The notes under the pieces were generated by a model. The model was given only the letters and a program-made list of their open reading frames with translations, ran no database searches and was not told the origin of the DNA. Below are positions 1-64,000 of a stretch of DNA of 64,000 bases, piece by piece; positions within the stretch are counted from its first letter, which is position 1, and each line of letters starts with the position of its first letter. The stretch is from a virus. Its lineage: Duplodnaviria > Caudoviricetes. The translations under genes were made by a program, and so were the position numbers. The stretch lies in the IMG/VR virus record IMGVR_UViG_3300021256_002823, positions 1,646-65,645 of that record; one strand, given 5' to 3'.

Positions 1-26
1 GAACTTCTCTTTTTTTCCGCTTCCAT
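1..26 (-). CDS. 5' end of an ORF running off the left edge (MEAEKKRS...)
   Basis: ATG at 26 preceded by AGAAAGGAAATAACT; too short to assign. Confidence 0.35.
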
Positions 27-96
27 AGTTATTTCCTTTCTAATTTGCTTCATCATCTCAGAAAGCATTTTAGTGAGACTGAATTATCTGTCGGAT

Positions 97-312
97 CTAT
101 TCGTCCTTATTGCCACTTGTTTTTCTCCAGTTCTTATACCGTCCACTCTTTATCCTGGTATCCTCCGGCTTTTGGGCTTCTTCTGGAATGGCCCAAACGC
201 CACCAAACTTTACTGCTCCAGCGATCTTATCTTCAGAACAAAGCGTCTGAACCCATCGTACAGAAACGTCCCACTTATCCGCTACTTCTTTTATTGTTAA
301 ATATCCCTTCAT
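97..312 (-). CDS. Small excisionase-like helix-turn-helix DNA-binding protein
   Basis: YLTIKEVADKWDVSVRWVQTLC...GAVKFGGVWAIP winged-HTH pattern; consensus promoter upstream. Confidence 0.75.
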   Translation of the reverse strand: MKGYLTIKEVADKWDVSVRWVQTLCSEDKIAGAVKFGGVWAIPEEAQKPEDTRIKSGRYKNWRKTSGNKDE

Positions 313-357
313 TTGGAAAGAACTCCATCTTTACATGTGTTTTCAGATATACCAACT

Positions 358-386
358 ATTATATGCGTCAAAACGCATTTTGTCAA
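358..386 (-). promoter_or_regulatory. Consensus sigma70 promoter with an operator-like palindrome in the spacer
   Basis: TTGACA-17 nt-TATAAT on the minus strand; ATGCGT-CAAA-ACGCAT inverted repeat at 363-378. Confidence 0.8.
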
Positions 387-464
387 TGTGATTGTGGCGT
401 CAGCTCACAAAAAAAGCCCTCGCGCATGATATTTGTCACACGCGAGGAAACAATCTTCATTTAT

Positions 465-2033
465 TCACTTTTCGACCTCTACCTTGATTCCCGCTTTGAA
501 TTCAACCTCGTAGTAATCGTCAAAAACGGTAATCCGCGCAATGTACTTCCGGACCATCTGCTCGTCATATTCTGTGAGCTCACGGTCCATTTCTGATAAG
601 AACGCGGTCATTTCTTTGATTCGTAGCTTCCGCCCTTCCTCTTCAGCCTTATCGATCAGCGCTCTCTGTTTCTGATCGCGGAGATCCTCAATGGCATCCG
701 CAATGTCGTCGTAGGGCTTTTTCTCCCGTGTCGCCTTCAGCAGCGCCTGCTGCTGAGCAGCAAGTTCTGCATTAATGCTTTTGAGCTCTTCCTCAGTCTC
801 GCTGCCGACCACCGTGTCCAGGATTCCCTTCAGAACTTCAAGCGTGGAGCCTGAGGTTTGCACTGCCTTGTTGATGGCGCGGACCGTAACCATCTGAAGA
901 TCCAACTCCTTGATCGTCTCGGCGTCACAGGCGGAAGGCCCATGCTCCACCCTCGTACAACAGCGCCATACAGTGGAGTGCTTTCCGCGGTTATTCCAAG
1001 CGATCCTACGGTAAATCTCTCCACACTTTGAGCAATAGACCAGACTCGACAATGCGTACTTGCTGCTGTAAACTCGCTTCTTCCGGTTTGCGCCGCTATG
1101 TAGGTTGGCTCGGCGAATCATCTCTTCCTGCACCCTCATAAAGATGTCCTTTGGAATGATGGCGTCGTGGCAGTTTTCAACGTAGTACTGCGGGACGATG
1201 CCGTTGTTCTTTACTCGGGTTTTCTCCATGAAATCCGTCGTGTAGGTCTTCTGCAGAAGAGCATCGCCCATGTACTTCTCGTTGCTAAGCATCTTATGAA
1301 TGGTCTCCGGTCTCCACTTCTTCTTGCCGGCGCCGGTTAATACTCCATCTGCTTCCAGGCCTCGTCCGATCTCCATCAGACTCTTTCCGCTGAGGTACTC
1401 CCGGAAAATGCGTCGAACGATCTCGGCCTCGGTCTCATCAATAATCAGGTGCCCATCCCTGTCCTTCGTGTAGCCCATAAAGCGATTGTGATTGACCTGG
1501 ACCTTTCCGCTCTGGTATCGGAACTGAATGCCCAGCTTCACATTTTGTGATAGCGATTGCGATTCTTGCTGCGCCAGCGAAGCCATGATGGTAAGAAGCA
1601 CCTCGCCCTTGGAATCCATCGAGTTGATGTTTTCCTTTTCGAAGAAAACAGGTATGTTCTTGTCTCGGAGCTGGCGGATATACTTCAGGCAGTCCAGCGT
1701 GTTTCGGGCAAACCTTGATATCGACTTTGTGATGACCATGTCGATGTTGCCGGCCATGCACTCGTCAATCATACGGTTGAACTCTTCACGCTTCTTTACG
1801 TTAGTTCCTGAAATGCCGTCGTCGGCAAAGATGCCAGCGAGCTTCCAGTCCGGATGTTTCTGAATGAACTCGGTATAGTGATTCACCTGAGCCGTATAAC
1901 TGGTTTCCTGTTCATCGGTGTCCGTGCTGACGCGGCAGTAGGCTGCCACTCTGAGTTTAGGCTGTTCCTCCTGTTTTTTGACCGTGTTACCGACACGCCT
2001 TTTCGCAGGAATGATGGTAACATTACTCTCCAT
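465..2033 (-). CDS. Large serine recombinase
   Basis: [11 protein letters not shown] catalytic motif, KSISRFARN, recombinase domain, CSKC...C zinc ribbon, coiled coil. Confidence 0.95.
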
Positions 2034-2454
2034 CTTCTTCCTCCGTTTCTATCAAGCCATAAGCGAATACTGCCTGCTCATAAGGGTCCTTAAACTTATG
2101 AGGAACCTTGTCCAGCTTGAATGTGATTTTTTTCTGTTCCATAGTCTCGGAAGCATCTGAGTATTCGTAGATGCGGCCGAGGCTCTTTGCTTTCTCCAGG
2201 CGAAGCTGCTGAGCCTTTTCAAAGGTCGCCTCGTCGATCAGCGGCGGATAGTAATCGTCTCCCAAATATCGACGATTCTTCAGGATTCGGCCGATGCTGG
2301 AATGGTACCCAGTGATCCCTGCTTTTTCTGCAGCATTCTTTAAAGCAAGCCCGCTGATATAAGCTGCGAACAATGCTCTGACCTGTGCAGCACCGGCTTC
2401 ATCAATCTTCGCCTCGCCGTTTTCAATTCGGTATCCAAGTGGCGCTCGTCTCAT
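2023..2454 (-). CDS. Recombinase DNA-binding-domain-only protein
   Basis: PLGYRIENG...ILKNRRYLG...[14 protein letters not shown]; no catalytic domain; start 2454 overlaps the upstream stop (ATGA). Confidence 0.85.
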
Positions 2455-4016
2455 TCTCTCACCAGCCTTTCCTTCAAATTCAGACCGCACTTCAGTCGAA
2501 ATTCGATCTGCTCTCTTGATAGGACCAGGATGTCGTCCACAAAATCAGTGAAGACCTCCTCGTCAAATGCATCGAGATTATCTGTCCTGCCAGCAAAGCG
2601 CAGGAGCTTCTGTGCTTCATTGACGTGGGCAAGCGATCCATTAATGCTCTGTGAAAGTGTAGCCTTTTCTGACTGAAGCCTCTCCAGCTCCATCTGCAGT
2701 TCACTGGTTTCCTTAGCATAAACCGCAGGCTCCAGATAACCGCTTGTCATCAGGCCGGCAACAACCTGCCGCTGCTCATTGACCTTATCGATCTGTTCTT
2801 CCAGGGACTGAACACGTCGGAGCCTGTCCTTATCGTTTGTTCCGCGGAGCGCATCCACAAAGGGTTTCAGAATCTGTCTCTGTGAAAAGATCAGCTTATT
2901 CATCATCGTGACAAACGCTGCCTCGATCTCGCTCTGCTTGATGTACATCATCCCGCATGCGTTTTTGTCTTCCAGGTGGGTGCTGCAGGTCCAGGCGATG
3001 TAGGCCCCTGAAGGCTTATAATGAAACCTCCGCTTAAAGCTGGCACCGCAGTTGCCGCATTTGATCTTTCCCGAAAATACGTACCGCTTCTGGTACTTGC
3101 CCTTCTCTCCGTTGTTGCTCTTTTCCTTTCCGCGCTGGGCAAGGACCTGAGCTGTTCGTTCGAAGTCTTCGTGGCTGATGATCGGTTCGTGATGGTTTTT
3201 CACCAGATACTGATCGTATTCGCCGTAGTTGATGTGGCGGTTGAAGTTGCTGTCCGTGTAAGTCTTTTGGAAAATAACATCGCCGGTGTACTTCTCATTC
3301 GTCAGGATGCCCTTTACCGTTGACGCGGTCCAGTTGCCGTTCTTCTTCGTCGGAATGCCTCTGGCATTAAGATCCTTAGCTATCTTGTAAGATCCAATCC
3401 CGGCAAGGGAAGCTGCATAGATCTTTTTAACAATCTCAGCCTCTTCTGGAACAATGATCATCTTGCCATCTTCGTTTTTGTAACCATACGGCGGGTAGCC
3501 AATAATGAAGCTACCGTTTTTGAATCTGCGCTGGACGCTCCATCTCTCGTTTTCCGAAATGGAGGCCGACTCGCTTTCAGCAAGGCTTGAGAGGATTGTC
3601 AGCATGAGCTCCGATTCCATGCTTCCGGTATTCAGATCTTCCTTCTCAAAGTAAATGTAGATCCCGAGCCCCAAGAGCTTACGAACGATCTCCAGGCAGT
3701 CCGTTGTGTTACGAGCCAACCTTGAGATTGATTTGGTTATCACCAGATCAATTTTTCCAGCATCGCAGTCTGCCAGCATCCGAAGCAGGCTGTCCCTTTT
3801 CTCTTTCTTTGTTCCTGAAATGCCCTCGTCGTAGTAGAGCCCTGCATACTCCCATCCCGGATTCTGTTTGATGTAGGTTTCATAATGATCCTTTTGTGTA
3901 GCAAGGCTGACAAGCTGTTCTTCGCTGTCCGTAGACACCCTGGCATAGGCTGCAACCCGGATTTTCTTTTTTAGCTCCGGCGCATTTACGCCTTCAATTT
4001 TTGTTATCCTTGTCAT
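2451..4016 (-). CDS. Large serine recombinase
   Basis: RVAAYARVSTD, KSISRLARN, CGNC zinc ribbon; start after GGAGGTGAG. Confidence 0.95.
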   Translation of the reverse strand: MTRITKIEGVNAPELKKKIRVAAYARVSTDSEEQLVSLATQKDHYETYIKQNPGWEYAGLYYDEGISGTKKEKRDSLLRMLADCDAGKIDLVITKSISRLARNTTDCLEIVRKLLGLGIYIYFEKEDLNTGSMESELMLTILSSLAESESASISENERWSVQRRFKNGSFIIGYPPYGYKNEDGKMIIVPEEAEIVKKIYAASLAGIGSYKIAKDLNARGIPTKKNGNWTASTVKGILTNEKYTGDVIFQKTYTDSNFNRHINYGEYDQYLVKNHHEPIISHEDFERTAQVLAQRGKEKSNNGEKGKYQKRYVFSGKIKCGNCGASFKRRFHYKPSGAYIAWTCSTHLEDKNACGMMYIKQSEIEAAFVTMMNKLIFSQRQILKPFVDALRGTNDKDRLRRVQSLEEQIDKVNEQRQVVAGLMTSGYLEPAVYAKETSELQMELERLQSEKATLSQSINGSLAHVNEAQKLLRFAGRTDNLDAFDEEVFTDFVDDILVLSREQIEFRLKCGLNLKERLVRE

Positions 4017-4077
4017 CAACTCACCTCCTTCCAAGGTAGTGACATGTTCGCTCTAAACCAGACACATAGCCAGTTAT

Positions 4078-4320
4078 TTATGGCAATAACTCCGCCATAT
4101 ATGGGGAGAATTTTTCACGATTTATTGCGGAGATTTTGTCGAATTCACTCCGTGTGATAAGGCCATTATCCAGGAGTGCCTGCGTCATTTTCTGCGCCAT
4201 CATATAGTCAAAATCTTTCTGCATCGCTTCCTTCGTCATGTGCCGAGGCTCAACCATCGGCAGAGAAGAAGAAGTCACTTCTTTTACAGTGCCCTCCTGG
4301 GCAATATTGCTGTTCGTCAT
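4078..4320 (-). CDS. Small SHOCT-like protein preceding the recombinase cluster
   Basis: LLDNGLITRSEFDKI motif; AAGGAGG RBS. Confidence 0.65.
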   Translation of the reverse strand: MTNSNIAQEGTVKEVTSSSLPMVEPRHMTKEAMQKDFDYMMAQKMTQALLDNGLITRSEFDKISAINREKFSPYMAELLP

Positions 4321-4347
4321 GAGAGCCTCCTTACTGTGAAACTGTTT

Positions 4348-4386
4348 CTCTAACTTCCTAAGGGGTTCCCGTAGACATTTTTCCGG
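4348..4386 (-). promoter_or_regulatory. Bipartite element-specific motif CCGGAAAA-N15-CCTTAGGAAGTTAG, copy 1
   Basis: Same motif and 15-nt spacing at 41807, 41930 and 42018; directly upstream of the SHOCT/recombinase genes. Confidence 0.7.
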
Positions 4387-4405
4387 CTACGAACAGTTTT
4401 TTATT

Positions 4406-4442
4406 AAAAAAAAGAAGGCCCGCAGGATTTCTCCCACGAGCC
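4406..4442 (-). terminator. Intrinsic terminator after the endolysin
   Basis: GGCTCGTGGG...CCTGCGGGCC stem followed by TTCTTTTTTTT. Confidence 0.7.
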
Positions 4443-4453
4443 ACATAGCCCTG

Positions 4454-5920
4454 TTATTTCACACGGATTTTCCATCCGGTGATAATAAGATTTATGTTTT
4501 TGATCAGCGAACTATTCAGCTTCTGGATCGAAGAAACAGAAGTTCCATATCTCTTAGCAATGGCAGAAAGTGTATCTCCCGATCTCACAGTATAGAAGAC
4601 CGCCTCTGATGGAGTTCTTTCCTTCAGGATTTCGTTGACCCTTGCCTGGACCACTGAATAATCGTAGCCCGCTGCCGTGAGTCGCTTCTTGCGATCTTCG
4701 CCGTTGCCCCATTTCCCGTCAATGACCTCCTTTGCCAACTCCTCCACGGTCATGGTCGGAGTCGGTGTCGGCGTAGGAGATGGAGTCACACCATCCTTGT
4801 ACTTCGGCACGCCATACCCACGGATATAGCGACCGTTCACCTGGAGCGTGCGTCTTTTGACCGCGTTACTGCAGTTGCCCTCGATCACCGTGATGGAGGA
4901 ACCGGTGACAACTTCTACGATGCCGACGTGGTCCGAGTAGCCGGTATTATCGCCGCTGCCGGAATCCTGCCAGTCATAGAAGATCACATCACCCGGCGCC
5001 GGAATGTAGGCGTCGTTCTCAACCCACTCTCCGAGCTTCCTGAAGAGTTTGACCATCTCCTCGCAACCACACTCGGTCGGGAGGATGTCCGTTACTCCGC
5101 ACTTGATGGCGACCGCTGATACGAAGGTCGCGCACCAGGCATCCGTGTACTTCATCGCATATCCACGGGCCAGCGGCTTGTGGGCGTTATAGGTGTCGAT
5201 GATGACCTTATGGCTTCCATCCGATTCCTTCCGTCCCAACCACATCCTGGCCTGATCGACCACCGCGTCCCTCTGAGAAGATGTTTTGCTGTTCGGAGCT
5301 TCTTTCTTCGGATAACCGTTGAAGCCTCCGTTCTTAATCACCGTAGGAAAGTCCTGATAAGACCTATCGAGGTCCACGTTTCCGGAAATGCCGGGCACCG
5401 AGCCTTTAGAGCTATACTGCCAAATACCACAGGCGCCAGAGAAGCTGCAGCTCTTTGCCCACTGAGCGCACCAGAATGTATAGCGTTTCCTGACTTCATC
5501 CGTCACCAGAGTGCTTGCGTGTGATGCCGAGGTGTAGAAACCAGCAAAGTATCCGGCCGCCTCCATCTGGTTGCAGAAGGCCGTAATCAGACCCGAGCAG
5601 AATTCCTTCCCGGCATCGAGCTGCTTACGTTCCTCAATATCAAAGTAGACCGGGTAATCAAACTGCTTACCCTTCAACGCAGTAATGAAGGCTTTCGCCT
5701 CCTGCTCCACTTCCTTAATGCTGTCAGCGTAGCTATACCAGTAAGAGCCGACGTGCAGACCAGCCGCCTTGGCTCGGCTGTAGTTCTGCTCGAAGCACTT
5801 GTCCTTTCCGGACGTGCCGTAGCCTGCCCGGATGATGACGAAGTCTATTCCGGACTCCTTCACCTTATTAAAATCGATCTCGCCCTGCCAGACAGATACA
5901 TCAATTCCTTTCACTGCCAT
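4454..5920 (-). CDS. Modular endolysin: GH25 muramidase, CHAP, Cpl-7-like repeat, LysM
   Basis: [16 protein letters not shown]; WCATFVS...HVGIV; [14 protein letters not shown]; [13 protein letters not shown]. Confidence 0.92.
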
Positions 5921-5921
5921 A

Positions 5922-6335
5922 TTACTTATCCTCCTTGCCGTCGCGATCGTGGAGCTGTTCTAAGACATCTTTCAACTTGTCCGGAACCGGAAGCCCCAGA
6001 TGTACACTGTTCTCAATGAGGGAGAGGCCCTCGTTCGAGATGTAGAAAAAGATCACCGCTGTCCGCAGCACTCCTGCATGTTCAAGCACGTATAGATCCA
6101 GCGCGTTTGCAATGCCGATCAGAATAAAGATCAGCACCTTGCGAGCGATTCCTTTAAAACCCACCGCAGAAGACAGCTTCTTGTCGCTGACCGCGCAGAG
6201 CACCCCGGTGATGTAGTCACTGACCACAAACAGGAGCAGTGCATAAAGCAGCCCATCGCAGCCGCCGAGGAACCAGCCGATCCAGCCTCCCACAGCGGCA
6301 AAGATGAGTTGAATAGAATTCCAGAACTCTCTCAT
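5922..6335 (-). CDS. Phage holin
   Basis: Hydrophobic segments, DYITG and NEGLSLIEN motifs; adjacent to the endolysin. Confidence 0.9.
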
Positions 6336-6395
6336 AATCCTTGTCCTCCTTATGCAAAATGAAAGAGCCGCCGTAGCGACTCATGTGTATCCGTA

Positions 6396-6950
6396 TTATT
6401 CGTCTATCAGATCAGGCAGCCTGAACAAGTAGGTCTTCAGACCAGCAGTCCCGGCATTATCCTTTGTGACTGTGATAAAGCCATCCGCTGTCGGCTTGTA
6501 GACCACGTAGGAATATGCTGCCGGATTACTCACATTGGAGATGGCCTTCCCGATGATGTTCTTCTCAGCCACAGAGGTATCTTCTTCAGAAAACATGCTG
6601 CGGAAGCGGCTTCCAACAATGCTGCCAATCATCAGAAGATATACCGTGCCAGCTTGCACCTTATAGACGTCGGAATAGTTGACGGTATCACCGCCCAGGT
6701 TCCATGTACCTGACGCCACATAGCCACCCGTCATGTCGAAAACATATGGGACCAGCGGCTCCGTTTTTGAAGGCACCTCTACCGTTACCCCATAGTAGCC
6801 ATCTGCGCGATCATCCGCTGCCCGGTAGATTCCGTTTTCGCTGATGGTCTTTGGAATCAGCACGGCTCCGGGACCTACTCTTGGCATAACTGAAAGCCTG
6901 CCGGTAAGCTGCCGTCTTTGAGATAGACGGCCTGTCAGTTTTCCATCCAT
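6396..6950 (-). CDS. Hypothetical tail-region protein
   Basis: 185-aa ORF coupled to the upstream gene in the tail operon. Confidence 0.6.
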   Translation of the reverse strand: MDGKLTGRLSQRRQLTGRLSVMPRVGPGAVLIPKTISENGIYRAADDRADGYYGVTVEVPSKTEPLVPYVFDMTGGYVASGTWNLGGDTVNYSDVYKVQAGTVYLLMIGSIVGSRFRSMFSEEDTSVAEKNIIGKAISNVSNPAAYSYVVYKPTADGFITVTKDNAGTAGLKTYLFRLPDLIDE

Positions 6951-7285
6951 CACTCTACCTCCTCCGTCACAATAAACCTGGCACGGTCGATAAAGGTGTC
7001 TACCGTCCCATCCTCCATTGTGATCTGGATATCGTAGACATAAGGAACTCCACCGGCAGCGAGCAGTTTCGTCTCTGCTGCCTCCAAGCGCAGGTTCATG
7101 CTGGTATGAGGAACCTCCTTCACAAGCAGAGGCTCCCGGTCGGTGTATTTCTGCTTCAGGGCAAAGCGGATCACATCCCCGGCCTGCACAGGATAGATGC
7201 TGCCATCCGGGAGTAGTATTTCGATCAGAAGGTCCAGCGTATCTCCCTTCGTGATCGTGATGGTAGTTCCGTTGATATTAACCAT
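6950..7285 (-). CDS. BppU-like baseplate small protein
   Basis: ITITKGDTLDL...YVYDIQI pattern; start after GGAGG. Confidence 0.6.
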   Translation of the reverse strand: MVNINGTTITITKGDTLDLLIEILLPDGSIYPVQAGDVIRFALKQKYTDREPLLVKEVPHTSMNLRLEAAETKLLAAGGVPYVYDIQITMEDGTVDTFIDRARFIVTEEVE

Positions 7286-8093
7286 TGCCGTTGCCTCCTT
7301 CCTGTGGTATGCGTTCCTCCAAAACACGGATACGCTGCTCCAAAGTCTCGGTATAATTCTCCAGCTCCTGATACCGCTGATCAGCATCACGTTCTGCTGC
7401 GGTGAGCTCCGATTTCATGTAGTAAGGCCGCTGGAAAGTTGCCGACTTCCCGATGAGTGACAGCGTGATCACATTACTGTCCCTGGACAGTAGCTGACCT
7501 TCTTTGCCGTAACCGATAGCAAAGCATTTATATTCGCCGGTGATGCTTGGCGCCGGGCATGTCACTTCCAAATCGTAAGTGATGTGATCCTCCATATAAA
7601 TGCCGCTCTGCATCACGATCCGATAGCAGGCGTACTTCGGTTTCTCCGGAGGCGTAATTGTAAAGGTCACCGTTCCATCCGCGTTCACCGCAGCAGCGAT
7701 CGTCGGTGCCTCATTCTTCGATCTCTTCTTATTGACCGGAGCAACGATGCGAGTGATGTTCCGGTGCATCAGCTTGTAGAAAGCTATGGCACCTACATCT
7801 GGGAAAGCCTTCACGCCCAGGCGCTCGATCCTGTTTCCGCAGATCCGCTGGTCTGGTTCATTCCACACCACCTCGTCGTAGTCGTGATAGGAATAGCTGC
7901 GACTGCTCTTGTCATACACACCGACCGCATAAGTGTTCTTATCGCCCTCAGTTTCGTTCTCCGGATCGATGTAATACTGAACCAGCTCCCCATCACTCGA
8001 TTCATGAATGATGGAGAGCTGGGATACGACCTTCGGTTCCGGGTTATGCTCGTAATCCGTAAGGTCAATCATTTTCTCGATGGTAAGCGCCAT
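7278..8093 (-). CDS. Hypothetical tail protein with C-terminal coiled coil
   Basis: 271-aa ORF, GGAGGTG RBS, tail operon context. Confidence 0.65.
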   Translation of the reverse strand: MALTIEKMIDLTDYEHNPEPKVVSQLSIIHESSDGELVQYYIDPENETEGDKNTYAVGVYDKSSRSYSYHDYDEVVWNEPDQRICGNRIERLGVKAFPDVGAIAFYKLMHRNITRIVAPVNKKRSKNEAPTIAAAVNADGTVTFTITPPEKPKYACYRIVMQSGIYMEDHITYDLEVTCPAPSITGEYKCFAIGYGKEGQLLSRDSNVITLSLIGKSATFQRPYYMKSELTAAERDADQRYQELENYTETLEQRIRVLEERIPQEGGNGNG

Positions 8094-8104
8094 ACTGCAC
8101 CTCC

Positions 8105-9715
8105 TTAGATTTCAAAGGTAGGATTGCAGTCAATGATGAAGTTCTCGTTCTTCATCGGGCAGTCCACAGTCGCATCCATCTTGATGACTGCATTCTCCGC
8201 TGGTGCTGTCCGGAAGACGATCGGAGTTTGATTGCCGTAGGCTATGATGGAGTCATATCCACCCGCCGCAAACAAAATGCCCGTGATCCTGGACGAGATC
8301 GTAAAGCGCCAATAGCGAGCAGTGATTGCCTCATCAAAGGTGATGTCCGCCACGTTGCTGGAATTAATCGTAACCGTTCCAGCCTGCTGCCATACCGTAT
8401 TGTCTTCGGAATACTCGATGGTCCATACAGCACCTGACCAGTTTGAGTTATAGGAAGCACCGCTGCTCGAAATGCTGATATAAGCGATGAAGTTGGCAAG
8501 CCTGAAGCGTTTGATAGCTTTGACACCGTCCTCGGGAAACGCATAGGTCAGCGTTGGCTGAGAGGCCATCCACTTCGCGGTTCGCCAGGCACCATTGCGT
8601 CTCGGCCCTCTTCCGACGATCGGTGTAATGACGTTCTGCGGTGCCGTTGTGAACTCCCCGATGTATTCCATGTTCTGGAGAATGGAACACTCCGCAAGGC
8701 CCTGCGCATTTGCATCATGGCTGCAGGAATAATCGACCCCGCGGACCTGCTGTGCGTCGTTGACGTAGATCACTTCTGAGTTCTCCACCCACTCAGCGAT
8801 CGGTGCAGGAAATTCTGTCCGGACTCCATCACCGGTTCCCACACCCATACCGGCGAGTAGCTTGGGCTGTATGACGTTCGCATTTGGAAGTTTCCAATAT
8901 CCGAGAATAAGATTCTCAGAATTATACCCAATGCCGATGGCCTTGATATAGCGCTGCGAAGGAATCGTAGTCTGCGGAAGCCTGGCGCCGTTTGTCACCA
9001 GCTCGTGATTGTTACTCGCATAGGTCTTTGAAATATCCAGTGTAGCCAGAGTGATATTGAATCCGCTATCCTCCATCCTTCCAAGGAAGTACAGACGGTT
9101 ATAAAGCCCAAGTGTGAAAATAGGCGCCCAGCCGGAACCACTCCTGGCTCCGAAGTTAATGTAATTTTCTGGCAGCCATTTGAAGTCCTCCGTGTCCTGA
9201 AGGATGAATTCAAAAATGACATCCACATACAGAGCCTCCAGGTCTGTCTTTGTGATCGTGATGGGATTTCCTTCGGTATCCAAAATCAATGCACGCGTCG
9301 CCAGCCCCATCGCCGAATAACCCTGGCCCGTGATAATCTCCACACCGACCTCAGATACCGTTCCTACATGCGCCGAATCCGCATTGATCTTGAAGGTGTA
9401 CTTGTGACAGACATGCCGATCTTCATTGAGGTATTTTTCCCATGCCGTGCAGTTGCTATCGTTCCATCCATAGGTCCACAGCGGGCTTTCCAAAGCCGTA
9501 TCACTGCCGGAAGGCTCCCTGGTACCTGTTCCAAACCAGACAGAATGAATACAACTTGTAGGTGACTGGCTATTGCTGCCCATGTATCTGCCGATCACAG
9601 CATTGTAAAACTGCTGTAACGGAACGTTGTGGAAGCGAGCCACCTCTGTTTCTTTTCCGGAGGCATCCACTTTCCGGATCGTGTATTGATTCTTACATTT
9701 AATACTCGGTATCAT
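8105..9715 (-). CDS. Tail fibre / receptor-binding-like protein with a discoidin (F5/8)-like domain
   Basis: WTIEYSEDNTVWQQAG...ITARYWRFTI motif; position after the large tail protein. Confidence 0.6.
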   Translation of the reverse strand: MIPSIKCKNQYTIRKVDASGKETEVARFHNVPLQQFYNAVIGRYMGSNSQSPTSCIHSVWFGTGTREPSGSDTALESPLWTYGWNDSNCTAWEKYLNEDRHVCHKYTFKINADSAHVGTVSEVGVEIITGQGYSAMGLATRALILDTEGNPITITKTDLEALYVDVIFEFILQDTEDFKWLPENYINFGARSGSGWAPIFTLGLYNRLYFLGRMEDSGFNITLATLDISKTYASNNHELVTNGARLPQTTIPSQRYIKAIGIGYNSENLILGYWKLPNANVIQPKLLAGMGVGTGDGVRTEFPAPIAEWVENSEVIYVNDAQQVRGVDYSCSHDANAQGLAECSILQNMEYIGEFTTAPQNVITPIVGRGPRRNGAWRTAKWMASQPTLTYAFPEDGVKAIKRFRLANFIAYISISSSGASYNSNWSGAVWTIEYSEDNTVWQQAGTVTINSSNVADITFDEAITARYWRFTISSRITGILFAAGGYDSIIAYGNQTPIVFRTAPAENAVIKMDATVDCPMKNENFIIDCNPTFEI

Positions 9716-9729
9716 CTTTCATAACCTCC

Positions 9730-12504
9730 TTAAATCGGTGATGGCTCAACCTGTTCATAGTTCATCAGGGCACCGGTAATCCGGACCGTCCCTGTCTCAT
9801 GTTGTGTGCTGTTTCTCAGATCTTCGATCATGGCGTACTGCGTATGTGCACCTGTATTCCGGATGCCGGCCTCCTCAATCTGAACCGCAAGCCGCCTGTC
9901 AACGATAGGCGAATAAACAAAGCCCGTCCCTACATTACGGATACCGACCTGCTCTTTCTGGACAGAAAGATATCGATAGATCGTCGTGTCGAAAACCAGT
10001 GTCTTCTTTGGAGCTTTTACATGGCCGCTACCGACAATCTCTGCCTGCACCGCGCCGGAATCCGCTGGGTTGACGACGACGTTTGTGATCAGTTTCTTTG
10101 GAGGCTCCTTCAGGGAAATCATGATCGTAGCGCTGTTGTCCCCGTTCTCAACCTCCACCTTATCTACTGCACTATCTGGAATCGAATCCTCATCGAAGGA
10201 TAATATGTCCCGCCAGTCATAAAAGTAGCGGATGCGCTTGGTCACGTTGATATACAGCGTAAGCGCGTCTTCCGAAATGGACTGCGAATAGGCCACGCTC
10301 AAGTCCTCGTCTTTATGCGCATAAAGGAACATCGATTTCTCGGAGAGGCTTGCTGATCCCTGCTCCTTCGGAATGGCCTGCGCAACATAGGTCCTGGAGG
10401 TGTAAAGCCATAGGTTCCGGGTAGGCGTCGTTAGCTCAAAACCGAGCCGATAATCATTCAGCCTGTGCACGCGTAAATCCAGAACATGTTCATTAATGAG
10501 CAGCTCCTGCTGTAGCCAGCGCTTGGCTCCCAGGGTGACGTCGTAAACGTACTGAATGTAATACGGTTTCCCGCCTTTGATGTATGCTGCTACAAGACCC
10601 TGGTCCTGTTCTGGATAAAGCATGGAGCTGTATCCCTTGCAGGCATTGACCTGGGTTACTCCGGTGTCCAGGATTACGCGGGTGGTCTCATCTTCACCGT
10701 CCTGCGCGATCAGCTTATTGTCCATATCCACCCAGAAATACCAAGGCTGGTCCTCGGTCTCCAAGGTGAACTTCTGGCTGTTTGCCCGAAGCACCCACTT
10801 GCCATCAAACTCGATCGCCGCGTCTAATGCCTTGCCCGGCGTGTAGACGCCCTCCCATTCCGGATTGGAGTTATAGCTTTCACTGTAGGCTCTCTTGCTG
10901 ACAAGCATCTGGCCTTCTTCCAAGCCCACGATCCAAATCTGGTCCGGGCCATTGGATTCCAGAAGCTGGCGCATCGTGATGTCTCGAACGTCCATGCTGA
11001 TGTCATCCACGGCCTCCGCAAAGTTGCCGGCGTCGATCGTAAAGAAAACGCCTCGGGTATCTATGCTGAGCTCTCCGGAAAGAACCTGAGCTGTTACATA
11101 TACACCGTGGATACCGACCGAGCGCTGTAGGTAAGCGTGCGGGATACCGATCTTTCCTTCACCCTCCAGGATGTCGATCTCGATCGGAGAATACAGTTCC
11201 TCCACCGCCTGGTCATAAATCCGTATTGTCAGGTGCGTGGATTCGCTGGCCGTGTAGTTCATTAGGAAATGCCCCTCCACGTCCGCATCCTCGGAAATGT
11301 AGTAGGTGATCATTCCCAGCGTTTGTTCTCGCTGCCGGACCTTCATTGGCCCTGTATTGAAGTCGTAGATCAGGTTATTGATGGAGCTCGTAATGGATTT
11401 GACCTGCTCCATCAGGCCTGCGATGTTTTTATCACTCTTACTCTTCGAGCTGATCAGCGCAGGATTCTGTCCAACGCCCTGCGCTGTATATTTCGAGTTA
11501 TACGTGAAGGTGTACTTCGTCATGCACGAGAGCTTCTCAGCATCCGCCAGACCATCCTGGAAACAGAAAACGTCCATCAGGTCATAAGCCGGATTTCCGA
11601 TCATGTCAGCCGTAAACGGCACATACTGGATCTGTTTCAGCGCCTCCAGTATATTCAGCACCATGTCCTCCACAGTGCCTTCGGATGCGGTCTGCAAAAA
11701 AGGATTTGTGCCCAAGTTATATGTCAGGCCCGTGTCCTCCTCATCGCCGTAGTAGTTGGTCATCTGCGTTTCGATGTTCACGACCGAGATCCCGGTATAG
11801 TGAGTCTCGTAGTCATCGAACGTGCAGCCGGTGAAGCGATGCTCTGTATCGATGGTGTCTGTCACCCTCTGACCATAGGCTCGTAGCACGATGCTTCCAT
11901 CCCGGTCAGCGAAGACGTTACATCCGATCGTCTGTGCGATCCAGGATAAAGCGTCCCTCCAGGTCTCGATATCGTTGTCCGGATACACCTGGAGCTTCTT
12001 TGTGCCGTTCACAAAATTAGAGAAATCGGAAGCGGTCATCCCAAGCATAAGTCCGCAGTTCTCACACGCCAGAGCGCACAGTTCATAAGGCGTGCCTATA
12101 AACTTGTTACTTGAGAAAGAGCGCTCCAGCTTTGACATATTGTCATAGGCTGTGATCTGCACACCGCTGGCGCCCCAGCTCGCAGCAGAGATTGTAAAGA
12201 CGCCAAGCGGGATATACTCATAGTCTCCGGTATCCAGACGGAGACCGAAGTACGGAATGATCTCCGTATTCATCAGGGAGTAACGGGACAACTCCAGACT
12301 CTTCATCAGCGTGATTTTGAGCTCGGAAATATACACCTGCCCGATCTGTACGTTAGAGGAATCCGAGCACTGGCCGGTAATAGAAAAAGAGCCGGCGAGA
12401 ATATTGTCTTCTGTAAACGGCACATTGTTTACCGTTCCTCGAATGCGATGCCTCTGTACCGGTCTTCTCATCGCCTCGATATATTTTTGAGAAACCCTGT
12501 ACAT
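9730..12504 (-). CDS. Large minor tail (Tal/hub-like) protein
   Basis: 924 aa, two genes after the tape measure; YIPLGVFTI...ITAYDNM pattern. Confidence 0.7.
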   Translation of the reverse strand: MYRVSQKYIEAMRRPVQRHRIRGTVNNVPFTEDNILAGSFSITGQCSDSSNVQIGQVYISELKITLMKSLELSRYSLMNTEIIPYFGLRLDTGDYEYIPLGVFTISAASWGASGVQITAYDNMSKLERSFSSNKFIGTPYELCALACENCGLMLGMTASDFSNFVNGTKKLQVYPDNDIETWRDALSWIAQTIGCNVFADRDGSIVLRAYGQRVTDTIDTEHRFTGCTFDDYETHYTGISVVNIETQMTNYYGDEEDTGLTYNLGTNPFLQTASEGTVEDMVLNILEALKQIQYVPFTADMIGNPAYDLMDVFCFQDGLADAEKLSCMTKYTFTYNSKYTAQGVGQNPALISSKSKSDKNIAGLMEQVKSITSSINNLIYDFNTGPMKVRQREQTLGMITYYISEDADVEGHFLMNYTASESTHLTIRIYDQAVEELYSPIEIDILEGEGKIGIPHAYLQRSVGIHGVYVTAQVLSGELSIDTRGVFFTIDAGNFAEAVDDISMDVRDITMRQLLESNGPDQIWIVGLEEGQMLVSKRAYSESYNSNPEWEGVYTPGKALDAAIEFDGKWVLRANSQKFTLETEDQPWYFWVDMDNKLIAQDGEDETTRVILDTGVTQVNACKGYSSMLYPEQDQGLVAAYIKGGKPYYIQYVYDVTLGAKRWLQQELLINEHVLDLRVHRLNDYRLGFELTTPTRNLWLYTSRTYVAQAIPKEQGSASLSEKSMFLYAHKDEDLSVAYSQSISEDALTLYINVTKRIRYFYDWRDILSFDEDSIPDSAVDKVEVENGDNSATIMISLKEPPKKLITNVVVNPADSGAVQAEIVGSGHVKAPKKTLVFDTTIYRYLSVQKEQVGIRNVGTGFVYSPIVDRRLAVQIEEAGIRNTGAHTQYAMIEDLRNSTQHETGTVRITGALMNYEQVEPSPI

Positions 12505-12873
12505 TTACAATTCCTCCATCGTTACACTGATCTTATACAGCCCTCCCGTCCGCAGCTGCTCCCTGGACTTTCTTACATGTTTTTCGCTCTCGATGGAGAG
12601 CTGGCACTCGTGATCCGTCATCTCACTTTTTGAAGGAAAGAAGACGGATACCGTAACCGTATCCGCCCTCTCCCAGGCCCGGAACTGATCCATCCAGCGG
12701 CCAGTCACCGTCCAGTTTCCCGTCACCGTGAGCTTTGACTCCCGGCGTACAAACACCTGCGTGGTTCCTGCCTCTGTCTCATATTCCGTCGTCATCTTCT
12801 CGTTTTTGAAATTCAGGTCGTCGTCCGGCCGTGGCACAGTCGTGCCGTTGATTTTTAATTCTCCAAACATCAT
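12505..12873 (-). CDS. Distal tail (Dit-like) small protein
   Basis: Directly follows the tape measure gene. Confidence 0.6.
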   Translation of the reverse strand: MMFGELKINGTTVPRPDDDLNFKNEKMTTEYETEAGTTQVFVRRESKLTVTGNWTVTGRWMDQFRAWERADTVTVSVFFPSKSEMTDHECQLSIESEKHVRKSREQLRTGGLYKISVTMEEL

Positions 12874-15623
12874 CTGCCTCCTGACCTGTAGTTCGCCCGC
12901 TGGGATGCGGTAACAACAATCTCGTCAATGCGGTCCTGCCCGATATATACCGGGATCATGATGTCACCGCCCGCGCCCGCCAGGGCACCGGCAAAGGCAG
13001 CCGCAATCGCTCCCGTCTGGGAAGCCACCGCCTGCTCAATCATCGCCTGCAAAGAAGAGACACCGACCACCGCTTCCGGCCCCGCTTCGCCTCCTGCCAG
13101 AAGATTATTTCCCCTGGCGCCAAAAATCGTCGGCGAGTTCAGGATCATACCGCCCTTCATGGCCTTTTTGTACCATTCCACAGAAAAGTGCGGAATGGAC
13201 GGAGGATTCAATGAAAAACTGCCGGTGATCGAGAAGTGCGGCAGCTTGATCTTAGGCAGCTCCCAATGGAAGTTGAATACATTCTTCAGCTTGCCCACAA
13301 CGCCCTGCACAAAGCTCCAGATGCCGTTAAACACACTTGTGAACGTAGTCTTGATTCCGTTCAGGATACCGCTGATAGTACTTTTTATAGCATTGAAGGC
13401 AGTCGTGATTCCCGACTTCATAGCGTTTACCACAGTCATCACGGAGGTCTTGATGCCATTCCAGATCGTAGTGAGCGTGCTCTTTATGGCATTGAATACC
13501 GTGGTGGTCGTAGTCTTCAATGCATTCCAGGCTGTGGTGACAGCGGTCTTGATTGCATTGACTACCGTCGTGACCGCAGTTTTAATTGCGTTCCAGGCCG
13601 TAGTGATGACGGTCTTGATCGCATTGGTCACCGTGGTAACCGCCGTTTGGATGGCCGTCCATACCGTAGTGACCACCGTCTGAATCGCGGTAAGGACGGT
13701 CTGGAAAAATGTCTGGATTCCGGTCCACACCGTTGTAATCACCGTCTTAATGGCAGTGAACACCGTCTCGATCGTGGTCTTGATCGCGTTCCAGGCGTTT
13801 TCCAAGAAAGTGCCGATGGCACCCACGACCGTTGTAAACACCTGAGAGATTGCCTCCCAGATCATCGTGAAGAACTCCTTAATCGCATTCCAGGCTGTAA
13901 TCGCAGCCTGCTTCACATTTTCCCAGAGGTTAATCCAGAACTCACGAAACGCCTCGCAGTTATTCCACAAATAAATGAAAGCTGCCACCAGGGCAGCGAT
14001 TGCGGCGATAATCAAGACAATCGGGTTTGCCAGCATGACCGCATGCAGCCCGGCAAGAGCTCCCTTCACGACTCCTATCGCGGAGGAAATCTTCGGAATG
14101 ACCGTCATGATCGTGCCAACCGCGGATATCACTTTTCCAACCACTACGAGCACCGGACCGATGGCCGCAGCCAAAAGAGCGATCTTCACGATGGTCTGCT
14201 GCACCGGAGCAGGGATCTTGCTCCACATCTCAGCAAACGCCTTCAGGGCATTGGATATATCCTTCAGCACCGGCGCCAGGACAGTCGCCAGGGAATTGCC
14301 GATCTCCGCGCCGGTCTCCTTCAGGGAGTTCATTGTCATCTGGAACTGATCGATCGGGTCCAGGGTCTCCTCAAATGTACTGTCTACACTTCCGGCAAAA
14401 TCACCCAGGGCTCCGGAAAGGTCCTCCAAGTTCAGCTTTCCCGTCTGGACCGCATTGTAGATAGCCGCACCGGCCTTACTTCCGAAAAGGTCATAAGCCG
14501 CCTGCAGCTTTTCCGTCTCGGTTCCGTTGCCCTTCATGGTTTCGGAGAACTGCTTCAGTGCCTGATCTAAGGTTTGGCCATCCTTCGTCGCGTTCTTCAT
14601 GGCCGTTTTTAGACCCATCATCGCGGAGGAAGTATCCAGGCCGGACATCTCAACCATGCCCATGAAGCCGGCAGCCTGTTTAGAATTGAGTCCCATCTCT
14701 TTGAGCTGGATGGCGTTGTTCTGCAGGGAGCCGGCCAGCGTGTCCATGTCGATTCCGGTCGCCTGGCCGGTCGCGTTCAAAGCATCCAGCAGATCACCGG
14801 CTGTCTCGGCATCCTCTCCGAATGCATTCAGGACAGCGGATACGTTATCTACGGAGGTGGAAACGTCAGTATCATTCAGTGAAGCGAACTTGATGAACTT
14901 GGCCGACAGGTCATCCAGCGCCTGGCCGGTGAGTCCGAAACGGGTATTCACTTCTCCGACAGCGGCACCGGCTGTTTCAAAATCGGTCGGGATCTCTGTT
15001 GCCAGGTCCTTCACGATCTTGTTCATGCCTTCCAGTGCTTCACCCGTGGCACCTGTCTTTTGCGCCACGATGTCCAGTCCGGCATCCACCTCTTTGAAAG
15101 CCGCCAGGGAAGCTGCGCCGACCGCTACGATCGGAGCCGTCACGCCCTTGGTCAGGCTCTCGCCAACACCGGAGATCTTGCCACCGACTTCTTGCATCCG
15201 TGTGCCGGCCGCTTTCAGCGTGGCAGAGATATGGGAATCCGTCTCCCTGCACTGCTGCTCCAGGTTTTTCAGTTCCTGCTCGGTCGCAATGATCTCGCGC
15301 TGCCATGCGTCATACTGCTGCTGGGTTATGGTGCCGTTCTTAAGTCCGGCATCCATCTGCTCCTGCACCGATTTGAGCTTATTGAGCTTTTCCTTCGTCT
15401 CGTCCACAGCCTGGCCCAGGAGCTTGTACTTCTGTTCGATCAGCGTGGAATTCGTCGGGTCCAGCTTCAGGAGCTTGTTGACATCCTTTAGCTGCGCCTG
15501 TGTGGATTTGATTTCTTTATTGACACTCTGGAGGCTTTTCGACAGGCCTGTTGTATCGCCGTTTATTTCAATTGTTATGCCTTGGATCGAAACCCGATTT
15601 CCATATCCCATGGTTTTGTTCAT
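12870..15623 (-). CDS. Tail tape measure protein, with N-terminus rebuilt from the inserted element
   Basis: IQGITIEINGDTTGL N-terminus, Ala-rich helices, periodic AWNAIK-type repeats; first 11 codons lie in the insertion end. Confidence 0.93.
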   Translation of the reverse strand: MNKTMGYGNRVSIQGITIEINGDTTGLSKSLQSVNKEIKSTQAQLKDVNKLLKLDPTNSTLIEQKYKLLGQAVDETKEKLNKLKSVQEQMDAGLKNGTITQQQYDAWQREIIATEQELKNLEQQCRETDSHISATLKAAGTRMQEVGGKISGVGESLTKGVTAPIVAVGAASLAAFKEVDAGLDIVAQKTGATGEALEGMNKIVKDLATEIPTDFETAGAAVGEVNTRFGLTGQALDDLSAKFIKFASLNDTDVSTSVDNVSAVLNAFGEDAETAGDLLDALNATGQATGIDMDTLAGSLQNNAIQLKEMGLNSKQAAGFMGMVEMSGLDTSSAMMGLKTAMKNATKDGQTLDQALKQFSETMKGNGTETEKLQAAYDLFGSKAGAAIYNAVQTGKLNLEDLSGALGDFAGSVDSTFEETLDPIDQFQMTMNSLKETGAEIGNSLATVLAPVLKDISNALKAFAEMWSKIPAPVQQTIVKIALLAAAIGPVLVVVGKVISAVGTIMTVIPKISSAIGVVKGALAGLHAVMLANPIVLIIAAIAALVAAFIYLWNNCEAFREFWINLWENVKQAAITAWNAIKEFFTMIWEAISQVFTTVVGAIGTFLENAWNAIKTTIETVFTAIKTVITTVWTGIQTFFQTVLTAIQTVVTTVWTAIQTAVTTVTNAIKTVITTAWNAIKTAVTTVVNAIKTAVTTAWNALKTTTTTVFNAIKSTLTTIWNGIKTSVMTVVNAMKSGITTAFNAIKSTISGILNGIKTTFTSVFNGIWSFVQGVVGKLKNVFNFHWELPKIKLPHFSITGSFSLNPPSIPHFSVEWYKKAMKGGMILNSPTIFGARGNNLLAGGEAGPEAVVGVSSLQAMIEQAVASQTGAIAAAFAGALAGAGGDIMIPVYIGQDRIDEIVVTASQRANYRSGGR

Positions 15624-15679
15624 TTTCTCGCTCTTTTGAACAGAAAAACAGGAATTATCAAGATCCCTATTCTGTTCAA
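15614..15679. repeat. Three copies of a 10-bp end motif at the left end of the insertion
   Basis: TTTTGTTCAT 15614-23, TTGAACAGAA 15636-45, TTCTGTTCAA 15670-79. Confidence 0.8.
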
Positions 15680-15785
15680 AATCTGCCCTCGCGGTACTTC
15701 CTCCTTCCTGTAAATGTCATCAAAAAAGGACCACCGCCGGCAGTAGCGATCGTCCTTACAATAATCGTTTTTATCCGTCCTATGA

Positions 15786-17708
15786 TCAGGAAATAAACAT
15801 TGTCCTCATCTTTACGTGGCCTGTACACTGCGGACATATATACCCATTCTGTCTTTCAGACGGGGCTGCGCGATAACTATGTCCTGCCTTACATTTCCAC
15901 CATACTTTCCTATTACTCATAGGAAGAAGGTCTCCCGGCTGAAGCTGTCCATTCTTTTCATAATCCCAATCAGCTGCTATCTCCGGGCTGACCGTGGCCA
16001 GGTCGTTTTCTCCGCTTACCGGCAGACGGCCGCTACAATAAGGGCAGCCATTTGAATGCCGTGATCCTATTGTTGCCTGCCAGCTGTGTCCCCCGGTACA
16101 TTTCCACCAGGCTTTACGAGCCGCATGCGGCATGACCATGTTCGGTGTCAATGGATAGTTTTTTTCATAATCCCATTCCGAAGCCAACTCCGGATTCAGT
16201 GTCAGCAAATCGTTTTCTCCCGGCAGTACTTTTTGACCAGCGCAATAAGGGCAGCCGCGCCCCTGGTTTGTCCTGTTGGCAATGGATGAACGCCAGCTGT
16301 GACCCTGCCCGCATATCCAAAAGGCTCTTTTATTGGTTTTCTCCGTGACCATTTCCGGGGTGAGTGAACCATTTTTCTCGTAATCCCAAGTTGAAACGAT
16401 GTCAGGACGGAGTGTAGCCAGATCATTATACCCCGGAAGTGCTTTTTTGTTCGCACAGTACGGGCATCCGTTTCCGCGGATCCGATGATTAGGTGATGTT
16501 CTCCAACCGTGTCCCTTTTCACAAACCCACCAGACCACAACATTGGAGCCAGGCGACAGGCTTGTCGGATCATGGACAAGGTTCCTGTCAGAATCCCATT
16601 CCGAGGCAAGATCCGGCCGCAGCGTCAGGATATCATTATAGCCTGTCATGACCCTGTGTCCGTTACAGTAAGGACAGCCCTGCCCTTTACTCCGGTCATG
16701 CGGTGTTGCCTGCCAACTATGACCCTCCCGGCATTTCCACCAAACATCTTTGCCGTAACTTACGGTTACACCATCTGGCTGAAGATCCCCGTTTCTTTCA
16801 TAATCCCAGTCAGCAACCAGCTCTGGATAGCATGACGCAAGATCATTGTACCCGGGCCATATGCGTTTATTGATGCAGTAAGGGCAGCCCTGGCCAATCG
16901 TCCTGTTACTTACCGGTGCCTTCCAGCTATGACCTTCCCGGCATTTCCACCAGACCATCCTCCCAGATCCCATGGTGACCTGTTCCGGCCTGATATCCCG
17001 GTTTTTCTCATAGTCCCACCCGTCTAACAGATCAGGCCTCTCGGATGCCAGGTCATTCTCTCCAATGACAATCTTCCGGTTCGTGCAAACCGGGCAGCCT
17101 GTACCCCTGACGCGGTTTGCTATGCCTGTAATCCAGCTGTGACCCTTTGCACATTTCCACCATACTCTTCTCGCGGAACCTGCCGTGACCCCGTCCGGTG
17201 TGATATCCGTATTCTTATCATAGTCCCACTCCCCGGCAAGGTCCGGCCTTACGGTCGCCAGATCATTATCCCCACGCCATGCCAGTTTCCCGGCACAGTA
17301 GGGGCATCCGCATCCAGCTGTCCGGCTTGCTATTACAGCTTCCCATCTGTGCCCTTTGTGACATTTCCACCAGGCCTTCCTGGCGGATGAAGCTGTCACC
17401 TCCTCCGGGAAAATATCCGTATTCCTTTCAAAATCCCATTCTTCCATAAGAGCGGGAAACCTGGATGCCAGGTCATTGAATCCCCGGAGGACTTTCCGGC
17501 CTGTGCAGTACGGGCAGCCTTTTCCCACAGCGCGGTTATGCGGGCTTGCCTGCCAGCTGTGGCCTTTCACACAGAGCCACCAGAAGTCTTTGTGCGACCG
17601 GAAGGAAATATCCCCGGGGGATATACCCTGGTTCTTCTCATAATCCCATTCTGCCATGAGCTGCGGCAGATCACCCAGGTGAACAGGCCTGCCCTGTTCC
17701 GGCATCAT
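15786..17708 (-). CDS. Protein of nine tandem zinc-ribbon (DUF4379-like) repeats
   Basis: Nine ~70-aa units with the EWDYEKN...WWKCxxGHSW...GCPYC pattern. Confidence 0.88.
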   Translation of the reverse strand: MMPEQGRPVHLGDLPQLMAEWDYEKNQGISPGDISFRSHKDFWWLCVKGHSWQASPHNRAVGKGCPYCTGRKVLRGFNDLASRFPALMEEWDFERNTDIFPEEVTASSARKAWWKCHKGHRWEAVIASRTAGCGCPYCAGKLAWRGDNDLATVRPDLAGEWDYDKNTDITPDGVTAGSARRVWWKCAKGHSWITGIANRVRGTGCPVCTNRKIVIGENDLASERPDLLDGWDYEKNRDIRPEQVTMGSGRMVWWKCREGHSWKAPVSNRTIGQGCPYCINKRIWPGYNDLASCYPELVADWDYERNGDLQPDGVTVSYGKDVWWKCREGHSWQATPHDRSKGQGCPYCNGHRVMTGYNDILTLRPDLASEWDSDRNLVHDPTSLSPGSNVVVWWVCEKGHGWRTSPNHRIRGNGCPYCANKKALPGYNDLATLRPDIVSTWDYEKNGSLTPEMVTEKTNKRAFWICGQGHSWRSSIANRTNQGRGCPYCAGQKVLPGENDLLTLNPELASEWDYEKNYPLTPNMVMPHAARKAWWKCTGGHSWQATIGSRHSNGCPYCSGRLPVSGENDLATVSPEIAADWDYEKNGQLQPGDLLPMSNRKVWWKCKAGHSYRAAPSERQNGYICPQCTGHVKMRTMFIS

Positions 17709-18439
17709 TCCAGCCCCTCCCACATCGCAGCTGCGACGTCCTCAATTGTGCGGATTTCTTTTGCATCCTGTTTCACCGTTTCAGAAACAGCAGATGGAAA
17801 CTTTCCATCAATCAGGCTTTCCTTCGCTTTTTCTATCGCTTCCGTATCCGGATTCCTGACCTGTCCTTCTTCCACAAGGATCTCATTAGCCAATGCCGGA
17901 TAGAGATAGGTTTTCAGCATCTTCCTGAGATATCTGTTTTCTACCGTCAGCCTCCTCGCTTCTTTTACAGTTTCCCTTTTCTCTTCATCTGCCCTGACCA
18001 ACTGGTCCGAAATCTCAGTTTTCTCTTTTCTCAGTGTTCCGTTTTCCATCTGGAGCCCTGTCACCAGTTTTCCTGACCGTACAGCCTCCTCATAAACCCG
18101 TTCCCACCCTTTGTCGATCTCTAACAAAATGGCAGCCAGTTCCTCCGGATTTCTTCTGACGCTCAATATACGGTTAATGTCCAGGCTTTTGTATGCCAGT
18201 CCGGGTTTTCTGGACGGCAGCTGCTCTTTTTCTGCCAGTTCTTTCAGTTCTTCCATACGCTCCCTGGCTCTTGTATCCCTCCGGAAATCATACGCCTTGG
18301 CGGGATGCCCGATCTTTGCAGCGTATTGTTCCAGAAGGGAACATTTAAGCCTGCCAGGATCTCCTGCGGCTTCCGTAGTATAATAAGAATCAATGATCCG
18401 GACCAGTTCATCACTGCCAGTCTTTTTTGGCCTTGCCAT
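17705..18439 (-). CDS. TnpC-like accessory protein with coiled coil
   Basis: 244 aa following three recombinases; heptad-like C-terminal half. Confidence 0.5.
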   Translation of the reverse strand: MARPKKTGSDELVRIIDSYYTTEAAGDPGRLKCSLLEQYAAKIGHPAKAYDFRRDTRARERMEELKELAEKEQLPSRKPGLAYKSLDINRILSVRRNPEELAAILLEIDKGWERVYEEAVRSGKLVTGLQMENGTLRKEKTEISDQLVRADEEKRETVKEARRLTVENRYLRKMLKTYLYPALANEILVEEGQVRNPDTEAIEKAKESLIDGKFPSAVSETVKQDAKEIRTIEDVAAAMWEGLE

Positions 18440-18440
18440 A

Positions 18441-20039
18441 TCAATCCCCCTTTTCTAAACCCGACAGGATGCATTCCCGGTAATGCACACAGCTGCTCTG
18501 GAGCCGTAGCATTGCGCCAAGGATATCTTCCCTGCATCCGATTCCCTTTCTTACTGATTCCATCATCTGCATCAGGAACCAGCTGTCAGCGTCCACTTTC
18601 CTTTTTCCCTTTTCCTTATCATAAAAGCTGGCAGAAACGCCCTGCATGTCAGGCCTGAAATACCGGCAGCTTAAACAGTCACCAAGTTCACCGCCGTCAC
18701 CAACGGCCCTGATACAGTCGCTTACGTCTCCCTGCCTGATAAGCGGTGAAGCACACCATCCCCTTTCCATACGCACCATGTCCTGGACCGGCTCCAGTGA
18801 ATACGCCCGTTCCCCTTTCACTTGCGCCTCATCTGTTTTTTCTTTCCTCCTGTACAGCTCATAAGTAGCGCATTCCACCAGGTTTGACATGTTTGCGTAG
18901 TAATGCGAGCTGATGTTTATGTCCTCATGCCCGGCCAGTTCCATACACATGGAGGGCGAGCCGCCGGATATGATCAGGTTCATCATAGCTATGTGGCGCG
19001 TATCCCCCAGGTTGATCTTTCCGATTCCCTTCCCTGCCAGCTCTTCCATGTAAAAAAGCTTAAGCGTATTGCTCAGGTCACGGTAGCAGTATGGTGATTC
19101 CGGCGCAGCACAGTCCCTCAGGTTTCCTTTATGAAGGAACATTGCCTGCCTGCGAAACAGGGAGTCTATGATGGGTCTGGGCATCCCGGCGGTCTTTTCC
19201 TGATACCATTTCACCGCCGAGGCGACCTTCCCCGACACAGGATAGCTATCCGTTTCATAATCCCCGCTGATCTTATACGTGACTCCACGGAAACCGCCTT
19301 TCAGCCTTGTCCTCCTCACCTTAACTGCAGGAGTTCCTCCGTTATCGTTTATGCAGTCTGCCGGAACCATCAGGAATTCTGTGACCCGCAGCGGCAGCAC
19401 CGCAGTCAGGGTCCACCAGAAAAACACCGGAAAATAAAACAGACGCCTGTCATCATCCGCTGTTTCCCAGAAGCTATTGACCTCCTCATCAAACCGGAAA
19501 TACGACTTAAAGTCGATCAGCTGCCTTCTTCTTGTTTTCCGGACGTTCTGCGCGGCATACATATCCTCCAGGAATTCAATGACATAATCCCTGCCCGTAT
19601 TAGCCCCGGGAAGCATTTCGAGGAACTGTGCCACATGGCCGCACTCCTGTCCGGCAGTTTCTGCCTCCCCGGCATCAGCGCCGGCGATCCGGCAGATCGC
19701 AGCTGAAAGCCTGTGGATGGAATACATTTCTAAGATACCGATCTGGAAAGCCACGTATGCCTTCGCGCATTTCCTGAACAGCCCTGACGTGCACCCTGTC
19801 CATCCCTGTGCTTTTTTCCGGTAGTCGACGTCTGAATAATCAAACCGGATCCTTGTCCGGCTTTTTTCGTTATTCATCTCCCAGATATCATCGTCAAAGG
19901 AACTGTTTGTCAATACCCCGCGGCAGGCATAGAAGGAGAATACTTCCCCGGCACGCAAAAAGCTCTTTTCGTCAAGAGTTTCCACTATCAGGTACCGGCT
20001 GTAGTTCTGCTCCTCCTGGCTGTTCACTGCAGCAATCAT
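18441..20039 (-). CDS. Tyrosine recombinase 3
   Basis: LPLRVTEF (R), GDTRH, LAGH, SSHYY (Y); Cys-rich C-terminus. Confidence 0.85.
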   Translation of the reverse strand: MIAAVNSQEEQNYSRYLIVETLDEKSFLRAGEVFSFYACRGVLTNSSFDDDIWEMNNEKSRTRIRFDYSDVDYRKKAQGWTGCTSGLFRKCAKAYVAFQIGILEMYSIHRLSAAICRIAGADAGEAETAGQECGHVAQFLEMLPGANTGRDYVIEFLEDMYAAQNVRKTRRRQLIDFKSYFRFDEEVNSFWETADDDRRLFYFPVFFWWTLTAVLPLRVTEFLMVPADCINDNGGTPAVKVRRTRLKGGFRGVTYKISGDYETDSYPVSGKVASAVKWYQEKTAGMPRPIIDSLFRRQAMFLHKGNLRDCAAPESPYCYRDLSNTLKLFYMEELAGKGIGKINLGDTRHIAMMNLIISGGSPSMCMELAGHEDINISSHYYANMSNLVECATYELYRRKEKTDEAQVKGERAYSLEPVQDMVRMERGWCASPLIRQGDVSDCIRAVGDGGELGDCLSCRYFRPDMQGVSASFYDKEKGKRKVDADSWFLMQMMESVRKGIGCREDILGAMLRLQSSCVHYRECILSGLEKGD

Positions 20040-21894
20040 AACCCCGCAGTCCTCCTTCCATGATTCCTTTCAGGATTTCTGTCTCTTCCGCACTGGACCG
20101 GTTCTTCATCGTGCAAAGATACTCCACCACCATCGGCTTAATGGCCTGTGCGGCAATCCTCCGGTAACGCCATCCATCTTTATCTTCAAAGTGCTGTTTC
20201 AGCCGCATATGCTCGCTTACCATTCCATGCAGAAGGGCTTTCGTATAGATCTCATATCTGCATCCGATGCAACTCCCCCGGGTCTGGTCTGCGCATGGAT
20301 ATCCACAGGCTGTCATCAGGCAAAGGGCATCATGCTCCCTTGCGGCAGCTTCCCCGGCTGCTATTCTCTGAAGGACATCCGCAAGCGTTTCCTTATGGCT
20401 TATTACACTTCCTATCGTTTCCCTGGCGCGGAGAAGGGCAGCCTGGTTTACCCGGACAAGTTCCTCGATAGCATAAGGTTTCATGCCGATTGCCCTGATC
20501 AGTTCCGTCTGTTCGTGAACCCCTGTCATCCGGTAATTCTTTCCCCCGTACATTGAAAGCAGAAGATGTGGGATAAATCCGAATACACCTCTTTCAAACA
20601 TCTCCCGGGCTATGAACTGTGGGGAATATCCAGTAAATGCCGCATCCTTCAGATAGGTTTCCGTTGCAGCCGGAAATGAAGCTATGCCCCCTTTGTGGCT
20701 CCTTGCCAGGGCCGCCAGCATGTAACCCTTCGGTTTCCCGTCCCCCCTGGCATCGGCAGCCATCTCCAGTCCCTGCAGGTATGATTTATTGGCCCTGTTT
20801 GTGGAAAACCGTTTCCCTCCCAGCGCCTCCGCAAAGTCCTTCCCAAAAAAGTTCCGTATCCTTACAAGACCGGTATCAGACTGAAGGAATCCCTGGCCGG
20901 CCTGTATGTCCTCCCGGAAACTGGCGGCAACTGCAAGGATCAGGCCGACCGGCTCCTCAAGGCTTACAGGGATCGGCACTTTCAATTCCGGCACATGCCG
21001 GGATCGTTTCGTCTTGTTTGGAAAAAGCGGCTTCAGCTTCAGCCGGATCTTCAGTTCACGCGCGACATCACCGGTTTCCATTGGCTCCCCTGAAAGCAGC
21101 CGCCTCCTGAATTCTTCCCCTGGGCAGGGGAGCCCCGGCTTTGGCAGCCTCTCTATGTCTGTCCCACGCAATGCGCATACGAAATGCAGAGATATATAGG
21201 CCCACAGGTTTGCATAAGCGGGAGAACTGCAGGCTTTCTCCAGCATGGACTGCTTTGTCCAGTTCTCCTCGTTGAAAGCGCAGTACTGCATGCGGGCAAA
21301 ATCCCGGAACGGGTATGCACAGATCCCTTCTTTTTTTGAGCGGTATGCAAACCGGTAGATCCATCCGTCACCTTTCCTTACCTTTTTCTCGTAAAAATCC
21401 GCGAAAAGCTCACATGCTGACAGGGAGGCCTCCCGGTCCATCACAGAAACGAATGCTTCGACCTGCGCCGGCGGCATGCCCAGGATCTCGCGTTCAAGAT
21501 GGCTGAGGAGGTAATCAAGCAGCCTCCAACAGGCTGTCTCATCTTCCAGGCCGTTTTCTTTTACAAAACTGACAAAGGTTCTGGTAGTCACCGGGTAAGT
21601 TTTCCTCCCGTATTCAGCCAGGACCATCAGTTTTTCGCGGTCGCTTTTTTTGTACGCTTTCAGCCACATATCGAGATGACCCAGTTGCGCAAAGACATCT
21701 GCTTCCTCAGCCAGCAGACTATCCTGAGCGGGCGTCTTATCTGCCATAAACGGTGCAATGCTTTCTGAACAGCCAAACCAGCCGTTCATCTCCAGGAAGT
21801 CTGTAAGCCGTTGCTTGTCGTGCTTGTTTCCTCTGTAGAGGGAACCTTCCGCCAGGGCTTTCTCCTTTACCGCCTCAAATAGATCAACCTTCAT
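19972..21894 (-). CDS. Divergent tyrosine recombinase-like protein 2
   Basis: CALRGTDI (R), KTKR, LARSH, TETYL; HxxR box degenerate; Cys-rich C-terminus. Confidence 0.65.
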   Translation of the reverse strand: MKVDLFEAVKEKALAEGSLYRGNKHDKQRLTDFLEMNGWFGCSESIAPFMADKTPAQDSLLAEEADVFAQLGHLDMWLKAYKKSDREKLMVLAEYGRKTYPVTTRTFVSFVKENGLEDETACWRLLDYLLSHLEREILGMPPAQVEAFVSVMDREASLSACELFADFYEKKVRKGDGWIYRFAYRSKKEGICAYPFRDFARMQYCAFNEENWTKQSMLEKACSSPAYANLWAYISLHFVCALRGTDIERLPKPGLPCPGEEFRRRLLSGEPMETGDVARELKIRLKLKPLFPNKTKRSRHVPELKVPIPVSLEEPVGLILAVAASFREDIQAGQGFLQSDTGLVRIRNFFGKDFAEALGGKRFSTNRANKSYLQGLEMAADARGDGKPKGYMLAALARSHKGGIASFPAATETYLKDAAFTGYSPQFIAREMFERGVFGFIPHLLLSMYGGKNYRMTGVHEQTELIRAIGMKPYAIEELVRVNQAALLRARETIGSVISHKETLADVLQRIAAGEAAAREHDALCLMTACGYPCADQTRGSCIGCRYEIYTKALLHGMVSEHMRLKQHFEDKDGWRYRRIAAQAIKPMVVEYLCTMKNRSSAEETEILKGIMEGGLRGYDCCSEQPGGAELQPVPDSGNS

Positions 21895-23194
21895 GGGGTT
21901 CCTCCACGGCATGCTTCAGGAACCATGCCAGCATTTCATTTGCTTCTTCCAGTTCCCGGATCAGGTCCCCCTTGTTCATCAGGTAGTCAAACGCGCTCTG
22001 CGGCGACAGGTCGCCACGCCAGAACTGCAGCTGGGCAATGTCCTCACCACGCAGTACCAGCTGCACAGAAAACCAATGTCGCAGCGCATGCGGCCCCAGT
22101 GTATGCTCGCAGAGCATCTGCCCATAGATCCGGAGTTCCTGGTCATCCTGCCTGAGCAAGGCAGGCCGGAAATGATTGTCAACCAGGTCGCGGAACCGGT
22201 TGGAATAGTCTTCGTAAGTCATCGCCATTCCCCGGGCGTTCACAAACATGGGGCAGTAATCCTTTTCGAAATCCCTCCCGGCCAAGTACTCCTTATGCAT
22301 CTCATACAATCTCTGGAATACCGGCAGGAAGGCCGGATATACTCCCTGTGCCCGTTCCTTTTTGATCTTCCCACAGATGACCCCATCGCTTCTCATGGCG
22401 TACTCATGCCTCAGGTCAATCTCTGCCCTGACGATCCTCCCATCTGCCCGGATGAAAAGAAGGCCCGGCCCTTTCGGGCTCCCCTCCTGCCTGACGCTGC
22501 ATACCTCACCGGGACGGAGGCCGGCAAAGGCCTGCAGGGCGATGGCAAAGGCGATATCCGGGGCAAACCGGACTGCATGGTTCAGGAGAATCTGGAATGC
22601 TTTTGTCGGAATGTCACGGAAGATATCCTTCTGCTCCGGCACCCCGGTGATCTGGAAATCCGGAACGGAGATAGTCTTAATCCCGCGTGGCGTCCGTATC
22701 TCTTTTGGGATGTACAGCTCATTCCGCTTCAGAGCCACATATCCGCCGTACTTGTAGATCAGCTTACTGAAAAACAGTGCGACCGCGTGGACACATCTTT
22801 CTATGCTGTCAGGCCCCCGGTATTTCCCGTTCACCTTCTTCTCATGCGCATAGTCCATGAAGAATGCTGTCAGCATGTCCTTTGTCACTTTGAAAACATG
22901 ATCCACCCCATAAATGTCATAGTGGTCAATGAGCACATAGTTCAGCATCATGCAGATGTAATACAGCCTCTGCTTTACGTCAGATGCCTGCTGCCGGTAT
23001 ATCTTCCCATTATGGGCACCGGTGAAACGGTGGAGCTTTGTGAACCGCACAATAACTCCATACCTGTTCTTCAGGACAATAAAGGATCTGGTATAAGCCA
23101 GACCATCCGTGGTTACCAGCCGGTGTTCGTATACTGCGTACCGGTACCCGCGTCTTACACTGTCAGCGGCTCCGATTGGGATTACCTCGCCCAT
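21884..23194 (-). CDS. Tyrosine recombinase 1
   Basis: FAGLRPGEV (R), KIKK, HALRHWF, SAFDY (Y). Confidence 0.9.
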   Translation of the reverse strand: MGEVIPIGAADSVRRGYRYAVYEHRLVTTDGLAYTRSFIVLKNRYGVIVRFTKLHRFTGAHNGKIYRQQASDVKQRLYYICMMLNYVLIDHYDIYGVDHVFKVTKDMLTAFFMDYAHEKKVNGKYRGPDSIERCVHAVALFFSKLIYKYGGYVALKRNELYIPKEIRTPRGIKTISVPDFQITGVPEQKDIFRDIPTKAFQILLNHAVRFAPDIAFAIALQAFAGLRPGEVCSVRQEGSPKGPGLLFIRADGRIVRAEIDLRHEYAMRSDGVICGKIKKERAQGVYPAFLPVFQRLYEMHKEYLAGRDFEKDYCPMFVNARGMAMTYEDYSNRFRDLVDNHFRPALLRQDDQELRIYGQMLCEHTLGPHALRHWFSVQLVLRGEDIAQLQFWRGDLSPQSAFDYLMNKGDLIRELEEANEMLAWFLKHAVEEPHEG

Positions 23195-23356
23195 CTTTCA
23201 TCACTCCCTTCATGGAGAGCGATTATACTGGAAAAATCCGCAAATGTAAGGGCTGGTATTTACAGCCTGATTAAACTAACGTGGGGCATTATCGCTTCGG
23301 TTACGAACCACCAGCCCGGCTCGCCGGTTCTCCTCACCCCCGGTGGTGCATCCCTG

Positions 23357-23540
23357 ATGAACAAAACTCCCCTCTGATTTTCCTGATCTGATCTCCCCGA
23401 AATGAACAAAATCCATTTGTTCATCTTTTCATTCTGTTCATTTCACAGATCTTATGAACAAAACCCGGAAGCCGCATAGACAAAGGAAAAACCGGGGTAA
23501 GACACCCGGTCCTGGTTTTGTTCAGAAATTTTTGGTTCAT
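23357..23540. repeat. Seven copies of the ATGAACAAAA-type end motif at the right end of the insertion
   Basis: Copies at 23357, 23402, 23415, 23432, 23454, 23516 and 23531 in both orientations. Confidence 0.85.
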
Positions 23541-23544
23541 TTAC

Positions 23545-23556
23545 TCTATCGGCCAT
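23545..23556 (-). pseudogene. Original 5' end (MADR) of the tape measure gene
   Basis: GGAAGGAGGAGTCTTTC-ATG GCC GAT AGA at the canonical position after the tail chaperone genes. Confidence 0.8.
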
Positions 23557-23577
23557 GAAAGACTCCTCCTTCCGTCA

Positions 23578-23742
23578 TTAGAATCGATCCATTTGTTCCT
23601 GGGTCGCGACTTCTGCGTAATCGTAGTCGTCGTTACTCATTTCGCTGTACATATCATTGACCGTGCCGATGGTAAGCAGATCGAGCTCCGAGATTGAAAG
23701 CCCGATCTGTACACATCGTAGTAAAAAAAGCGGTGTAGTCAT
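23578..23742 (-). CDS. Small tail chaperone (gpT-like), 54 aa, absent from the ORF track
   Basis: MTTPLFLLRCVQIGLSISELDLLTIGTVNDMY...; in the -1 frame of the upstream chaperone. Confidence 0.8.
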   Translation of the reverse strand: MTTPLFLLRCVQIGLSISELDLLTIGTVNDMYSEMSNDDYDYAEVATQEQMDRF

Positions 23743-24119
23743 TTGCCGCTCAGTGTTTTGATGTTTTTTTTAGATTGAACCTGCTGTTCCACGTTCATAC
23801 CCCACAACGTAATGATCTGCGGGAGAATTTCATAAATTGAGAAGGTGTTAAATTCCTCAAGCCATTCATCTGGCGTATCCGGAACATTCTCAGGATCTGC
23901 GTGCCTTGCCATGAGCCAGGCGATGTTCTCAAAAAGCTCCAAACTAAAAGTATCCAGATTGGAGCTTTCCGGATCATTCTCATCAATACCCTTCTGCAGT
24001 TCATTCAGATCTTTGTAGATGTCTCGCCTGAACTTGTTTCTGTATAGACGTGGTATAGCGGCAGAGGCGCGAAATACCACGTCATTTCCATCGATTGATA
24101 TTGTTTTTGTTACTGCCAT
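23739..24119 (-). CDS. Tail assembly chaperone (gpG-like)
   Basis: Follows the major tail protein; A AAA AAC slippery site near the end. Confidence 0.8.
   Translation of the reverse strand: MAVTKTISIDGNDVVFRASAAIPRLYRNKFRRDIYKDLNELQKGIDENDPESSNLDTFSLELFENIAWLMARHADPENVPDTPDEWLEEFNTFSIYEILPQIITLWGMNVEQQVQSKKNIKTLSGK
23763..23769 (-). other. Predicted -1 ribosomal frameshift heptamer A AAA AAC
   Basis: The -1 frame reads HQNTERQ straight into MTTPLFLL. Confidence 0.7.
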
Positions 24120-24131
24120 AATTTTGCCTCC

Positions 24132-24743
24132 TTACTCAGTAGGCGTCTCAGACTCGGTTTCATGCGTTTCCGTACCGGTACTTGCGGTGGGCTGATATAC
24201 AGCGTCATACCAGGCGTTATAAACAGCATCACTGGTGTTGGTTCCGGTCTTCACTTTTACCAGTCCAGAAGGCAGCGGAGAAGCTGTAATGGACAGAGTC
24301 TCCGTCTGTACTTCAGTAGACTCCTCTTTTGTGCTACCGGAAACCGAAGGACGGGTCGCGCTGCAGTAATACATGCAGTGACGAATCTTTCTCTGATCTC
24401 CTGAGAATTCAAAAAGCAATGCAAAGTGCTCAGGTTCCACATCCTTGTTCTCGGCAATGACGCCATTGGCGTCCTCAGTCTCACGCAGCACATCCGTGAG
24501 AAAGCTCTCTGGAATGAGCGCAAGCTCAAAGTCTCCAGAATATCCATTGTTGTTGGAGACCATGTAGTACACAGAGTCATCCGCATAAAAAGGTTCATTT
24601 TCGCCTTCCGCTTCAAGCGAAAGCGATACGGCACCAGGCATCGCAACCGGTGTGCCGAAGGTGACCGTTCCGTCATCGGCCAGATTAACCAGCGCGTAGT
24701 GGCAGTTTTTCAAGCCGAACTTGACCTTATTCTTCTTAGGCAT
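24132..24743 (-). CDS. Major tail protein (phi13-like)
   Basis: KVKFGLKNCHYA, PGAVSLSL, FYADD motifs. Confidence 0.9.
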   Translation of the reverse strand: MPKKNKVKFGLKNCHYALVNLADDGTVTFGTPVAMPGAVSLSLEAEGENEPFYADDSVYYMVSNNNGYSGDFELALIPESFLTDVLRETEDANGVIAENKDVEPEHFALLFEFSGDQRKIRHCMYYCSATRPSVSGSTKEESTEVQTETLSITASPLPSGLVKVKTGTNTSDAVYNAWYDAVYQPTASTGTETHETESETPTE

Positions 24744-25074
24744 TTTCATATCCTCCTATTATTTGTGTCTGATATAAAACTTCGTACATCTTCTCTGCAT
24801 CGATCCACACCTCGGATTTCTCCCAGGGCAGTTCATGTGCAAGAAGTGCTGCTTCGATCTTTGCTTCCGACACCGGGTCCTTCTTATCCGTGTAGAGCTC
24901 GACATTCAGCTGATCGACCTTTTTATAAACAGTGTCATCAGCAAACACGTTATCGCTCCCAGGGAACAGGAACACGATAAAAGGCGGGTCCGGAGACTCG
25001 CCTTCAGCAAAGTGATCATATGCCAGGGGAAACCCTGGTTCATTTAGCATCGATACTATTTCTTCGTATGTCAC
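24736..25074 (-). CDS. Tail completion/terminator protein
   Basis: AYDHFAEGESPDPPF...VELYTDKKD; neck gene order. Confidence 0.75.
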   Translation of the reverse strand: MTYEEIVSMLNEPGFPLAYDHFAEGESPDPPFIVFLFPGSDNVFADDTVYKKVDQLNVELYTDKKDPVSEAKIEAALLAHELPWEKSEVWIDAEKMYEVLYQTQIIGGYENA

Positions 25075-25457
25075 GATCCACCTCCGAGCTTCCGCTCAAG
25101 TGTTTCCACGAGCTTTTCATTTCCGCGTTTCTCGGCAGCGGCCAAGTGTGGCCTTGCCGCAACTCTTCCGCCACCGCGCTTCGCATGCCCATGTTCAAGC
25201 AGGTGCGCAATCTGATAACGGTTCCTGGAATGGATAACAAGATCGATGCTCCCAGCGTCTTCGTGAACGTTCTTCACGGACCAGCTCTTGGCATAGGCGC
25301 CAGTCCTAACCGGTGCAGTAGCCTGGATGTCCTTGCGTACTAATTTTGCCGTATCCTTCACCGCGTCCTTTAGATCATCTGCGGCGACTTCAGCATACTT
25401 ATTCAGTTCATCCATAATGGCATCCGCCATTCCGTCGATCGGAACACTCCTGCTCAT
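25071..25457 (-). CDS. HK97 gp10-like protein
   Basis: APVRTGAY, HLLEHGH, ARPHL motifs. Confidence 0.85.
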   Translation of the reverse strand: MSRSVPIDGMADAIMDELNKYAEVAADDLKDAVKDTAKLVRKDIQATAPVRTGAYAKSWSVKNVHEDAGSIDLVIHSRNRYQIAHLLEHGHAKRGGGRVAARPHLAAAEKRGNEKLVETLERKLGGGS

Positions 25458-25789
25458 AACTTCTCCTTTTCCAGGCGACAGTTAAACTTCAAGCTGTTGT
25501 GCTTATAACCCATTGGATTTACATAGGTGATGTTGTAAATCTTTCCTTCACAGACGATCCTGTATTTCGTTGACTCCACAACGGACAGTTCTGAACACCA
25601 TCTGGTAGTAAAATCCATGGACTCTTCTGGGTTTGTTACCACACCTGAGTTTTCTGATCCGGACCCGGTCCCGACCGTAGCCCAGCAAGAAATGTAATCC
25701 GCCCAAGTATTCGTATGATTCCCATATTTATCTGTAGTAGTGGTTTGTTTTTGGAAGGTAATCCGTTCACTCATCGCGCCAATGTTCAT
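25454..25789 (-). CDS. Head closure / head-tail adaptor
   Basis: RITFQ...YRIV...YNIT pattern; gene order. Confidence 0.8.
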   Translation of the reverse strand: MNIGAMSERITFQKQTTTTDKYGNHTNTWADYISCWATVGTGSGSENSGVVTNPEESMDFTTRWCSELSVVESTKYRIVCEGKIYNITYVNPMGYKHNSLKFNCRLEKEKL

Positions 25790-26127
25790 GAGACCGCTCC
25801 TTCCCGTACCGCAAACAGGAGAGACCTAAGGGTCAATGTAAGACCGTGATGGTCAGCCTCCTCGCGGTGCTCAAAAAGGTATGCGCATGCGTAACAGATC
25901 GCTACCCTCATTGTTTCTCGAATCGCTGCAAGTTCCTTCTCAGAGTAATCGTCTGAAGAAGCCTCATCCGAATCAATAACTGTCCACTGATCATCAGTAA
26001 GCCGGGCCACATCGACACAGAGCCTTATCGCGGAAGCTAAGAGGATGCTGATCGTGGCATCCTCATCCGCCGAATCCACACGAAGATAAGCCTTCGCGTC
26101 TTCAAATGAAATCAGAGCCACGATCAT
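25786..26127 (-). CDS. Head-tail connector (gp6-like)
   Basis: AKAYLRVD...YLFEHRE. Confidence 0.85.
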   Translation of the reverse strand: MIVALISFEDAKAYLRVDSADEDATISILLASAIRLCVDVARLTDDQWTVIDSDEASSDDYSEKELAAIRETMRVAICYACAYLFEHREEADHHGLTLTLRSLLFAVREGAVS

Positions 26128-26140
26128 TCACCTCCTTGTC

Positions 26141-27358
26141 TTAAGCCTTAATGTCGAGGATCTTGATACCTTCCGGAAGAATCAGCTTGCCATCAACACG
26201 CTCGGTGCAGGTAAAGCCGACCTGACCGTTGGTAGCATAAAGCTCATTCAGGCGCTTGATCGTTCTACCGGCACGGTCAGCGATCCAGTAGCTGGAGAAG
26301 TCACCGAAAGCGATGGCTCTCGCTCCTGCTGCAACAGTAGGTACCTTCGGAGAGGTGTAAAGCTCATAGCCGAGCAGTCTGTCCGGCTGACCTGCTGTCA
26401 TAGAAGGCTGCCACATATAAGCACCGTTGGCGTCCTTCAGCTTCCTGATCAGGGAAACAGTCGCATCGTTCATAAGGAACTTAGCCTTTCCGCGATAAGG
26501 AGCCTTCAGTGAATACACGAGGCTAATCAGATCGTCGGCAGTGATGTTGCCAGTAACTTCAACACCCTGGGGAGCACCACCGGATGCTGCAGCGATGAAG
26601 AGACCAGTCGGTCTATCAATCTCAGTCTGGCCACTCTGAACCGCACCATTGATGAACGCATCTTCCTCAGCTTCACCGAAGGCACGTCCGAATTCCTCGG
26701 AGATGTAGCCCTCGATATCGAAGAAGCTGTCTGCCAGGAGCTCATCAGACACCTTGATCAGGTCTGTCAGCTTGTAGGCATTGATGCTCTTCTGAAGGAA
26801 AGACGGATCGCTCTCGGTATAGGCGCCGTTCTCAGCGGTCCAGGTAGCCTGGGTGTGTCCATTCGCTACAGGGATCTTGCGCTCATTCTGAGTGGTGATG
26901 ATCTTGCAGCCGATGGAGCGCATGATGTTGTTCTCGTCCAGAGCACGAACGAGCGTACGCTCAAATTCGATCGGCACAAGATATCCACCATTGCCATCGG
27001 TTCCTTCCTCGAGCACATCACGTACCATCGGATTACCCGGATGACGAATGTTGTCCCAGAAAGCCTTCTTGTAGGCATTGGAAGCTCTGCCTCTCTTGTC
27101 GTCGGTTTCGGAACCCGCGCCAGGCTTACCGATAATCGGCTGGGAAGTAGGCATGTCCATCATCTTGTCGATCTCTTCCTGTCTCTGAAGACGCTCGATA
27201 TCGCGAGTGAGGTCAGTGACTTCCTTCTCCATCTTTTCGTAAGTTGCTGCGTCTTCAGCGGATACATTTCCGCCGTCGGTAGAATGGGTGTCCAGGAACT
27301 GCTTCGCTGCGTTCCATGCCTTTGCCCGCTTCTCCATCAAAGTCATAATCTTGCTCAT
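26141..27358 (-). CDS. Major capsid protein, HK97 family
   Basis: GGYLVP, YMWQP, FGDFSSY, QVGF motifs. Confidence 0.93.
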   Translation of the reverse strand: MSKIMTLMEKRAKAWNAAKQFLDTHSTDGGNVSAEDAATYEKMEKEVTDLTRDIERLQRQEEIDKMMDMPTSQPIIGKPGAGSETDDKRGRASNAYKKAFWDNIRHPGNPMVRDVLEEGTDGNGGYLVPIEFERTLVRALDENNIMRSIGCKIITTQNERKIPVANGHTQATWTAENGAYTESDPSFLQKSINAYKLTDLIKVSDELLADSFFDIEGYISEEFGRAFGEAEEDAFINGAVQSGQTEIDRPTGLFIAAASGGAPQGVEVTGNITADDLISLVYSLKAPYRGKAKFLMNDATVSLIRKLKDANGAYMWQPSMTAGQPDRLLGYELYTSPKVPTVAAGARAIAFGDFSSYWIADRAGRTIKRLNELYATNGQVGFTCTERVDGKLILPEGIKILDIKA

Positions 27359-27371
27359 TTTTATATCCTCC

Positions 27372-28112
27372 TTAATGTGCGAGAAGCGAGAGCCGCTTCT
27401 CAAGCTGTTTTACCGGAATACCGGCGTCTTCTTTATCTGCTACAGGTTGCTGCATTTTAGGCGGGATCAGCCTGGATAACAGAGAGTCCGTGACGGCTTT
27501 GCGGGAGAAAAGCATCTCCACCGTTTTGTCGTCCTCCGGTTCCGGCTTTTCACCTTCCCGGAATAAAATCTCGTCTGCGAAGCCGAGCTTCACAGCTTCT
27601 TTGGCATTCATCCAAGTCTCGCCGTCCATGAGCTGAGAAATCTTATGGCGGGAAAGGCCCGTCTTTATTTCGTAGGCATTCATGATCGACTCCTTGACTT
27701 CTGCCAGCATGTTGATGGCCTTCTGCATCTCTTCGGTATCACCGATAGCGATCGTGGCCGGGTTATGGATCATGATCATGGCCAGGGGAGATACACAAAC
27801 CTTCGTGCCAGCCATCGCCACTACGGACGCTGCCGATGCAGCAAGCGCATCGATCTTGACCGTAATGTCCGACGGGTAGTCCATCAGCATGTTGTAAATC
27901 TGTGCTGCCGCAAATACGTCTCCGCCCGGCGAGTTAATCCAGACGGTGATAGGACCTTCTCCCGCCTGAAGCTCATCCTTAAAAGCCTTAGGCGTTACTT
28001 CATCGCCCCACCAGGTCTCATCTGAAATTTCCCCGTCGAGGAATAACGTGCGGCCGCTGCCGAACGCATCCTGGTCCTCGTTTCTGATCCAGTGCCAGAA
28101 CTTTCTCTTCAT
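27372..28112 (-). CDS. ClpP-like head maturation protease
   Basis: INSPGGDVF, AASAAS, MIHNP, ETWMNA. Confidence 0.92.
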   Translation of the reverse strand: MKRKFWHWIRNEDQDAFGSGRTLFLDGEISDETWWGDEVTPKAFKDELQAGEGPITVWINSPGGDVFAAAQIYNMLMDYPSDITVKIDALAASAASVVAMAGTKVCVSPLAMIMIHNPATIAIGDTEEMQKAINMLAEVKESIMNAYEIKTGLSRHKISQLMDGETWMNAKEAVKLGFADEILFREGEKPEPEDDKTVEMLFSRKAVTDSLLSRLIPPKMQQPVADKEDAGIPVKQLEKRLSLLAH

Positions 28113-29431
28113 AATGACCTCCTCTTTTTGTCACTCCGGCCATCGGATTTCTCCGGTTCCGGTTCTTTTGTTTCTTCTTTTTCACCGCTGTTCTCCTTCT
28201 GGTAAGCAGCGCCAGCGTCTGCAAGGCGGACCACGTTTCCGTTCAGAACGTGAATGAAACCACCCTCCTCTTCAGAAAGCAGATCCATATCCTCAAGGGC
28301 TCTGACGTCATTGATCGAATAGATGCCATTCTGAATGCCGGTGCTGTAACCGGTCATCCTGCTCTGATAGTCGCCGCGAAGCAGTGCATTCGCGTTAAAG
28401 CGAAAGAAGTACTCGTCCTTCTCGTTCTCCGTCAGAAGGCAGCGCTGAAGTGACTGCTCCCAGCGGAGCATCCACGGCCGCAGGGAGTAGATCACAAAGT
28501 TCAAACTCTGCTGCTCGATATTCGAGAACGTCGCATGCTCGAGGTCAGCAACCATGTGCGGAGGTACGTTGAAGATCCTGCAGATCTCGTCCACCTGGAA
28601 CTTCCTGGTCTCAAGAAACTGCGCCTGCTCCGGACTGATGCTGATCGGGCTGTAGGTCATGCCTTCTTCCAAAATGGCAACCTTGCCGGAATTGCCGCTA
28701 CCGCCGAAGCCCGTGTTCCAGGACTCACGGATTTTCTCCGGGTCCTTGACCGTGCCGGGCATTGTCAGAATGCCGGATGGATTCGCACCATTCTTGAAGA
28801 AGGTCGCTCCGTACTCCTCGGTTGCGATCGCTGCACCGATAGCGTTCTTGGCCATCGCGATCGGCGAGTAGCCCAGGATGCCGTCATAGCCGAGGCCAGG
28901 AATGTGCAGCACATCATGTTTGGAGAGTTTGACTATCGTCCCCGGCATCGTGTGCGCTTCATCCTGAGAGGTCTGGTATTCGTAATAAAGCTCGCCGCTT
29001 GCATCACGATCGATCTTCATTCGATTTGGCATCAGCGGATACAGTCCGACGATCTCTTGTTTCCCGTTCCGGACGATCTGTGCATAGGCATTGCCCCACA
29101 GGAGCAGATGTGTCATAAGCGTTTCCCGAAAAGAGAAACTCGTCATCTCCGGATTCGGTTCTCGATACAAGAGCTTGTACAGCGGATGGCCCTTTGCCTT
29201 CTCTTTACTGCCTTCACCGGTCTCTCGATAAAGCTGAAGCGGAAGCCCTGCCAGTGATTCTGATAGAACTCGGACGCAGGCATACACCGCCGAAAGCCTC
29301 ATCGACGACTGCTCATCGACAATCTTTCCTGAAGTTGTGCCGCCAAACAAAAACCGCCAGCGGCTGCCAGCGGTACTGTCCTTGGGCTTATCTCTTGACC
29401 TAAATAGTCCTGAAAATATACTCATAACCAT
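28109..29431 (-). CDS. Portal protein, HK97 family
   Basis: LLLWGNAY, LHIPGLGYDG...GYSPI, FNVPPHMV. Confidence 0.95.
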   Translation of the reverse strand: MVMSIFSGLFRSRDKPKDSTAGSRWRFLFGGTTSGKIVDEQSSMRLSAVYACVRVLSESLAGLPLQLYRETGEGSKEKAKGHPLYKLLYREPNPEMTSFSFRETLMTHLLLWGNAYAQIVRNGKQEIVGLYPLMPNRMKIDRDASGELYYEYQTSQDEAHTMPGTIVKLSKHDVLHIPGLGYDGILGYSPIAMAKNAIGAAIATEEYGATFFKNGANPSGILTMPGTVKDPEKIRESWNTGFGGSGNSGKVAILEEGMTYSPISISPEQAQFLETRKFQVDEICRIFNVPPHMVADLEHATFSNIEQQSLNFVIYSLRPWMLRWEQSLQRCLLTENEKDEYFFRFNANALLRGDYQSRMTGYSTGIQNGIYSINDVRALEDMDLLSEEEGGFIHVLNGNVVRLADAGAAYQKENSGEKEETKEPEPEKSDGRSDKKRRSL

Positions 29432-29455
29432 TCCTCCATTTCATTCAACGCCTCC

Positions 29456-31063
29456 CTAAATGAAAAGCAGCCCGCGATAGTCATACACGCTGCTGCCAGG
29501 ATCATTCCCATTTCGTATTGCTCTATCCAGTGCCATCACCATGGCAACTGCGCCGTCGATCTTTTCTGTCGCCTTCGATTTATCCAGCTTGATGTTTCCG
29601 GCCGGGTCTGTCTTTACGACTGCGTTATCCATCATCCAGGAAAGGACCGGATGTCCGCCGTGAGCGATCCGCTGCTCAAGGACCAGCTTAAGAAGCTCAC
29701 GTGTTGCCGGCGACATATCCTTAAAGCCCTGGCCGAATGGAACAACCGTGAATCCGATCTCTTCCAGATCCTGAACCATCTGCGTAGCGCCCCACCGGTC
29801 ATAAGCGATCTCCCGGATGTTATATTTCTCTCCAAGTTCCTCGATGAACTTCTCGATGAAACCGTAATGCAGAACGTTGCCTTCGGTCGTCTGAAGGAAG
29901 CCCTGCTTCTTATACACGTCGTACATCACGTGGTCCCTGCGGACCCTTAGGTCCAGGTTGTCTTCCGGAAGCCAGAAGTACGGAAGCACGATGTACTTGC
30001 CATCCTCATCCTCCGGAGGAAAGACCAGCACGAATGCCGTGATATCTGTGGTACTGGAAAGGTCCAACCCTCCGTAGCAGACCCGCCCTTCCAGCGCTTT
30101 CGGATCGACCGGAAATGCGCACGCGTTCCATTTATCCATAGGCATCCACCTTGTCGTCTGTGAAACCCACTGGTCCAGACGCAACTGCCGGAAGACGTTC
30201 TCTTCCGCAGGATTCTGCTGTGCCTGCTCGCAGGCCTGGCGAACCGTCTCGATCGGTACTGTGATACCAAGAGAAGGATTCGCTTTCTTCCAAACCTCTG
30301 GGTCCGTCCAGTCGTCATCTCGATCGGCCCCATAAATCACACCATAGAACTGTGGATCAGCCTTCCGACCTTCGATGATATCCACAGCCTTCTGGTGGAC
30401 TTCGTAGCAGATTGAGTGCGTGTCGTTACCGGCCGTCGTGATCAGCATCTGCAGCGGCTGGGTCCTGGCGTCGCCGGAGCCTTTCGTTAATACGTCATAC
30501 AGTTTTCTATTTGGCTGGCTGTGCAGCTCATCAAATATGATCCCGGACGCATTCAGTCCATGAAGGCGGAATGCCTCAGCCGACACCACTGAGTACGATG
30601 AGTTCGTCGGCATATACACCAGGCGCTTGGTTGATGCCTGGATCTTCACCCTCTTTGATAGCGCTGGGCTCATCCGGACCATGTCCGTTGCAACCTCGAA
30701 CACAATCGAGGCGTTTTTTCTATCTGCGGCTGCACCGTAAACCTCCGCTCGCTGCTCGCCGTCAGCGCAGGTCAGATACAGTGCGATCGCTGCAGCAAGT
30801 TCACTCTTGCCTTGCTTCTTCGGGATCTCGCAGTAGCAAACCTTAAATTGTCGCGTCCCTTCCGGAGTGAGTACGCCGAACACGTCGCGGACCAGCTGCT
30901 CCTGCCATGGGATCAGCTTGAACGGCTGTCCGGCCCATTTGCCTTTCGTATGGCACAGGTTTTCAATAAACATAACCGCAAAATCTGCAGCCTGCTTGTC
31001 ATAGTGGGACGTCGGCAGCATGAACCTCGTCGGTTTGTATTTCCATTTCTTCTGTTTCGTCAT
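29456..31063 (-). CDS. Terminase large subunit
   Basis: PKKQGKS Walker A, FDELH, ITTAG, GGLDLS, KIDGAVA. Confidence 0.95.
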   Translation of the reverse strand: MTKQKKWKYKPTRFMLPTSHYDKQAADFAVMFIENLCHTKGKWAGQPFKLIPWQEQLVRDVFGVLTPEGTRQFKVCYCEIPKKQGKSELAAAIALYLTCADGEQRAEVYGAAADRKNASIVFEVATDMVRMSPALSKRVKIQASTKRLVYMPTNSSYSVVSAEAFRLHGLNASGIIFDELHSQPNRKLYDVLTKGSGDARTQPLQMLITTAGNDTHSICYEVHQKAVDIIEGRKADPQFYGVIYGADRDDDWTDPEVWKKANPSLGITVPIETVRQACEQAQQNPAEENVFRQLRLDQWVSQTTRWMPMDKWNACAFPVDPKALEGRVCYGGLDLSSTTDITAFVLVFPPEDEDGKYIVLPYFWLPEDNLDLRVRRDHVMYDVYKKQGFLQTTEGNVLHYGFIEKFIEELGEKYNIREIAYDRWGATQMVQDLEEIGFTVVPFGQGFKDMSPATRELLKLVLEQRIAHGGHPVLSWMMDNAVVKTDPAGNIKLDKSKATEKIDGAVAMVMALDRAIRNGNDPGSSVYDYRGLLFI

Positions 31064-31276
31064 CTGCTTCGTCACCTTCCTCCACAGGACAGAGCACCGA
31101 TTCATCCGCGACCATCGCGTCATAAGGTAGCTCCGTCCGGTCAATCAGAAATTTCTTCATCGATGCCTCCTGGTAAAACAAAAGACCGCACGCCATTAAT
31201 CTGGCTGCGATCTATATCAGGAACGAGAGAAAGAGCCGCGTGGCTCTTCTCCCGGAATATTCATTCTCAGGTTTTC

Positions 31277-31525
31277 TTAGTTGTAGTTTTCAAGCAGGAT
31301 GCAAAGCGCCATCTCTGCTTCTTTGCAGGTGGGCTCTATGTCCCAGCCTCTGTCATAGTTGGCGGCAACAGTGCCGTCGATCTTGATTGTGAGCTTGCTG
31401 ATCTTACCTCCGTTCAGACCGTAGACCTCGCTCGGCTCTTCGTAGTGCTTTACCCAGTAATGGCAAACCGTGTACTTTCCTTTGTTCTTGGCATCCGGGA
31501 TGCCGATCGTTCCCTCGCTCCACAT
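31277..31525 (-). CDS. Small conserved phage protein
   Basis: 82 aa, GGAGG RBS; YWVKHY...YDRGWD. Confidence 0.7.
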   Translation of the reverse strand: MWSEGTIGIPDAKNKGKYTVCHYWVKHYEEPSEVYGLNGGKISKLTIKIDGTVAANYDRGWDIEPTCKEAEMALCILLENYN

Positions 31526-31529
31526 TTCT

Positions 31530-31895
31530 TCAGGCCTCCGTTACCGTCATCTTAAATGCCGGGATCAGGTCGTGCTCATCTCTTCCGAAGTGTGTGTAGC
31601 GGTCGCGGATCTTGATGATCCCGTCCAGTCTGCAGCCAAGCTCCTCAAAGCGGGCAATCGTTGTGATCAGGCTGGAGAAGGTCGAGCTGATTGTAAATTC
31701 CTTGATGCCGTAGGCTTTGCAGTCGGCGAGGATCTCCTCGATCTGCTCGTCCCAAATGACCTCGGCGAAGTTCGGAAGTTCGTCGCCGGCGTCCAGGCTC
31801 CAAAGGTATGCCTGCGCCAGGGTCCGATTCATCTTGATGGCCTGCCAATCTTCTCTGGTTTTCGCGTTCTCAATGGCTTCAATCGTGTACTTCAT
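31530..31895 (-). CDS. Small conserved phage protein
   Basis: 121 aa, AAGGAG RBS; downstream of a duplicated promoter block. Confidence 0.7.
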   Translation of the reverse strand: MKYTIEAIENAKTREDWQAIKMNRTLAQAYLWSLDAGDELPNFAEVIWDEQIEEILADCKAYGIKEFTISSTFSSLITTIARFEELGCRLDGIIKIRDRYTHFGRDEHDLIPAFKMTVTEA

Positions 31896-31926
31896 GGGTT
31901 TCTCCTTTCAGTGCTGTGTTCCTTTT

Positions 31927-31977
31927 GGTATGTACATATATCACTCTGAAGCCCTTATATAGCAAGCTAATTATCGA
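31927..31977 (-). promoter_or_regulatory. 51-bp promoter-like block, copy A
   Basis: 45/51 identical to 33195-33245; TTGCTA and TG-A-TATATG on the minus strand. Confidence 0.7.
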
Positions 31978-32025
31978 GGTATATGTGACAATCCTGCAGG
32001 TTTTTTCAGCGCGAAATTGTGTAGT

Positions 32026-32205
32026 TTATTCCGGTTCTCCCGTCATAATGAAGTGCACGTATTCTCGGCGATGTTCCTCGATGTAGAGGACCAGCTCGTA
32101 AAAATTCCTCTCGTAGGCAAGGCTCTGGACCATGCCTATGTCAAACATATTCGTAAGGCCGCTGTCCCGGATCGCAAGGATCTGTTCTTTCACCGTTTCA
32201 GTCAT
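32026..32205 (-). CDS. DUF5049-like small protein, 59 aa, absent from the ORF track
   Basis: MTETVKEQILAIRDSGLTNMFD...YVHFIMTGE; start overlaps the upstream stop. Confidence 0.75.
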   Translation of the reverse strand: MTETVKEQILAIRDSGLTNMFDIGMVQSLAYERNFYELVLYIEEHRREYVHFIMTGEPE

Positions 32206-32431
32206 CGCCGTCCACCACCTTTTTCACCAGGTCCTCGCCGTAGACTACATTGAGACCAGATCCGTTATCCCAGGAAACCATAATGCTGCCGATGTCGTCG
32301 ACTCCGGTGACCGTTCCTCGTGTCCCGATCGGAGGCGCCTGTACATCCTCCATCTGAAGGAGCTCCACGCGGGTGCCTGCCGGGTACTGACGCCGGAGCG
32401 CTTCCAGTTGTTCTTTCCTGATCACTCGCAT
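32198..32431 (-). CDS. DUF4314-like protein
   Basis: YPAGTRVELLQMED...GTVTGVDDIG...WDNGSGL. Confidence 0.8.
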   Translation of the reverse strand: MRVIRKEQLEALRRQYPAGTRVELLQMEDVQAPPIGTRGTVTGVDDIGSIMVSWDNGSGLNVVYGEDLVKKVVDGDD

Positions 32432-33150
32432 GCCGGCACCTCCTTTTCCGGAGCGCCGTTCTTCCAGCTGCTGTTTCCAGAAAGGTTTCTCAGCAGGATC
32501 TTGCGCTCGTCCTTGTACTCGCTTCCAATGAAGCCAAGCCTTAAGAGGAAGCATCTGAATTCGTACTTCTCGTTTGCGATCTCGTGCTCTTTGGCCGACG
32601 CTCTCTTCAGGTCCTTGCTCATCTTGCCAAGTGCTGCAATGAGGTGCGTGTAGGCTTTGACCTCGTCCGGCTCAGGCATCTCTTTAAACCAGGGGAAGGA
32701 AACCTTGTCTTCCTCGATTGCGATGCCAAGGTCGTCGATTCCGAGTGCCTTCTTGATGAGCGTGCCCTTTGCAGTGAGGAGGTTGGTCAGGTTTCCAACC
32801 GCGACCTTGCTTATCGGAAGGCTGACCGTAAGCCCGGTCGTATCTTCCGTTTCAGTCTCTGGTGTGTCGGCTGCCTGCTCTTCAGCCCGCTCGAAGATTT
32901 CCTTCTCATCCGAAATGAAGCCGGCCTCCTCGAGCTTCTGGATCAGGTCTGTGTTCCGGTCCAGGTTTTCCGGGTCTGCATCCTCCATGTCGCCCCAGGA
33001 AAGTGCACCGGTCTTGTCGACCGTGTAGTAGCCGATCTTGTAAGCGCAGGTCGGGACTTTCATGTACTCGGCCTTCTGTCCGGTGATCTCGGCGATCTTG
33101 TTTACCAGATTCTTTCTCTCCGCTCCGGTTACGTTGTAGTGATAAATCAT
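32422..33150 (-). CDS. Conserved phage hypothetical protein
   Basis: 242 aa, GGAGG RBS; KYEFRCFLLRLGFIG...LLRNLSGNSSWK. Confidence 0.75.
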   Translation of the reverse strand: MIYHYNVTGAERKNLVNKIAEITGQKAEYMKVPTCAYKIGYYTVDKTGALSWGDMEDADPENLDRNTDLIQKLEEAGFISDEKEIFERAEEQAADTPETETEDTTGLTVSLPISKVAVGNLTNLLTAKGTLIKKALGIDDLGIAIEEDKVSFPWFKEMPEPDEVKAYTHLIAALGKMSKDLKRASAKEHEIANEKYEFRCFLLRLGFIGSEYKDERKILLRNLSGNSSWKNGAPEKEVPACE

Positions 33151-33194
33151 GGTATGTACCTCCTTTGAATTTCCGGGCACCCTATGTGCCTTTC

Positions 33195-33245
33195 GGTACG
33201 TACATATATCACTCTGAAGCCCTGTATTATCAAGCTAATTATCGA
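33195..33245 (-). promoter_or_regulatory. 51-bp promoter-like block, copy B
   Basis: 45/51 identical to 31927-31977; TTGATA and TG-A-TATATG. Confidence 0.7.
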
Positions 33246-33293
33246 TATTCTGTGAGGATAAATCTCACGATTTCAGGCCGGAAAAATTGTGTA

Positions 33294-34559
33294 TTATACA
33301 TCCTCTTCCGGCGTCGCCCAGACCTCTTTCACAAGATCCGAATAGGCGATCTTCTTACCGCCGCGCTCAACGAAAACCCCGTCCGCGTCACCAGTCAGAT
33401 CGACATACCTTCTTAAAATAACTGATGCATATTTCTCATCAAGTTCCGACATGTAACAGATCCGGCCAAGCTGCTCGCAGGCCATCATCGTGCTGCCGGA
33501 ACCGCCGAAGGTATCGAGCACGATGGAGTTCTCCTGGCTCGAGTTATGAATCGGATATGCAAGCAGGTCCAGCGGCTTGCTGGTCGGATGATCCTTGTTG
33601 CGCTTCGGCTTATCAAAGTTCCAGACCGTTGTCTGCTTTCTATCGCTGTACCACTTGTGTTTTCCGTTCTGTAGGAATCCATACAGGATCGGCTCGTGCT
33701 GCCACTGGTAATCCGACCGGCCCAGGACCAGAGAGTTCTTCACCCAGATGCAGGTCCCAGCCAGATGGAATCCAGCGTCAATGAATGCCTTCCTGAAGTT
33801 CAGACCTTCCGTATCCGCGTGGAACACATAAGCCGATCCACCTGGCTCTAAGTGAGAAGCCATGTTCTGAAATGCCGATAGCAGGAACTGATAGAACTCC
33901 TCGCCCTTCAGGCTATCGTTCTGGATTGTGAGCCCATCCGATGCTTTGAAGGAAACTCCATACGGAGGGTCCGTCACGATCAGGTTGGCACGCTTGCCAT
34001 CCATGAGCTTTTCAACATCCTCAGCGGATGTGGCGTCGCCGCAGAGCAGTCTGTGCTTTCCGACGGTCCACAGGTCACCCTTCTCGACGAAGGATGCCTT
34101 CTCAAGGGCCGCGGTAAGATCGTAGTCATCATCTTTCGCTCCGGTCTCGTTTCCGCCGTTTAAGAGCTTATCGAGATCACCCTGCTCAAAGCCCAGGAGT
34201 GAAAGATCAAATGCGTTCTCCTGCAGATCGGACAGTTCGACCGACAGCATTTCCTCGTCCCAACCTGCATTTAATGCCAGCTGATTGTCTGCAAGAATGT
34301 AAGCTCGCTTCTGCGCCTCCGTCAGATCCTCAGCAAAGACACAAGGCACGGTATCATAGCCTTCCTCGCGTGCTGCCTGGACCCTGCCGTGACCGACCAG
34401 AATGTTGTAATCCGCGTCAATGACTGCAGGGGAGACGAAGCCGAACTCCCTGAGGGATGCACGAAGCTGCGCTATCTGTTCTTTACTATGAGTCCGGGCA
34501 TTCCGGGCATAAGGCACCAGCTTATCTATTGGTACCTGCTCAAATCGTTTTGTATTCAT
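33294..34559 (-). CDS. ParB-like domain fused to an N6/N4 DNA methyltransferase
   Basis: PYARNARTH...ILVGHGR; TDPPY; LDTFGGSGST. Confidence 0.92.
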   Translation of the reverse strand: MNTKRFEQVPIDKLVPYARNARTHSKEQIAQLRASLREFGFVSPAVIDADYNILVGHGRVQAAREEGYDTVPCVFAEDLTEAQKRAYILADNQLALNAGWDEEMLSVELSDLQENAFDLSLLGFEQGDLDKLLNGGNETGAKDDDYDLTAALEKASFVEKGDLWTVGKHRLLCGDATSAEDVEKLMDGKRANLIVTDPPYGVSFKASDGLTIQNDSLKGEEFYQFLLSAFQNMASHLEPGGSAYVFHADTEGLNFRKAFIDAGFHLAGTCIWVKNSLVLGRSDYQWQHEPILYGFLQNGKHKWYSDRKQTTVWNFDKPKRNKDHPTSKPLDLLAYPIHNSSQENSIVLDTFGGSGSTMMACEQLGRICYMSELDEKYASVILRRYVDLTGDADGVFVERGGKKIAYSDLVKEVWATPEEDV

Positions 34560-35338
34560 ACAAGCCCCCACTCAGCAAATTTCTCAAAACCGCCAACCTT
34601 GCGAATATACTCGCGGGCAGTCTCGACGATCTCTTCAAAGGGAACGTCGCCTACTGTTTCATCACCGATGGCGCAGGAAAACTCCACTGGCTTCCCAGTA
34701 TTCTGCGCTTTGAGAAATGCATAAATGTTGACGGATACATCTGCCTTGCTGAGGTCCTTCCCGTGAAGGCCTCCGCCGGAAACGCTGTCCGCCATATCGC
34801 TTCCAAGTTTTCTGTTCGTGGCACCGGTATCGACATCTGTGCCACCGGTCCAATCACCGAGCGGATTGATCTCCGCACCGGGATATAAAGCATCGATGTC
34901 TGCCTTTGCAGCGTGACTCTGGCAGATGATCAGCCTGGCACCATCCAGGATGTACTTCCCGTCAAATGGATACCTGCTGTAGATATCCTTTGAAATCGAA
35001 GCGAGCTCTTTCTGCTCTGCTGTTACAGGCACACCTTTGAAGATCCCGTTGTCGCCGCAGCGTATGCCACCTTCCTGGTTATCTGCCAGATGCACATCTT
35101 GCGGAACTTCTACATAATCAACTTTCACATCTCCAGCGATCCTGCGAACTATCACAGACACATCTTCCGGAATGAACCGGACCGAGGTCTCCGCAATTAT
35201 GTGACACACTCCGTGCCCGATCAGGACCTCGACTGCAATCCTTGGATTCTCATCCATTTCATATGCCAGGTCCACAAGTGCACCGGCGATTCTGTCCGCC
35301 ACCTTATCCGGATGGCCGGGATTTACTTTTTCAAACAT
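34556..35338 (-). CDS. metK: Compact methionine adenosyltransferase (SAM synthetase)
   Basis: GHPDK, GDNG, GGGLHGKDLSKAD; about 260 aa. Confidence 0.85.
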   Translation of the reverse strand: MFEKVNPGHPDKVADRIAGALVDLAYEMDENPRIAVEVLIGHGVCHIIAETSVRFIPEDVSVIVRRIAGDVKVDYVEVPQDVHLADNQEGGIRCGDNGIFKGVPVTAEQKELASISKDIYSRYPFDGKYILDGARLIICQSHAAKADIDALYPGAEINPLGDWTGGTDVDTGATNRKLGSDMADSVSGGGLHGKDLSKADVSVNIYAFLKAQNTGKPVEFSCAIGDETVGDVPFEEIVETAREYIRKVGGFEKFAEWGLV

Positions 35339-35342
35339 ATCC

Positions 35343-35876
35343 TTATCCTTCCCTTGATCTAAGCAGACGATCCATAACGTCGTCCTGGGGAGTAGCGCCG
35401 AACTCGGTGCTGCAGTTCTCTCGGACAACGGAATAAATGGAAGCCCATAACTGGTTGGCCTGCTTCATATAGCTTTGTTCCATAGCAACATACGGGCTCG
35501 CAATCGGAGCACCGGTCGTCGGATGCTTTGAAAGGCTGCCGAATTTACTGATGGCCTGCTCCGTCAGAATCCAACGTGCAACACACATCGCGTATTGCTG
35601 GATCAGCTGAACACTGACCAGCCTCTCGCAACCGCAGCTCTTTAGCCACTGCCAGGTTTCGATATAAACCTCGTCCGCGCAGAGCTCGCCACCATCGCGC
35701 TGCTGCTCTTTCATGAAATCCTTCACCGGTGGCATATCAACACCAGTCAGGTCCGCAGGCTCCGGAAGATCAATCACCATCAATGGTCTCTTACCCGGAT
35801 TGCCCGTCGCTATCTTTTCTGCCAGGGGTTTTTTCGGTCTTCCACCGGTCCCTGGTGCGGGTCCTCTTTTCCCCAT
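35343..35876 (-). CDS. Terminase small subunit, P27-like
   Basis: GKRGPAPGTGGRP...GNPGKRPL, LIQQYAMC, SPYV. Confidence 0.85.
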   Translation of the reverse strand: MGKRGPAPGTGGRPKKPLAEKIATGNPGKRPLMVIDLPEPADLTGVDMPPVKDFMKEQQRDGGELCADEVYIETWQWLKSCGCERLVSVQLIQQYAMCVARWILTEQAISKFGSLSKHPTTGAPIASPYVAMEQSYMKQANQLWASIYSVVRENCSTEFGATPQDDVMDRLLRSREG

Positions 35877-35910
35877 TTTTACCTCCCAGGGTTAATACCC
35901 CAAAAACTTA

Positions 35911-35982
35911 TGCGAATTTGCACGCGAGAGGGGGCGCCGGTCTTCCGGCGATCGCGCACAGCGATTCAACCCGCCCCTCCCG
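35911..35982. other. Putative cos/packaging region
   Basis: GC-rich non-coding stretch between HNH and terS, the usual cos location in HK97-like phages; cut site not identified. Confidence 0.3.
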
Positions 35983-36036
35983 TTCAAAAAAAAATCTCTC
36001 GTACAAATAAATGAAGAGCCGATCACTCAGCTCTCA

Positions 36037-36402
36037 TCAAAATTTATATTCTGGTCGCACATCTTCAGTGAAAGTCTTCTTATCATGACAAGGCTTGCAG
36101 AGCGCTTGCCAGTTGGACTGATTCCAGAAGAGTTCTTGGTCACCACGGTGCGGAACCTTGTGGTCTACAACCGTTGCCTTGACGTACCGACCTTCTGCCA
36201 GGCACCTCTCACAAAGCGGGTGGGCGTGAAGGAAAGCACGTGATGCTTTCTGCCAGCGCTTACCGTAGCCACGGCTTGATGCCGACGGTCTTTTCACTTC
36301 ATCAAGGTGCAAGTGCTTATGCTTCTCGCAGTACAGTTCACCTGCGGTTACCAGTGCACTGCAGCCTGGGTGCCGGCAGGGAACCTTCGGTTTGTATGGC
36401 AT
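36037..36402 (-). CDS. HNH endonuclease (packaging associated)
   Basis: HPLCERC...VVDHKVPH...NWQALCKPCHDKKT. Confidence 0.9.
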   Translation of the reverse strand: MPYKPKVPCRHPGCSALVTAGELYCEKHKHLHLDEVKRPSASSRGYGKRWQKASRAFLHAHPLCERCLAEGRYVKATVVDHKVPHRGDQELFWNQSNWQALCKPCHDKKTFTEDVRPEYKF

Positions 36403-36423
36403 GCCAGCCTCCCTTCTTGCATA

Positions 36424-36462
36424 ACAAAAGCCCCGAAGGATCTTGTTGTCCTCCGAGGCTTC
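36424..36462 (-). terminator. Intrinsic terminator-like hairpin upstream of HNH
   Basis: GAAGCCTCGGAGGA / TCCTTCGGGGCTTT stem then TGTT. Confidence 0.55.
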
Positions 36463-36543
36463 ATCTTTTCTTTCTTGCCGATTATACAATAACACATAAG
36501 CCACCTGGACATTTGCGGACAAACCCGGGCATTTCCGGCGCAC

Positions 36544-36969
36544 TCATATGATTGTAGGATTCTTCGGAATCACCACGTGGGCAAGTGCTCTGTTGTGCCA
36601 GCGGCGTATGGTACGCTCGTCTGCATAGAGCTCATCGCCGATCTGCGACCAAGTATAGTTCTTCAGGTATCGGTACGTCAGGACCAGGCGCTCATCCATG
36701 TTGGGCACAGCGTTTATGACAGCTTGGATCTCTCCCTTCAGCTTCAGCAGCTGATCCAGCTCCTTATTGACCCGGTCTTCATATTCCCAGATCTTCTCTA
36801 AGGTCTTTATGAACGGCGCCTCGGTTGGCCTGTTCGGATTGTTGTGGAATTCAAAATCAGGACTGCCCACGCTGCCGGCAAGTTCCTGCAGGTTTTCTAT
36901 TTCTTCCTTATGCAGCCGAATACGCTGCTCCAGACGGTAGGCCTGATTCAAATATGTCTTTGGAGTCAT
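36544..36969 (-). CDS. RinA/DUF1492-like late transcription regulator
   Basis: KTYLNQAYRLEQRI...LTYRYLKNYTWSQIGDEL...TIRRWHNRAL; position before HNH. Confidence 0.75.
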   Translation of the reverse strand: MTPKTYLNQAYRLEQRIRLHKEEIENLQELAGSVGSPDFEFHNNPNRPTEAPFIKTLEKIWEYEDRVNKELDQLLKLKGEIQAVINAVPNMDERLVLTYRYLKNYTWSQIGDELYADERTIRRWHNRALAHVVIPKNPTII

Positions 36970-37202
36970 TTGCTCACCTCGTTTCTTAATCTCCGGATCA
37001 GATAGTCCGGGGCTACCGAAGTGAGCTGTGCATACCACGCTGAATGGAAGAAACGCTCCAGATCCATTGCTTCCTGCATGGCCATCTTGTTATTACGCTT
37101 TCGCTTTAGCTTTTTGAGAGCTGCGATATAATCCTTTGCCGCCTGGGCAACGATCGCGTTGGCAAGATTCTCATATGGATCTCCATCCGTTCTGTTTTGC
37201 AT
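36966..37202 (-). CDS. Conserved phage hypothetical protein
   Basis: DPYENLANAIVAQAAKDY...ERFFHSAW. Confidence 0.75.
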   Translation of the reverse strand: MQNRTDGDPYENLANAIVAQAAKDYIAALKKLKRKRNNKMAMQEAMDLERFFHSAWYAQLTSVAPDYLIRRLRNEVSK

Positions 37203-37275
37203 ATGCTTTCCTCCGGCACTGATATCTGTTTCCCTCGGATTGACATATGATTGACTCGGCCTTACAAAGGCTCAT

Positions 37276-38652
37276 TTACAGTTCTGCCTTCACCGCTTCG
37301 ATCAAAGCGTTCTGGCCTCTCTCCTTGCGGGAGATCGCGTCCAGGATTCGCTCATCGATAGTTCCGGCTGTTACGATGTGCTGTACCACAACGGTTGACG
37401 CCTGCTGCCCTTGTCTCCAGATTCTTGCGATTGTCTGTTCATAAAGTTCCAAGGACCAGGTCAGTCCAAACCAGACCATCACGTTTCCGCCCTGCTGCAG
37501 ATTGAGGCCGTGGCCGGCAGACGCCGGATGAATCAGCCCTACCTGGTAGTTGCCTTCATTCCAGCTTCGGATGCTCTCTTCGGAAGAGATCCGGCTGTAG
37601 CTGACCTTCAGCTGATCCAAGCGCTTGATGATTCTGGCAAGATCGTGCTTAAACCAGTAACAAAGAAGAATCGGTCCCTGCGCTGCCTCGATCAGGTCCT
37701 CTAAGGCATCGAGCTTCCGGTCATGGATATGCACGACATCGCCGTTATCGGAATAGACCGCACCGTTTGCCATCTGGCAGAGCTTTCCGGAGAGAGCTGC
37801 AGCATTGGCTGCGGTGATATCGTCCTCGTCCTGGTAAGGCAGGATCAGGTCGTGCTTCATCGACTCATATTGCTCGGTCTCCTCATCATCCATGTAGACC
37901 GGATACCGCTCAGATAAAAGCTCCGGCATTTTCAGATGATCCAGGGCCTTCATGGAAATGGTGATATCCGAGATCTTGTCATAGATCTTTTCCTCCGCTC
38001 CCGGTAGGAGCTTATACGAATACACGATCTGGCCATTCATCTTATCCGGAGTGAAATACCCGGTCCTGTACTGCGTGATAAACCTTCCGAGCCGCTCTCC
38101 CATATCCAGACACTTGAACTCTGCGAACAAGTCCATCAGTGAGTTCGGTGCCGGCGTTCCGGTCAAGCCCACGACTCGCGTGACCCTTGGCCTGACTTTC
38201 ATGAAGGCCCGGAAGCGTTTTGACTGCCAGCTTTTAAAGGATGACAGCTCGTCCAACACCACCATGTCGTAATCGAACGGCATCCTCGACTTCTCGATCA
38301 ACCATTGCAGGTTTTCTCTGTTGATAATCGTGATATCCGCATTTTGCCTCAGAGCGTCCATGCGCTCTTTTTCTGTACCGACCGCTACCGCATAAGACAG
38401 ATCCTGCAGGTGGTCCCATTTCGTGATCTCATCCTTCCATGTGACCTTGGCCACACGTAGCGGCGCTACGATCAGAACCTTGTTGACTTCAAAGCTGTCA
38501 TACATCAACTGCTGGATCGCCGTCAGCGTGATCACCGTCTTACCGGCGCCGAGAAACAATATCACAGCACTGATCGGATGCTGCAGAATGAAGTCTGTCG
38601 CAAACTTCTGGTAAGCGTGCGGTTTATATGTTTGTCTCTTGTATTCCATCAA
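37276..38652 (-). CDS. SNF2-like helicase
   Basis: GAGKT, VLDELSSFK, LTGTP, SAGHGLNLQ, ARIWRQGQ. Confidence 0.92.
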   Translation of the reverse strand: MMEYKRQTYKPHAYQKFATDFILQHPISAVILFLGAGKTVITLTAIQQLMYDSFEVNKVLIVAPLRVAKVTWKDEITKWDHLQDLSYAVAVGTEKERMDALRQNADITIINRENLQWLIEKSRMPFDYDMVVLDELSSFKSWQSKRFRAFMKVRPRVTRVVGLTGTPAPNSLMDLFAEFKCLDMGERLGRFITQYRTGYFTPDKMNGQIVYSYKLLPGAEEKIYDKISDITISMKALDHLKMPELLSERYPVYMDDEETEQYESMKHDLILPYQDEDDITAANAAALSGKLCQMANGAVYSDNGDVVHIHDRKLDALEDLIEAAQGPILLCYWFKHDLARIIKRLDQLKVSYSRISSEESIRSWNEGNYQVGLIHPASAGHGLNLQQGGNVMVWFGLTWSLELYEQTIARIWRQGQQASTVVVQHIVTAGTIDERILDAISRKERGQNALIEAVKAEL

Positions 38653-38908
38653 GAATTCCTCCGATTTGCTCTGTTTTGTCTAAGACGTAAACCTTGTATC
38701 CAAGGCGCCGCAGCTGGTTATGACGCTTCACCTGAAGTGGCCGCGGCTTTTTTCCAGGAGCCTTCACTTCAATGAAACCCGCCTTCCCATCCGGGAATAA
38801 ACAGATCCTGTCGGGCCAGCCTGAACTGCCAGAGGTCCATTTCTCACACAAGCCACCACGCAGCCGGACCTCACTTCTTAACTGCTGCTCGATGTTCTTT
38901 TCTCTCAT
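38624..38908 (-). CDS. VRR-NUC nuclease
   Basis: GWPDRI...FIEVKAPG...Q. Confidence 0.9.
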   Translation of the reverse strand: MREKNIEQQLRSEVRLRGGLCEKWTSGSSGWPDRICLFPDGKAGFIEVKAPGKKPRPLQVKRHNQLRRLGYKVYVLDKTEQIGGILDGIQETNI

Positions 38909-38935
38909 GCCTGCCTCCCATCACGGATTTGAATG

Positions 38936-39134
38936 GTGCAGGTCGTGAAGCTCGTTCCTAAAAACCCCCTATATGTTTTTTTCATTGAAAATTTCTCTCT
39001 ATAGTGACTTTTGTATATAGACATTCACGACCTGCACTTTTACGTATTTTCATTTCTGGACAGGTTTATCTATTGAGCTTCACGACCTGCATAAATCGAG
39101 AAGCGTTACAGGAATTAACCTGCACGACCTTCAC
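38936..39134. repeat. Iteron-like repeats around an AT-rich tract (putative replication origin)
   Basis: TTCACGACCTGCA at 39024 and 39079, inverted at 38937-38949, variant at 39118; directly after the primase gene. Confidence 0.6.
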
Positions 39135-39135
39135 C

Positions 39136-41424
39136 TCAAGAGAGGAAATCCTGTCCGTCTTTCAGCTTCAGTCCAATAACCAGAATCCCTTTATTCGTTT
39201 TGGTTTTGGCAAAACCCGCCTTAGCCATCGCGCCGTAAAAATCTGTCGTGCTGCGGATATACTCGCCGGACATCGTGCAGTAAGCACGGTATGCCTGATA
39301 GAGTTCTCCGGACTTCTCTTTAAAGCCCTGTCCGATATCACAGCACTCATCCAGGAACTGCCCCAGCCAGTCGTTATCTTCACGGTAGGCCTCAACGGCA
39401 TCTTTCACGATCTGCGGCTCCTCAATACGGAAGTCCTCCGCGATCGCCTTCATGGCGCCTTCGATAATCCAGCTCATGACATACGGCCCGGCCTTAGCAA
39501 ACAGGTAGTCCGCATAGTTCTTGATGTCGGACTTGCCAGTGATCTTCGCGTTGAAAGGAATGACCACAAGCCTTCTCCAGATACCGTCGTCGTTGGCGCC
39601 AACCTTTGGCAGGTGATTGGTATAAAGGACCAGAGTATGACTCGGCACAAATGCGAACGGGTCCTTATACTTTTTCTCTGCCTGGATCTCGTCCGTTGAG
39701 CAGAGCTGCTTAACCGTAGCGGTATTCAAGCGCATGCCCTCTTCCATCTCGGATGCGATGATGAGACGCTTGCCTTTGAGTTCCGCCATCTCAGGTTTCA
39801 CGTTCCGCTTGCAGTTCATGGTCAGTGCTTCCGCTGAGATCTTCCCGGCGTAGTTGCCCATGACGCGGTAGATCGTGTTCCAGAAGGTTGACTTGCCATT
39901 GGCGCCTCCGCCATAGGCTATGATCATGTGTTCCTGATAGACCTTACCGACCGCTGCCACACCGACCGTCTTCTGAACGTACTCGATCAGGTCACGGTCA
40001 CCGCAGAAGAACAGATTCAATGCGTCCTCCCAGAGTTCACGCCCGTCCTGGCCAGGCGACTTCTCAGTGATCTTGGTAATCAGGTCACGCGGATCGTGCG
40101 GCTGTTCTCCGGCCAGGCCTTTCGACATATCGAACGTTGCATAAGGCGTATTGATGAGGAACGGGTCCTTGTCCAGCTCGCTCACGTTGATGGAGAGCAT
40201 CGGCTTGGCTGCATTCTGGAAGTTGATCAGGTTCCGATAGTTCCTGCATTTCATGACAAACTTCAGATATGTCTGGGCTCCGATCAGACGAAACAGCAGC
40301 TTCATCAACTTGTCACTGTCGCACGCCTTCTCCAGTGCCTTGCCACCATCACGGAGCGTATCCTTATCAACGCCGGCATCCATCAGAGCCTGCATTGCCG
40401 AGTCAACTGCATCCTTGGCATCTTGCAACTGCAGATCCAGGAACTCTTCTGCCGCGCCGACCGCCATCTGCTTATCTTCACGCCAACAGTCCCCGTCAAA
40501 ACGGAGGTAGTCCGTGGCGCTTGTGTACTTGAGCTCTTCGCCATACTCCCTTGCCAGGATCTTTGCCTCTCCGATATCGGAGTAATCTTCAGGCTTCAGT
40601 GAAGCGGACCCGAATTCTTCGTTGTACTGTTCCGGCGGCACATAACCATCCTGGGTGGCGACCTTCTTATTAAAGAAACGGACTGCGCTGTTCCAGATGG
40701 TGTCGAGCTCCGCCATTTCGAGCGGCGGATCGCACTTCTTGGAATGCTCCAGATAGACTTCCTTTGCCTTCTCGGTATCGCCGTAGCGCTTCAGGACCTT
40801 ACCAGCAAACAGGCTCATAGTCTTGTTGCGGCTGCCCTCCAGGATGATCCCAGAGCTTGATGCCGTATCGGCCGGATCAGCTTCGTAGTCACCCTCTTCC
40901 AGAAGGTCATCGATGTTGAGCCAGCCTTCGTGCCAATAGACCTCTTCTGGCTTTACGTCTGTCCCAAACAGAAACCTCGCTGCATCCAGAGCATTGTCGT
41001 CGAAGAACGTGAACTTCTTCTGGACGGCCTTCTTCATGTCACCGTACCGGTCCGGGTCCGTAAACTCGCTGACCTCCGCCAGCAGGTGGAACCTTGGCCG
41101 CGGCGACTTGCTTTCCTTCCAGTCATTGTTATGACGGCTCGGTGTCGTTGCGAACGAGATATCTGAGAGAACACCTTCTCCCAGGCTCTCCGGCGTGATC
41201 CAGTCTTCCGGATTATCTGAGTGATCGTTGTCACAGTCCCAGACCCCGAGCGCGGATCTGATGAAGTTGTCCTTGCTGCGGTAGTTGTTCTTATAAGTAG
41301 CGCAGACATGATCCCTTGCCACCGCAGCCGCAAGTCCGGCAGGATCAGAGACGGTGACCTTATTCGGGTAGCTGCAGTTGGCGGCATCGCCGGTGCAGTT
41401 CGCCGTAAAAAGTTCAAATTGCAT
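39136..41424 (-). CDS. P4-family primase-helicase
   Basis: DCDND and RFHL primase motifs; GGGANGKST Walker A; IIASE. Confidence 0.92.
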   Translation of the reverse strand: MQFELFTANCTGDAANCSYPNKVTVSDPAGLAAAVARDHVCATYKNNYRSKDNFIRSALGVWDCDNDHSDNPEDWITPESLGEGVLSDISFATTPSRHNNDWKESKSPRPRFHLLAEVSEFTDPDRYGDMKKAVQKKFTFFDDNALDAARFLFGTDVKPEEVYWHEGWLNIDDLLEEGDYEADPADTASSSGIILEGSRNKTMSLFAGKVLKRYGDTEKAKEVYLEHSKKCDPPLEMAELDTIWNSAVRFFNKKVATQDGYVPPEQYNEEFGSASLKPEDYSDIGEAKILAREYGEELKYTSATDYLRFDGDCWREDKQMAVGAAEEFLDLQLQDAKDAVDSAMQALMDAGVDKDTLRDGGKALEKACDSDKLMKLLFRLIGAQTYLKFVMKCRNYRNLINFQNAAKPMLSINVSELDKDPFLINTPYATFDMSKGLAGEQPHDPRDLITKITEKSPGQDGRELWEDALNLFFCGDRDLIEYVQKTVGVAAVGKVYQEHMIIAYGGGANGKSTFWNTIYRVMGNYAGKISAEALTMNCKRNVKPEMAELKGKRLIIASEMEEGMRLNTATVKQLCSTDEIQAEKKYKDPFAFVPSHTLVLYTNHLPKVGANDDGIWRRLVVIPFNAKITGKSDIKNYADYLFAKAGPYVMSWIIEGAMKAIAEDFRIEEPQIVKDAVEAYREDNDWLGQFLDECCDIGQGFKEKSGELYQAYRAYCTMSGEYIRSTTDFYGAMAKAGFAKTKTNKGILVIGLKLKDGQDFLS

Positions 41425-41774
41425 TACACGTCCTCCTCCTTAAAATTCTCGGTAAAGTACCGGATCTTCATGCCCAGGTGTCTTGCCTGGTCGATCTCTG
41501 CCTGCATGCCACTCGTGATGTTCTGACCGAACACCCAGAGCTGATCGCAACGGCGGAGGAATACAAGATCCATGTAAAGCGCCTGCCCGCGTTCGCTGTC
41601 TTCCTTCATATACATAGGAAGAAGCAGATGCGGTGCGAACGGGATCGCTCCCGCGTCCACCGCAAACCTTGAGTAACGCTTCGCATTTTCCGTGCCGGCT
41701 ACCCGATCACCGGAGAATGGCGAACAGATGTAAACGACCGGTCGGTCCCTGTTGGTAAATTCCATTCTTCTCAC
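41424..41774 (-). CDS. DUF4406-like protein (nucleoside deoxyribosyltransferase-like fold)
   Basis: VYICSPFSG...APHL...CDQLWVFG...SGMQAEI. Confidence 0.75.
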   Translation of the reverse strand: MRRMEFTNRDRPVVYICSPFSGDRVAGTENAKRYSRFAVDAGAIPFAPHLLLPMYMKEDSERGQALYMDLVFLRRCDQLWVFGQNITSGMQAEIDQARHLGMKIRYFTENFKEEDV

Positions 41775-41806
41775 CTCGCTTCTTAGAAATGTCGAAGGAC
41801 AATTCC

Positions 41807-41845
41807 TTCTAATTTGCTAAGGGTCTTTTTCTTCCGGTTTTCCGG
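41807..41845 (-). promoter_or_regulatory. Bipartite motif copy 2
   Basis: CCGGAAAA-CCGGAAGAAAAAGAC-CCTTAGCAAATTAG upstream of the primase operon. Confidence 0.7.
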
Positions 41846-41929
41846 CCCAACAGCAAAAAAAATCATCCGAGCCAGAATCGCTTCCTTTTTATAAGCAGAT
41901 TCGGACCCGGATTTTTTTTTGCCCGTTGG

Positions 41930-41966
41930 CCGGAAAAAGCTACGGCAGCCGTCCTTAGCAAGTTAG
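41930..41966 (+). promoter_or_regulatory. Bipartite motif copy 3
   Basis: CCGGAAAA-AGCTACGGCAGCCGT-CCTTAGCAAGTTAG. Confidence 0.7.
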
Positions 41967-42017
41967 GAACAGCGGAAGCAGCTCCGGAAAAGAAATCCTC
42001 AAAAAGTTTCACGGAAC

Positions 42018-42054
42018 CCGGAAAACGCTCCCGCATAACCCCTTAGGAAGTTAG
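42018..42054 (+). promoter_or_regulatory. Bipartite motif copy 4
   Basis: CCGGAAAA-CGCTCCCGCATAACC-CCTTAGGAAGTTAG upstream of the DUF2800/polymerase operon. Confidence 0.7.
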
Positions 42055-42091
42055 AAAGGCACAGAGCTCTTTCGGAAAGCGAGGTCAAAAG

Positions 42092-42247
42092 ATGAATGCA
42101 GCCACAAGAGACGTAGCCAGCCTGGCGGACAGGACGGATGAGGAGCTGATCGACACTCTGATCGCCATCAGCGTCGTAGCCAAGCGGCTGGCAGACAACC
42201 TAAGACAACAGATTCAGACAAAGAAGGAGAAAGAAAATCATGAATGA
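42092..42247 (+). CDS. Small hypothetical protein, 51 aa, absent from the ORF track
   Basis: GAGG RBS; MNAATRDV...LIAISVVAKRLA; overlaps the next start. Confidence 0.65.
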   Translation: MNAATRDVASLADRTDEELIDTLIAISVVAKRLADNLRQQIQTKKEKENHE

Positions 42248-42623
42248 GAAGAAAGACGCATCCCAGGTGTTTGACGAGATCATCACCAGCGGAGAAGGAA
42301 TCATTAAGTCCGGCAAGAACATCCTGTCCTGCCTGGAGATCCTGTTCAAAGCAGTAAAAGACCTGAAGGCCATCTTCACGGAGCCGACCGCACCGGCTCT
42401 CCCGGAAAAGTCCCAGCCAGCAGCCCTTCCTGATAAGACCGCCGAAGCCAAGACCTACACCTTTGAAGATGTCCGCGGCATCATGGCTGGTCTCTCCGGC
42501 CAGGGCAAGAAGGCAGAGGCCAGAGCCCTTCTTCAGAAGTATGGAGTCAGCCGCTTGAGCGACCTCGATGAGAAGGACTACGCTGCCGTAGCGGAGGAAG
42601 CGAAGGTGATCGCCAATGGCTAA
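42240..42623 (+). CDS. Conserved phage hypothetical protein
   Basis: C-terminal YTFEDVRGIM...ALLQKYGVSRLSDL; coupled to the next gene. Confidence 0.75.
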   Translation: MNEKKDASQVFDEIITSGEGIIKSGKNILSCLEILFKAVKDLKAIFTEPTAPALPEKSQPAALPDKTAEAKTYTFEDVRGIMAGLSGQGKKAEARALLQKYGVSRLSDLDEKDYAAVAEEAKVIANG

Positions 42624-43755
42624 GCACGCGTTCCTCTCAGCTTCCGCTTCACACCGGTGGCTGAACTGCCCGCCTTCCGCGAAGCTCTGTGAGAGCGTTC
42701 CGGACCAGAGCAGTCCCTACGCCCAGGAAGGCACCGACTGTCACGAGCTGTGTGCGTACCTGGTAGAGAAGGCCCTGGGCCACGACGTCCGTGATCCCAC
42801 CGAGGACCTGAGCTACTACAACGCGGAGATGCAGAACTGCGCCGAGGAATATTGCGAATACGTCCTCCAGCAGCTCGAAGCCGCCAAGCAGTACTGCCCG
42901 GACCCGAGGGTCTTCATTGAGCAGAGGCTGGACTTCTCCCGATGGGTAGAAAACGGATACGGAACCGGCGACTGCGTGATTCTGGCAGACCAGGTCCTAC
43001 AGATCATCGATTACAAACACGGTCTCGGTGTCCTGGTGGAAGCGGAAAACAACAGTCAGATGATGTGCTACGCGCTTGGAGCCTTGGAAGCCTTCGGTGA
43101 TCTCTACGACATCGACCAGGTGACCATGACGATCTTCCAGCCGCGCCGCGACAACATCTCCACCTGGAGTATCAGTAAGGACGAGCTCCTGAACTGGGCA
43201 GACACGGTACTCGCTCCCACAGCCAAGCTGGCCTACGAGGGTAAAGGCGAATTCAAAGCTGGCGACCACTGCCAGTTCTGCAAGGTCAAGGCGACCTGCC
43301 GTAAACGGGCTGAGTACAACCTGGAGCTTGCACAGTACGACTTCGTTATGCCGGATACCCTGGATGAGCTCGAGATCGCATCGATCCTGGGCAAGGTAGA
43401 TCAGCTGATCGCCTGGGGCAACGACATCAAGGATTACGCTCTGACGAAAGCACAGTCCGGCACCCACTTCGAAGGTTGGAAAGTTGTTGAAGGCAGGTCC
43501 AATCGTAAATACACCGACGAGGCTGCAGTAGCCACAGCCGTCAAAGAAGCCGGCTACGATCCTTACGAGCAGAAGCTCCTCGGCATCACTGCCATGAGCA
43601 CCCTTCTCGGCAAGAAGCAGTTCGAAGAGCTCCTGGGTGGGCTCGTATACAAACCGCCCGGAAAACCAGCACTTGTTCCGGAATCTGATAAGAGACCGGC
43701 AGTGAATACAGCAGCAGACGATTTTAAAGACAATGGAGGAAAAGAAAATGTCTAA
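42616..43755 (+). CDS. DUF2800 Cas4-like PD-(D/E)XK nuclease
   Basis: HAFLSASASHRWLNCPPS, GTGDC, IIDYKHG, CQFCKVKATC. Confidence 0.88.
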   Translation: MAKHAFLSASASHRWLNCPPSAKLCESVPDQSSPYAQEGTDCHELCAYLVEKALGHDVRDPTEDLSYYNAEMQNCAEEYCEYVLQQLEAAKQYCPDPRVFIEQRLDFSRWVENGYGTGDCVILADQVLQIIDYKHGLGVLVEAENNSQMMCYALGALEAFGDLYDIDQVTMTIFQPRRDNISTWSISKDELLNWADTVLAPTAKLAYEGKGEFKAGDHCQFCKVKATCRKRAEYNLELAQYDFVMPDTLDELEIASILGKVDQLIAWGNDIKDYALTKAQSGTHFEGWKVVEGRSNRKYTDEAAVATAVKEAGYDPYEQKLLGITAMSTLLGKKQFEELLGGLVYKPPGKPALVPESDKRPAVNTAADDFKDNGGKENV

Positions 43756-44311
43756 TAAGATTCAGAACCCGACTAAAGTCATCACAGGAGTCAACACCCG
43801 CTGGAGCTATGCAAATGTATGGGACGCTAAGTCCATCAACGGCGGAGCGCCAAAGTACAGTGTCAGCCTCATTATTCCGAAGAGCGACACTGTCACTCTG
43901 AAGAAGATCCAGGCCGCTATTCAGGCAGCCTACGAGGAAGGCGAATCCAAGCTCAAGGGAAACGGCAAGATCGTGCCGCCTCTCGATACCATCAAGACCC
44001 CTCTCCGCGACGGTGACAAAGAGCGTCCTGGAGATCCGGCTTACGCGAACAGCTACTTCATCAATGCCAACAGCGGCACCGCTCCCGGCATCGTGGATGC
44101 AGACCGCAACCCGATCCTGGAGAGGTCCGAAGTTTACAGCGGCGTCTACGGCCGTGCTTCGATCAACCTGTACGCCTTCAACTCGAACGGCAACCGCGGC
44201 ATCGCGTGCGGACTGAACAACCTTCAGAAGATCCGTGATGGCGAGCCTCTTGGCGGTAAGTCCAGGGCTGAGGATGACTTCGCCGATGACGACGACGATT
44301 TCCTGAGCTAA
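43748..44311 (+). CDS. DUF2815 single-stranded DNA-binding protein
   Basis: PKYSVSLII, PLRDGD, YSGVYGRAS, GLNNLQK; acidic tail. Confidence 0.88.
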   Translation: MSNKIQNPTKVITGVNTRWSYANVWDAKSINGGAPKYSVSLIIPKSDTVTLKKIQAAIQAAYEEGESKLKGNGKIVPPLDTIKTPLRDGDKERPGDPAYANSYFINANSGTAPGIVDADRNPILERSEVYSGVYGRASINLYAFNSNGNRGIACGLNNLQKIRDGEPLGGKSRAEDDFADDDDDFLS

Positions 44312-44323
44312 GGGAGGTGCTCT

Positions 44324-44500
44324 ATGCAGGACGTATATCAGCAGGTCATCGTAACCTGCACGACAATCAACGTGATAATTTGCCTGGGAACCCTGTTCAG
44401 TTGGATCGGGATCAAGGTGAGTGATCACAGGGAGAAAAAGCGCAGAGAGCGCGAGGAAAAAGAGCGTGCCGAGAAAGCCGCCGCAGAGAGTAACGAATAA
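44324..44500 (+). CDS. Small membrane-anchored hypothetical protein, 58 aa
   Basis: GGAGG RBS; hydrophobic segment followed by a charged tail. Confidence 0.65.
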   Translation: MQDVYQQVIVTCTTINVIICLGTLFSWIGIKVSDHREKKRREREEKERAEKAAAESNE

Positions 44501-44511
44501 TCAGCAAGCCG

Positions 44512-44546
44512 GATACGGGCGGAGTCATCCTCCGTCCGTATCTTTG
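44512..44546 (+). terminator. Hairpin before the polymerase gene
   Basis: GATACGGGCGGAG / CTCCGTCCGTATC 13-bp stem then TTTG. Confidence 0.55.
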
Positions 44547-44556
44547 ATTAAGGACG

Positions 44557-46584
44557 GTGACAAAGATGGATAAGATACATACGCTATCGCTGGACCTCGA
44601 AACCTTCAGTGACGTGGATCTGGCCAAGGCAGGCGTTTACAAATATGCCGAATCAGAGAACTTCGAAATCCTTCTGCTGGGCGTGTCCATAAATGACGGC
44701 CCGGTCAAGGTATACGACCTCGCTTCCGGTGACACGGTCCCGGACGAGCTGGTCGCAGCGATCGCAAGTGACGACGTGATAAAGTGGAGCTTCAACGCCT
44801 CCTTTGAGAGGATCTGTCTATCCGCCTGGTTACTTCGGCACTACCCGCACTACCTCGATAACACAGACAACGGTTTCACGCCCTGTCGCTACAGTATTCC
44901 TGAGGATACAGTCGGCAACTACCTGAATCCGGTATCCTGGCGCTGTAGCATGGTGCTTTCCGCATACAACGGTCTGCCGCAGTCCCTTGAGCAGGTCGGT
45001 GCGGTCCTTGGCTTTGATCAGCAGAAGCTCAAAGAAGGAAAGGACTTGATCCGCTACTTCTGCGTTCCCTGCAAGCCCACGAAAGTGAACGGCGGTCGGA
45101 TCCGCAACCTCCCGGAACATGCGCCGGACAAGTGGGCGCTCTTCATCAAATACAACCAACGCGATGTTGAGGTCGAGATGCAGATCCACAAGCGGCTGGA
45201 CAAGTATCCGGTCCCGGATCTCGTCTGGGACGAATACCACATCTCTGAGGAGATCAATGACCGCGGTATCATGATCGATCGTCAGCTCGTCGACAACGCG
45301 ATCCATATCAGCGAGATCACACAGGACCAGCTGTCGGAAACTATGAAGGATAAGACAGGCTTGGAAAATCCTAATTCCGTCACCCAGCTGAAAGGCTGGC
45401 TTTCAGACAATGATGTCGAGATGGATTCTCTGGGAAAGAAGGAAGTGGCAAAGATGCTTCCAGACGCACCGGATCATGTGGCAGAAGTCCTGCGGTTGCG
45501 TCAGCAGTCTTCAAAGAGCTCAATTAAGAAGTATGTCGCTATGGATACTGCTGCCTGTGATGATGGCCGCTGCCGCGGCATGTTCAGATTTTACGGTGCC
45601 AATCGCACAGGCCGTTTTGCCGGCCGTATCGTACAGTTGCAAAACCTCTATAGGAACTCCATGCCCGACCTGGCCGAAGCCCGCGAGCTTGTCCGTCAGG
45701 GCGACTACGAAACCCTGAATATGCTTTACGATAATATCCCGGACGTGCTCAGCCAGCTAATCCGGACGAGCTTCATTCCGAAGCCAGGATATAAATATGT
45801 GGTATCAGACTTCAGTGCCATTGAGGCACGCGTGCTGTCCTTCCTGGCCGGCGAGCAGTGGCGTATGGATGTCTTCGCCAACAACGGTGACATCTACTGT
45901 GAAAGCGCATCGCACATGTTCGGTGTGCCGGTCGTGAAGCACGGTATCAACGGTGAGCTCCGGCAAAAAGGAAAAATCAGCGAATTAGCGCTCGGCTACG
46001 GCGGCAGCGTCGGTGCCCTGAAAGCGATGGGCGCCATTGACATGGGCCTCTCCGAAGAGGAGCTTCCCGGCCTGGTAGAATCATGGCGGAACTCGAATCC
46101 ACACATCACTCAGTACTGGTGGGATATCGACAACGCTGCCAAAACAACAATAAAGACGCGTACCACCACAAAGGTCGGTCTGGTAACGTTTCGCTGGAAA
46201 AGCGGTATGCTCTTTGCAGAGCTCCCATCCGGTAGACATTTGTCTTATGTGAAACCCAGGATCGGAGAGAATCAGTTCGGTGGTGAAAGCATCACGTATA
46301 TGGGTAACGACAGTACCAAGCACTGGTCACGGATCGAAAGTTACGGTCCGAAAATCGTAGAAAATCTGGTCCAGGCCATCAGCCGCGATATCCTTTGCTA
46401 TAGCATGCGGACCCTGTCCCACTGCTTTATCGTCGGGCACGTGCATGATGAATTGATCATTGAGTGCCGGCCGGACGTGGACTACCACGTAATCTGCGAG
46501 CAGATGGGGAGGACCCCTCCGTGGATCTCCGGGCTGCTTCTCAGAGCCGACGGATATGAATGTCAGTTTTATCAGAAAGATTGA
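44557..46584 (+). CDS. Phage family A DNA polymerase
   Basis: LDLETFS exonuclease motif, DFSAIEAR, RQKGKISELALGYG, HVHDE. Confidence 0.93.
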   Translation: MTKMDKIHTLSLDLETFSDVDLAKAGVYKYAESENFEILLLGVSINDGPVKVYDLASGDTVPDELVAAIASDDVIKWSFNASFERICLSAWLLRHYPHYLDNTDNGFTPCRYSIPEDTVGNYLNPVSWRCSMVLSAYNGLPQSLEQVGAVLGFDQQKLKEGKDLIRYFCVPCKPTKVNGGRIRNLPEHAPDKWALFIKYNQRDVEVEMQIHKRLDKYPVPDLVWDEYHISEEINDRGIMIDRQLVDNAIHISEITQDQLSETMKDKTGLENPNSVTQLKGWLSDNDVEMDSLGKKEVAKMLPDAPDHVAEVLRLRQQSSKSSIKKYVAMDTAACDDGRCRGMFRFYGANRTGRFAGRIVQLQNLYRNSMPDLAEARELVRQGDYETLNMLYDNIPDVLSQLIRTSFIPKPGYKYVVSDFSAIEARVLSFLAGEQWRMDVFANNGDIYCESASHMFGVPVVKHGINGELRQKGKISELALGYGGSVGALKAMGAIDMGLSEEELPGLVESWRNSNPHITQYWWDIDNAAKTTIKTRTTTKVGLVTFRWKSGMLFAELPSGRHLSYVKPRIGENQFGGESITYMGNDSTKHWSRIESYGPKIVENLVQAISRDILCYSMRTLSHCFIVGHVHDELIIECRPDVDYHVICEQMGRTPPWISGLLLRADGYECQFYQKD

Positions 46585-46588
46585 ACGC

Positions 46589-46642
46589 AAAAGCGGCACG
46601 GTCGCTCTCACATGAGAGTTTCCGTGCCGCCCCTTTTTTTTA
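46589..46642. terminator. Terminator between convergent genes
   Basis: GCGGCACGG/CCGTGCCGC outer stem, CTCTCA/TGAGAG inner stem, T-run on the plus strand, A-run before. Confidence 0.8.
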
Positions 46643-46655
46643 CTATTTCTTCAGC

Positions 46656-47255
46656 TTAGCAATCTCTGTACCAGATCTCTTTTGCGATGGTCTGGACCTT
46701 CTTGATGTAAGCATACGCCTGGGTTTTTTCTCTGCCCAAGTCAACCTGATCAAGAACCTCACCCTTCGTGTTACCTTCTGCCAGCAGGCTGATGATCCTA
46801 CCGTAAGTCGGGTCCTGCTTGTTCAGCTCTTTGATCAAATCTTCGAGCGCCATCTCGAGGAACATCTTGTCCTCGTTCTCAGTGGTGCCGGTCGGATCAT
46901 AACCCTTGCGGTCATCATCCTCCGCTGCCTCGAGCATATCTTCGATCGACTCGAAGTCATCCCATTCCGTCTTCTGATACCGCTTCAGGTACCGGGTCGT
47001 CTGTGCTTTGAAATAGGCCATTGACGATTCCATCTCATCTGCCTTGATCGGGATGAATGCGACGGGAACGGTCCTGCCGTGCTTATAGTGCCAGGTCTCG
47101 ATGTTGTTCCAGTCCAGGCCGAGTGTCTTCAGGTACGGTTTGAAATCGTCGTCGACGACCACCGGTGCCAGGACCTCGCCCTTGCGAAGAGGAACATTAT
47201 TGAACGGGTGACGGTTGCTAAAATCGCTGTAAAACTTATTCTTATTCTCTGCCAT
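46656..47255 (-). CDS. Hypothetical regulator with a sigma region 4-like C-terminus
   Basis: LEDLIKELNKQDPTYGRIISLLAEG...EVLDQV pattern; weak assignment. Confidence 0.45.
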   Translation of the reverse strand: MAENKNKFYSDFSNRHPFNNVPLRKGEVLAPVVVDDDFKPYLKTLGLDWNNIETWHYKHGRTVPVAFIPIKADEMESSMAYFKAQTTRYLKRYQKTEWDDFESIEDMLEAAEDDDRKGYDPTGTTENEDKMFLEMALEDLIKELNKQDPTYGRIISLLAEGNTKGEVLDQVDLGREKTQAYAYIKKVQTIAKEIWYRDC

Positions 47256-47440
47256 GTCGGCTTGCCTCCGTAGATTTCCGCGGAGGAGCCTTTCAGGCAG
47301 CTCTTGCTCAGATTTGTACTGACCATCGAAACATCCTCCGTCTCGTTGGCCAGCCGCTCATCAATCTGGCTATTCACTCTTACGTTGCTCACTGAGGCCC
47401 GATGAACGGTACCGGACGTCTCCGGTGGGCCCTCAGTGAT
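47256..47440 (-). ncRNA. Candidate structured 5' leader with a sequestered RBS
   Basis: Stems 47389-47439 (inner 47411-47426), 47349-47370 and 47265-47286; the last pairs the GGAGG SD. Confidence 0.4.
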
Positions 47441-47650
47441 AGGCGTAAAAGTCGATATTCAAATAAACGCAAATAGTCCGCTCAGCTTCCTTCACGAGCG
47501 GCCAACTCGATCCGGTGCCGGCAGATTCTGATCAGCAGGGAACCCCTGCTCGGTGTTCTAAGATGAATCGAAATACATATGATTTCCTCCCTGGATTTAC
47601 CCTGATTGACTGTTTCTATGCGTATTAAACCGCAGGGAGGACCTCGGATA

Positions 47651-47777
47651 TCGGAACTAAAAGTTCTGATTTTTGGCATGAAAAAAGGCCCTGCAGCCGC
47701 GTCTTGTTTGACGCTGACCACAGGGCCTTCGAAATGCTTTATTTTTCGTCGTTTTCGACCAGAACTAATAGTTCCGA
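47651..47777. promoter_or_regulatory. Two inverted palindromic operator-like sites TCGGAACTA(A/T)(A/T)AGTTCTG
   Basis: 47651-47669 and 47759-47777, flanking a hairpin. Confidence 0.65.
47681..47729 (-). terminator. Intrinsic terminator ending the defence operon
   Basis: AAGGCCCTG...CAGGGCCTT long stem then TTTT. Confidence 0.7.
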
Positions 47778-47806
47778 TTTTCCGATAAATTTTTTTCAAA
47801 TTCTTT

Positions 47807-49759
47807 TTACGCTACTTCCTTTCCCCATATAGGATAGCCAAGTTTCTTCAGTTTATCGTTGATCATATCGATCGACTCCGTATAATGGTGCCCCAGCAAA
47901 TATTCAGCCATAGCACCCTCCTCATCATCCGGATATCCACCGTATGCTTTTGTAATAACATCCTCACTGAATATAGGATGCAGGTGCATGGCCAGGCAGA
48001 TCGCGTAAAGCACTTCTATGCTCGGCTTCTTACCACCGTTGATGACATTACTAAGATACTTCTCTGACAGGCCTGTCCGTTCATGCAGGCACTTGAACGT
48101 CATCTTCTTACCATACTCATCTTCCAGACGATCCATATGTGCGGACAGGGTCTCTGCAAAATTCGTAGGCAGCTTTCTCTTTATAGCAGTGACACGCCTA
48201 TTTTCTGCTTTCAGCAGTTTCAACTGGCGCATCTCCTCGATCGGGTCCTGGTTGGAAGAGAGCTCGATTTTCTTCGTCTCCTTGAACTCGGCCGCATTAA
48301 CATCCTTGCTGAGATAGCACTGGTTGTAATACTCGTCAGCCGCATCTACACGGGAATACTCCCTCTTGAATTTGAGGCAGCACAGATCGACGTGCGCTAA
48401 TGCATAATCCGTCAGGTCCAGCCCCTGCGGGCAGGACGGATCGTCTGTCGGCTGAACATAGAGCGGATCGTTGATGCAGACCACACATCCGGTGTAAATA
48501 AAATCACCGCTGTCGATCAGCCTGGCGAATTCTGAGTTTTCTTCATAGATACGTTTGCCGTTCCTGGAGTCGAGCAGGAATGTCTCGTGATCGCCCAGTG
48601 CATTGGGATTGAAAGTGTACGGTTTATGCTGGTGACCGTTCACTCGCAAGAAGGCACCTTCAGCCTGCTTATACCCAAGCTGAAGAGCTCGCAGCTTCGC
48701 TTCGTACTTCGTAACAGGGAAGACCCCAGCGATCTGCTGCAGAGCCCGTTCCATGATTTCTCCTTCGGTCCCACCGTAGAGTTCTCTCTGTTCCTGGATC
48801 ATATCCGCGAAGTACTTGTTGAAGATACGCCTTGGCATCAGATAACGTGGTGCCAGAGCATTAGCCTGCCACTCTGCCCACCACCTGGCCTTCGCCACTC
48901 CCTCCAAGCCATCCGGAGAACTAACCGTCGGATCAGCTTCACAATTAAGGGAGTCCTCGTCTTCATTCAGCAGGGCAAGGATCTCAAAAAATTTTCCGTG
49001 ACGGTCCCAGTGAACGACTTCATGCATGATCGTGTCAGCCCTGCTGCCATAGCCATTGATGAAATAATAATCGTGACTTATCAGCATGGTGCCGGGCTCG
49101 AGTGTTTTATTTACTTCATGACGTTCCGGAGGACGGAAACTTCCATGATCGATAAACTCATCGACGACTTCATCAGCGGCGCGGAAATACATCCGCCCCA
49201 TTTCACCCATAGGTAATGGAGCCTCATAGCATTTGAGGTCCAGTTCTTTCAGGATCTTCTGGACCGGAGAATCCCATCCATTATAAACATCGTCGCCGCA
49301 CCAGAATTCGGAGAAATCGTCCGCAATATCCTCAAGCTGATCTGCGTAGATGTATTTAACCATGAACTCGTCAAAGGAGTTTTCTTTGTCGAATCTGCCT
49401 GGCTGATAGGCACTCGTGTTCAGCACTTCAACATCGCGTAGGCCATTGACAAGATTGCCCTGTAAGTAGACCGTAAACCACTTAGACTGTCTTCCTGCCT
49501 CATAGGTTGATGTGCCCAGGCCACTGGAAACCACGTCGCATTTTACATTTACGTCCATTTGGATTCTGGGACCGATATCGTCATGGCAGGTCATACTGCA
49601 GACTGTTATATTTTCAGAGCTATATCTGAGGAGGGAATAGACATTGTAGCTGCGGAACCCTTGACCGTCGTAGCTCGAATTCAGAAACTTATCGATGGCG
49701 TCCTTCAGGAGCCAGTCATAATTTCGTTGTATGTATTCTTTAAAATCCTTATACGCCAA
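47807..49759 (-). CDS. ImmA/IrrE-like metallopeptidase fused to a C-terminal XRE HTH
   Basis: TIMHEVVHW (HExxH), EWQANALAPRYLMP; MTFKCLHERTGLSEKYLSNVING...PSIEVLYAICLAM; TTG start. Confidence 0.8.
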   Translation of the reverse strand: MAYKDFKEYIQRNYDWLLKDAIDKFLNSSYDGQGFRSYNVYSLLRYSSENITVCSMTCHDDIGPRIQMDVNVKCDVVSSGLGTSTYEAGRQSKWFTVYLQGNLVNGLRDVEVLNTSAYQPGRFDKENSFDEFMVKYIYADQLEDIADDFSEFWCGDDVYNGWDSPVQKILKELDLKCYEAPLPMGEMGRMYFRAADEVVDEFIDHGSFRPPERHEVNKTLEPGTMLISHDYYFINGYGSRADTIMHEVVHWDRHGKFFEILALLNEDEDSLNCEADPTVSSPDGLEGVAKARWWAEWQANALAPRYLMPRRIFNKYFADMIQEQRELYGGTEGEIMERALQQIAGVFPVTKYEAKLRALQLGYKQAEGAFLRVNGHQHKPYTFNPNALGDHETFLLDSRNGKRIYEENSEFARLIDSGDFIYTGCVVCINDPLYVQPTDDPSCPQGLDLTDYALAHVDLCCLKFKREYSRVDAADEYYNQCYLSKDVNAAEFKETKKIELSSNQDPIEEMRQLKLLKAENRRVTAIKRKLPTNFAETLSAHMDRLEDEYGKKMTFKCLHERTGLSEKYLSNVINGGKKPSIEVLYAICLAMHLHPIFSEDVITKAYGGYPDDEEGAMAEYLLGHHYTESIDMINDKLKKLGYPIWGKEVA

Positions 49760-50161
49760 TCAACACCGCCTCCCGCGTTCTACCTTATATGCGTCAACAA
49801 CCTGAATATCTGCTGGCAGCCAATCAACGGAGTCGAGCTCCTCGGCCGTTAACCACTTGGCTGCTTCATGTTCTTTTAGGACGAGATTCCCAGCAGCCAC
49901 CGTGCACAGAAAACATTGCATCGAAAGATGGAAATCCGGATAGTCGTACTCGACCACGGTCAGCAGATCGCCGACCGTGATCTCAGTATCAAGCTCCTCT
50001 TCAATTTCTCGTTTCAATGCCTGCTGCGGCGTCTCACCAGGCTCTATTTTTCCGCCAGGAAACTCCCAGCCGTCTTTGAAATCACCGTAACCGCGTTGAG
50101 TAGCAAATACTCTGTTTCCGTCCTGTATTACCGCGGCAACGACATTCACAACCCGCATCAA
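49760..50161 (-). CDS. NUDIX hydrolase, MutT/NudG-like
   Basis: GGKIEPGETPQQALKREIEEEL NUDIX box. Confidence 0.92.
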   Translation of the reverse strand: MMRVVNVVAAVIQDGNRVFATQRGYGDFKDGWEFPGGKIEPGETPQQALKREIEEELDTEITVGDLLTVVEYDYPDFHLSMQCFLCTVAAGNLVLKEHEAAKWLTAEELDSVDWLPADIQVVDAYKVERGRRC

Positions 50162-53067
50162 TAATATTCCTCGATATAGCTGTAGGCCTTATCAAAGACT
50201 TCCTTATCCTTGATTTTGTATTTGATCCAGACAACACTACGCAGAGCTTTCTTCACTTCCTGCTTGCCTGCCGTTGTATTCTGCCACCCATCAAAGCGGA
50301 CGATCTTAACGATGTCATCAATGTCCGTGACAATCCTTTCCACGATAACCGGCGTCTTCGGATTCTTCATACCGTTGAACAGTTCAGTAAGAGCAGCTTT
50401 GCCCTTATCAATTTCTTCCTCTGGCACTACTTCCTTCTCTGCCTGAGCAGCCTCACGTGCTAATTCAAGCAGGAGCTTCAGGAATTCAACACTGGTGATC
50501 AGTCCCTGCTCATGGCGCTCCCGGAGCTCCTCGACCTTCTGGCCGAGTTTGATAAACTTTGGATCATTGCTATGCTTACGGATTTTTGCTACAAGGTCGA
50601 TCTCCACCTTCATTGTTGTTTTCTTTATGTCCTTCTGCTTTTCAATAAACTGATCAATCAGTTCAGCGTCCATTGTGATGATTTCCTCATCCTCATGAAC
50701 ATCTCCGACGTCCAGGTTTTCATGGACCAGCTCCATAGTCTTCGGCCCAAGGGATGCCCAGATCAAGCCACCGCGACCGTCAGTCGGTTTCACGGATTCA
50801 TAGACGCGGCTGAGCCATTGGTAATCGAACTTATACTGCCCGAGGAACGGGTCTGGTGAAAGCGCGTTCCATGCCCGGTTGAGCACAACATAATCAGCTG
50901 CGAACTCATCCTTTTCTTTATTTGTCGGGATACACTCTTGCGCTGCCATAAGCCCTTCCCAGCCATCGATGTTACGATCAACACCCATGAAATAGCTCAG
51001 GCACTTACGCATCAGCGCCGGCAGCTGCTTCTTAACTTCTTCAATGTTTGTGATAACCTTGCGCATTCCGGCCTCATCGAAGTCGAGCGCCTTAGCTACG
51101 TTATCGAAGATACCAATATAATCAACGATCAGACCAAAAGTCTTACCCTCATCATATGTACGATTTGTACGGCAGATCGCCTGGAGCAAGGTATGATCCT
51201 TCATCGGCTTGTCCAGGTACATGACCTGAAGAATCGGAGCATCAAAACCGGTTAGCAGTTTGGATGTCACTATGACCAGCTTCAGAGGTGAATTCGGATC
51301 TCTGAAGAAGTCCAGGAGCTTGCCTTCCTCATCACGGTTTCTGCGATACTTCTTATAGCGATCCTCTTTGTCGTTGTTCGTATCCATGACAATGTCAGAT
51401 GCTTCCGGAGGCAGGAGCTTATCCAGTTCCTCTTTATACATAAGGCAGCACTCACGGTCATAGACAACGACCTGGCCTTTATAACCGTTTGGCTCGATCT
51501 TCTCTGTATAGTGTTTGACGATATGCTCGCAGACCTTACGAATACGCTTACGGTCATACATGATCGCTTTCATATTGACGCGCTTCGACAACTCTGCCTT
51601 ATCTTCCTCAGAGAGGCCTTCGGTCAGAGCATCAAATTCCTGATCCAGCTTCTCTTTGTCAACGTGCAGGTCCACCGGTACTGGCTCAAAGTTCAGCGGC
51701 AGTGTAGCCTTATCACGGATCGAATCTTGGAAGGAGTACTTACTCATGTACCCGCTCTTATCCTCAATCGCGCCAAAGGTCTTGAATGTGTTCTTGTCCA
51801 GACGATTGATCGGAGTACCGGTCAGGCCGAAGAAGAATGCATTCGGCAGCGCCAGGCGCATCTTTGATCCGAGGTCTCCTTCCTGGGTCCTATGGGCTTC
51901 ATCGACCATGATGATGATGTTGTCGCGGCGATTCAGTTCTTCATCCACATCGCCAAAGCGGAATATGGTCGTAATGGCAATCTTACGGATATCCTGCTTG
52001 AAGAAATTGATCAGTTCTTCCTTTGTAGCGAGACTGGTTAGATTCGGAATGTCTGAGGCATTGAACGTTGCTGTAATCTGCGTTTCCAGATCCAGCCGGT
52101 CATCAACAATAACCACGGTCGGATTCTTCAACTCGGGGATCATGCGGAGCTTCTGCGCAGCAAATACCATAAGCAGTGATTTACCAGATCCCTGGAAGTG
52201 CCAGATAAGGCCCTGCTTCGGGTATCCGGCGCACACTCGCTGCACGATTAGATTAGCTCCTTCGTACTGCTGATAACGGCATATGATCTTATATTTTCTA
52301 TACTTCTTATCGGTCGCAAAGAGCGTGAAGAACTGGAAAATATCCATCACCTTTTCCGGAGTGATCATATCTTCGATACTAACCTTCACGTCTGCAAGGC
52401 TTCCCTCCGCCTTATGAGTTGCCGTATGCCACGGGCCCCACATGTTAATCGGCATGCCAACGGAACCGTACCTGTAGCATTTACCCTCTGTGCCAAAGTT
52501 AAATACGTTCGGAACGAACATCGCCGGAATGCTTTTTTCATACGCAGCTATATCCCCGGCTGCATCAAGCCAGCTTATTGCATTACGGACAGGCGTCTTA
52601 AGCTCGCCAATGCCAATAGGAAAACCATTGATGAGAAGAACGATATCAAGTCTCTTACCATCTTCCTTCTGTGGATAGACCCACTGATTAGTAACAACAT
52701 ATTCGTTTAATGCAAGATTTTCTTTGGTCATCGTCCCAAAGAACCTGATTGGAATCATCCGGCCATCTTTTCCAAATGGATAAGAATTCTCCTCAAAAAT
52801 CATCTTCTTAAACTGTTCATTCTGTTCGATAATGCTATGCGCTTGTACAGATAGCATAAGTGTACGTATTTTGTAAATAACTTCATCTGCTCGATCGGGC
52901 TCAGCAGCAATTTCCGGGTTGAGTCTAATAAGAGCGTCCTTTACCATCTGTTCAACCATGACATCAGAGTATTCTCTATTCAGCTGCTCAGCAGGAATAT
53001 ACTTCCATCCATTGTTTTGCAGTGTGTTTATTACCATCTGCTCAATTGTATTATCTTCATTAAACAT
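50158..53067 (-). CDS. hsdR: Type I restriction subunit R
   Basis: RLDIVLLINGFPIGIGELK nuclease motif; QGSGKS, VDEAHR, LTGTP, LLTGFDAP. Confidence 0.95.
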   Translation of the reverse strand: MFNEDNTIEQMVINTLQNNGWKYIPAEQLNREYSDVMVEQMVKDALIRLNPEIAAEPDRADEVIYKIRTLMLSVQAHSIIEQNEQFKKMIFEENSYPFGKDGRMIPIRFFGTMTKENLALNEYVVTNQWVYPQKEDGKRLDIVLLINGFPIGIGELKTPVRNAISWLDAAGDIAAYEKSIPAMFVPNVFNFGTEGKCYRYGSVGMPINMWGPWHTATHKAEGSLADVKVSIEDMITPEKVMDIFQFFTLFATDKKYRKYKIICRYQQYEGANLIVQRVCAGYPKQGLIWHFQGSGKSLLMVFAAQKLRMIPELKNPTVVIVDDRLDLETQITATFNASDIPNLTSLATKEELINFFKQDIRKIAITTIFRFGDVDEELNRRDNIIIMVDEAHRTQEGDLGSKMRLALPNAFFFGLTGTPINRLDKNTFKTFGAIEDKSGYMSKYSFQDSIRDKATLPLNFEPVPVDLHVDKEKLDQEFDALTEGLSEEDKAELSKRVNMKAIMYDRKRIRKVCEHIVKHYTEKIEPNGYKGQVVVYDRECCLMYKEELDKLLPPEASDIVMDTNNDKEDRYKKYRRNRDEEGKLLDFFRDPNSPLKLVIVTSKLLTGFDAPILQVMYLDKPMKDHTLLQAICRTNRTYDEGKTFGLIVDYIGIFDNVAKALDFDEAGMRKVITNIEEVKKQLPALMRKCLSYFMGVDRNIDGWEGLMAAQECIPTNKEKDEFAADYVVLNRAWNALSPDPFLGQYKFDYQWLSRVYESVKPTDGRGGLIWASLGPKTMELVHENLDVGDVHEDEEIITMDAELIDQFIEKQKDIKKTTMKVEIDLVAKIRKHSNDPKFIKLGQKVEELRERHEQGLITSVEFLKLLLELAREAAQAEKEVVPEEEIDKGKAALTELFNGMKNPKTPVIVERIVTDIDDIVKIVRFDGWQNTTAGKQEVKKALRSVVWIKYKIKDKEVFDKAYSYIEEYY

Positions 53068-53085
53068 GCTCTCTCCTCCTAACCC

Positions 53086-54222
53086 TTAAGAGCGCTTCAT
53101 AAGCGAATTAATTACGCTATCAACGTCAGATAAAGCCTGTCGCAACTCGTTCTTTGCGGTGTCGCTTTGCCGATAGAACAACTCAAACTCATCCTGAAGT
53201 TCAATTGGCGGCAATGAAATCGTATAGTCTTTCAAATATGCAATAGGGACCCTTAGTTGCCCTCCTGTACCGGTCATTACTTTCCTTGCATTTATTCTGA
53301 ATGCCTTAAACATCGTAATTGTATAAAGCCAATACGGGTTCGATTTTCCTTCTATAGGTCTAAGCACATGAAACTCTGTAGATCCTGCGCCTATTTTATT
53401 CTCAAGGTTTTCTGCTACCGCACCTTTTCCATTTTCCATACAAGGTGTGATTTTCGCAAATAGCACATCCTTCTCCCCAAAATATGTAAACCCTGTTTTC
53501 ACCTCTTTGTAAGATCTCTTTTCTGAAAGATCAATATGTCCATCTTCACTTACAGCAGGCATTGGGACAAACGAAACATTTATATCTTCCGGGATATCCT
53601 TAGGTCTTCGTGGATTAAGAATACAGCATTCATCGAGTTTAGTAAGGCCCCAGCCCTTATCATCAAATCCTGGTCTTCCGAACATCTCAATAAAATGAGA
53701 TTTAACGAGCATATCGGTTTTATTGATCAGATCTCTGTACGCTTCTTTGGCCTCATTCGCAGCGCTGAGAATTTCTGCCAACTTTTTTTGTTCCTCCATA
53801 TCGGGCAAACCGAACTCAAGATCTTTAAGCGTTTTCCAATTAACGGTCGGTGACAATGAGCCAACGGAAATACGAATAGCCTCATCCATAAAATATGCGG
53901 ATGAAATAAAGAACGGAAAATATTCAGGATCAATGACCTTCGTTTTGGGTCTGAAAATCATGCCATGTGCTGAAAAAAAACCATCGTGTGGTGCTACAGC
54001 CGCCCTTCTCAAATATGTATTCCGCCTGCCGAAGAGAATGTCTCCTTTATGCATAATTAGTTTCTGACCCTTAATAGGGACATCACTACCCCAGCGGGTC
54101 ACCTTTAGGCTTCCACTATCAAGGTGCTCTAAGCCTATATACATTTTCTCATCGCCTGGAGCCGGCACTCCTTTTTCGGTAATATTCTCAGCAATGTCAG
54201 AAAACTTATATTTTGCCATCAC
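53086..54222 (-). CDS. hsdS: Type I specificity subunit S
   Basis: Two TRDs, each closed by a PxxxxQ conserved helix (LPDMEEQ, LPPIELQ). Confidence 0.9.
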   Translation of the reverse strand: MMAKYKFSDIAENITEKGVPAPGDEKMYIGLEHLDSGSLKVTRWGSDVPIKGQKLIMHKGDILFGRRNTYLRRAAVAPHDGFFSAHGMIFRPKTKVIDPEYFPFFISSAYFMDEAIRISVGSLSPTVNWKTLKDLEFGLPDMEEQKKLAEILSAANEAKEAYRDLINKTDMLVKSHFIEMFGRPGFDDKGWGLTKLDECCILNPRRPKDIPEDINVSFVPMPAVSEDGHIDLSEKRSYKEVKTGFTYFGEKDVLFAKITPCMENGKGAVAENLENKIGAGSTEFHVLRPIEGKSNPYWLYTITMFKAFRINARKVMTGTGGQLRVPIAYLKDYTISLPPIELQDEFELFYRQSDTAKNELRQALSDVDSVINSLMKRS

Positions 54223-55709
54223 TGTTCACCTCCTAATAAGTCGAGTAGCTTGCCGTATTCGTCTTGTACTCTTGAACTTGAAACCATCCAATCTGAAAGG
54301 GCATCTTCAAAGTTTGCAACCTCGCCAAGGACTTTTTCTGCAGTATCTGTAAATACATACAATGGAATACTTAATTTACATCCATTATCAATAATCTCCC
54401 TCATGCTTACTTTGCGTGCAAAGCCATCGATATCCTTAAAATCACGGTAAGCCCCAGCGATTTTATCGATATGCTTTTGCTCCAAATAGCTCTCTGCATT
54501 TTTTCGAGTAACTTCATTCTTTGCATTTATAAACAAAATATGTCCCACATGATCTTTAGGCTTTTTTGTTCTGCAAATTACGATACAAGCCTCCATTGGA
54601 GAATTAAAAAACAGGTTTCTACCAATTCCTATTACACATTCCACCAAGTCACTTCGAACGAGCTTCTCACGCATTGAATCTTCTTCATCTCTAAACAACA
54701 CACCATGTGGAAACAATATCGCGCATCGTCCGGTTTCGGGGTCCATGCTTTTCAAAATATGCTGAAGAAAAGCATAATCCGCCCGTCCCTGTGGTGGTGT
54801 CCCTAAAAAATTCCTGCCATACTTGTCTGACTCAAAAGCTGATCTATCCCACTGCTTTATTGAATATGGGGGATTTGCAAGTACGAGATCAAACGTCTGA
54901 AGTTTACCGTTTTTCACAAAACCTGGTGACTTCAAGGTATCGTCATTAACAATCCTGAAATCCTGTACACCGTGAAGAAATAAGTTCATTCTTCCAATAG
55001 CAGATGTAAGCTGATTGATCTCTTGACCATACACCTTAACATTGCGCCATTCCTCTCCCTTATCCTTCAGGTATGCTATACACGAAATAAGCATGCCAGC
55101 ACTCCCAGCTGTAGGATCATAGACAGATTCACCTGACTTAGGGTCAAGCATTTCTGTCATTAGATGGACCACAGTTCTGTTTGTATAGAATTCCTGCGCA
55201 GTATGTCCGCTATCATCTGCGAACTTCTTTATTAGGTATTCATAGCCTTGCCCAAGTTCATCTTCCGGGCAGTTAGCGATAGATAGGGTTTTGCTCGAAA
55301 AATGCTCTATCAGATCTTTTAACAACTCATCTGACAAACGATTTTTATTGGTCCAGGAAGCGTCGCCGAACACTCCATGTAATAATTCCTTGTTTGCTTT
55401 TTCAATGGAGCGAAACGCATTTACGATTGCAACTCCGACATTTTCTGATACTTTGCGTACATCACTCCAATGACTACCTTTTGGAACAATAAACGTATGA
55501 TTTTCTTCCCACTCAAGAGCCTCAACATCACCGTTGTTTTCTTTTAGAACTTTCTCGCACTCTTCATCGTACACATCACAAATTCTCTTAAAAAACAGAA
55601 GTGGAAAAATGTACTGCTTATAAGCTCCCGCATCAATATTTGTTCGAAGCAATACTGCGGAATTCCAAAGGTAAGATTCGAGCTCCTCTAAAGATATTCT
55701 TTTACTCAT
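54219..55709 (-). CDS. hsdM: Type I methyltransferase subunit with NPPY motif
   Basis: LWNSAVLLR, EFYT, YDPTAGSAG, ANPPYS. Confidence 0.93.
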   Translation of the reverse strand: MSKRISLEELESYLWNSAVLLRTNIDAGAYKQYIFPLLFFKRICDVYDEECEKVLKENNGDVEALEWEENHTFIVPKGSHWSDVRKVSENVGVAIVNAFRSIEKANKELLHGVFGDASWTNKNRLSDELLKDLIEHFSSKTLSIANCPEDELGQGYEYLIKKFADDSGHTAQEFYTNRTVVHLMTEMLDPKSGESVYDPTAGSAGMLISCIAYLKDKGEEWRNVKVYGQEINQLTSAIGRMNLFLHGVQDFRIVNDDTLKSPGFVKNGKLQTFDLVLANPPYSIKQWDRSAFESDKYGRNFLGTPPQGRADYAFLQHILKSMDPETGRCAILFPHGVLFRDEEDSMREKLVRSDLVECVIGIGRNLFFNSPMEACIVICRTKKPKDHVGHILFINAKNEVTRKNAESYLEQKHIDKIAGAYRDFKDIDGFARKVSMREIIDNGCKLSIPLYVFTDTAEKVLGEVANFEDALSDWMVSSSRVQDEYGKLLDLLGGEQ

Positions 55710-58113
55710 CGATGTAACCGCCTTCCTTTAACAGACTTGTCAGCCGGGATTCTGCAACTCTCACTGCAGCAAGTGCATCCTCAAACTCCTGTCTAACTTC
55801 TCTTGGATCTCTTATTTCCTCCTGCTTATGTTCAATGTAGGTATTAACTGAAAGCAGGTAATCGTGCTCACGTATATCAGCGATCGAGACTATTTTGGCT
55901 TTTTCAATAACGTCCAGATAATCTTTATAAAGGGAATAAACGTCATTGATATTCTTCTCCGTCATCTTGTTCTGAGCACGTTCAGCAGTATAAATCTGAG
56001 AAGCATCTATCATACAGACTTTGCCTTTATGAGCAAACTCCTTATTATTATTCAGAATCAATGCACATGCAGAAGTGTTTGTGCTGTAAAACAAGCCTCC
56101 AACAAAAGCTACTATTGCTTCCAGTTTTCCAGTCTCTACGAGTGCTTTTCTCATCTCGGCCTCTTTTCCTCCATGGAAAAGAACACCCTGTGGAAGAATA
56201 ACGGCACATTTACCGGACTTTGGTTTCATTGACTTTACCATATGTTGTAGCCAAGCAAAGTCTGCACTTGAATCAGATGGGCACCCCCACATGTTACGTC
56301 CATACTTATCACTCTCAAACTGTGATGCTCCCCACTTGTCCAGCGAGAACGGAGGATTCGCCAAAACACAATCAAAAGTTTTAAGTTTTCCAGCTTCAAT
56401 AAATGCAGGTTGTCTTAATGTATCTCCTTGGACAACTTTAAAATCGTGGGCCCCGTGAAGAAATAGATTCATTCTTGCAATAGCGGATGTTGACAGATTC
56501 TTCTCTTGGCCATACATGTTTCCATATGTAAGCTGCATATTACCAATATGGCGTATAGCTTCGATCAACATTCCTCCAGTTCCACATGCCGGGTCGTAAA
56601 CACTATCACCAGGTTTAGGATCAAGAAATTTTACCAGGAGCTTTACTATTGATCTCGGTGTATAGAACTCTCCAGCATTCTTCTTCGAGAGATCTGCAAA
56701 CTTTTTAATCAAGAACTCATAAGCGTCTCCCATCACATCAGCCGAATAATTGTTATTACCCACCTTAAGTTTTGAGAAATGTTCGATCAAATCTTTCAGA
56801 CGCTCATCTGTCAACTTTGTCTTATCCGTCCAGTTTGCATCATCAAAGCTCGAGAAAACACCGCTTAGAGTCTCCGGATTAGCCCGCTCGATCCCCGTCA
56901 TTGCAGAGACAATTGCCTTTCCAACATTTTCGCTTGCGTTCCTTACGTCATTCCAATGACACCCTTCCGGAATCACAAAGCTATGCTGCTCCGGGAAGGA
57001 TGCAAAATCCTCATCCCCGCCAGATTCCTCCAAAGCCGCCTGCGTCTCTTCATCATAAACATCCGAGATTCTCTTAAAGAAGAGAATCGGAGTAACATAG
57101 CTCTTAAACTCGTCCTGATTAATCGGGCCACGTAGAATATTACAGGCTTCATATAAATGTGAAAAAAGCTGCTGGCTGGTCGTTTCTTCGCTCTCAACCA
57201 TACTATCTGCCAGGTCTTTATCAACTGATTCCACAGCAGACTGAATCATAGCCTCGCGGTTTCCAACTTCAACCTTTGTCGGTGACTTCACGCTGACACT
57301 GATATCGTCATCGACTTTCTCAATACGTGAAGGATACTTGTTCTCGAACTCCACCAGAATCTCCATTTGCCGCTCATCCAAGAAGGTAAGTGCGTGCTTC
57401 CTGATCTCGACAGGAATGCCATAGTAGGCTTCCGCCACACCACCAGTAATAGCTGCAAGCGTATCACTGTCTCCGCCGATGGAAATTGCATTCCTGATCG
57501 CATCCTCAAAGCTGGTAGACTCGAAAAAGGCCATCAATGCCTGCGGTACGGTTTCCTGGCAGGTCTCATTGAACTTATAGCTGTCACGGATACCATCAAG
57601 CGTGAAGTTCATCGGATAGTACTCCTTATCGATCACGTCGCGGATCTCAAGCATATTTTTTCCTGACCGGGCCAGAAAGATTGCAACAGCAGTAGCCTCC
57701 GCACCTTTGATTCCTTCCGGATGGTTATGTGTAACACCTGTCACCATCTTTGAGAGGATCTTCGCATCGATCAGATCCTTTGCAGCAAAACCAGCCGCGC
57801 TGACTCTCATCGCGGCTCCGTTGCCATAACTCTTATACGGTTGTGGGTTTCTATCCTTCAGCCACTTGCGGAACATTCCGCCGTAGCCGGCATCCGGATA
57901 AAGGTTTCCAAGCTGCTGCATATAGCGGACCGTCATAGCAGGCAGGTCACTGTGATCCGGCTTGCTCTTAAGGATCGCCTTGGCCACTGCCAGTGACATG
58001 ATGCTGTCGTCGGTCGGGAAACACTTGTATGTAAGGAAATCAAAGTCCTTCGCCTTATAGTTATTCCATTCAAATCGAGACCCAACAATGTCTCCGATGA
58101 TTGCTCCAAGCAT
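55702..58113 (-). CDS. hsdM: ADP-ribosylglycohydrolase fused to a type I methyltransferase subunit with NPPF motif
   Basis: N-terminal GAIIGDIVG, TDDS, GNGAAMR, GGDSDT; C-terminal EFYTPR, YDPACGTGG, ANPPFS. Confidence 0.9.
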   Translation of the reverse strand: MLGAIIGDIVGSRFEWNNYKAKDFDFLTYKCFPTDDSIMSLAVAKAILKSKPDHSDLPAMTVRYMQQLGNLYPDAGYGGMFRKWLKDRNPQPYKSYGNGAAMRVSAAGFAAKDLIDAKILSKMVTGVTHNHPEGIKGAEATAVAIFLARSGKNMLEIRDVIDKEYYPMNFTLDGIRDSYKFNETCQETVPQALMAFFESTSFEDAIRNAISIGGDSDTLAAITGGVAEAYYGIPVEIRKHALTFLDERQMEILVEFENKYPSRIEKVDDDISVSVKSPTKVEVGNREAMIQSAVESVDKDLADSMVESEETTSQQLFSHLYEACNILRGPINQDEFKSYVTPILFFKRISDVYDEETQAALEESGGDEDFASFPEQHSFVIPEGCHWNDVRNASENVGKAIVSAMTGIERANPETLSGVFSSFDDANWTDKTKLTDERLKDLIEHFSKLKVGNNNYSADVMGDAYEFLIKKFADLSKKNAGEFYTPRSIVKLLVKFLDPKPGDSVYDPACGTGGMLIEAIRHIGNMQLTYGNMYGQEKNLSTSAIARMNLFLHGAHDFKVVQGDTLRQPAFIEAGKLKTFDCVLANPPFSLDKWGASQFESDKYGRNMWGCPSDSSADFAWLQHMVKSMKPKSGKCAVILPQGVLFHGGKEAEMRKALVETGKLEAIVAFVGGLFYSTNTSACALILNNNKEFAHKGKVCMIDASQIYTAERAQNKMTEKNINDVYSLYKDYLDVIEKAKIVSIADIREHDYLLSVNTYIEHKQEEIRDPREVRQEFEDALAAVRVAESRLTSLLKEGGYIDE

Positions 58114-58127
58114 GTGTCATGCCCTCC

Positions 58128-60227
58128 TTATAATTTCTTTACGCCGACCGTATTCATCAGGTTTTCAATGATATCCATCTCCGGTTTCGGAGGAATGAAT
58201 GCGATGAATCCATCACGGCCTCTTGTCAGCAGGACTCGATAACTGTTCACACGATAGGTGTTCACGTCACTATCCTCATCCTCATTCGGCTTAAATAACT
58301 TCCATGCATAGCCGTCCCACATCATATCAGTACCCCAGCCAATGATCGGCATATCGAGTTCCAGACCCTGAACGCCAAACTCGGTGACAACCTCTGTGAG
58401 CGCACAGCAGGAACGGGAATCTCCCTGTGGCGTGTTAAACCACTTACCATAGTTGGTCGGCGGATCACGGAACTGAGGAACATGCATGTACGGGTCCAAC
58501 CCCTTCGCCTTTGACGAGCACAACAGCCCATAGCGTTTATTGATCTCTCCGCGATAACGATCTCGGCAATACTGCTTTGCCTTTTCGATGTCGCGGGTAT
58601 AGTACATGTTGTAATTCTGGTCATAGATGGTAGGCACCTTCTCGGCCGCTGCATCCAGGTCTCCGTCAATCAGGAGGTTGACGAAGTCACTAACATCGCC
58701 AGCGAGGTGAGTCCTGAGCGGGATCTTCAAATCGAATGCCTCCGGATCAAGCCCGGTAGCCATCATCTGACCAGCAAACACGTCAGCCAGCTTCGGCGGG
58801 CAGATCATCTCCCAGTGCTTGCTACCGTTCTTCATAGCCTGGTTCCACAGGCCGATGCCGGAGTTCTCACCGTTATGGATCTCTTGGCCTTCACCGACCA
58901 GGATCAGCATCACGCACCATTCGAGGCGCTGCTCTGCCAAGCGGATCATCACGTCCGGTTCAGAGAAGTTACCACGGCTCTTCGCAACCATCTGCTTCGT
59001 ATCCCAGGCACGCTGGCCTTCATCAAAAACCAGCACGTTGTTGCTGAAGTCAGGTGCTCCGTTTCTCAAGAACTCGTTCTCGACCTTATGCAGGTCCTTG
59101 ACGAAGACGTTACTGCCGAGAGCATCGGTGAGCACCTTTACCAGCGGTCCATTTCCAGAAAGATAAACGGAATTTACTGCCCCATCAGGGCCCTGGATAT
59201 CATAAACATATTGAAGTCCCAGATAGGTTTTGCCCGATCCTGGAACACCGGTCACAAAGGCAATTGTGTGTGCCTTAGTCTCCCTGGCATGGTCCGTGAG
59301 CTTTTTCAGGTTTTCCAACGTCTGCGGGATGACCGTGCTCTGAACCCTGCGAATGTGCGGAAGCTCCTCATTCTTCATAAACATTCGAGCTGCTTCAACG
59401 ATTGTCGGAAGCGGCTCATACTTGGAATCCATCCATGCAGACAGATCACAAGCAGTGACTGTCGCTGTCTGCTTTGCCTCGATCGTCTCTGCCAAGCAGT
59501 CTCCTGAACAGACCGTGACACCTGCATTATTTGACGGATGAATACCTTTAGCACGTGTAAGCACAAGAACAGCTTTCACGTCCTTATCCCGAGATTCAAA
59601 ATGATACTCTCGGATGTCGCGTGCATAAGCACCTGCCTGGTCCACATCCTCTGGAAGCGCAGTAGGCTTCATCTTGAACTCCAGAATCAGGACCTGCTCC
59701 TTACTGAGAAGAACAACGTCCGGACGCCTGCCGGATTCATAGGGAAGCGCATACTCAAAAATGATGCTGTATGCTGGGTCCAGACCGGAAAGCTGATCCT
59801 GCAGGGTATCAAAGCAATCTATCCAGGCATGCTCCTGCGAATCGCCGAGCGCCAACCTGTATTCATTCGCGAATGCTGAGCGCATTTCCTGCAGCCACTC
59901 GTCACGGTTTGCACCCAGGAATCCGCCGATGCTGTTGGAATAGCAGCACCGTCTGTTCATGATCGGCTCGTCTTTTTTCTTAGGAGTCGACGCACGCCTC
60001 TTTGCCGGTGTCGGTGCAGCAGCCGGAACCTCGACGTCCTCGCCACAGTAACGCTTGATGAATGCGACACCTTCTGTGTTCCAGGTCTTCGTGTACCAGC
60101 ATTTTTTATAGTTCGTATATCGGAGGCCAGCAGCCTTCATCTGATTACGCAGCTTCTCGTCCGGGAACTGACCATCAAAATAAAGCTCGATGCCATCCTG
60201 CTCTTTATTTTCAATGTAATGTGCCAT
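58128..60227 (-). CDS. PD-(D/E)XK-like nuclease fused to a DUF2075 (Schlafen group 3-like) helicase/ATPase
   Basis: RRPDVVLL...ILEFK; GVPGSGKT; VFDEGQR; GLELD; YRVLLTRG. Confidence 0.8.
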   Translation of the reverse strand: MAHYIENKEQDGIELYFDGQFPDEKLRNQMKAAGLRYTNYKKCWYTKTWNTEGVAFIKRYCGEDVEVPAAAPTPAKRRASTPKKKDEPIMNRRCCYSNSIGGFLGANRDEWLQEMRSAFANEYRLALGDSQEHAWIDCFDTLQDQLSGLDPAYSIIFEYALPYESGRRPDVVLLSKEQVLILEFKMKPTALPEDVDQAGAYARDIREYHFESRDKDVKAVLVLTRAKGIHPSNNAGVTVCSGDCLAETIEAKQTATVTACDLSAWMDSKYEPLPTIVEAARMFMKNEELPHIRRVQSTVIPQTLENLKKLTDHARETKAHTIAFVTGVPGSGKTYLGLQYVYDIQGPDGAVNSVYLSGNGPLVKVLTDALGSNVFVKDLHKVENEFLRNGAPDFSNNVLVFDEGQRAWDTKQMVAKSRGNFSEPDVMIRLAEQRLEWCVMLILVGEGQEIHNGENSGIGLWNQAMKNGSKHWEMICPPKLADVFAGQMMATGLDPEAFDLKIPLRTHLAGDVSDFVNLLIDGDLDAAAEKVPTIYDQNYNMYYTRDIEKAKQYCRDRYRGEINKRYGLLCSSKAKGLDPYMHVPQFRDPPTNYGKWFNTPQGDSRSCCALTEVVTEFGVQGLELDMPIIGWGTDMMWDGYAWKLFKPNEDEDSDVNTYRVNSYRVLLTRGRDGFIAFIPPKPEMDIIENLMNTVGVKKL

Positions 60228-60239
60228 GGAGTTCCTTTC

Positions 60240-60998
60240 TTATTCAGAGACTTTGCGCAGTCGGAACTTGTATTCCTTTCTGGTATCGCCAGCCTCGTCT
60301 TTCTCTGTTTCGTAGTAGTATTCAACCAGAGTGAAAGCTCCCTGGTAGTAATATTCCTCAGGCGAGAGCTTCACGAACAAGTGGATGGTCTTGCCGTCCG
60401 CTGCAGCATCCTTGATTGCCCTGTTGCCACCGGTCATCTTCTGATCACCGCTCTTGCCTTCACCGGAATAGATGTAGTCGCCGTTTGTATCCCAGTGATC
60501 GTGATATACAAATCCGCTCTTTTTCTTATCGACAGAGGAGATCAGTACGACCGTTGTATCGGTCTTATTGATCCCCTTACCGAAACCGGAGATGCGGATG
60601 CCAAATTCATCCTCGACCTGCTTATATGTGAGGATCGGCTGTCTGACCAGATGCTCCACGTGATAGTCCGGGCCGAAGCCATGATCGATATCAGTTCCTT
60701 TTTTCTTTCCGGCTACCGGTGCCTGCTCAGCACGACGTCTTTCCGCAGCTGCAGCCCTCTCAGCCGCTGCAGCATCTGCCGCTGCCTTCTGCGCAGCCTG
60801 GGCTGAGGCGATCTCTTCTTCAACCGCTGCCTGCATCGCACTGTCCTGGAGTTTCACGAACTTCTCAAACGCATCCGGATAAATAAAAGTCTTTGTGCCC
60901 TTATCGCCAAAGTCGATCGATACATGTGTCCCATCAAGGGAGACCACGGTGCCTTCTCCAAATGCTTTATGAGTTACTTTCTGATTATTGATATCCAT
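60240..60998 (-). CDS. Tudor/SH3-like domain, Ala-rich linker and SRA-like domain, with no nuclease
   Basis: VTHKAFGEGTV; YHDHW...YSGEGKSGDQKM..GNRAI...IHLF. Confidence 0.65.
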   Translation of the reverse strand: MDINNQKVTHKAFGEGTVVSLDGTHVSIDFGDKGTKTFIYPDAFEKFVKLQDSAMQAAVEEEIASAQAAQKAAADAAAAERAAAAERRRAEQAPVAGKKKGTDIDHGFGPDYHVEHLVRQPILTYKQVEDEFGIRISGFGKGINKTDTTVVLISSVDKKKSGFVYHDHWDTNGDYIYSGEGKSGDQKMTGGNRAIKDAAADGKTIHLFVKLSPEEYYYQGAFTLVEYYYETEKDEAGDTRKEYKFRLRKVSE

Positions 60999-61009
60999 CT
61001 GGGTCCTCC

Positions 61010-61648
61010 TCATACTGCGCGCTGCATCTGCTGTCCATCAAAGAGACCTGCCAGCTTGCGCGGCGTATAGATGCGGCCCTTCATGTGTTCTATTTGTTCC
61101 AAGCTCTGATGTACCTTGATTCCGAATTCCTTATCCAGGAAGGTCGAGCGCATCACGGCCGTCCGCTCCATCTCATCCTTGATCTCACGTCTGCGGCGAC
61201 GGCGGACCTGGAGCATCTTGGATGTTTTTAGCATCTCAGCATCGTCCAGATCGTTCAGTTCCAAGTAATGAAGCAGGTCGCAGACCTCCTTGTCAACATC
61301 GGAGAGCATGGCGTTCAGGTTATCCTGGTACTCCTGGATATGGGAGCTCATGTAGCAAAGCTGTGACAGCGTGGATTCCCAATTATTCTTAAGCCCGTCA
61401 AACATAGTCGGCTTCTCGACCTCATCGTAATCCGGTGCGTTATAGGTCGGCTCCTCTGGCTCTGTTTCGACCTTGGCTTCGATCGTTGTATAGAACTTTG
61501 CCTTCCGGCCACCACCGATTCTATTGTTTGCATCGCGGAGGGTGAACAGCTCTGCCTCGCTGGAGTCCCTCGCCGCTACGAGATTGCCGTTAGCGCCAAT
61601 CTTGTAAAAGTGGCCTTGCATATCGATAATGTTGTACATCTTCGTCAT
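61010..61648 (-). CDS. Hypothetical protein with a helical, coiled-coil C-terminal half
   Basis: Overlaps both neighbours; LSDVDKEVCDLLHYLEL. Confidence 0.7.
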   Translation of the reverse strand: MTKMYNIIDMQGHFYKIGANGNLVAARDSSEAELFTLRDANNRIGGGRKAKFYTTIEAKVETEPEEPTYNAPDYDEVEKPTMFDGLKNNWESTLSQLCYMSSHIQEYQDNLNAMLSDVDKEVCDLLHYLELNDLDDAEMLKTSKMLQVRRRRRREIKDEMERTAVMRSTFLDKEFGIKVHQSLEQIEHMKGRIYTPRKLAGLFDGQQMQRAV

Positions 61649-61662
61649 GGCGCTTCCCCCTC

Positions 61663-63261
61663 TCAATAATTCTGTAATTTGCTGAGCGTATCCTTCCAGC
61701 GCTGCTCGGCCTCGGAAATGCTCTGAATATAATCCTGGTACGAATTCTCATATTCGTAGGCGACCTGTTTCTGATCCTCGATGGTCGGGAACGGCACGTC
61801 CAGCATCTTTAGGTCCTTGTAGCTAATGTTCATGACCGTCATGCCCTGCTGCAGACTGCTAATCAAGCTGTTGCCTATCGGGCTATCAATGAAGATCTTC
61901 AGATAGGTGCTGTCGAGCATCTTCGGGTCCGGACGGATCACGATCACATTGGATGAAGCGATGCATGGGTATTTCTGCTTATGGAACACCGCGGTGCGGA
62001 TCGCTGTGCCCCTGGCCGGCAGAAGGACATCGCCCTCACGCAAGATATAATTCGCAACCTTTCGTTCTTCCTCATCGAGTTTATCCAGCCCGTCATAGTC
62101 GATCTCATACTGTCCGATGTTGGAGATGTTCACCACACCAATCGAGCCGGTCGAGTCCTTCTTCGCTACGGACTTCCCGCGGAAGATCTCAGCGACCTCG
62201 CCGAGCGGGATCTTCTTCAAATCGGAGGCCTGGTAGCGCATAAACTCATCGTCCTGTTGCGTCAGGAGCTTGTCGATATTCCAATCACCGATATCTTCGA
62301 GCTCTTCCCGCATGGCGAAGGTATCATCACCGACCTCCATCTTCTCCACTGGACCGCGCTTGGTCTTACGTTCGACCGCCATATACTTTCTGATGACGAT
62401 ATCCTCAGTGCGGCCGGTACTTACCGTGATTAGGTATGTCTTGATGCCAGTGTTCTGGAAAATTCCGTCCGGTAGCTCTGCGATCATGCCCAGCTTGTAC
62501 ATCTGCACCACGAACTTCCGTAAGTCGTTCACGTGGCCACCAGCGAAGGTGATCCGGCCCGGCATGACGATGACAAGCTCACCGGAAGCGGAGATATGAA
62601 GGAGCAAGTTCTCAAGCGCCACCATATCAGTCTCGCGGCACATGAAGTTCGATGCATCCTCGGCCAAGTCGCGACCAGCGAAGTTCGGAATCGAGATGAT
62701 CCGATCAAACTTATCGTTGATGAATCCGTACTTATAAATATCGGCCACAATAACCTTCACGTTCATGTAGCCTTCAAAGACTCGTTCCAGTACCTTCTCA
62801 CAGAGCAGATTCTGCGACGTAATCGTGAACTCCACGTCCAGATGTGCGTCTACGGTTGATTTCAGATTCGGTACGAACTTCTCGCCCTCAGCAATCAGGA
62901 CCGTCTGGCCACCTTCGATGTGAGACATCATTTCTTCCGTAAGCGGCGCCGGAGCCAGAATCGTATACATTCCTTCAAAGGAAAGGTACTGATAGAGCAT
63001 CCGCTCCCAATCCGGTGTATCGCTCAGGCTCTTGTAGGCTTGATAGAATGTATCAACATCGGGGAAGGGATTTTGGACGCGCAGCTTGTCTGCCACGACC
63101 AGCATTGCCTCGTAGGCTGCTTCCTTCTCCATATTTTCATTGTTGTTCTGAGCCTTGGTCTCTGCGACCAGGAGTGCTCCTTCGAGCATCCGTGTAGGAG
63201 CCATAGTCCCTCGCAGTGCGTTGTAGTACATCCAAATTCTCTCTTCCTGTGCAGTAGCCAT
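61663..63261 (-). CDS. Degenerate N6-MTase-like domain fused to one HsdS-like TRD
   Basis: FDRIISIPNF in place of NPPF; VVIMP-like VIVMPG; LGEVAEIFRG...LREGDVLL...VPFPTIEDQ. Confidence 0.7.
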   Translation of the reverse strand: MATAQEERIWMYYNALRGTMAPTRMLEGALLVAETKAQNNNENMEKEAAYEAMLVVADKLRVQNPFPDVDTFYQAYKSLSDTPDWERMLYQYLSFEGMYTILAPAPLTEEMMSHIEGGQTVLIAEGEKFVPNLKSTVDAHLDVEFTITSQNLLCEKVLERVFEGYMNVKVIVADIYKYGFINDKFDRIISIPNFAGRDLAEDASNFMCRETDMVALENLLLHISASGELVIVMPGRITFAGGHVNDLRKFVVQMYKLGMIAELPDGIFQNTGIKTYLITVSTGRTEDIVIRKYMAVERKTKRGPVEKMEVGDDTFAMREELEDIGDWNIDKLLTQQDDEFMRYQASDLKKIPLGEVAEIFRGKSVAKKDSTGSIGVVNISNIGQYEIDYDGLDKLDEEERKVANYILREGDVLLPARGTAIRTAVFHKQKYPCIASSNVIVIRPDPKMLDSTYLKIFIDSPIGNSLISSLQQGMTVMNISYKDLKMLDVPFPTIEDQKQVAYEYENSYQDYIQSISEAEQRWKDTLSKLQNY

Positions 63262-63272
63262 CTCAGTTCTCC

Positions 63273-63470
63273 TTAACCCCCTGCCGTTAAATCATCCGTG
63301 ATTCTCGTAATCGTTAACTTACCATCTTCGCAATGGACGTGAATATTGTCTCCAGCAGCAAAGCCGAACTGGCTGAGCCACTGTCCCTTGAGCATGATCG
63401 TCGGCGTCGGTTTGTAGTGATATCCGCTGGTCTCGTAGACCTTCATGCTCCTGTTTTGCTTTACGTTCAT
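63273..63470 (-). CDS. symE: SymE-family toxin-like protein
   Basis: PTIMLKGQWLSQFGFAAGDNIHVHCEDGKLTI; GGAGG RBS. Confidence 0.8.
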   Translation of the reverse strand: MNVKQNRSMKVYETSGYHYKPTPTIMLKGQWLSQFGFAAGDNIHVHCEDGKLTITRITDDLTAGG

Positions 63471-63529
63471 GTCTGTATCCTCCACAAGTGCCTCTCGAGA
63501 GAGAGGCCTCCTGACTTAGCTCTGATGAT

Positions 63530-63558
63530 AATATACACCGTTCGCGGGAACTTGTCAA
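63530..63558 (-). promoter_or_regulatory. Near-consensus sigma70 promoter of the defence operon
   Basis: TTGACA-17 nt-TATATT; GTTC-CCGC-GAAC palindrome in the spacer. Confidence 0.75.
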
Positions 63559-63633
63559 CACTTTTCTGTGTTTTGGTATTTGCATACCAAATTATCATAA
63601 TCAGGTTTATTGTTCCGATGACACCAACTATCA

Positions 63634-63707
63634 TGTCAACTCAACCTACCCCTATAACCACCTTGTCAACTCAACCCCACACCATTAACAACGCTGTCAA
63701 CTCGACC
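63634..63707. repeat. Three 13-bp direct repeats TGTCAACTC(A/G)ACC at 30-31 bp period
   Basis: Copies at 63634, 63664 and 63695. Confidence 0.85.
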
Positions 63708-63745
63708 TGCCCTCGTGGAGCAGTACCCACGGAGCCTTTACGGGC

Positions 63746-63816
63746 ATAAAAAAATAGGGCTTATCAGCAAGCCAAGCTATTCAGAAATAGCCGCAGCTCG
63801 CGGATAAGCCTTATTT
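63746..63816 (-). terminator. Terminator-like structure after rlmD
   Basis: 14-bp inverted repeat 63752-65/63803-16, inner GCTATT/AATAGC stem, T-run on the minus strand. Confidence 0.6.
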
Positions 63817-63835
63817 ACTGGGCTTTCCAGCCCTC

Positions 63836-64000
63836 TTATGTGTTTTGCCTTGACATCAATACTACGCACTCGACGTGAACTGTTTCGCAAAAATTATCCA
63901 CCGGTCTTACTCTCCTAAGCTCGTACCCGTGGTTTCTCAGATACTTTACGTCCCTGGCCAGGGTTGCCGGGTCGCAGCTTACGTACACAAGCTTTTCCGG
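63836..64000 (-). CDS. rlmD: C-terminal 54 aa of 23S rRNA m5U methyltransferase RlmD/RumA (partial, absent from the ORF track)
   Basis: PEKLVYVSCDPATLARDVKYL...PVDNFCETVHVECVVLMSR; catalytic SC and HVE motifs. Confidence 0.88.
   Translation of the reverse strand, partial: PEKLVYVSCDPATLARDVKYLRNHGYELRRVRPVDNFCETVHVECVVLMSRQNT

Follow-up and report, generated by a model that had tools for sequence, protein, structure and literature searches.

An ~8-kb insert in a 64,000-nt stretch of viral DNA (hereafter the window) separates a phage tape measure gene from its own start. The locus raises the question of what this insert is and whether the gene that it has cut off from its start could still be expressed. 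In the published literature we found no account of this element family or of a transposon that interrupts a tape measure gene, and searching GenBank phages for near-identical matches to the region gave none.

The insertion point and its empty counterpart

The tape measure frame comprises 905 codons on the minus strand. As an earlier note on this DNA had described, the gene body is split from its native ribosome-binding site and its first four codons, Met-Ala-Asp-Arg, which lie at 23573-23545; the frame continues near 15587. Two contigs, L161 and L162, contain the same phage with an empty site, at 98.9% identity on both flanks (L161 positions 1-836 align with window 24375-23540). Using these contigs, we mapped the insertion point to the base, at codons 5-6 of the gene. 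The insert spans 15583-23539, and no target duplication was found (Table 1).

The six target bases at the left junction, together with the next base, encode native codons 5-6, Val-Lys. The hexamer at the right junction matches the same site in tape measure genes that start with Met-Ala-Gly-Arg-Ile-Gln. The earlier note had rightly placed the insert within the gene, but 23545-23540 are phage bases and 15588-15583 came with the element. Its reconstruction of the empty site, in which Ile-Gln follows codon 4, was wrong by one six-base footprint, as L161 has Val-Lys there.

At the insertion point the gene was uninterrupted in 31 of the 31 related phage loci inspected. The six-base footprint rule holds in four complete junction pairs, those of the window, L143, L093 and L154. 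Because the same type of junction occurs in four other independent contigs (L093, L140, L143 and L154), the interruption of the tape measure gene is neither a chance event nor an assembly artefact.

Table 1. Positions of the element, its genes and the interrupted tape measure gene in the window
Feature	Position	Strand	Basis or content
Tape measure gene body, intact	12870..15582	-	Pfam PhageMin_Tail, TIGR01760
Six donor-derived bases (attR footprint)	15583..15588	-	L161 comparison and sister junctions
Mobile element proper, 7,951 bp	15589..23539	-	Absent from the 98.9% identical phage L161/L162
Right arm	15589..15719	-	Open target frame, three end-motif copies, in-frame ATGs at 15623 and 15611
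Hairpin and T run like an intrinsic terminator, 3' of gene E and upstream of the tape measure body	15720..15757	-	Fold
Gene E, 645 aa, nine DUF4379 treble-clef zinc-finger repeats	15786..17723	-	Pfam E = 4.5e-178, 9 stretches
Gene D, 244 aa, small helical N-domain and long coiled coil	17705..18439	-	Conserved in all family members
Gene C, 532 aa, third tyrosine recombinase, C-terminal four-Cys cluster	18441..20039	-	Weak Phage_integrase match
Gene B, 646 aa, large tyrosine-recombinase-fold protein, C-terminal four-Cys cluster	19972..21912	-	AlphaFold model
Gene A, 436 aa, tyrosine recombinase	21884..23194	-	Weak Pfam, NCBIfam and PDB Xer matches
Left arm	23195..23539	-	Imperfect terminal core, end-motif copies, hairpin, promoter-like site
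Left junction (attL), six bases retained from the target	23540..23545	-	L161 alignment; same rule in L143, L093 and L154
Native tape measure start codon and following bases (left flank)	23546..23556	-	Compared with L161 and related phages
Native tape measure Shine-Dalgarno region, cut off from the gene body	23563..23573	-	Same region precedes the intact gene in L161 and related phages

Genes of the element and comparison with known recombinase elements

The element occurs once in the 65.6-kb record, and all of its genes are co-directional with the phage tail operon. Its core consists of five conserved genes. Three of them (A, B and C) encode proteins with a tyrosine-recombinase fold, D encodes a small helical protein, and the product of E has multiple zinc ribbons. 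Alignment of the family A proteins revealed conserved Arg, His-x-x-Arg-His and Tyr positions, and conserved columns of catalytic type were also present in the alignment of the family C proteins. A PDB profile search with C returned nothing useful.

For B, profile searches of Pfam, NCBIfam and PDB found no matching sequence family, comparison of its profile with those of A and C gave no signal, and tblastn against plasmids recovered only distant Bacillus helix-turn-helix proteins. Its AlphaFold model, however, aligns at residues about 100-426 with XerH, Cre, XerA and Tn1549 Int (Z 9.5-7), and among named Atlas clusters it lies nearest to 632-aa tyrosine recombinases of Bacillota. By its predicted structure, B is thus a recombinase-fold protein.

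The predicted model of D matched none of the solved structures, and its gene occupies the position of TnpC/Srap/GinD. Gene E is present in every sister element with a varying number of repeats, and sequence comparison identifies it as a core gene of the family, not cargo. The window copy holds no cargo; the stop codon of E lies 197 bp from the element end. Within the left arm, an end motif of roughly 10 nt occurs six times, with copies in both orientations, together with a hairpin that carries a T run (23513-23488) and, according to a consensus scan, a promoter-like site at 23250-23222. Long terminal inverted repeats are absent, and short imperfect cores with dispersed motifs are found instead. 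A self-splicing insertion (group I or II intron) was also considered and rejected, as no Rfam family was found across 15000-24200 and no reverse transcriptase domain was detected.

Transposons of the Tn554, SE (strand-biased integrative element) and GInt types are few and poorly understood, and SEs and GInts have been surveyed mainly in Proteobacteria. The present family adds an abundant Clostridial group with five core genes. Tn554 inserts in a site- and orientation-specific manner without target duplication and leaves a 6-7 bp donor footprint at the right junction (PMC10214605). The window element resembles the Tn554 family (TnpA, TnpB and TnpC; staphylococci and enterococci) in combining an ordinary recombinase, one of roughly 630 aa and a small further protein. 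It also shares the absence of target duplication and the donor bases at the right junction, which we observed in the window and three further junction pairs. Unlike the three-gene Tn554 module, all members here have five core genes, with a third large recombinase (C) and the multi-zinc-ribbon protein E added. D is twice the size of TnpC, the window element lacks resistance cargo, and the targets are phage and conjugative-element genes rather than a chromosomal site. Tn554 was compared via family models only; with A and C, NCBIfam and Pfam gave weak, generic Xer/integrase matches, and with B and D they gave none.

SEs share with the window element the gene order of a small recombinase, a recombinase-fold protein, a large recombinase and a small protein (A-B-C-D), as well as imperfect terminal inverted cores. 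The six-base swap is also the same: the six bases that flank the donor copy on the left are carried to the new right junction, while the six bases of the target stay on the left (PMC9345347). SEs, however, have been reported only in Gammaproteobacteria (PMC10214605), whereas the present family is found in Clostridia and has the extra protein E. In addition, the SE protein Tfp lacks the catalytic motif, whereas invariant Arg, His and Tyr columns are present in the alignment of B, although the model of B is poor there (pLDDT under 50, residues 387-451). We rejected RIT (recombinase in trio) elements, which have three recombinases of about 315-410 aa and terminal inverted repeats 34 bp long (PMC10214605), since the proteins here measure 436, 646 and 532 aa and long terminal inverted repeats are lacking.

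GInts (ginABCD) are the closest precedent for damage limitation, as an outward promoter keeps the neighbouring target gene expressed (PMC5385486). They too have three recombinase-type genes and a small fourth gene, and they show high target specificity, often for the 5' end of a gene. In contrast to the element described here, GInts bear large cargo, enter chromosomal genes and rescue their targets transcriptionally, whereas here the evidence favours an in-frame translational restart that would replace the target's N-terminus, and the targets are themselves mobile elements. Similarity to ginABCD was not detected in the window element with Pfam or NCBIfam.

Integrating phages and islands rebuild the ends of tRNA or protein genes via a duplicate segment in attP, usually at the 3' end, and so keep the gene working. 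The window element likewise supplies a substitute end of its target gene, which may stay functional in this way. In those systems, however, the supplied segment is a homologous copy that belongs to the crossover site, whereas the window element brings a 5' leader that is non-homologous and has a start of its own, and beyond the six-base swap no homology is shared at the crossover.

Sister elements and their targets

We found the same five-gene module in about 50 Clostridia contigs. Its members always lie at the 5' end of a phage or conjugative-element gene and run in the same direction as that gene. According to Pfam, the targets comprise the phage tape measure gene and the Maff2, PrgI, ArdC-like and topoisomerase genes of conjugative elements. 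The seven distinct targets all share the element's orientation, a result with a probability of 0.008 if orientation were random. The family appears to live only on other mobile elements, namely in phage tail and conjugation genes of gut and rumen Clostridia.

The idea that the element targets a phage tail gene was borne out, as two lineages sit at the same codons of the tape measure gene in five or more different phages. The window element is 99.0% identical to a copy at the same codons of a different phage, L143, and all five genes are intact in both copies. The second tape measure lineage was found in three more phages, and in five other pairs the elements are far more conserved than their flanks. 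Because empty and occupied sites are known exactly, copies in different vehicles are nearly identical and the donor footprints form a readable trail, the rules of transposition can be tested directly.

Within viral contigs, a single-sequence scan for B detected no copies, an alignment-based scan detected one locus (L138), and the right-junction pattern had no match. A looser form of that pattern gave 22 matches in metagenome contigs, of which three were true junctions and the rest native tape measure starts.

Starts supplied by the right arm and competing explanations

In the right arm, the target reading frame is open from 15716, with 45 open codons in frame 0 versus 24 and 12 in the other frames. 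Such an open frame is cheap, however, because stop codons are scarce in every frame of this purine-rich arm. The earlier note had stated that the element end is in frame with the tape measure remainder, that its first ATG sits inside an end motif and that the new starts lack a strong Shine-Dalgarno (SD) sequence. We confirmed these points: two ATGs are in frame, that at 15623 sits inside an end-motif copy, and neither has a recognisable SD before it. An SD-like purine box is present at 15708-15697, but no start codon follows it. Folding of the hairpin after gene E gave -19.2 kcal/mol (z = -3.4), and the position of this terminator-like structure is conserved in sister elements. No outward promoter toward the tape measure gene scored above threshold in the consensus scan.

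Among the sister elements, an in-frame start was supplied in 4/4 lineages that remove the start of their target, compared with 1/10 lineages that land upstream of it (p = 0.005; the lineages are few and not fully independent). In L096 and L138, the right arm contains a consensus SD and an in-frame start. In L093 and L154, it contains a leader ORF preceded by an SD; this ORF ends at the junction and overlaps the new ATG. In L096, where the substitute N-terminus was compared with the ArdC N-terminus, the Pfam envelope begins 17 residues ahead of the junction; searches with the short peptides alone gave no match, and BLASTP of one N-terminus against the other gave no alignment. Several lineages that land between SD and start (e.g. 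L089 and L099), however, leave the target with little or no SD, and start repair is therefore not universal. The comparison of insertion sites that the earlier note had called for thus returned specific sites, with starts supplied where the target's own had been removed, but without general repair. Its proposal that the element repairs the ORF is supported by these comparisons as a recurrent trait of the family, whereas in the window the ATGs have no SD and a terminator lies upstream, and a restart device there looks weak from its sequence.

On balance, we think that the insert is probably an autonomous, site-specific tyrosine-recombinase transposon that works in the manner of Tn554, SEs and GInts and whose right arm serves as a restart device that spares its vehicle. 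In this mechanism, A, B and C, with D and E, would act on arms studded with the roughly 10-nt repeated motif. The comparisons show that the element entered tape measure codons 5-6 without duplicating the target. Six phage bases stayed at the left junction, and six bases from the previous home were put at the right junction. As the right footprint agrees with this position in a tape measure gene of another type, the element hops from tail gene to tail gene. Where the target's own start is removed, the right arm supplies an in-frame start, and it would act as a portable device that limits damage to the vehicle needed for spread. In the predicted product here, the first six tape measure residues are replaced by Ile-Gln and 12 or 8 substitute residues. 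Its output may be low or dependent on read-through, as the ATGs have no SD and the terminator lies upstream.

The same weaknesses suit a plain knock-out, in which the conserved target merely happens to be a gene start, the ATGs are incidental to a binding motif, and the prophage is defective or the element is a phage-disabling parasite. The missing SDs, the purine box that leads to no start codon, the -19 kcal/mol terminator directly upstream with no outward promoter found, and the first ATG within a repeated motif are all in line with this account, as is the stripping of the target's SD in some sister lineages. It does not readily explain the contrast in supplied starts between start-removing and upstream-landing lineages, the consensus SD and start in L096 and L138, or the coupled leader ORF that the second tape measure lineage carries. 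Near-identical copies of the element are also spread across many vehicles and genomes, and an element that killed its vehicle would struggle to spread in this way because it has no transfer genes. The tape measure body is intact as well, with 4 non-synonymous and 50 synonymous codon differences from L161, although these differences are undatable relative to the insertion and hence silent on viability. We therefore regard a knock-out as unlikely, though well worth keeping in mind.

The earlier note had also raised an excision-controlled switch, in which the element would stay during lysogeny and leave on induction, restoring the tape measure gene, much as intervening elements are excised during development. 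The six-for-six exchange keeps the frame, and a full-length gene would result whichever hexamer stayed behind; the element also has its own promoter-like site and recombinases. Nevertheless, this idea found no support. The closest kinds of element mostly do not regenerate the empty site via attL x attR, and their movement looks replicative (PMC9345347, PMC10214605). A regulator tying the element to phage induction is absent, the contigs yielded neither a circular nor a joined form (element-length contigs had no overlapping ends), and the in-frame starts of the family would be pointless, all of which makes a switch improbable. The record is a metagenome-derived viral contig, in which a mis-join could have placed an unrelated element. 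Both junctions, however, are reproduced in independent contigs from other samples under the same footprint rule, and the flanks match the empty-site phage to the base, making an assembly chimera scarcely credible.

A broader form of the restart interpretation extends to the whole family. It is possible, although we do not yet lean towards it, that these are hyper-parasitic transposons that occur only in phages and conjugative elements, where they sit co-directionally at gene starts. With a portable translation-restart cassette, in which a leader ORF is combined with an SD and a start that is either in frame or coupled, the decapitated gene would still be expressed and the vehicle would remain infectious or transferable; the footprints would record previous vehicles. 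Should the truncated gene indeed be restarted from the right arm, the arm would be a small natural device by which one mobile element travels on another and leaves it alive, and phage tape measure proteins would have a novel way of varying at their N-termini.

We also observed that the element disrupts assemblies and ends up scattered over MAG contigs that have been binned wrongly, an effect relevant to mobilome surveys.

The empty site and movement of the element

Used as a query, the first 60 residues recovered a 909-residue protein with the native N-terminus, encoded on two contigs (L161 and L162) from the same phage as the window (98.9% identity). Because L161 aligned without gaps to both flanks, the limits of the insert could be set exactly, and target duplication was absent (see table). 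The earlier note had described a mobile element splitting the tape measure gene; this description held except for its boundaries, which the empty site moved by one footprint (six bases) on each side. The insert was present as a single copy in the 65.6-kb IMG/VR virus record, most of which is covered by the window. Among 80 fetched loci encoding related tape measure proteins, 31 were inspected at the start; none of these 31 genes was interrupted, and the sequence around the start was strongly conserved.

Coordinates and features of the insert, its target and the phage (window positions)
Feature	Position	Size	Remarks
Gap-free alignment to L161	24375-23540		L161 1-836
Gap-free alignment to L161	15583-2870		L161 836-13549
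Tape measure gene, native start	23573-23545		native ribosome-binding site and first four codons
Six bases of phage origin	23545-23540		native codons 5-6, Val-Lys
Inserted DNA	15583/4-23539		
Six bases of foreign origin	15588-15583		
Tape measure gene, remainder	resumes near 15587	905 codons	
Arms with end motif	15589-15785, 23195-23539		nine copies, six left and three right
SD-like purine box	15708-15697		within the open target frame
ATG	15623		opens ORF in tape measure frame; inside an end-motif copy
Second ATG	15611		
Gene A		436 aa	weak integrase match
Gene B		646 aa	no family match; tyrosine-recombinase fold in predicted model
Gene C		532 aa	weak integrase match
Gene D		244 aa	small helical domain and long coiled coil (model); no solved-structure match
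Gene E		645 aa	nine DUF4379 zinc-finger repeats
Serine recombinase	465-2033	522 aa	phrog_95 integrase
Serine recombinase	2451-4034	527 aa	phrog_95 integrase

A copy in a different phage (L143) was 99.0% identical over 8.08 kb, with left-side similarity ending at the same bases as in the window; all five genes were intact in both. In five further pairs, similarity was likewise restricted to the element. A second tape measure lineage (~46% identity in B), which the tree did not join to the window lineage as its sister, occupied the same codons in three more tape measure genes (L093, L140 and L154). In all four cases with both junctions visible (window, L143, L093 and L154), six bases of the target separated the left flank from the element, and six unrelated bases separated the element from the right flank. 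This six-for-six exchange conserves total length, so the target stays in frame. In every case the foreign hexamer resembled the same site of some other tape measure gene, and the window footprint matched genes starting Met-Ala-Gly-Arg-Ile-Gln, such as the L154 target. These hexamers show that the elements move from one tail gene to another. The same footprint rule has been established experimentally for strand-biased integrative elements (SEs) and reported for Tn554 (PMC9345347, PMC10214605).

In one family member (L109), the region upstream of the target (T-rich terminator tail and SD) recurred in the right arm as a near copy, with left-end-like motifs after it; the arm looks as if it had taken up part of a former attL. 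'Brought-in' internal att sites, which this recalls, are reported for a Tn554-related element (PMC12486829).

Genes, family and hosts

The insert was filled by five co-directional genes, with a promoter-like site upstream of A and a strong terminator (-19.2 kcal/mol) downstream of E; an Rfam scan of the region gave no family match. In A and C, the Arg, His-x-x-Arg-His and Tyr columns were kept across 18 homologues each. Residues ~100-426 of the B model aligned to XerH, Cre, XerA, Tn1549 Int and lambda Int (Z 9.5 to 6.6), all top 25 structural matches were tyrosine recombinases, and the closest named Atlas clusters were 632-aa recombinases of Bacillota. The motif copies and the zinc-finger repeats of E both number nine in the window; a one-finger-per-site model was unsupported, as the L103 group has about eight motifs and about four repeats.

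None of 420 B homologues carried an informative name. The five-gene order was repeated in every contig of sufficient length, so E belongs to the core and is not cargo. Scanning one genome per species gave 49 loci, in which all isolate genomes were Bacillota, predominantly Lachnospiraceae and Oscillospiraceae. Many loci lay on 7.3-8.2 kb contigs, element-sized pieces at assembly breaks. Such contigs (L090, L093 and others) were binned in MAGs labelled Prevotella, Dialister and Faecalibaculum, and identical B proteins occurred across differently labelled bins. The odd labels probably reflect repeat-induced assembly breaks and mis-binning, not true host range. In the isolate Butyrivibrio sp. INlla16 (L128, L129), two lineages together account for at least three copies; in two of these copies E is followed by small extra ORFs (88 and 104 aa) that resemble a toxin-antitoxin pair.

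Target choice and substitute starts

Target families were assigned by Pfam. Many lineages were inserted around the starts of Maff2 genes; others lay at a PrgI gene, ahead of a DUF6133 gene, inside an ArdC-like gene after 35 codons (L096) and inside a Toprim/topoisomerase gene after two codons (L138). Every one of these target genes belongs to a conjugative element or a phage. The element was co-oriented with its target in all seven distinct targets (probability 0.008 under random orientation). Where the target is a Maff2 or PrgI gene, the swapped six bases overlap the target Shine-Dalgarno, which is thus often partly restored by the donor footprint. On the L138 contig, catalogued as viral, a cargo gene of 1,447 aa separates E from the right arm (contig positions 8870-13213 and 13214-13700 cover this stretch); because this copy sits in a topoisomerase-type gene, the contig may represent not a phage but a conjugative element.

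We then scored each lineage for an element-supplied start codon from which an open frame runs into that of the target. Such a start was found in 4/4 start-removing lineages versus 1/10 landing upstream of the target start (p = 0.005, Fisher's exact test), supporting, as a family trait, the earlier proposal that the element repairs the ORF it enters. L096 supplied an ATG six bases after a consensus SD, then 30 in-frame codons, and L138 an SD and GTG, then 37. In the second tape measure lineage, five bases separate an ATG from the element end, and there is an SD-led 32-codon leader ORF whose stop arises at the junction, overlapping that ATG, an arrangement typical of translational coupling. The window lineage supplied two ATGs. 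The one upstream-landing lineage with such a start was L132/L133, whose right arm holds two SD-led starts (68- or 39-codon ORF) in frame into an intact Maff2 start; this would yield a small membrane protein with an extended N-terminus. For sparing of the target, a transcriptional precedent exists in genomic islands carrying ginABCD (GInts; PMC5385486).

In the Maff2-targeting clade (L102, L105, L108, L111, L122, L103 and L104), a strong SD lay directly 3' of the E terminator and led into a tiny ORF or DNA box, whose translation has an Ile-Arg-Ser-Pro-Thr-like core common to otherwise diverged lineages; this feature was not present in the window's lineage. L125 and L136 had a Maff2-like start sequence within the arm.

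Possible restart in the window phage and relation to known elements

In the window, the target frame was open for 45 codons back to just past the terminator (other frames, 24 and 12). Open frames come cheaply here, because the arm is purine-rich. Neither ATG was preceded by an SD, and the position matching the leader ATG of the second lineage holds no start codon. Transcription reading through from the phage late promoter would be hindered by the E terminator and by a left-arm hairpin, and no outward promoter reached threshold in the promoter scan. A plain knock-out with incidental ATGs is the main rival on this evidence, possible though doubtful. The tape measure body was intact, with 4 non-synonymous and 50 synonymous codons relative to the empty-site phage, a divergence that cannot be dated relative to the insertion. 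An excision-controlled switch on virion formation, which the earlier note had also raised, is very unlikely. We consider the identification and transposition mechanism highly probable and a working restart in this phage an even call; the account combining all three is the one we somewhat favour.

The element works like the Tn554 family, SEs and GInts. On gene content and detectable sequence it is a member of none of these, nor of the RITs (recombinase in trio elements). It is set apart by a core of five genes, one of them for a zinc-ribbon repeat protein, by living on other mobile elements, and by entering at translation starts and bringing a substitute start. We found no earlier description of the family in the searchable literature.

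The phage itself encodes a siphovirus-type late operon on the minus strand of the window, comprising terminase, portal, major head and major tail proteins, a chaperone pair, the tape measure gene, distal tail proteins, an endolysin and two large serine recombinases. The recombinases are adjacent, paired at the lysis-proximal end, and L161 has the same arrangement.

What the first reader, a model, noticed from the sequence alone, without database searches (positions are those of the whole stretch)
55702..58113. ADP-ribosylglycohydrolase fused in frame to a type I methyltransferase
Seen: a complete DraG/ARH-like domain (~260 aa, with GD, TDD and DSDT metal-binding motifs intact), a linker, then a full HsdM. 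Established: ARH/DraG enzymes remove ADP-ribose from proteins, and phages and toxins use ADP-ribosyltransferases on proteins and DNA. Inference: the R-M complex carries its own eraser to reverse ADP-ribosylation of its subunits or of DNA at recognition sites, i.e. anti-anti-restriction. This is the strongest candidate for an undescribed mechanism in this window.
Basis: partly seen in the sequence, partly recalled or inferred. Interest (0 to 1): 0.85.

Follow-up and report, generated by a model that had tools for sequence, protein, structure and literature searches.

The report
ADP-ribose eraser fused to restriction methylase
A prophage-borne restriction system carries, fused to one of its two DNA-methylating subunits, an intact enzyme that removes ADP-ribose tags; its nearest free-standing relatives are the antidotes that phages encode beside the ADP-ribosylating toxins they pack into their heads, so it probably shields restriction from such injected toxins, though this is untested.

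Summary
ORF 55702-58113 (-) encodes 803 aa: an ADP-ribosylglycohydrolase (ARH) domain with its catalytic Glu and metal ligands, a ~45-aa partly structured tether, and a complete HsdM. It is not an artefact. Independent contigs bridge the junction, and 266 species genomes plus 16 of the 80 best viral contigs carry the same ~805-aa protein.

It is the adenine-methylating M1 (NPPF) subunit of a PacII-type two-methylase (m6A/m4C) type I R-M system. M2 (NPPY), HsdS and HsdR follow it. The system is cargo on a 65.6-kb phage record from an animal gut metagenome.

Earlier agents of this scan found the same fusion on other DNA. New here:
- In the ARH tree all fused domains form one clade.
- The clades branching next to it are phage ARHs encoded beside head-protein-fused, Arg-type (R-S-ExE) ADP-ribosyltransferases. 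This is the published Bxa/BAH toxin-immunity layout, and BAH's catalytic E15 has its counterpart here.
- Free relatives also sit next to GmrSD and McrBC.

Best reading (about 0.45): a captured phage antidote that undoes ADP-ribosylation by injected phage toxins and keeps restriction working. The function is inferred, not shown. No paper I could search describes the fusion.

The parts
57331..58113 (-). ARH (ADP-ribosylglycohydrolase) domain, residues 1-261 of the fusion; catalytic E15 and metal ligands D8, T34-D35-D36, D215, D217, T218
   Evidence: Pfam PF03747 E 2.8e-32. AF2 model has pLDDT 93.5. Best solved folds are ARH3 (TM 0.75), MJ1187 and DraG.
57199..57330 (-). Tether, residues 262-305: variable in sequence but of conserved length; predicted beta-hairpin (263-276) and helix (286-303, with near-invariant R286)
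   Evidence: Alignment A2. Full-length AF2 model. No Shine-Dalgarno site before the internal Met305.
55702..57198 (-). M1 methyltransferase core (HsdM_N + N6_Mtase), motif IV NPPF at 56347..56358; predicted m6A subunit
   Evidence: Pfam. Best PDB match is PacII chain 7vru_A, 458 bits. NPPF = m6A subunit according to PMC5100572.
54219..55709 (-). M2 methyltransferase (496 aa), motif IV NPPY; predicted m4C subunit; its start overlaps the M1 stop by 8 nt
   Evidence: Pfam. 45% identical to the M1 core. Best PDB match is 7vru_B, 544 bits. Directly downstream of ARH-M1 in nearly all 80 genome loci where the DNA reaches that far.
53086..54222 (-). HsdS specificity subunit (378 aa, two TRDs)
   Evidence: Pfam Methylase_S, two stretches. 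Position conserved.
50158..53067 (-). HsdR restriction/translocase subunit (969 aa)
   Evidence: Pfam HSDR_N, SWI2_SNF2 and T1R_D3-like. 62-87% identical copies in 59 loci.
61663..63261 (-). 532-aa methyltransferase-like protein with a single TRD. It lies directly upstream of ARH-M1 in about half of related loci; here three inserted genes separate them. Possible accessory of the system.
   Evidence: Pfam N6_Mtase (weak) + Methylase_S. Present at 37-81% identity upstream in many loci. TRD resembles PDB 8vsq 'Esub1'.

Best explanation
Shown:
- The gene encodes the adenine-methylating M1 subunit of a PacII-type M1-M2-S-R type I restriction-modification system.
- Its N terminus carries an intact, BAH-like ADP-ribosylglycohydrolase on a ~45-residue tether.
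- The system is cargo of a temperate-type phage.

Inferred mechanism:
- Many phages pack Arg-specific ADP-ribosyltransferases, fused to MuF/portal head proteins, into their capsids. These enzymes are thought to enter the cell with the DNA.
- The phages protect their own producer cell with a short ARH antidote (BAH).
- An ancestor of this R-M system captured that antidote and fused it to M1.
- When an ART-carrying phage or element injects its enzyme, the tethered hydrolase strips ADP-ribose from arginines of the R-M subunits, and possibly of other nearby proteins. Recognition, methylation and cutting of the incoming DNA then continue.
- In short, it is an eraser that guards restriction against a post-translational anti-restriction attack.
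For: Domain integrity:
- Pfam, fold and catalytic residues are all in place, and the residues are kept in 80 of 86 fused homologues.
- The ARH domain is as conserved (63-81% identity) as the MTase core (63-74%) across phyla.

R-M type:
- The NPPF/NPPY pair and gene order match PMC5100572.

Phylogeny (quick ML tree):
- All 86 fused ARHs plus three derived free copies form one clade (SH-aLRT 97).
- The clades branching next to it are phage-encoded free ARHs. The nearest groups include five loci in which the ARH lies just downstream of an ADPrib_exo_Tox ART fused to head or portal proteins.

Wider survey:
- Of the 80 best viral contigs, 16 are fused. Another 22 are free ARHs with such an ART ending 230-400 nt upstream, or lying convergent.
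- The ARTs carry R / S / ExE motifs, the Arg-specific type.

Experimental anchor:
- In PMC11699363, Bxa is a MuF-fused promiscuous Arg-ART. BAH is its ARH immunity protein and E15A kills it.
- The window protein has E15. It shares the N-terminal MLGAIIGDIVGSRFE and 44% full-length identity with the ARH of a Bxa-like locus in Bacteroides phage Versailles.

Context:
- No ART gene lies in the window or within 10 kb in any of the 80 genome loci, so the writer is external.
- Free relatives sit beside other restriction enzymes: GmrSD (L131) and HsdR+McrBC (L100).
- Precedent for a phage PTM enzyme that disarms defences: T7 kinase, PMC13645617.
Against: - No experiment shows that any R-M subunit is ADP-ribosylated, or that MuF-type ARTs act as anti-restriction factors. 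Their biological role is called unknown in PMC11699363.
- Substrate specificity cannot be read from sequence. By sequence and fold the domain scores closer to ARH3 (Ser/O-linked, also nucleic-acid ends) than to ARH1.
- BAH works as a free enzyme and did not need to bind its toxin, so tethering to M1 is not obviously required.
- Free copies nested within the fused clade occur in other settings: in a lytic-type phage next to the Thoeris inhibitor Tad3, and paired with an HTH gene. This fits a general-purpose eraser.
- Four of 86 fused proteins have lost catalytic residues yet keep the domain.
- PacII-type systems work without it: PacII M1 is 499 aa, and P0242 is 61% identical and unfused.
- The tree is a quick search with a midpoint root and limited sampling.
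Confidence: 0.45

Rival explanations
1. General orphan immunity. The ARH neutralises injected or released Bxa-type ART toxins for the whole cell, as a free BAH would. It is fused to hsdM only for co-expression and co-transfer on mobile elements, and has no special relation to restriction.
For: BAH acts catalytically on many proteins and does not bind its toxin. Free copies nested in the fused clade function outside R-M loci. The system is mobile cargo: it lies in a phage record, and similar proteins occur in distant phyla and in an archaeon. An earlier scan note describes an orphan BAH-type immunity islet in a phage-free bacterium.
Against: The fusion has one origin and has been kept for a long time. 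Tether length and a tether helix are conserved in hundreds of lineages. Simple co-expression would be met by a separate gene. Relatives recur beside other restriction nucleases.
Confidence: 0.22
2. Nucleic-acid eraser. The ARH removes ADP-ribose from DNA (bases or ends), so that the complex can read, methylate or cut ADP-ribosylated invader DNA, or so that host DNA is repaired.
For: DNA ADP-ribosylation systems (DarTG) are known to sit inside type I R-M operons (PMC8883491). The domain is tethered to a DNA-bound, translocating complex. Sequence and fold are nearest to ARH3. From my own knowledge, not checked here, ARH3 also removes ADP-ribose from nucleic-acid ends.
Against: Known reversal of base ADP-ribosylation uses macro or NADAR domains, not ARH. 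The nearest relatives pair with protein Arg-type R-S-ExE ARTs. No DarT-like gene lies nearby.
Confidence: 0.1
3. Self-regulation. Reversible ADP-ribosylation of the R-M complex by a host enzyme controls restriction (restriction alleviation, or establishment in a new host), with the ARH as the built-in off-switch.
For: DraG-type regulation of nitrogenase is the classic role of this superfamily. Type I systems are known to need post-translational control.
Against: No conserved ART partner lies in the window or in 80 related loci. The hosts span many phyla and an archaeon, so a shared host writer is unlikely.
Confidence: 0.06
4. Small-molecule hydrolase. The ARH degrades an ADP-ribose-derived signal or product (for example a cyclic ADPR isomer or O-acyl-ADPR) and serves the mobile element as an anti-defence or metabolic function.
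For: A 76%-identical free copy lies next to a Pfam 'Tad3' Thoeris inhibitor in a lytic-type phage. A candidate-defence NUDIX gene (PDC-S07) abuts hsdR here and in several related loci.
Against: There is only a single Tad3 neighbour. No Thoeris or sirtuin genes are in the conserved neighbourhood. Tethering to a DNA enzyme is unexplained by this reading.
Confidence: 0.07

Closest known systems
PacII-type m6A/m4C type I R-M systems (M1M2S; Morgan et al. 2016, PMC5100572; PDB 7vru/7vs4)
   Same: Two paralogous M genes in the order NPPF-M1, NPPY-M2, then S, then R. The window's M1 and M2 match the two different M chains of 7vru reciprocally.
   Different: PacII M1 is 499 aa and has no N-terminal domain. 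The paper never mentions an ADP-ribosyl hydrolase. Here M1 carries a 261-aa ARH plus a tether.
BAH, the ARH immunity protein of the prophage MuF-ART toxin Bxa (Alexei et al. 2024, PMC11699363)
   Same: A short (~260 aa) ARH with catalytic E15 and the same metal motifs. It is 44% identical to the ARH of a Bxa-like locus in Bacteroides phage Versailles. The fused clade branches next to ART-linked phage ARHs.
   Different: BAH is a free protein encoded beside its toxin and a second immunity gene. Here there is no toxin gene and the enzyme is fused to a restriction methylase. BAH's own sequence was not compared.
Tri1 / DraG / ARH1 / ARH3 (characterised ARH-superfamily erasers)
   Same: Same fold, binuclear metal site and catalytic Glu.
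   Different: Only 19-23% identity. All are free enzymes of 290-360 aa. None is attached to a DNA-modifying complex.
DarTG inserted in type I R-M operons (PMC8883491)
   Same: ADP-ribosylation machinery genetically tied to type I R-M.
   Different: DarTG is a writer plus a macro-domain eraser acting on DNA, encoded as separate genes. Here there is only an ARH-fold eraser, with no writer, and it is fused in frame.

Membership tests
ADP-ribosylglycohydrolase superfamily (Pfam PF03747; DraG/ARH1/ARH3/Tri1) | Profile match above the curated cut-off over the whole domain | tested here: met
   113 bits against a cut-off of 26.2, profile positions 3-281 of 287
ADP-ribosylglycohydrolase superfamily (Pfam PF03747; DraG/ARH1/ARH3/Tri1) | All-helical ARH fold | tested here: met
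   AF2 pLDDT 93.5. Foldseek gives ARH3 TM 0.75 with E 1e-9, then MJ1187 and DraG.
ADP-ribosylglycohydrolase superfamily (Pfam PF03747; DraG/ARH1/ARH3/Tri1) | Catalytic Glu plus the Thr-Asp-Asp and Asp-x-Asp-Thr metal ligands | tested here: met
   E15, T34-D35-D36 and D215-S-D217-T218 align with the ARH3 motifs. They are kept in 80 of 86 fused homologues.
ADP-ribosylglycohydrolase superfamily (Pfam PF03747; DraG/ARH1/ARH3/Tri1) | Hydrolysis of an ADP-ribosyl linkage | not testable with these tools
   Needs an enzyme assay.
BAH-type immunity ARH of phage head-borne ARTs | Short ARH whose catalytic Glu is residue 15 | tested here: met
   E15 in the window protein. BAH E15A is inactive.
BAH-type immunity ARH of phage head-borne ARTs | Encoded next to a MuF/portal-fused ADPrib_exo_Tox ART | tested here: not met
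   No ART lies in the window or within 10 kb in 80 genome loci. This holds only for the free phage relatives.
BAH-type immunity ARH of phage head-borne ARTs | Phylogenetic grouping with ART-linked ARHs | tested here: inconclusive
   The quick ML tree places ART-linked phage ARHs among the nearest groups outside the fused clade. The careful search did not finish, BAH itself is not included, and the root is at the midpoint.
BAH-type immunity ARH of phage head-borne ARTs | Removes Arg-linked ADP-ribose and rescues cells from the toxin | not testable with these tools
   Needs an assay.
PacII-type m6A/m4C type I R-M | Two paralogous hsdM genes, the upstream one with NPPF and the downstream one with NPPY | tested here: met
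   NPPF in P0001 and NPPY in the 496-aa M2. The rule is stated in PMC5100572.
PacII-type m6A/m4C type I R-M | hsdS next to M2, and hsdR present | tested here: met
PacII-type m6A/m4C type I R-M | Closest solved relatives are the two PacII M chains, each to its own counterpart | tested here: met
   M1 to 7vru_A, 458 bits; M2 to 7vru_B, 544 bits
PacII-type m6A/m4C type I R-M | Bipartite motif methylated as m4C on one strand and m6A on the other | not testable with these tools
   Needs a methylome (SMRT or nanopore).
DarTG-type DNA ADP-ribosylation module in type I operons | DarT writer and macro-domain DarG | tested here: not met
   The Pfam scan of the eight genes of the locus and its upstream flank found no ART or macro domain. 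The conserved neighbourhood holds none either.

The most novel reading that the evidence does not exclude
Capsid-packed phage ADP-ribosyltransferases (MuF/Bxa type), whose role in infection is unknown, are anti-restriction weapons. They ADP-ribosylate arginines of restriction complexes as the DNA enters. Hosts and rival prophages answered by stealing the phage's own antidote and bolting it onto the restriction complex. That would be a post-translational 'anti-anti-restriction' layer of the arms race.
Probability: 0.3. Interest if true: 0.85.

Novelty: new variant of a known kind. Interest (0 to 1): 0.68.

Why it matters
If the reading holds, three things follow.
- It gives a purpose to a large, unexplained class of phage head-borne toxins: attack on host defences at the moment of DNA entry.
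- It shows that a restriction enzyme can carry its own repair enzyme against post-translational sabotage. That is a defence layer not described for R-M systems.
- It is directly testable with a four-gene operon, one point mutant (E15A) and ART domains that are already in hand as sequences.

Even if the R-M-specific part fails, the data show that a phage immunity enzyme was captured once and then spread, fused to a methylase, across many bacterial phyla and an archaeon.

Tried and rejected
- E. coli genomes: a megablast of the gene found nothing. The window is an IMG/VR phage record from an animal gut metagenome.
- Literature: searches for ADP-ribosylglycohydrolase with 'type I restriction', with HsdM, and for the Pfam names gave only unrelated co-mentions. 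The Aravind-lab NAD/ADPr virus survey has no R-M or methylase mention next to ARH.
- Internal translation start for an unfused M1: no Shine-Dalgarno site before Met305. Rejected for this window.
- A writer in the locus: tblastn with three phage ART domains found nothing in the window or in L001-L080.
- NUDIX link to the portal-NUDIX-ART protein of L099: only 32% identity over 80 residues. Not pursued.
- Independent ARH-HsdM fusions: among the 150 best representatives of the M1 core, seven of the other N-terminally extended HsdMs were scanned. They carry nSTAND1 or unassigned domains, not ARH.
- The careful tree search did not finish in the time allowed, so the quick tree is reported.
- DNA for the unfused relative P0242 was not available; only its gene table could be read.
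- Contig depth was not used as evidence of abundance.
Full report
**1. What is there**

The minus strand holds one ORF at 55702..58113 (803 aa). It has a strong Shine-Dalgarno site in front of the ATG.
- Pfam finds ADP_ribosyl_GH at residues 1-233, HsdM_N at 318-446 and N6_Mtase at 457-766, all far above their cut-offs.
- The ARH part keeps the catalytic Glu (E15) and the metal ligands D8, T34-D35-D36, D215 and D217-T218.
- Modelled with 30 relatives it folds with pLDDT 93.5. Its best solved matches are ARH3 (TM 0.75), MJ1187 and DraG.
- Residues 262-305 vary in sequence but keep their length. The full-length model predicts a beta-hairpin and a confident helix there, followed by a low-confidence stretch.
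- There is no ribosome-binding site before the internal Met305.

**2. Not an artefact**
- More than 120 full-length proteins of 800-811 aa at 72-77% identity exist in independent assemblies and isolate genomes: Bacillus cereus group, Clostridium perfringens, Dehalococcoides, Lysinibacillus and others.
- 266 species genomes encode a relative. They are mostly Bacillota, but also Akkermansia, Sphaerochaeta, Synergistaceae, Deferribacteraceae, Proteiniphilum, Acholeplasma and the archaeon Methanomicrobium mobile.
- Contigs from other studies bridge the domain junction of this very sequence or of a 94% relative.

**3. The system it belongs to**

Directly downstream, with an 8-nt overlap, lies a second plain hsdM (496 aa, 45% identical to the M1 core). 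HsdS and HsdR follow.
- The fused protein has motif IV NPPF and the second M has NPPY.
- This is the signature and gene order of the m6A/m4C type I systems of Morgan et al. 2016. There, M1 (NPPF) makes m6A, M2 (NPPY) makes m4C, and the two form an M1M2S heterotrimer (PMC5100572).
- The window's M1 and M2 each match their own chain of the PacII structure 7vru best.
- The order ARH-M1, M2, S, R (R sometimes upstream) holds in essentially all 80 genome loci wherever the DNA reaches far enough.
- The ARH is optional for the type. PacII M1 is 499 aa. The nearest unfused M1 cluster (P0242, 61% identity) heads an M1-M2-S locus without an ARH.
- Earlier agents of this scan reached the same placement on other genomes. 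I checked it independently as described above.

**4. Setting**

The window is almost the whole of a 65.6-kb IMG/VR virus record.
- The record has a terminase, portal, ClpP-type protease, HK97-type capsid, tape measure, PolA, DUF2800 nuclease, D5-type primase-helicase, SNF2 helicase and a ParB-methylase.
- The source is an animal gut metagenome.
- The R-M operon is therefore prophage cargo. Related phages carry it at the same place (L007, L020, L027), and 16 of the 80 best viral contigs hold the fusion.
- A 532-aa methylase-like protein with one TRD precedes ARH-M1 in about half of the loci. Here three genes are inserted between them: an unknown 218-aa protein, an SRA-domain protein and a Schlafen-type helicase that matches the PADLOC candidate PDC-S41.

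**5. Where the ARH came from**

This is the new part.

Free-standing relatives of the domain are common in phages: 299 viral contigs encode a relative. In many of them the ARH gene lies just downstream of an ADPrib_exo_Tox ADP-ribosyltransferase that forms the C terminus of a head-associated protein. Examples:
- a 1530-aa portal-NUDIX-ART protein (L099);
- 1162-, 551- and 400-aa ART proteins (L098, L101, L094, L097);
- an 869-aa ART protein next to the portal in Bacteroides phage Versailles.

With a small HMM built from seven such ART domains, 22 of the 80 best viral contigs show this pairing. The ARTs have R, S and ExE motifs, the arginine-specific type.

This is the arrangement studied by Alexei et al. 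2024:
- Bxa is a MuF-fused, promiscuous arginine ART that is toxic to bacteria.
- BAH is the adjacent ARH. It reverses the modification, and E15A inactivates it.
- The authors call the biological role of MuF toxins unknown.

The window's ARH has E15. It shares its first 15 residues and 44% overall identity with the Versailles ARH.

In a quick maximum-likelihood tree of 107 ARH sequences:
- all 86 fused domains plus three distinct free copies form one clade (SH-aLRT 97);
- the clades branching next to it are free phage ARHs, including the ART-linked ones.

The simplest reading is a single capture of a phage antidote by an M1 gene, followed by wide horizontal spread and a few secondary escapes. 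The escapes are a lytic-type phage copy next to a Tad3 Thoeris inhibitor (L082), a bacterial copy (L084) and an HTH-ARH pair (L087). The caveats are a quick search, a midpoint root, BAH's own sequence not being included, and sampling driven by peptide patterns.

**6. Further context that bears on function**
- No ART gene occurs in the window or within 10 kb of ARH-M1 in any of the 80 genomes. The writer is therefore not part of the system.
- Free ARHs of the family also sit beside other restriction enzymes on prophages. One is a GmrSD next to an ARH-DUF6508 fusion (L131). Another is an HsdR-McrB(EVE)-McrC block followed by an ARH (L100).
- The ARH domain is as well conserved as the methylase core, which indicates purifying selection.
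- Four lineages have nonetheless lost several catalytic residues while keeping the domain: L021, L039, L065 and L071.

**7. Mechanism**

Shown: an intact ARH of the BAH kind is tethered to the m6A subunit of a complete two-methylase type I system on a phage.

Inferred: it removes arginine-linked ADP-ribose that injected phage ARTs place on the restriction complex, and perhaps on neighbouring proteins, and so preserves restriction.
- Head-packed ARTs that enter with the DNA are established for T4 Alt and proposed for MuF fusions (PMC5512222).
- A phage kinase that disarms defence systems by mass modification is a recent precedent (PMC13645617).

I put this at about 0.45. The rivals are:
- a cell-wide orphan immunity function, with the fusion only for co-inheritance (0.22);
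- a nucleic-acid eraser (0.10);
- a small-molecule hydrolase (0.07);
- a self-regulatory switch (0.06).

The remainder is unassigned.

**8. Novelty**

The R-M type is known and the ARH family and its immunity role are known. The in-frame union of the two, its single origin next to the phage antidote lineages, and the implied guard function are not described in any paper I could search. I class it as a new variant of a known kind. The same fusion has been reported by this scan on other DNA. The link to Bxa/BAH-type antidotes was not among those notes.

Noticed in passing
window 58128..61666 (-): Three genes are inserted between the 532-aa MTase-TRD gene and ARH-M1. They are a Schlafen-group-3/DUF2075 helicase (699 aa; PADLOC candidate PDC-S41, E 1.6e-130), a 257-aa SAD/SRA-domain protein with a PcrA/UvrD tudor motif, and a 218-aa protein with no family. 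The 218-aa gene recurs at the same place in L090 (60% identity). This may be a modified-base-sensing defence module.
   Followed up: partly
window 49760..50161 (-): A MutT-like NUDIX gene (133 aa; PADLOC candidate PDC-S07, E 1.6e-51) overlaps the hsdR stop by 4 nt. A NUDIX gene also abuts hsdR in L042-L045 and L055, and one lies in L079. NUDIX domains also occur inside the portal-ART polyvalent protein of L099.
   Followed up: partly
window 52500..57000: G+C drops to about 0.40 across the hsdR 5' end, hsdS, M2 and the 3' half of M1, against 0.49-0.52 on both sides. A 94%-identical contig from another study matches only from 56993 upward and diverges below. Together these suggest a recombination joint inside M1 (module swapping).
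   Followed up: partly
L129 and L131, 5001-6626: An ARH of the same family is fused to DUF6508 (541 aa), directly downstream of a GmrSD type IV restriction enzyme that carries a DUF4268 tail. A separate DUF6508 gene precedes the free ARH in L084-L086.
   Followed up: partly
L082 7246-8804: A lytic-type phage (thymidylate synthase, ligase, gyrase/topoisomerase with inteins) encodes an ARH 76% identical to the fused domain, right after a Pfam 'Tad3' type I Thoeris inhibitor. It may be an anti-defence islet.
   Followed up: no
L021, L039, L065, L071 (ARH part, 10001-10810): Four fused proteins have lost catalytic residues (for example E15K+D36N+D215N in L065, and D8N+E15R+D36A in L071) while keeping the full-length domain.
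   Followed up: no
P0377, P0283, P0387, P0348, P0285: Other HsdM lineages carry different N-terminal extensions of about 170-580 residues. One is an nSTAND1 NTPase and the rest have no Pfam family. The HsdM N terminus seems to be a hot spot for accessory domains.
   Followed up: partly
window 15786..23194 (-): A 645-aa protein with nine DUF4379 treble-clef zinc-finger repeats lies near three large ORFs (532, 646 and 436 aa). Two of them show weak tyrosine-integrase similarity. The block sits in the middle of the phage genome.
   Followed up: no
window 33294..34571 (-): A ParB_N-N6_N4_Mtase fusion (425 aa) among the phage early genes, i.e. a second phage-encoded DNA methylase.
   Followed up: no
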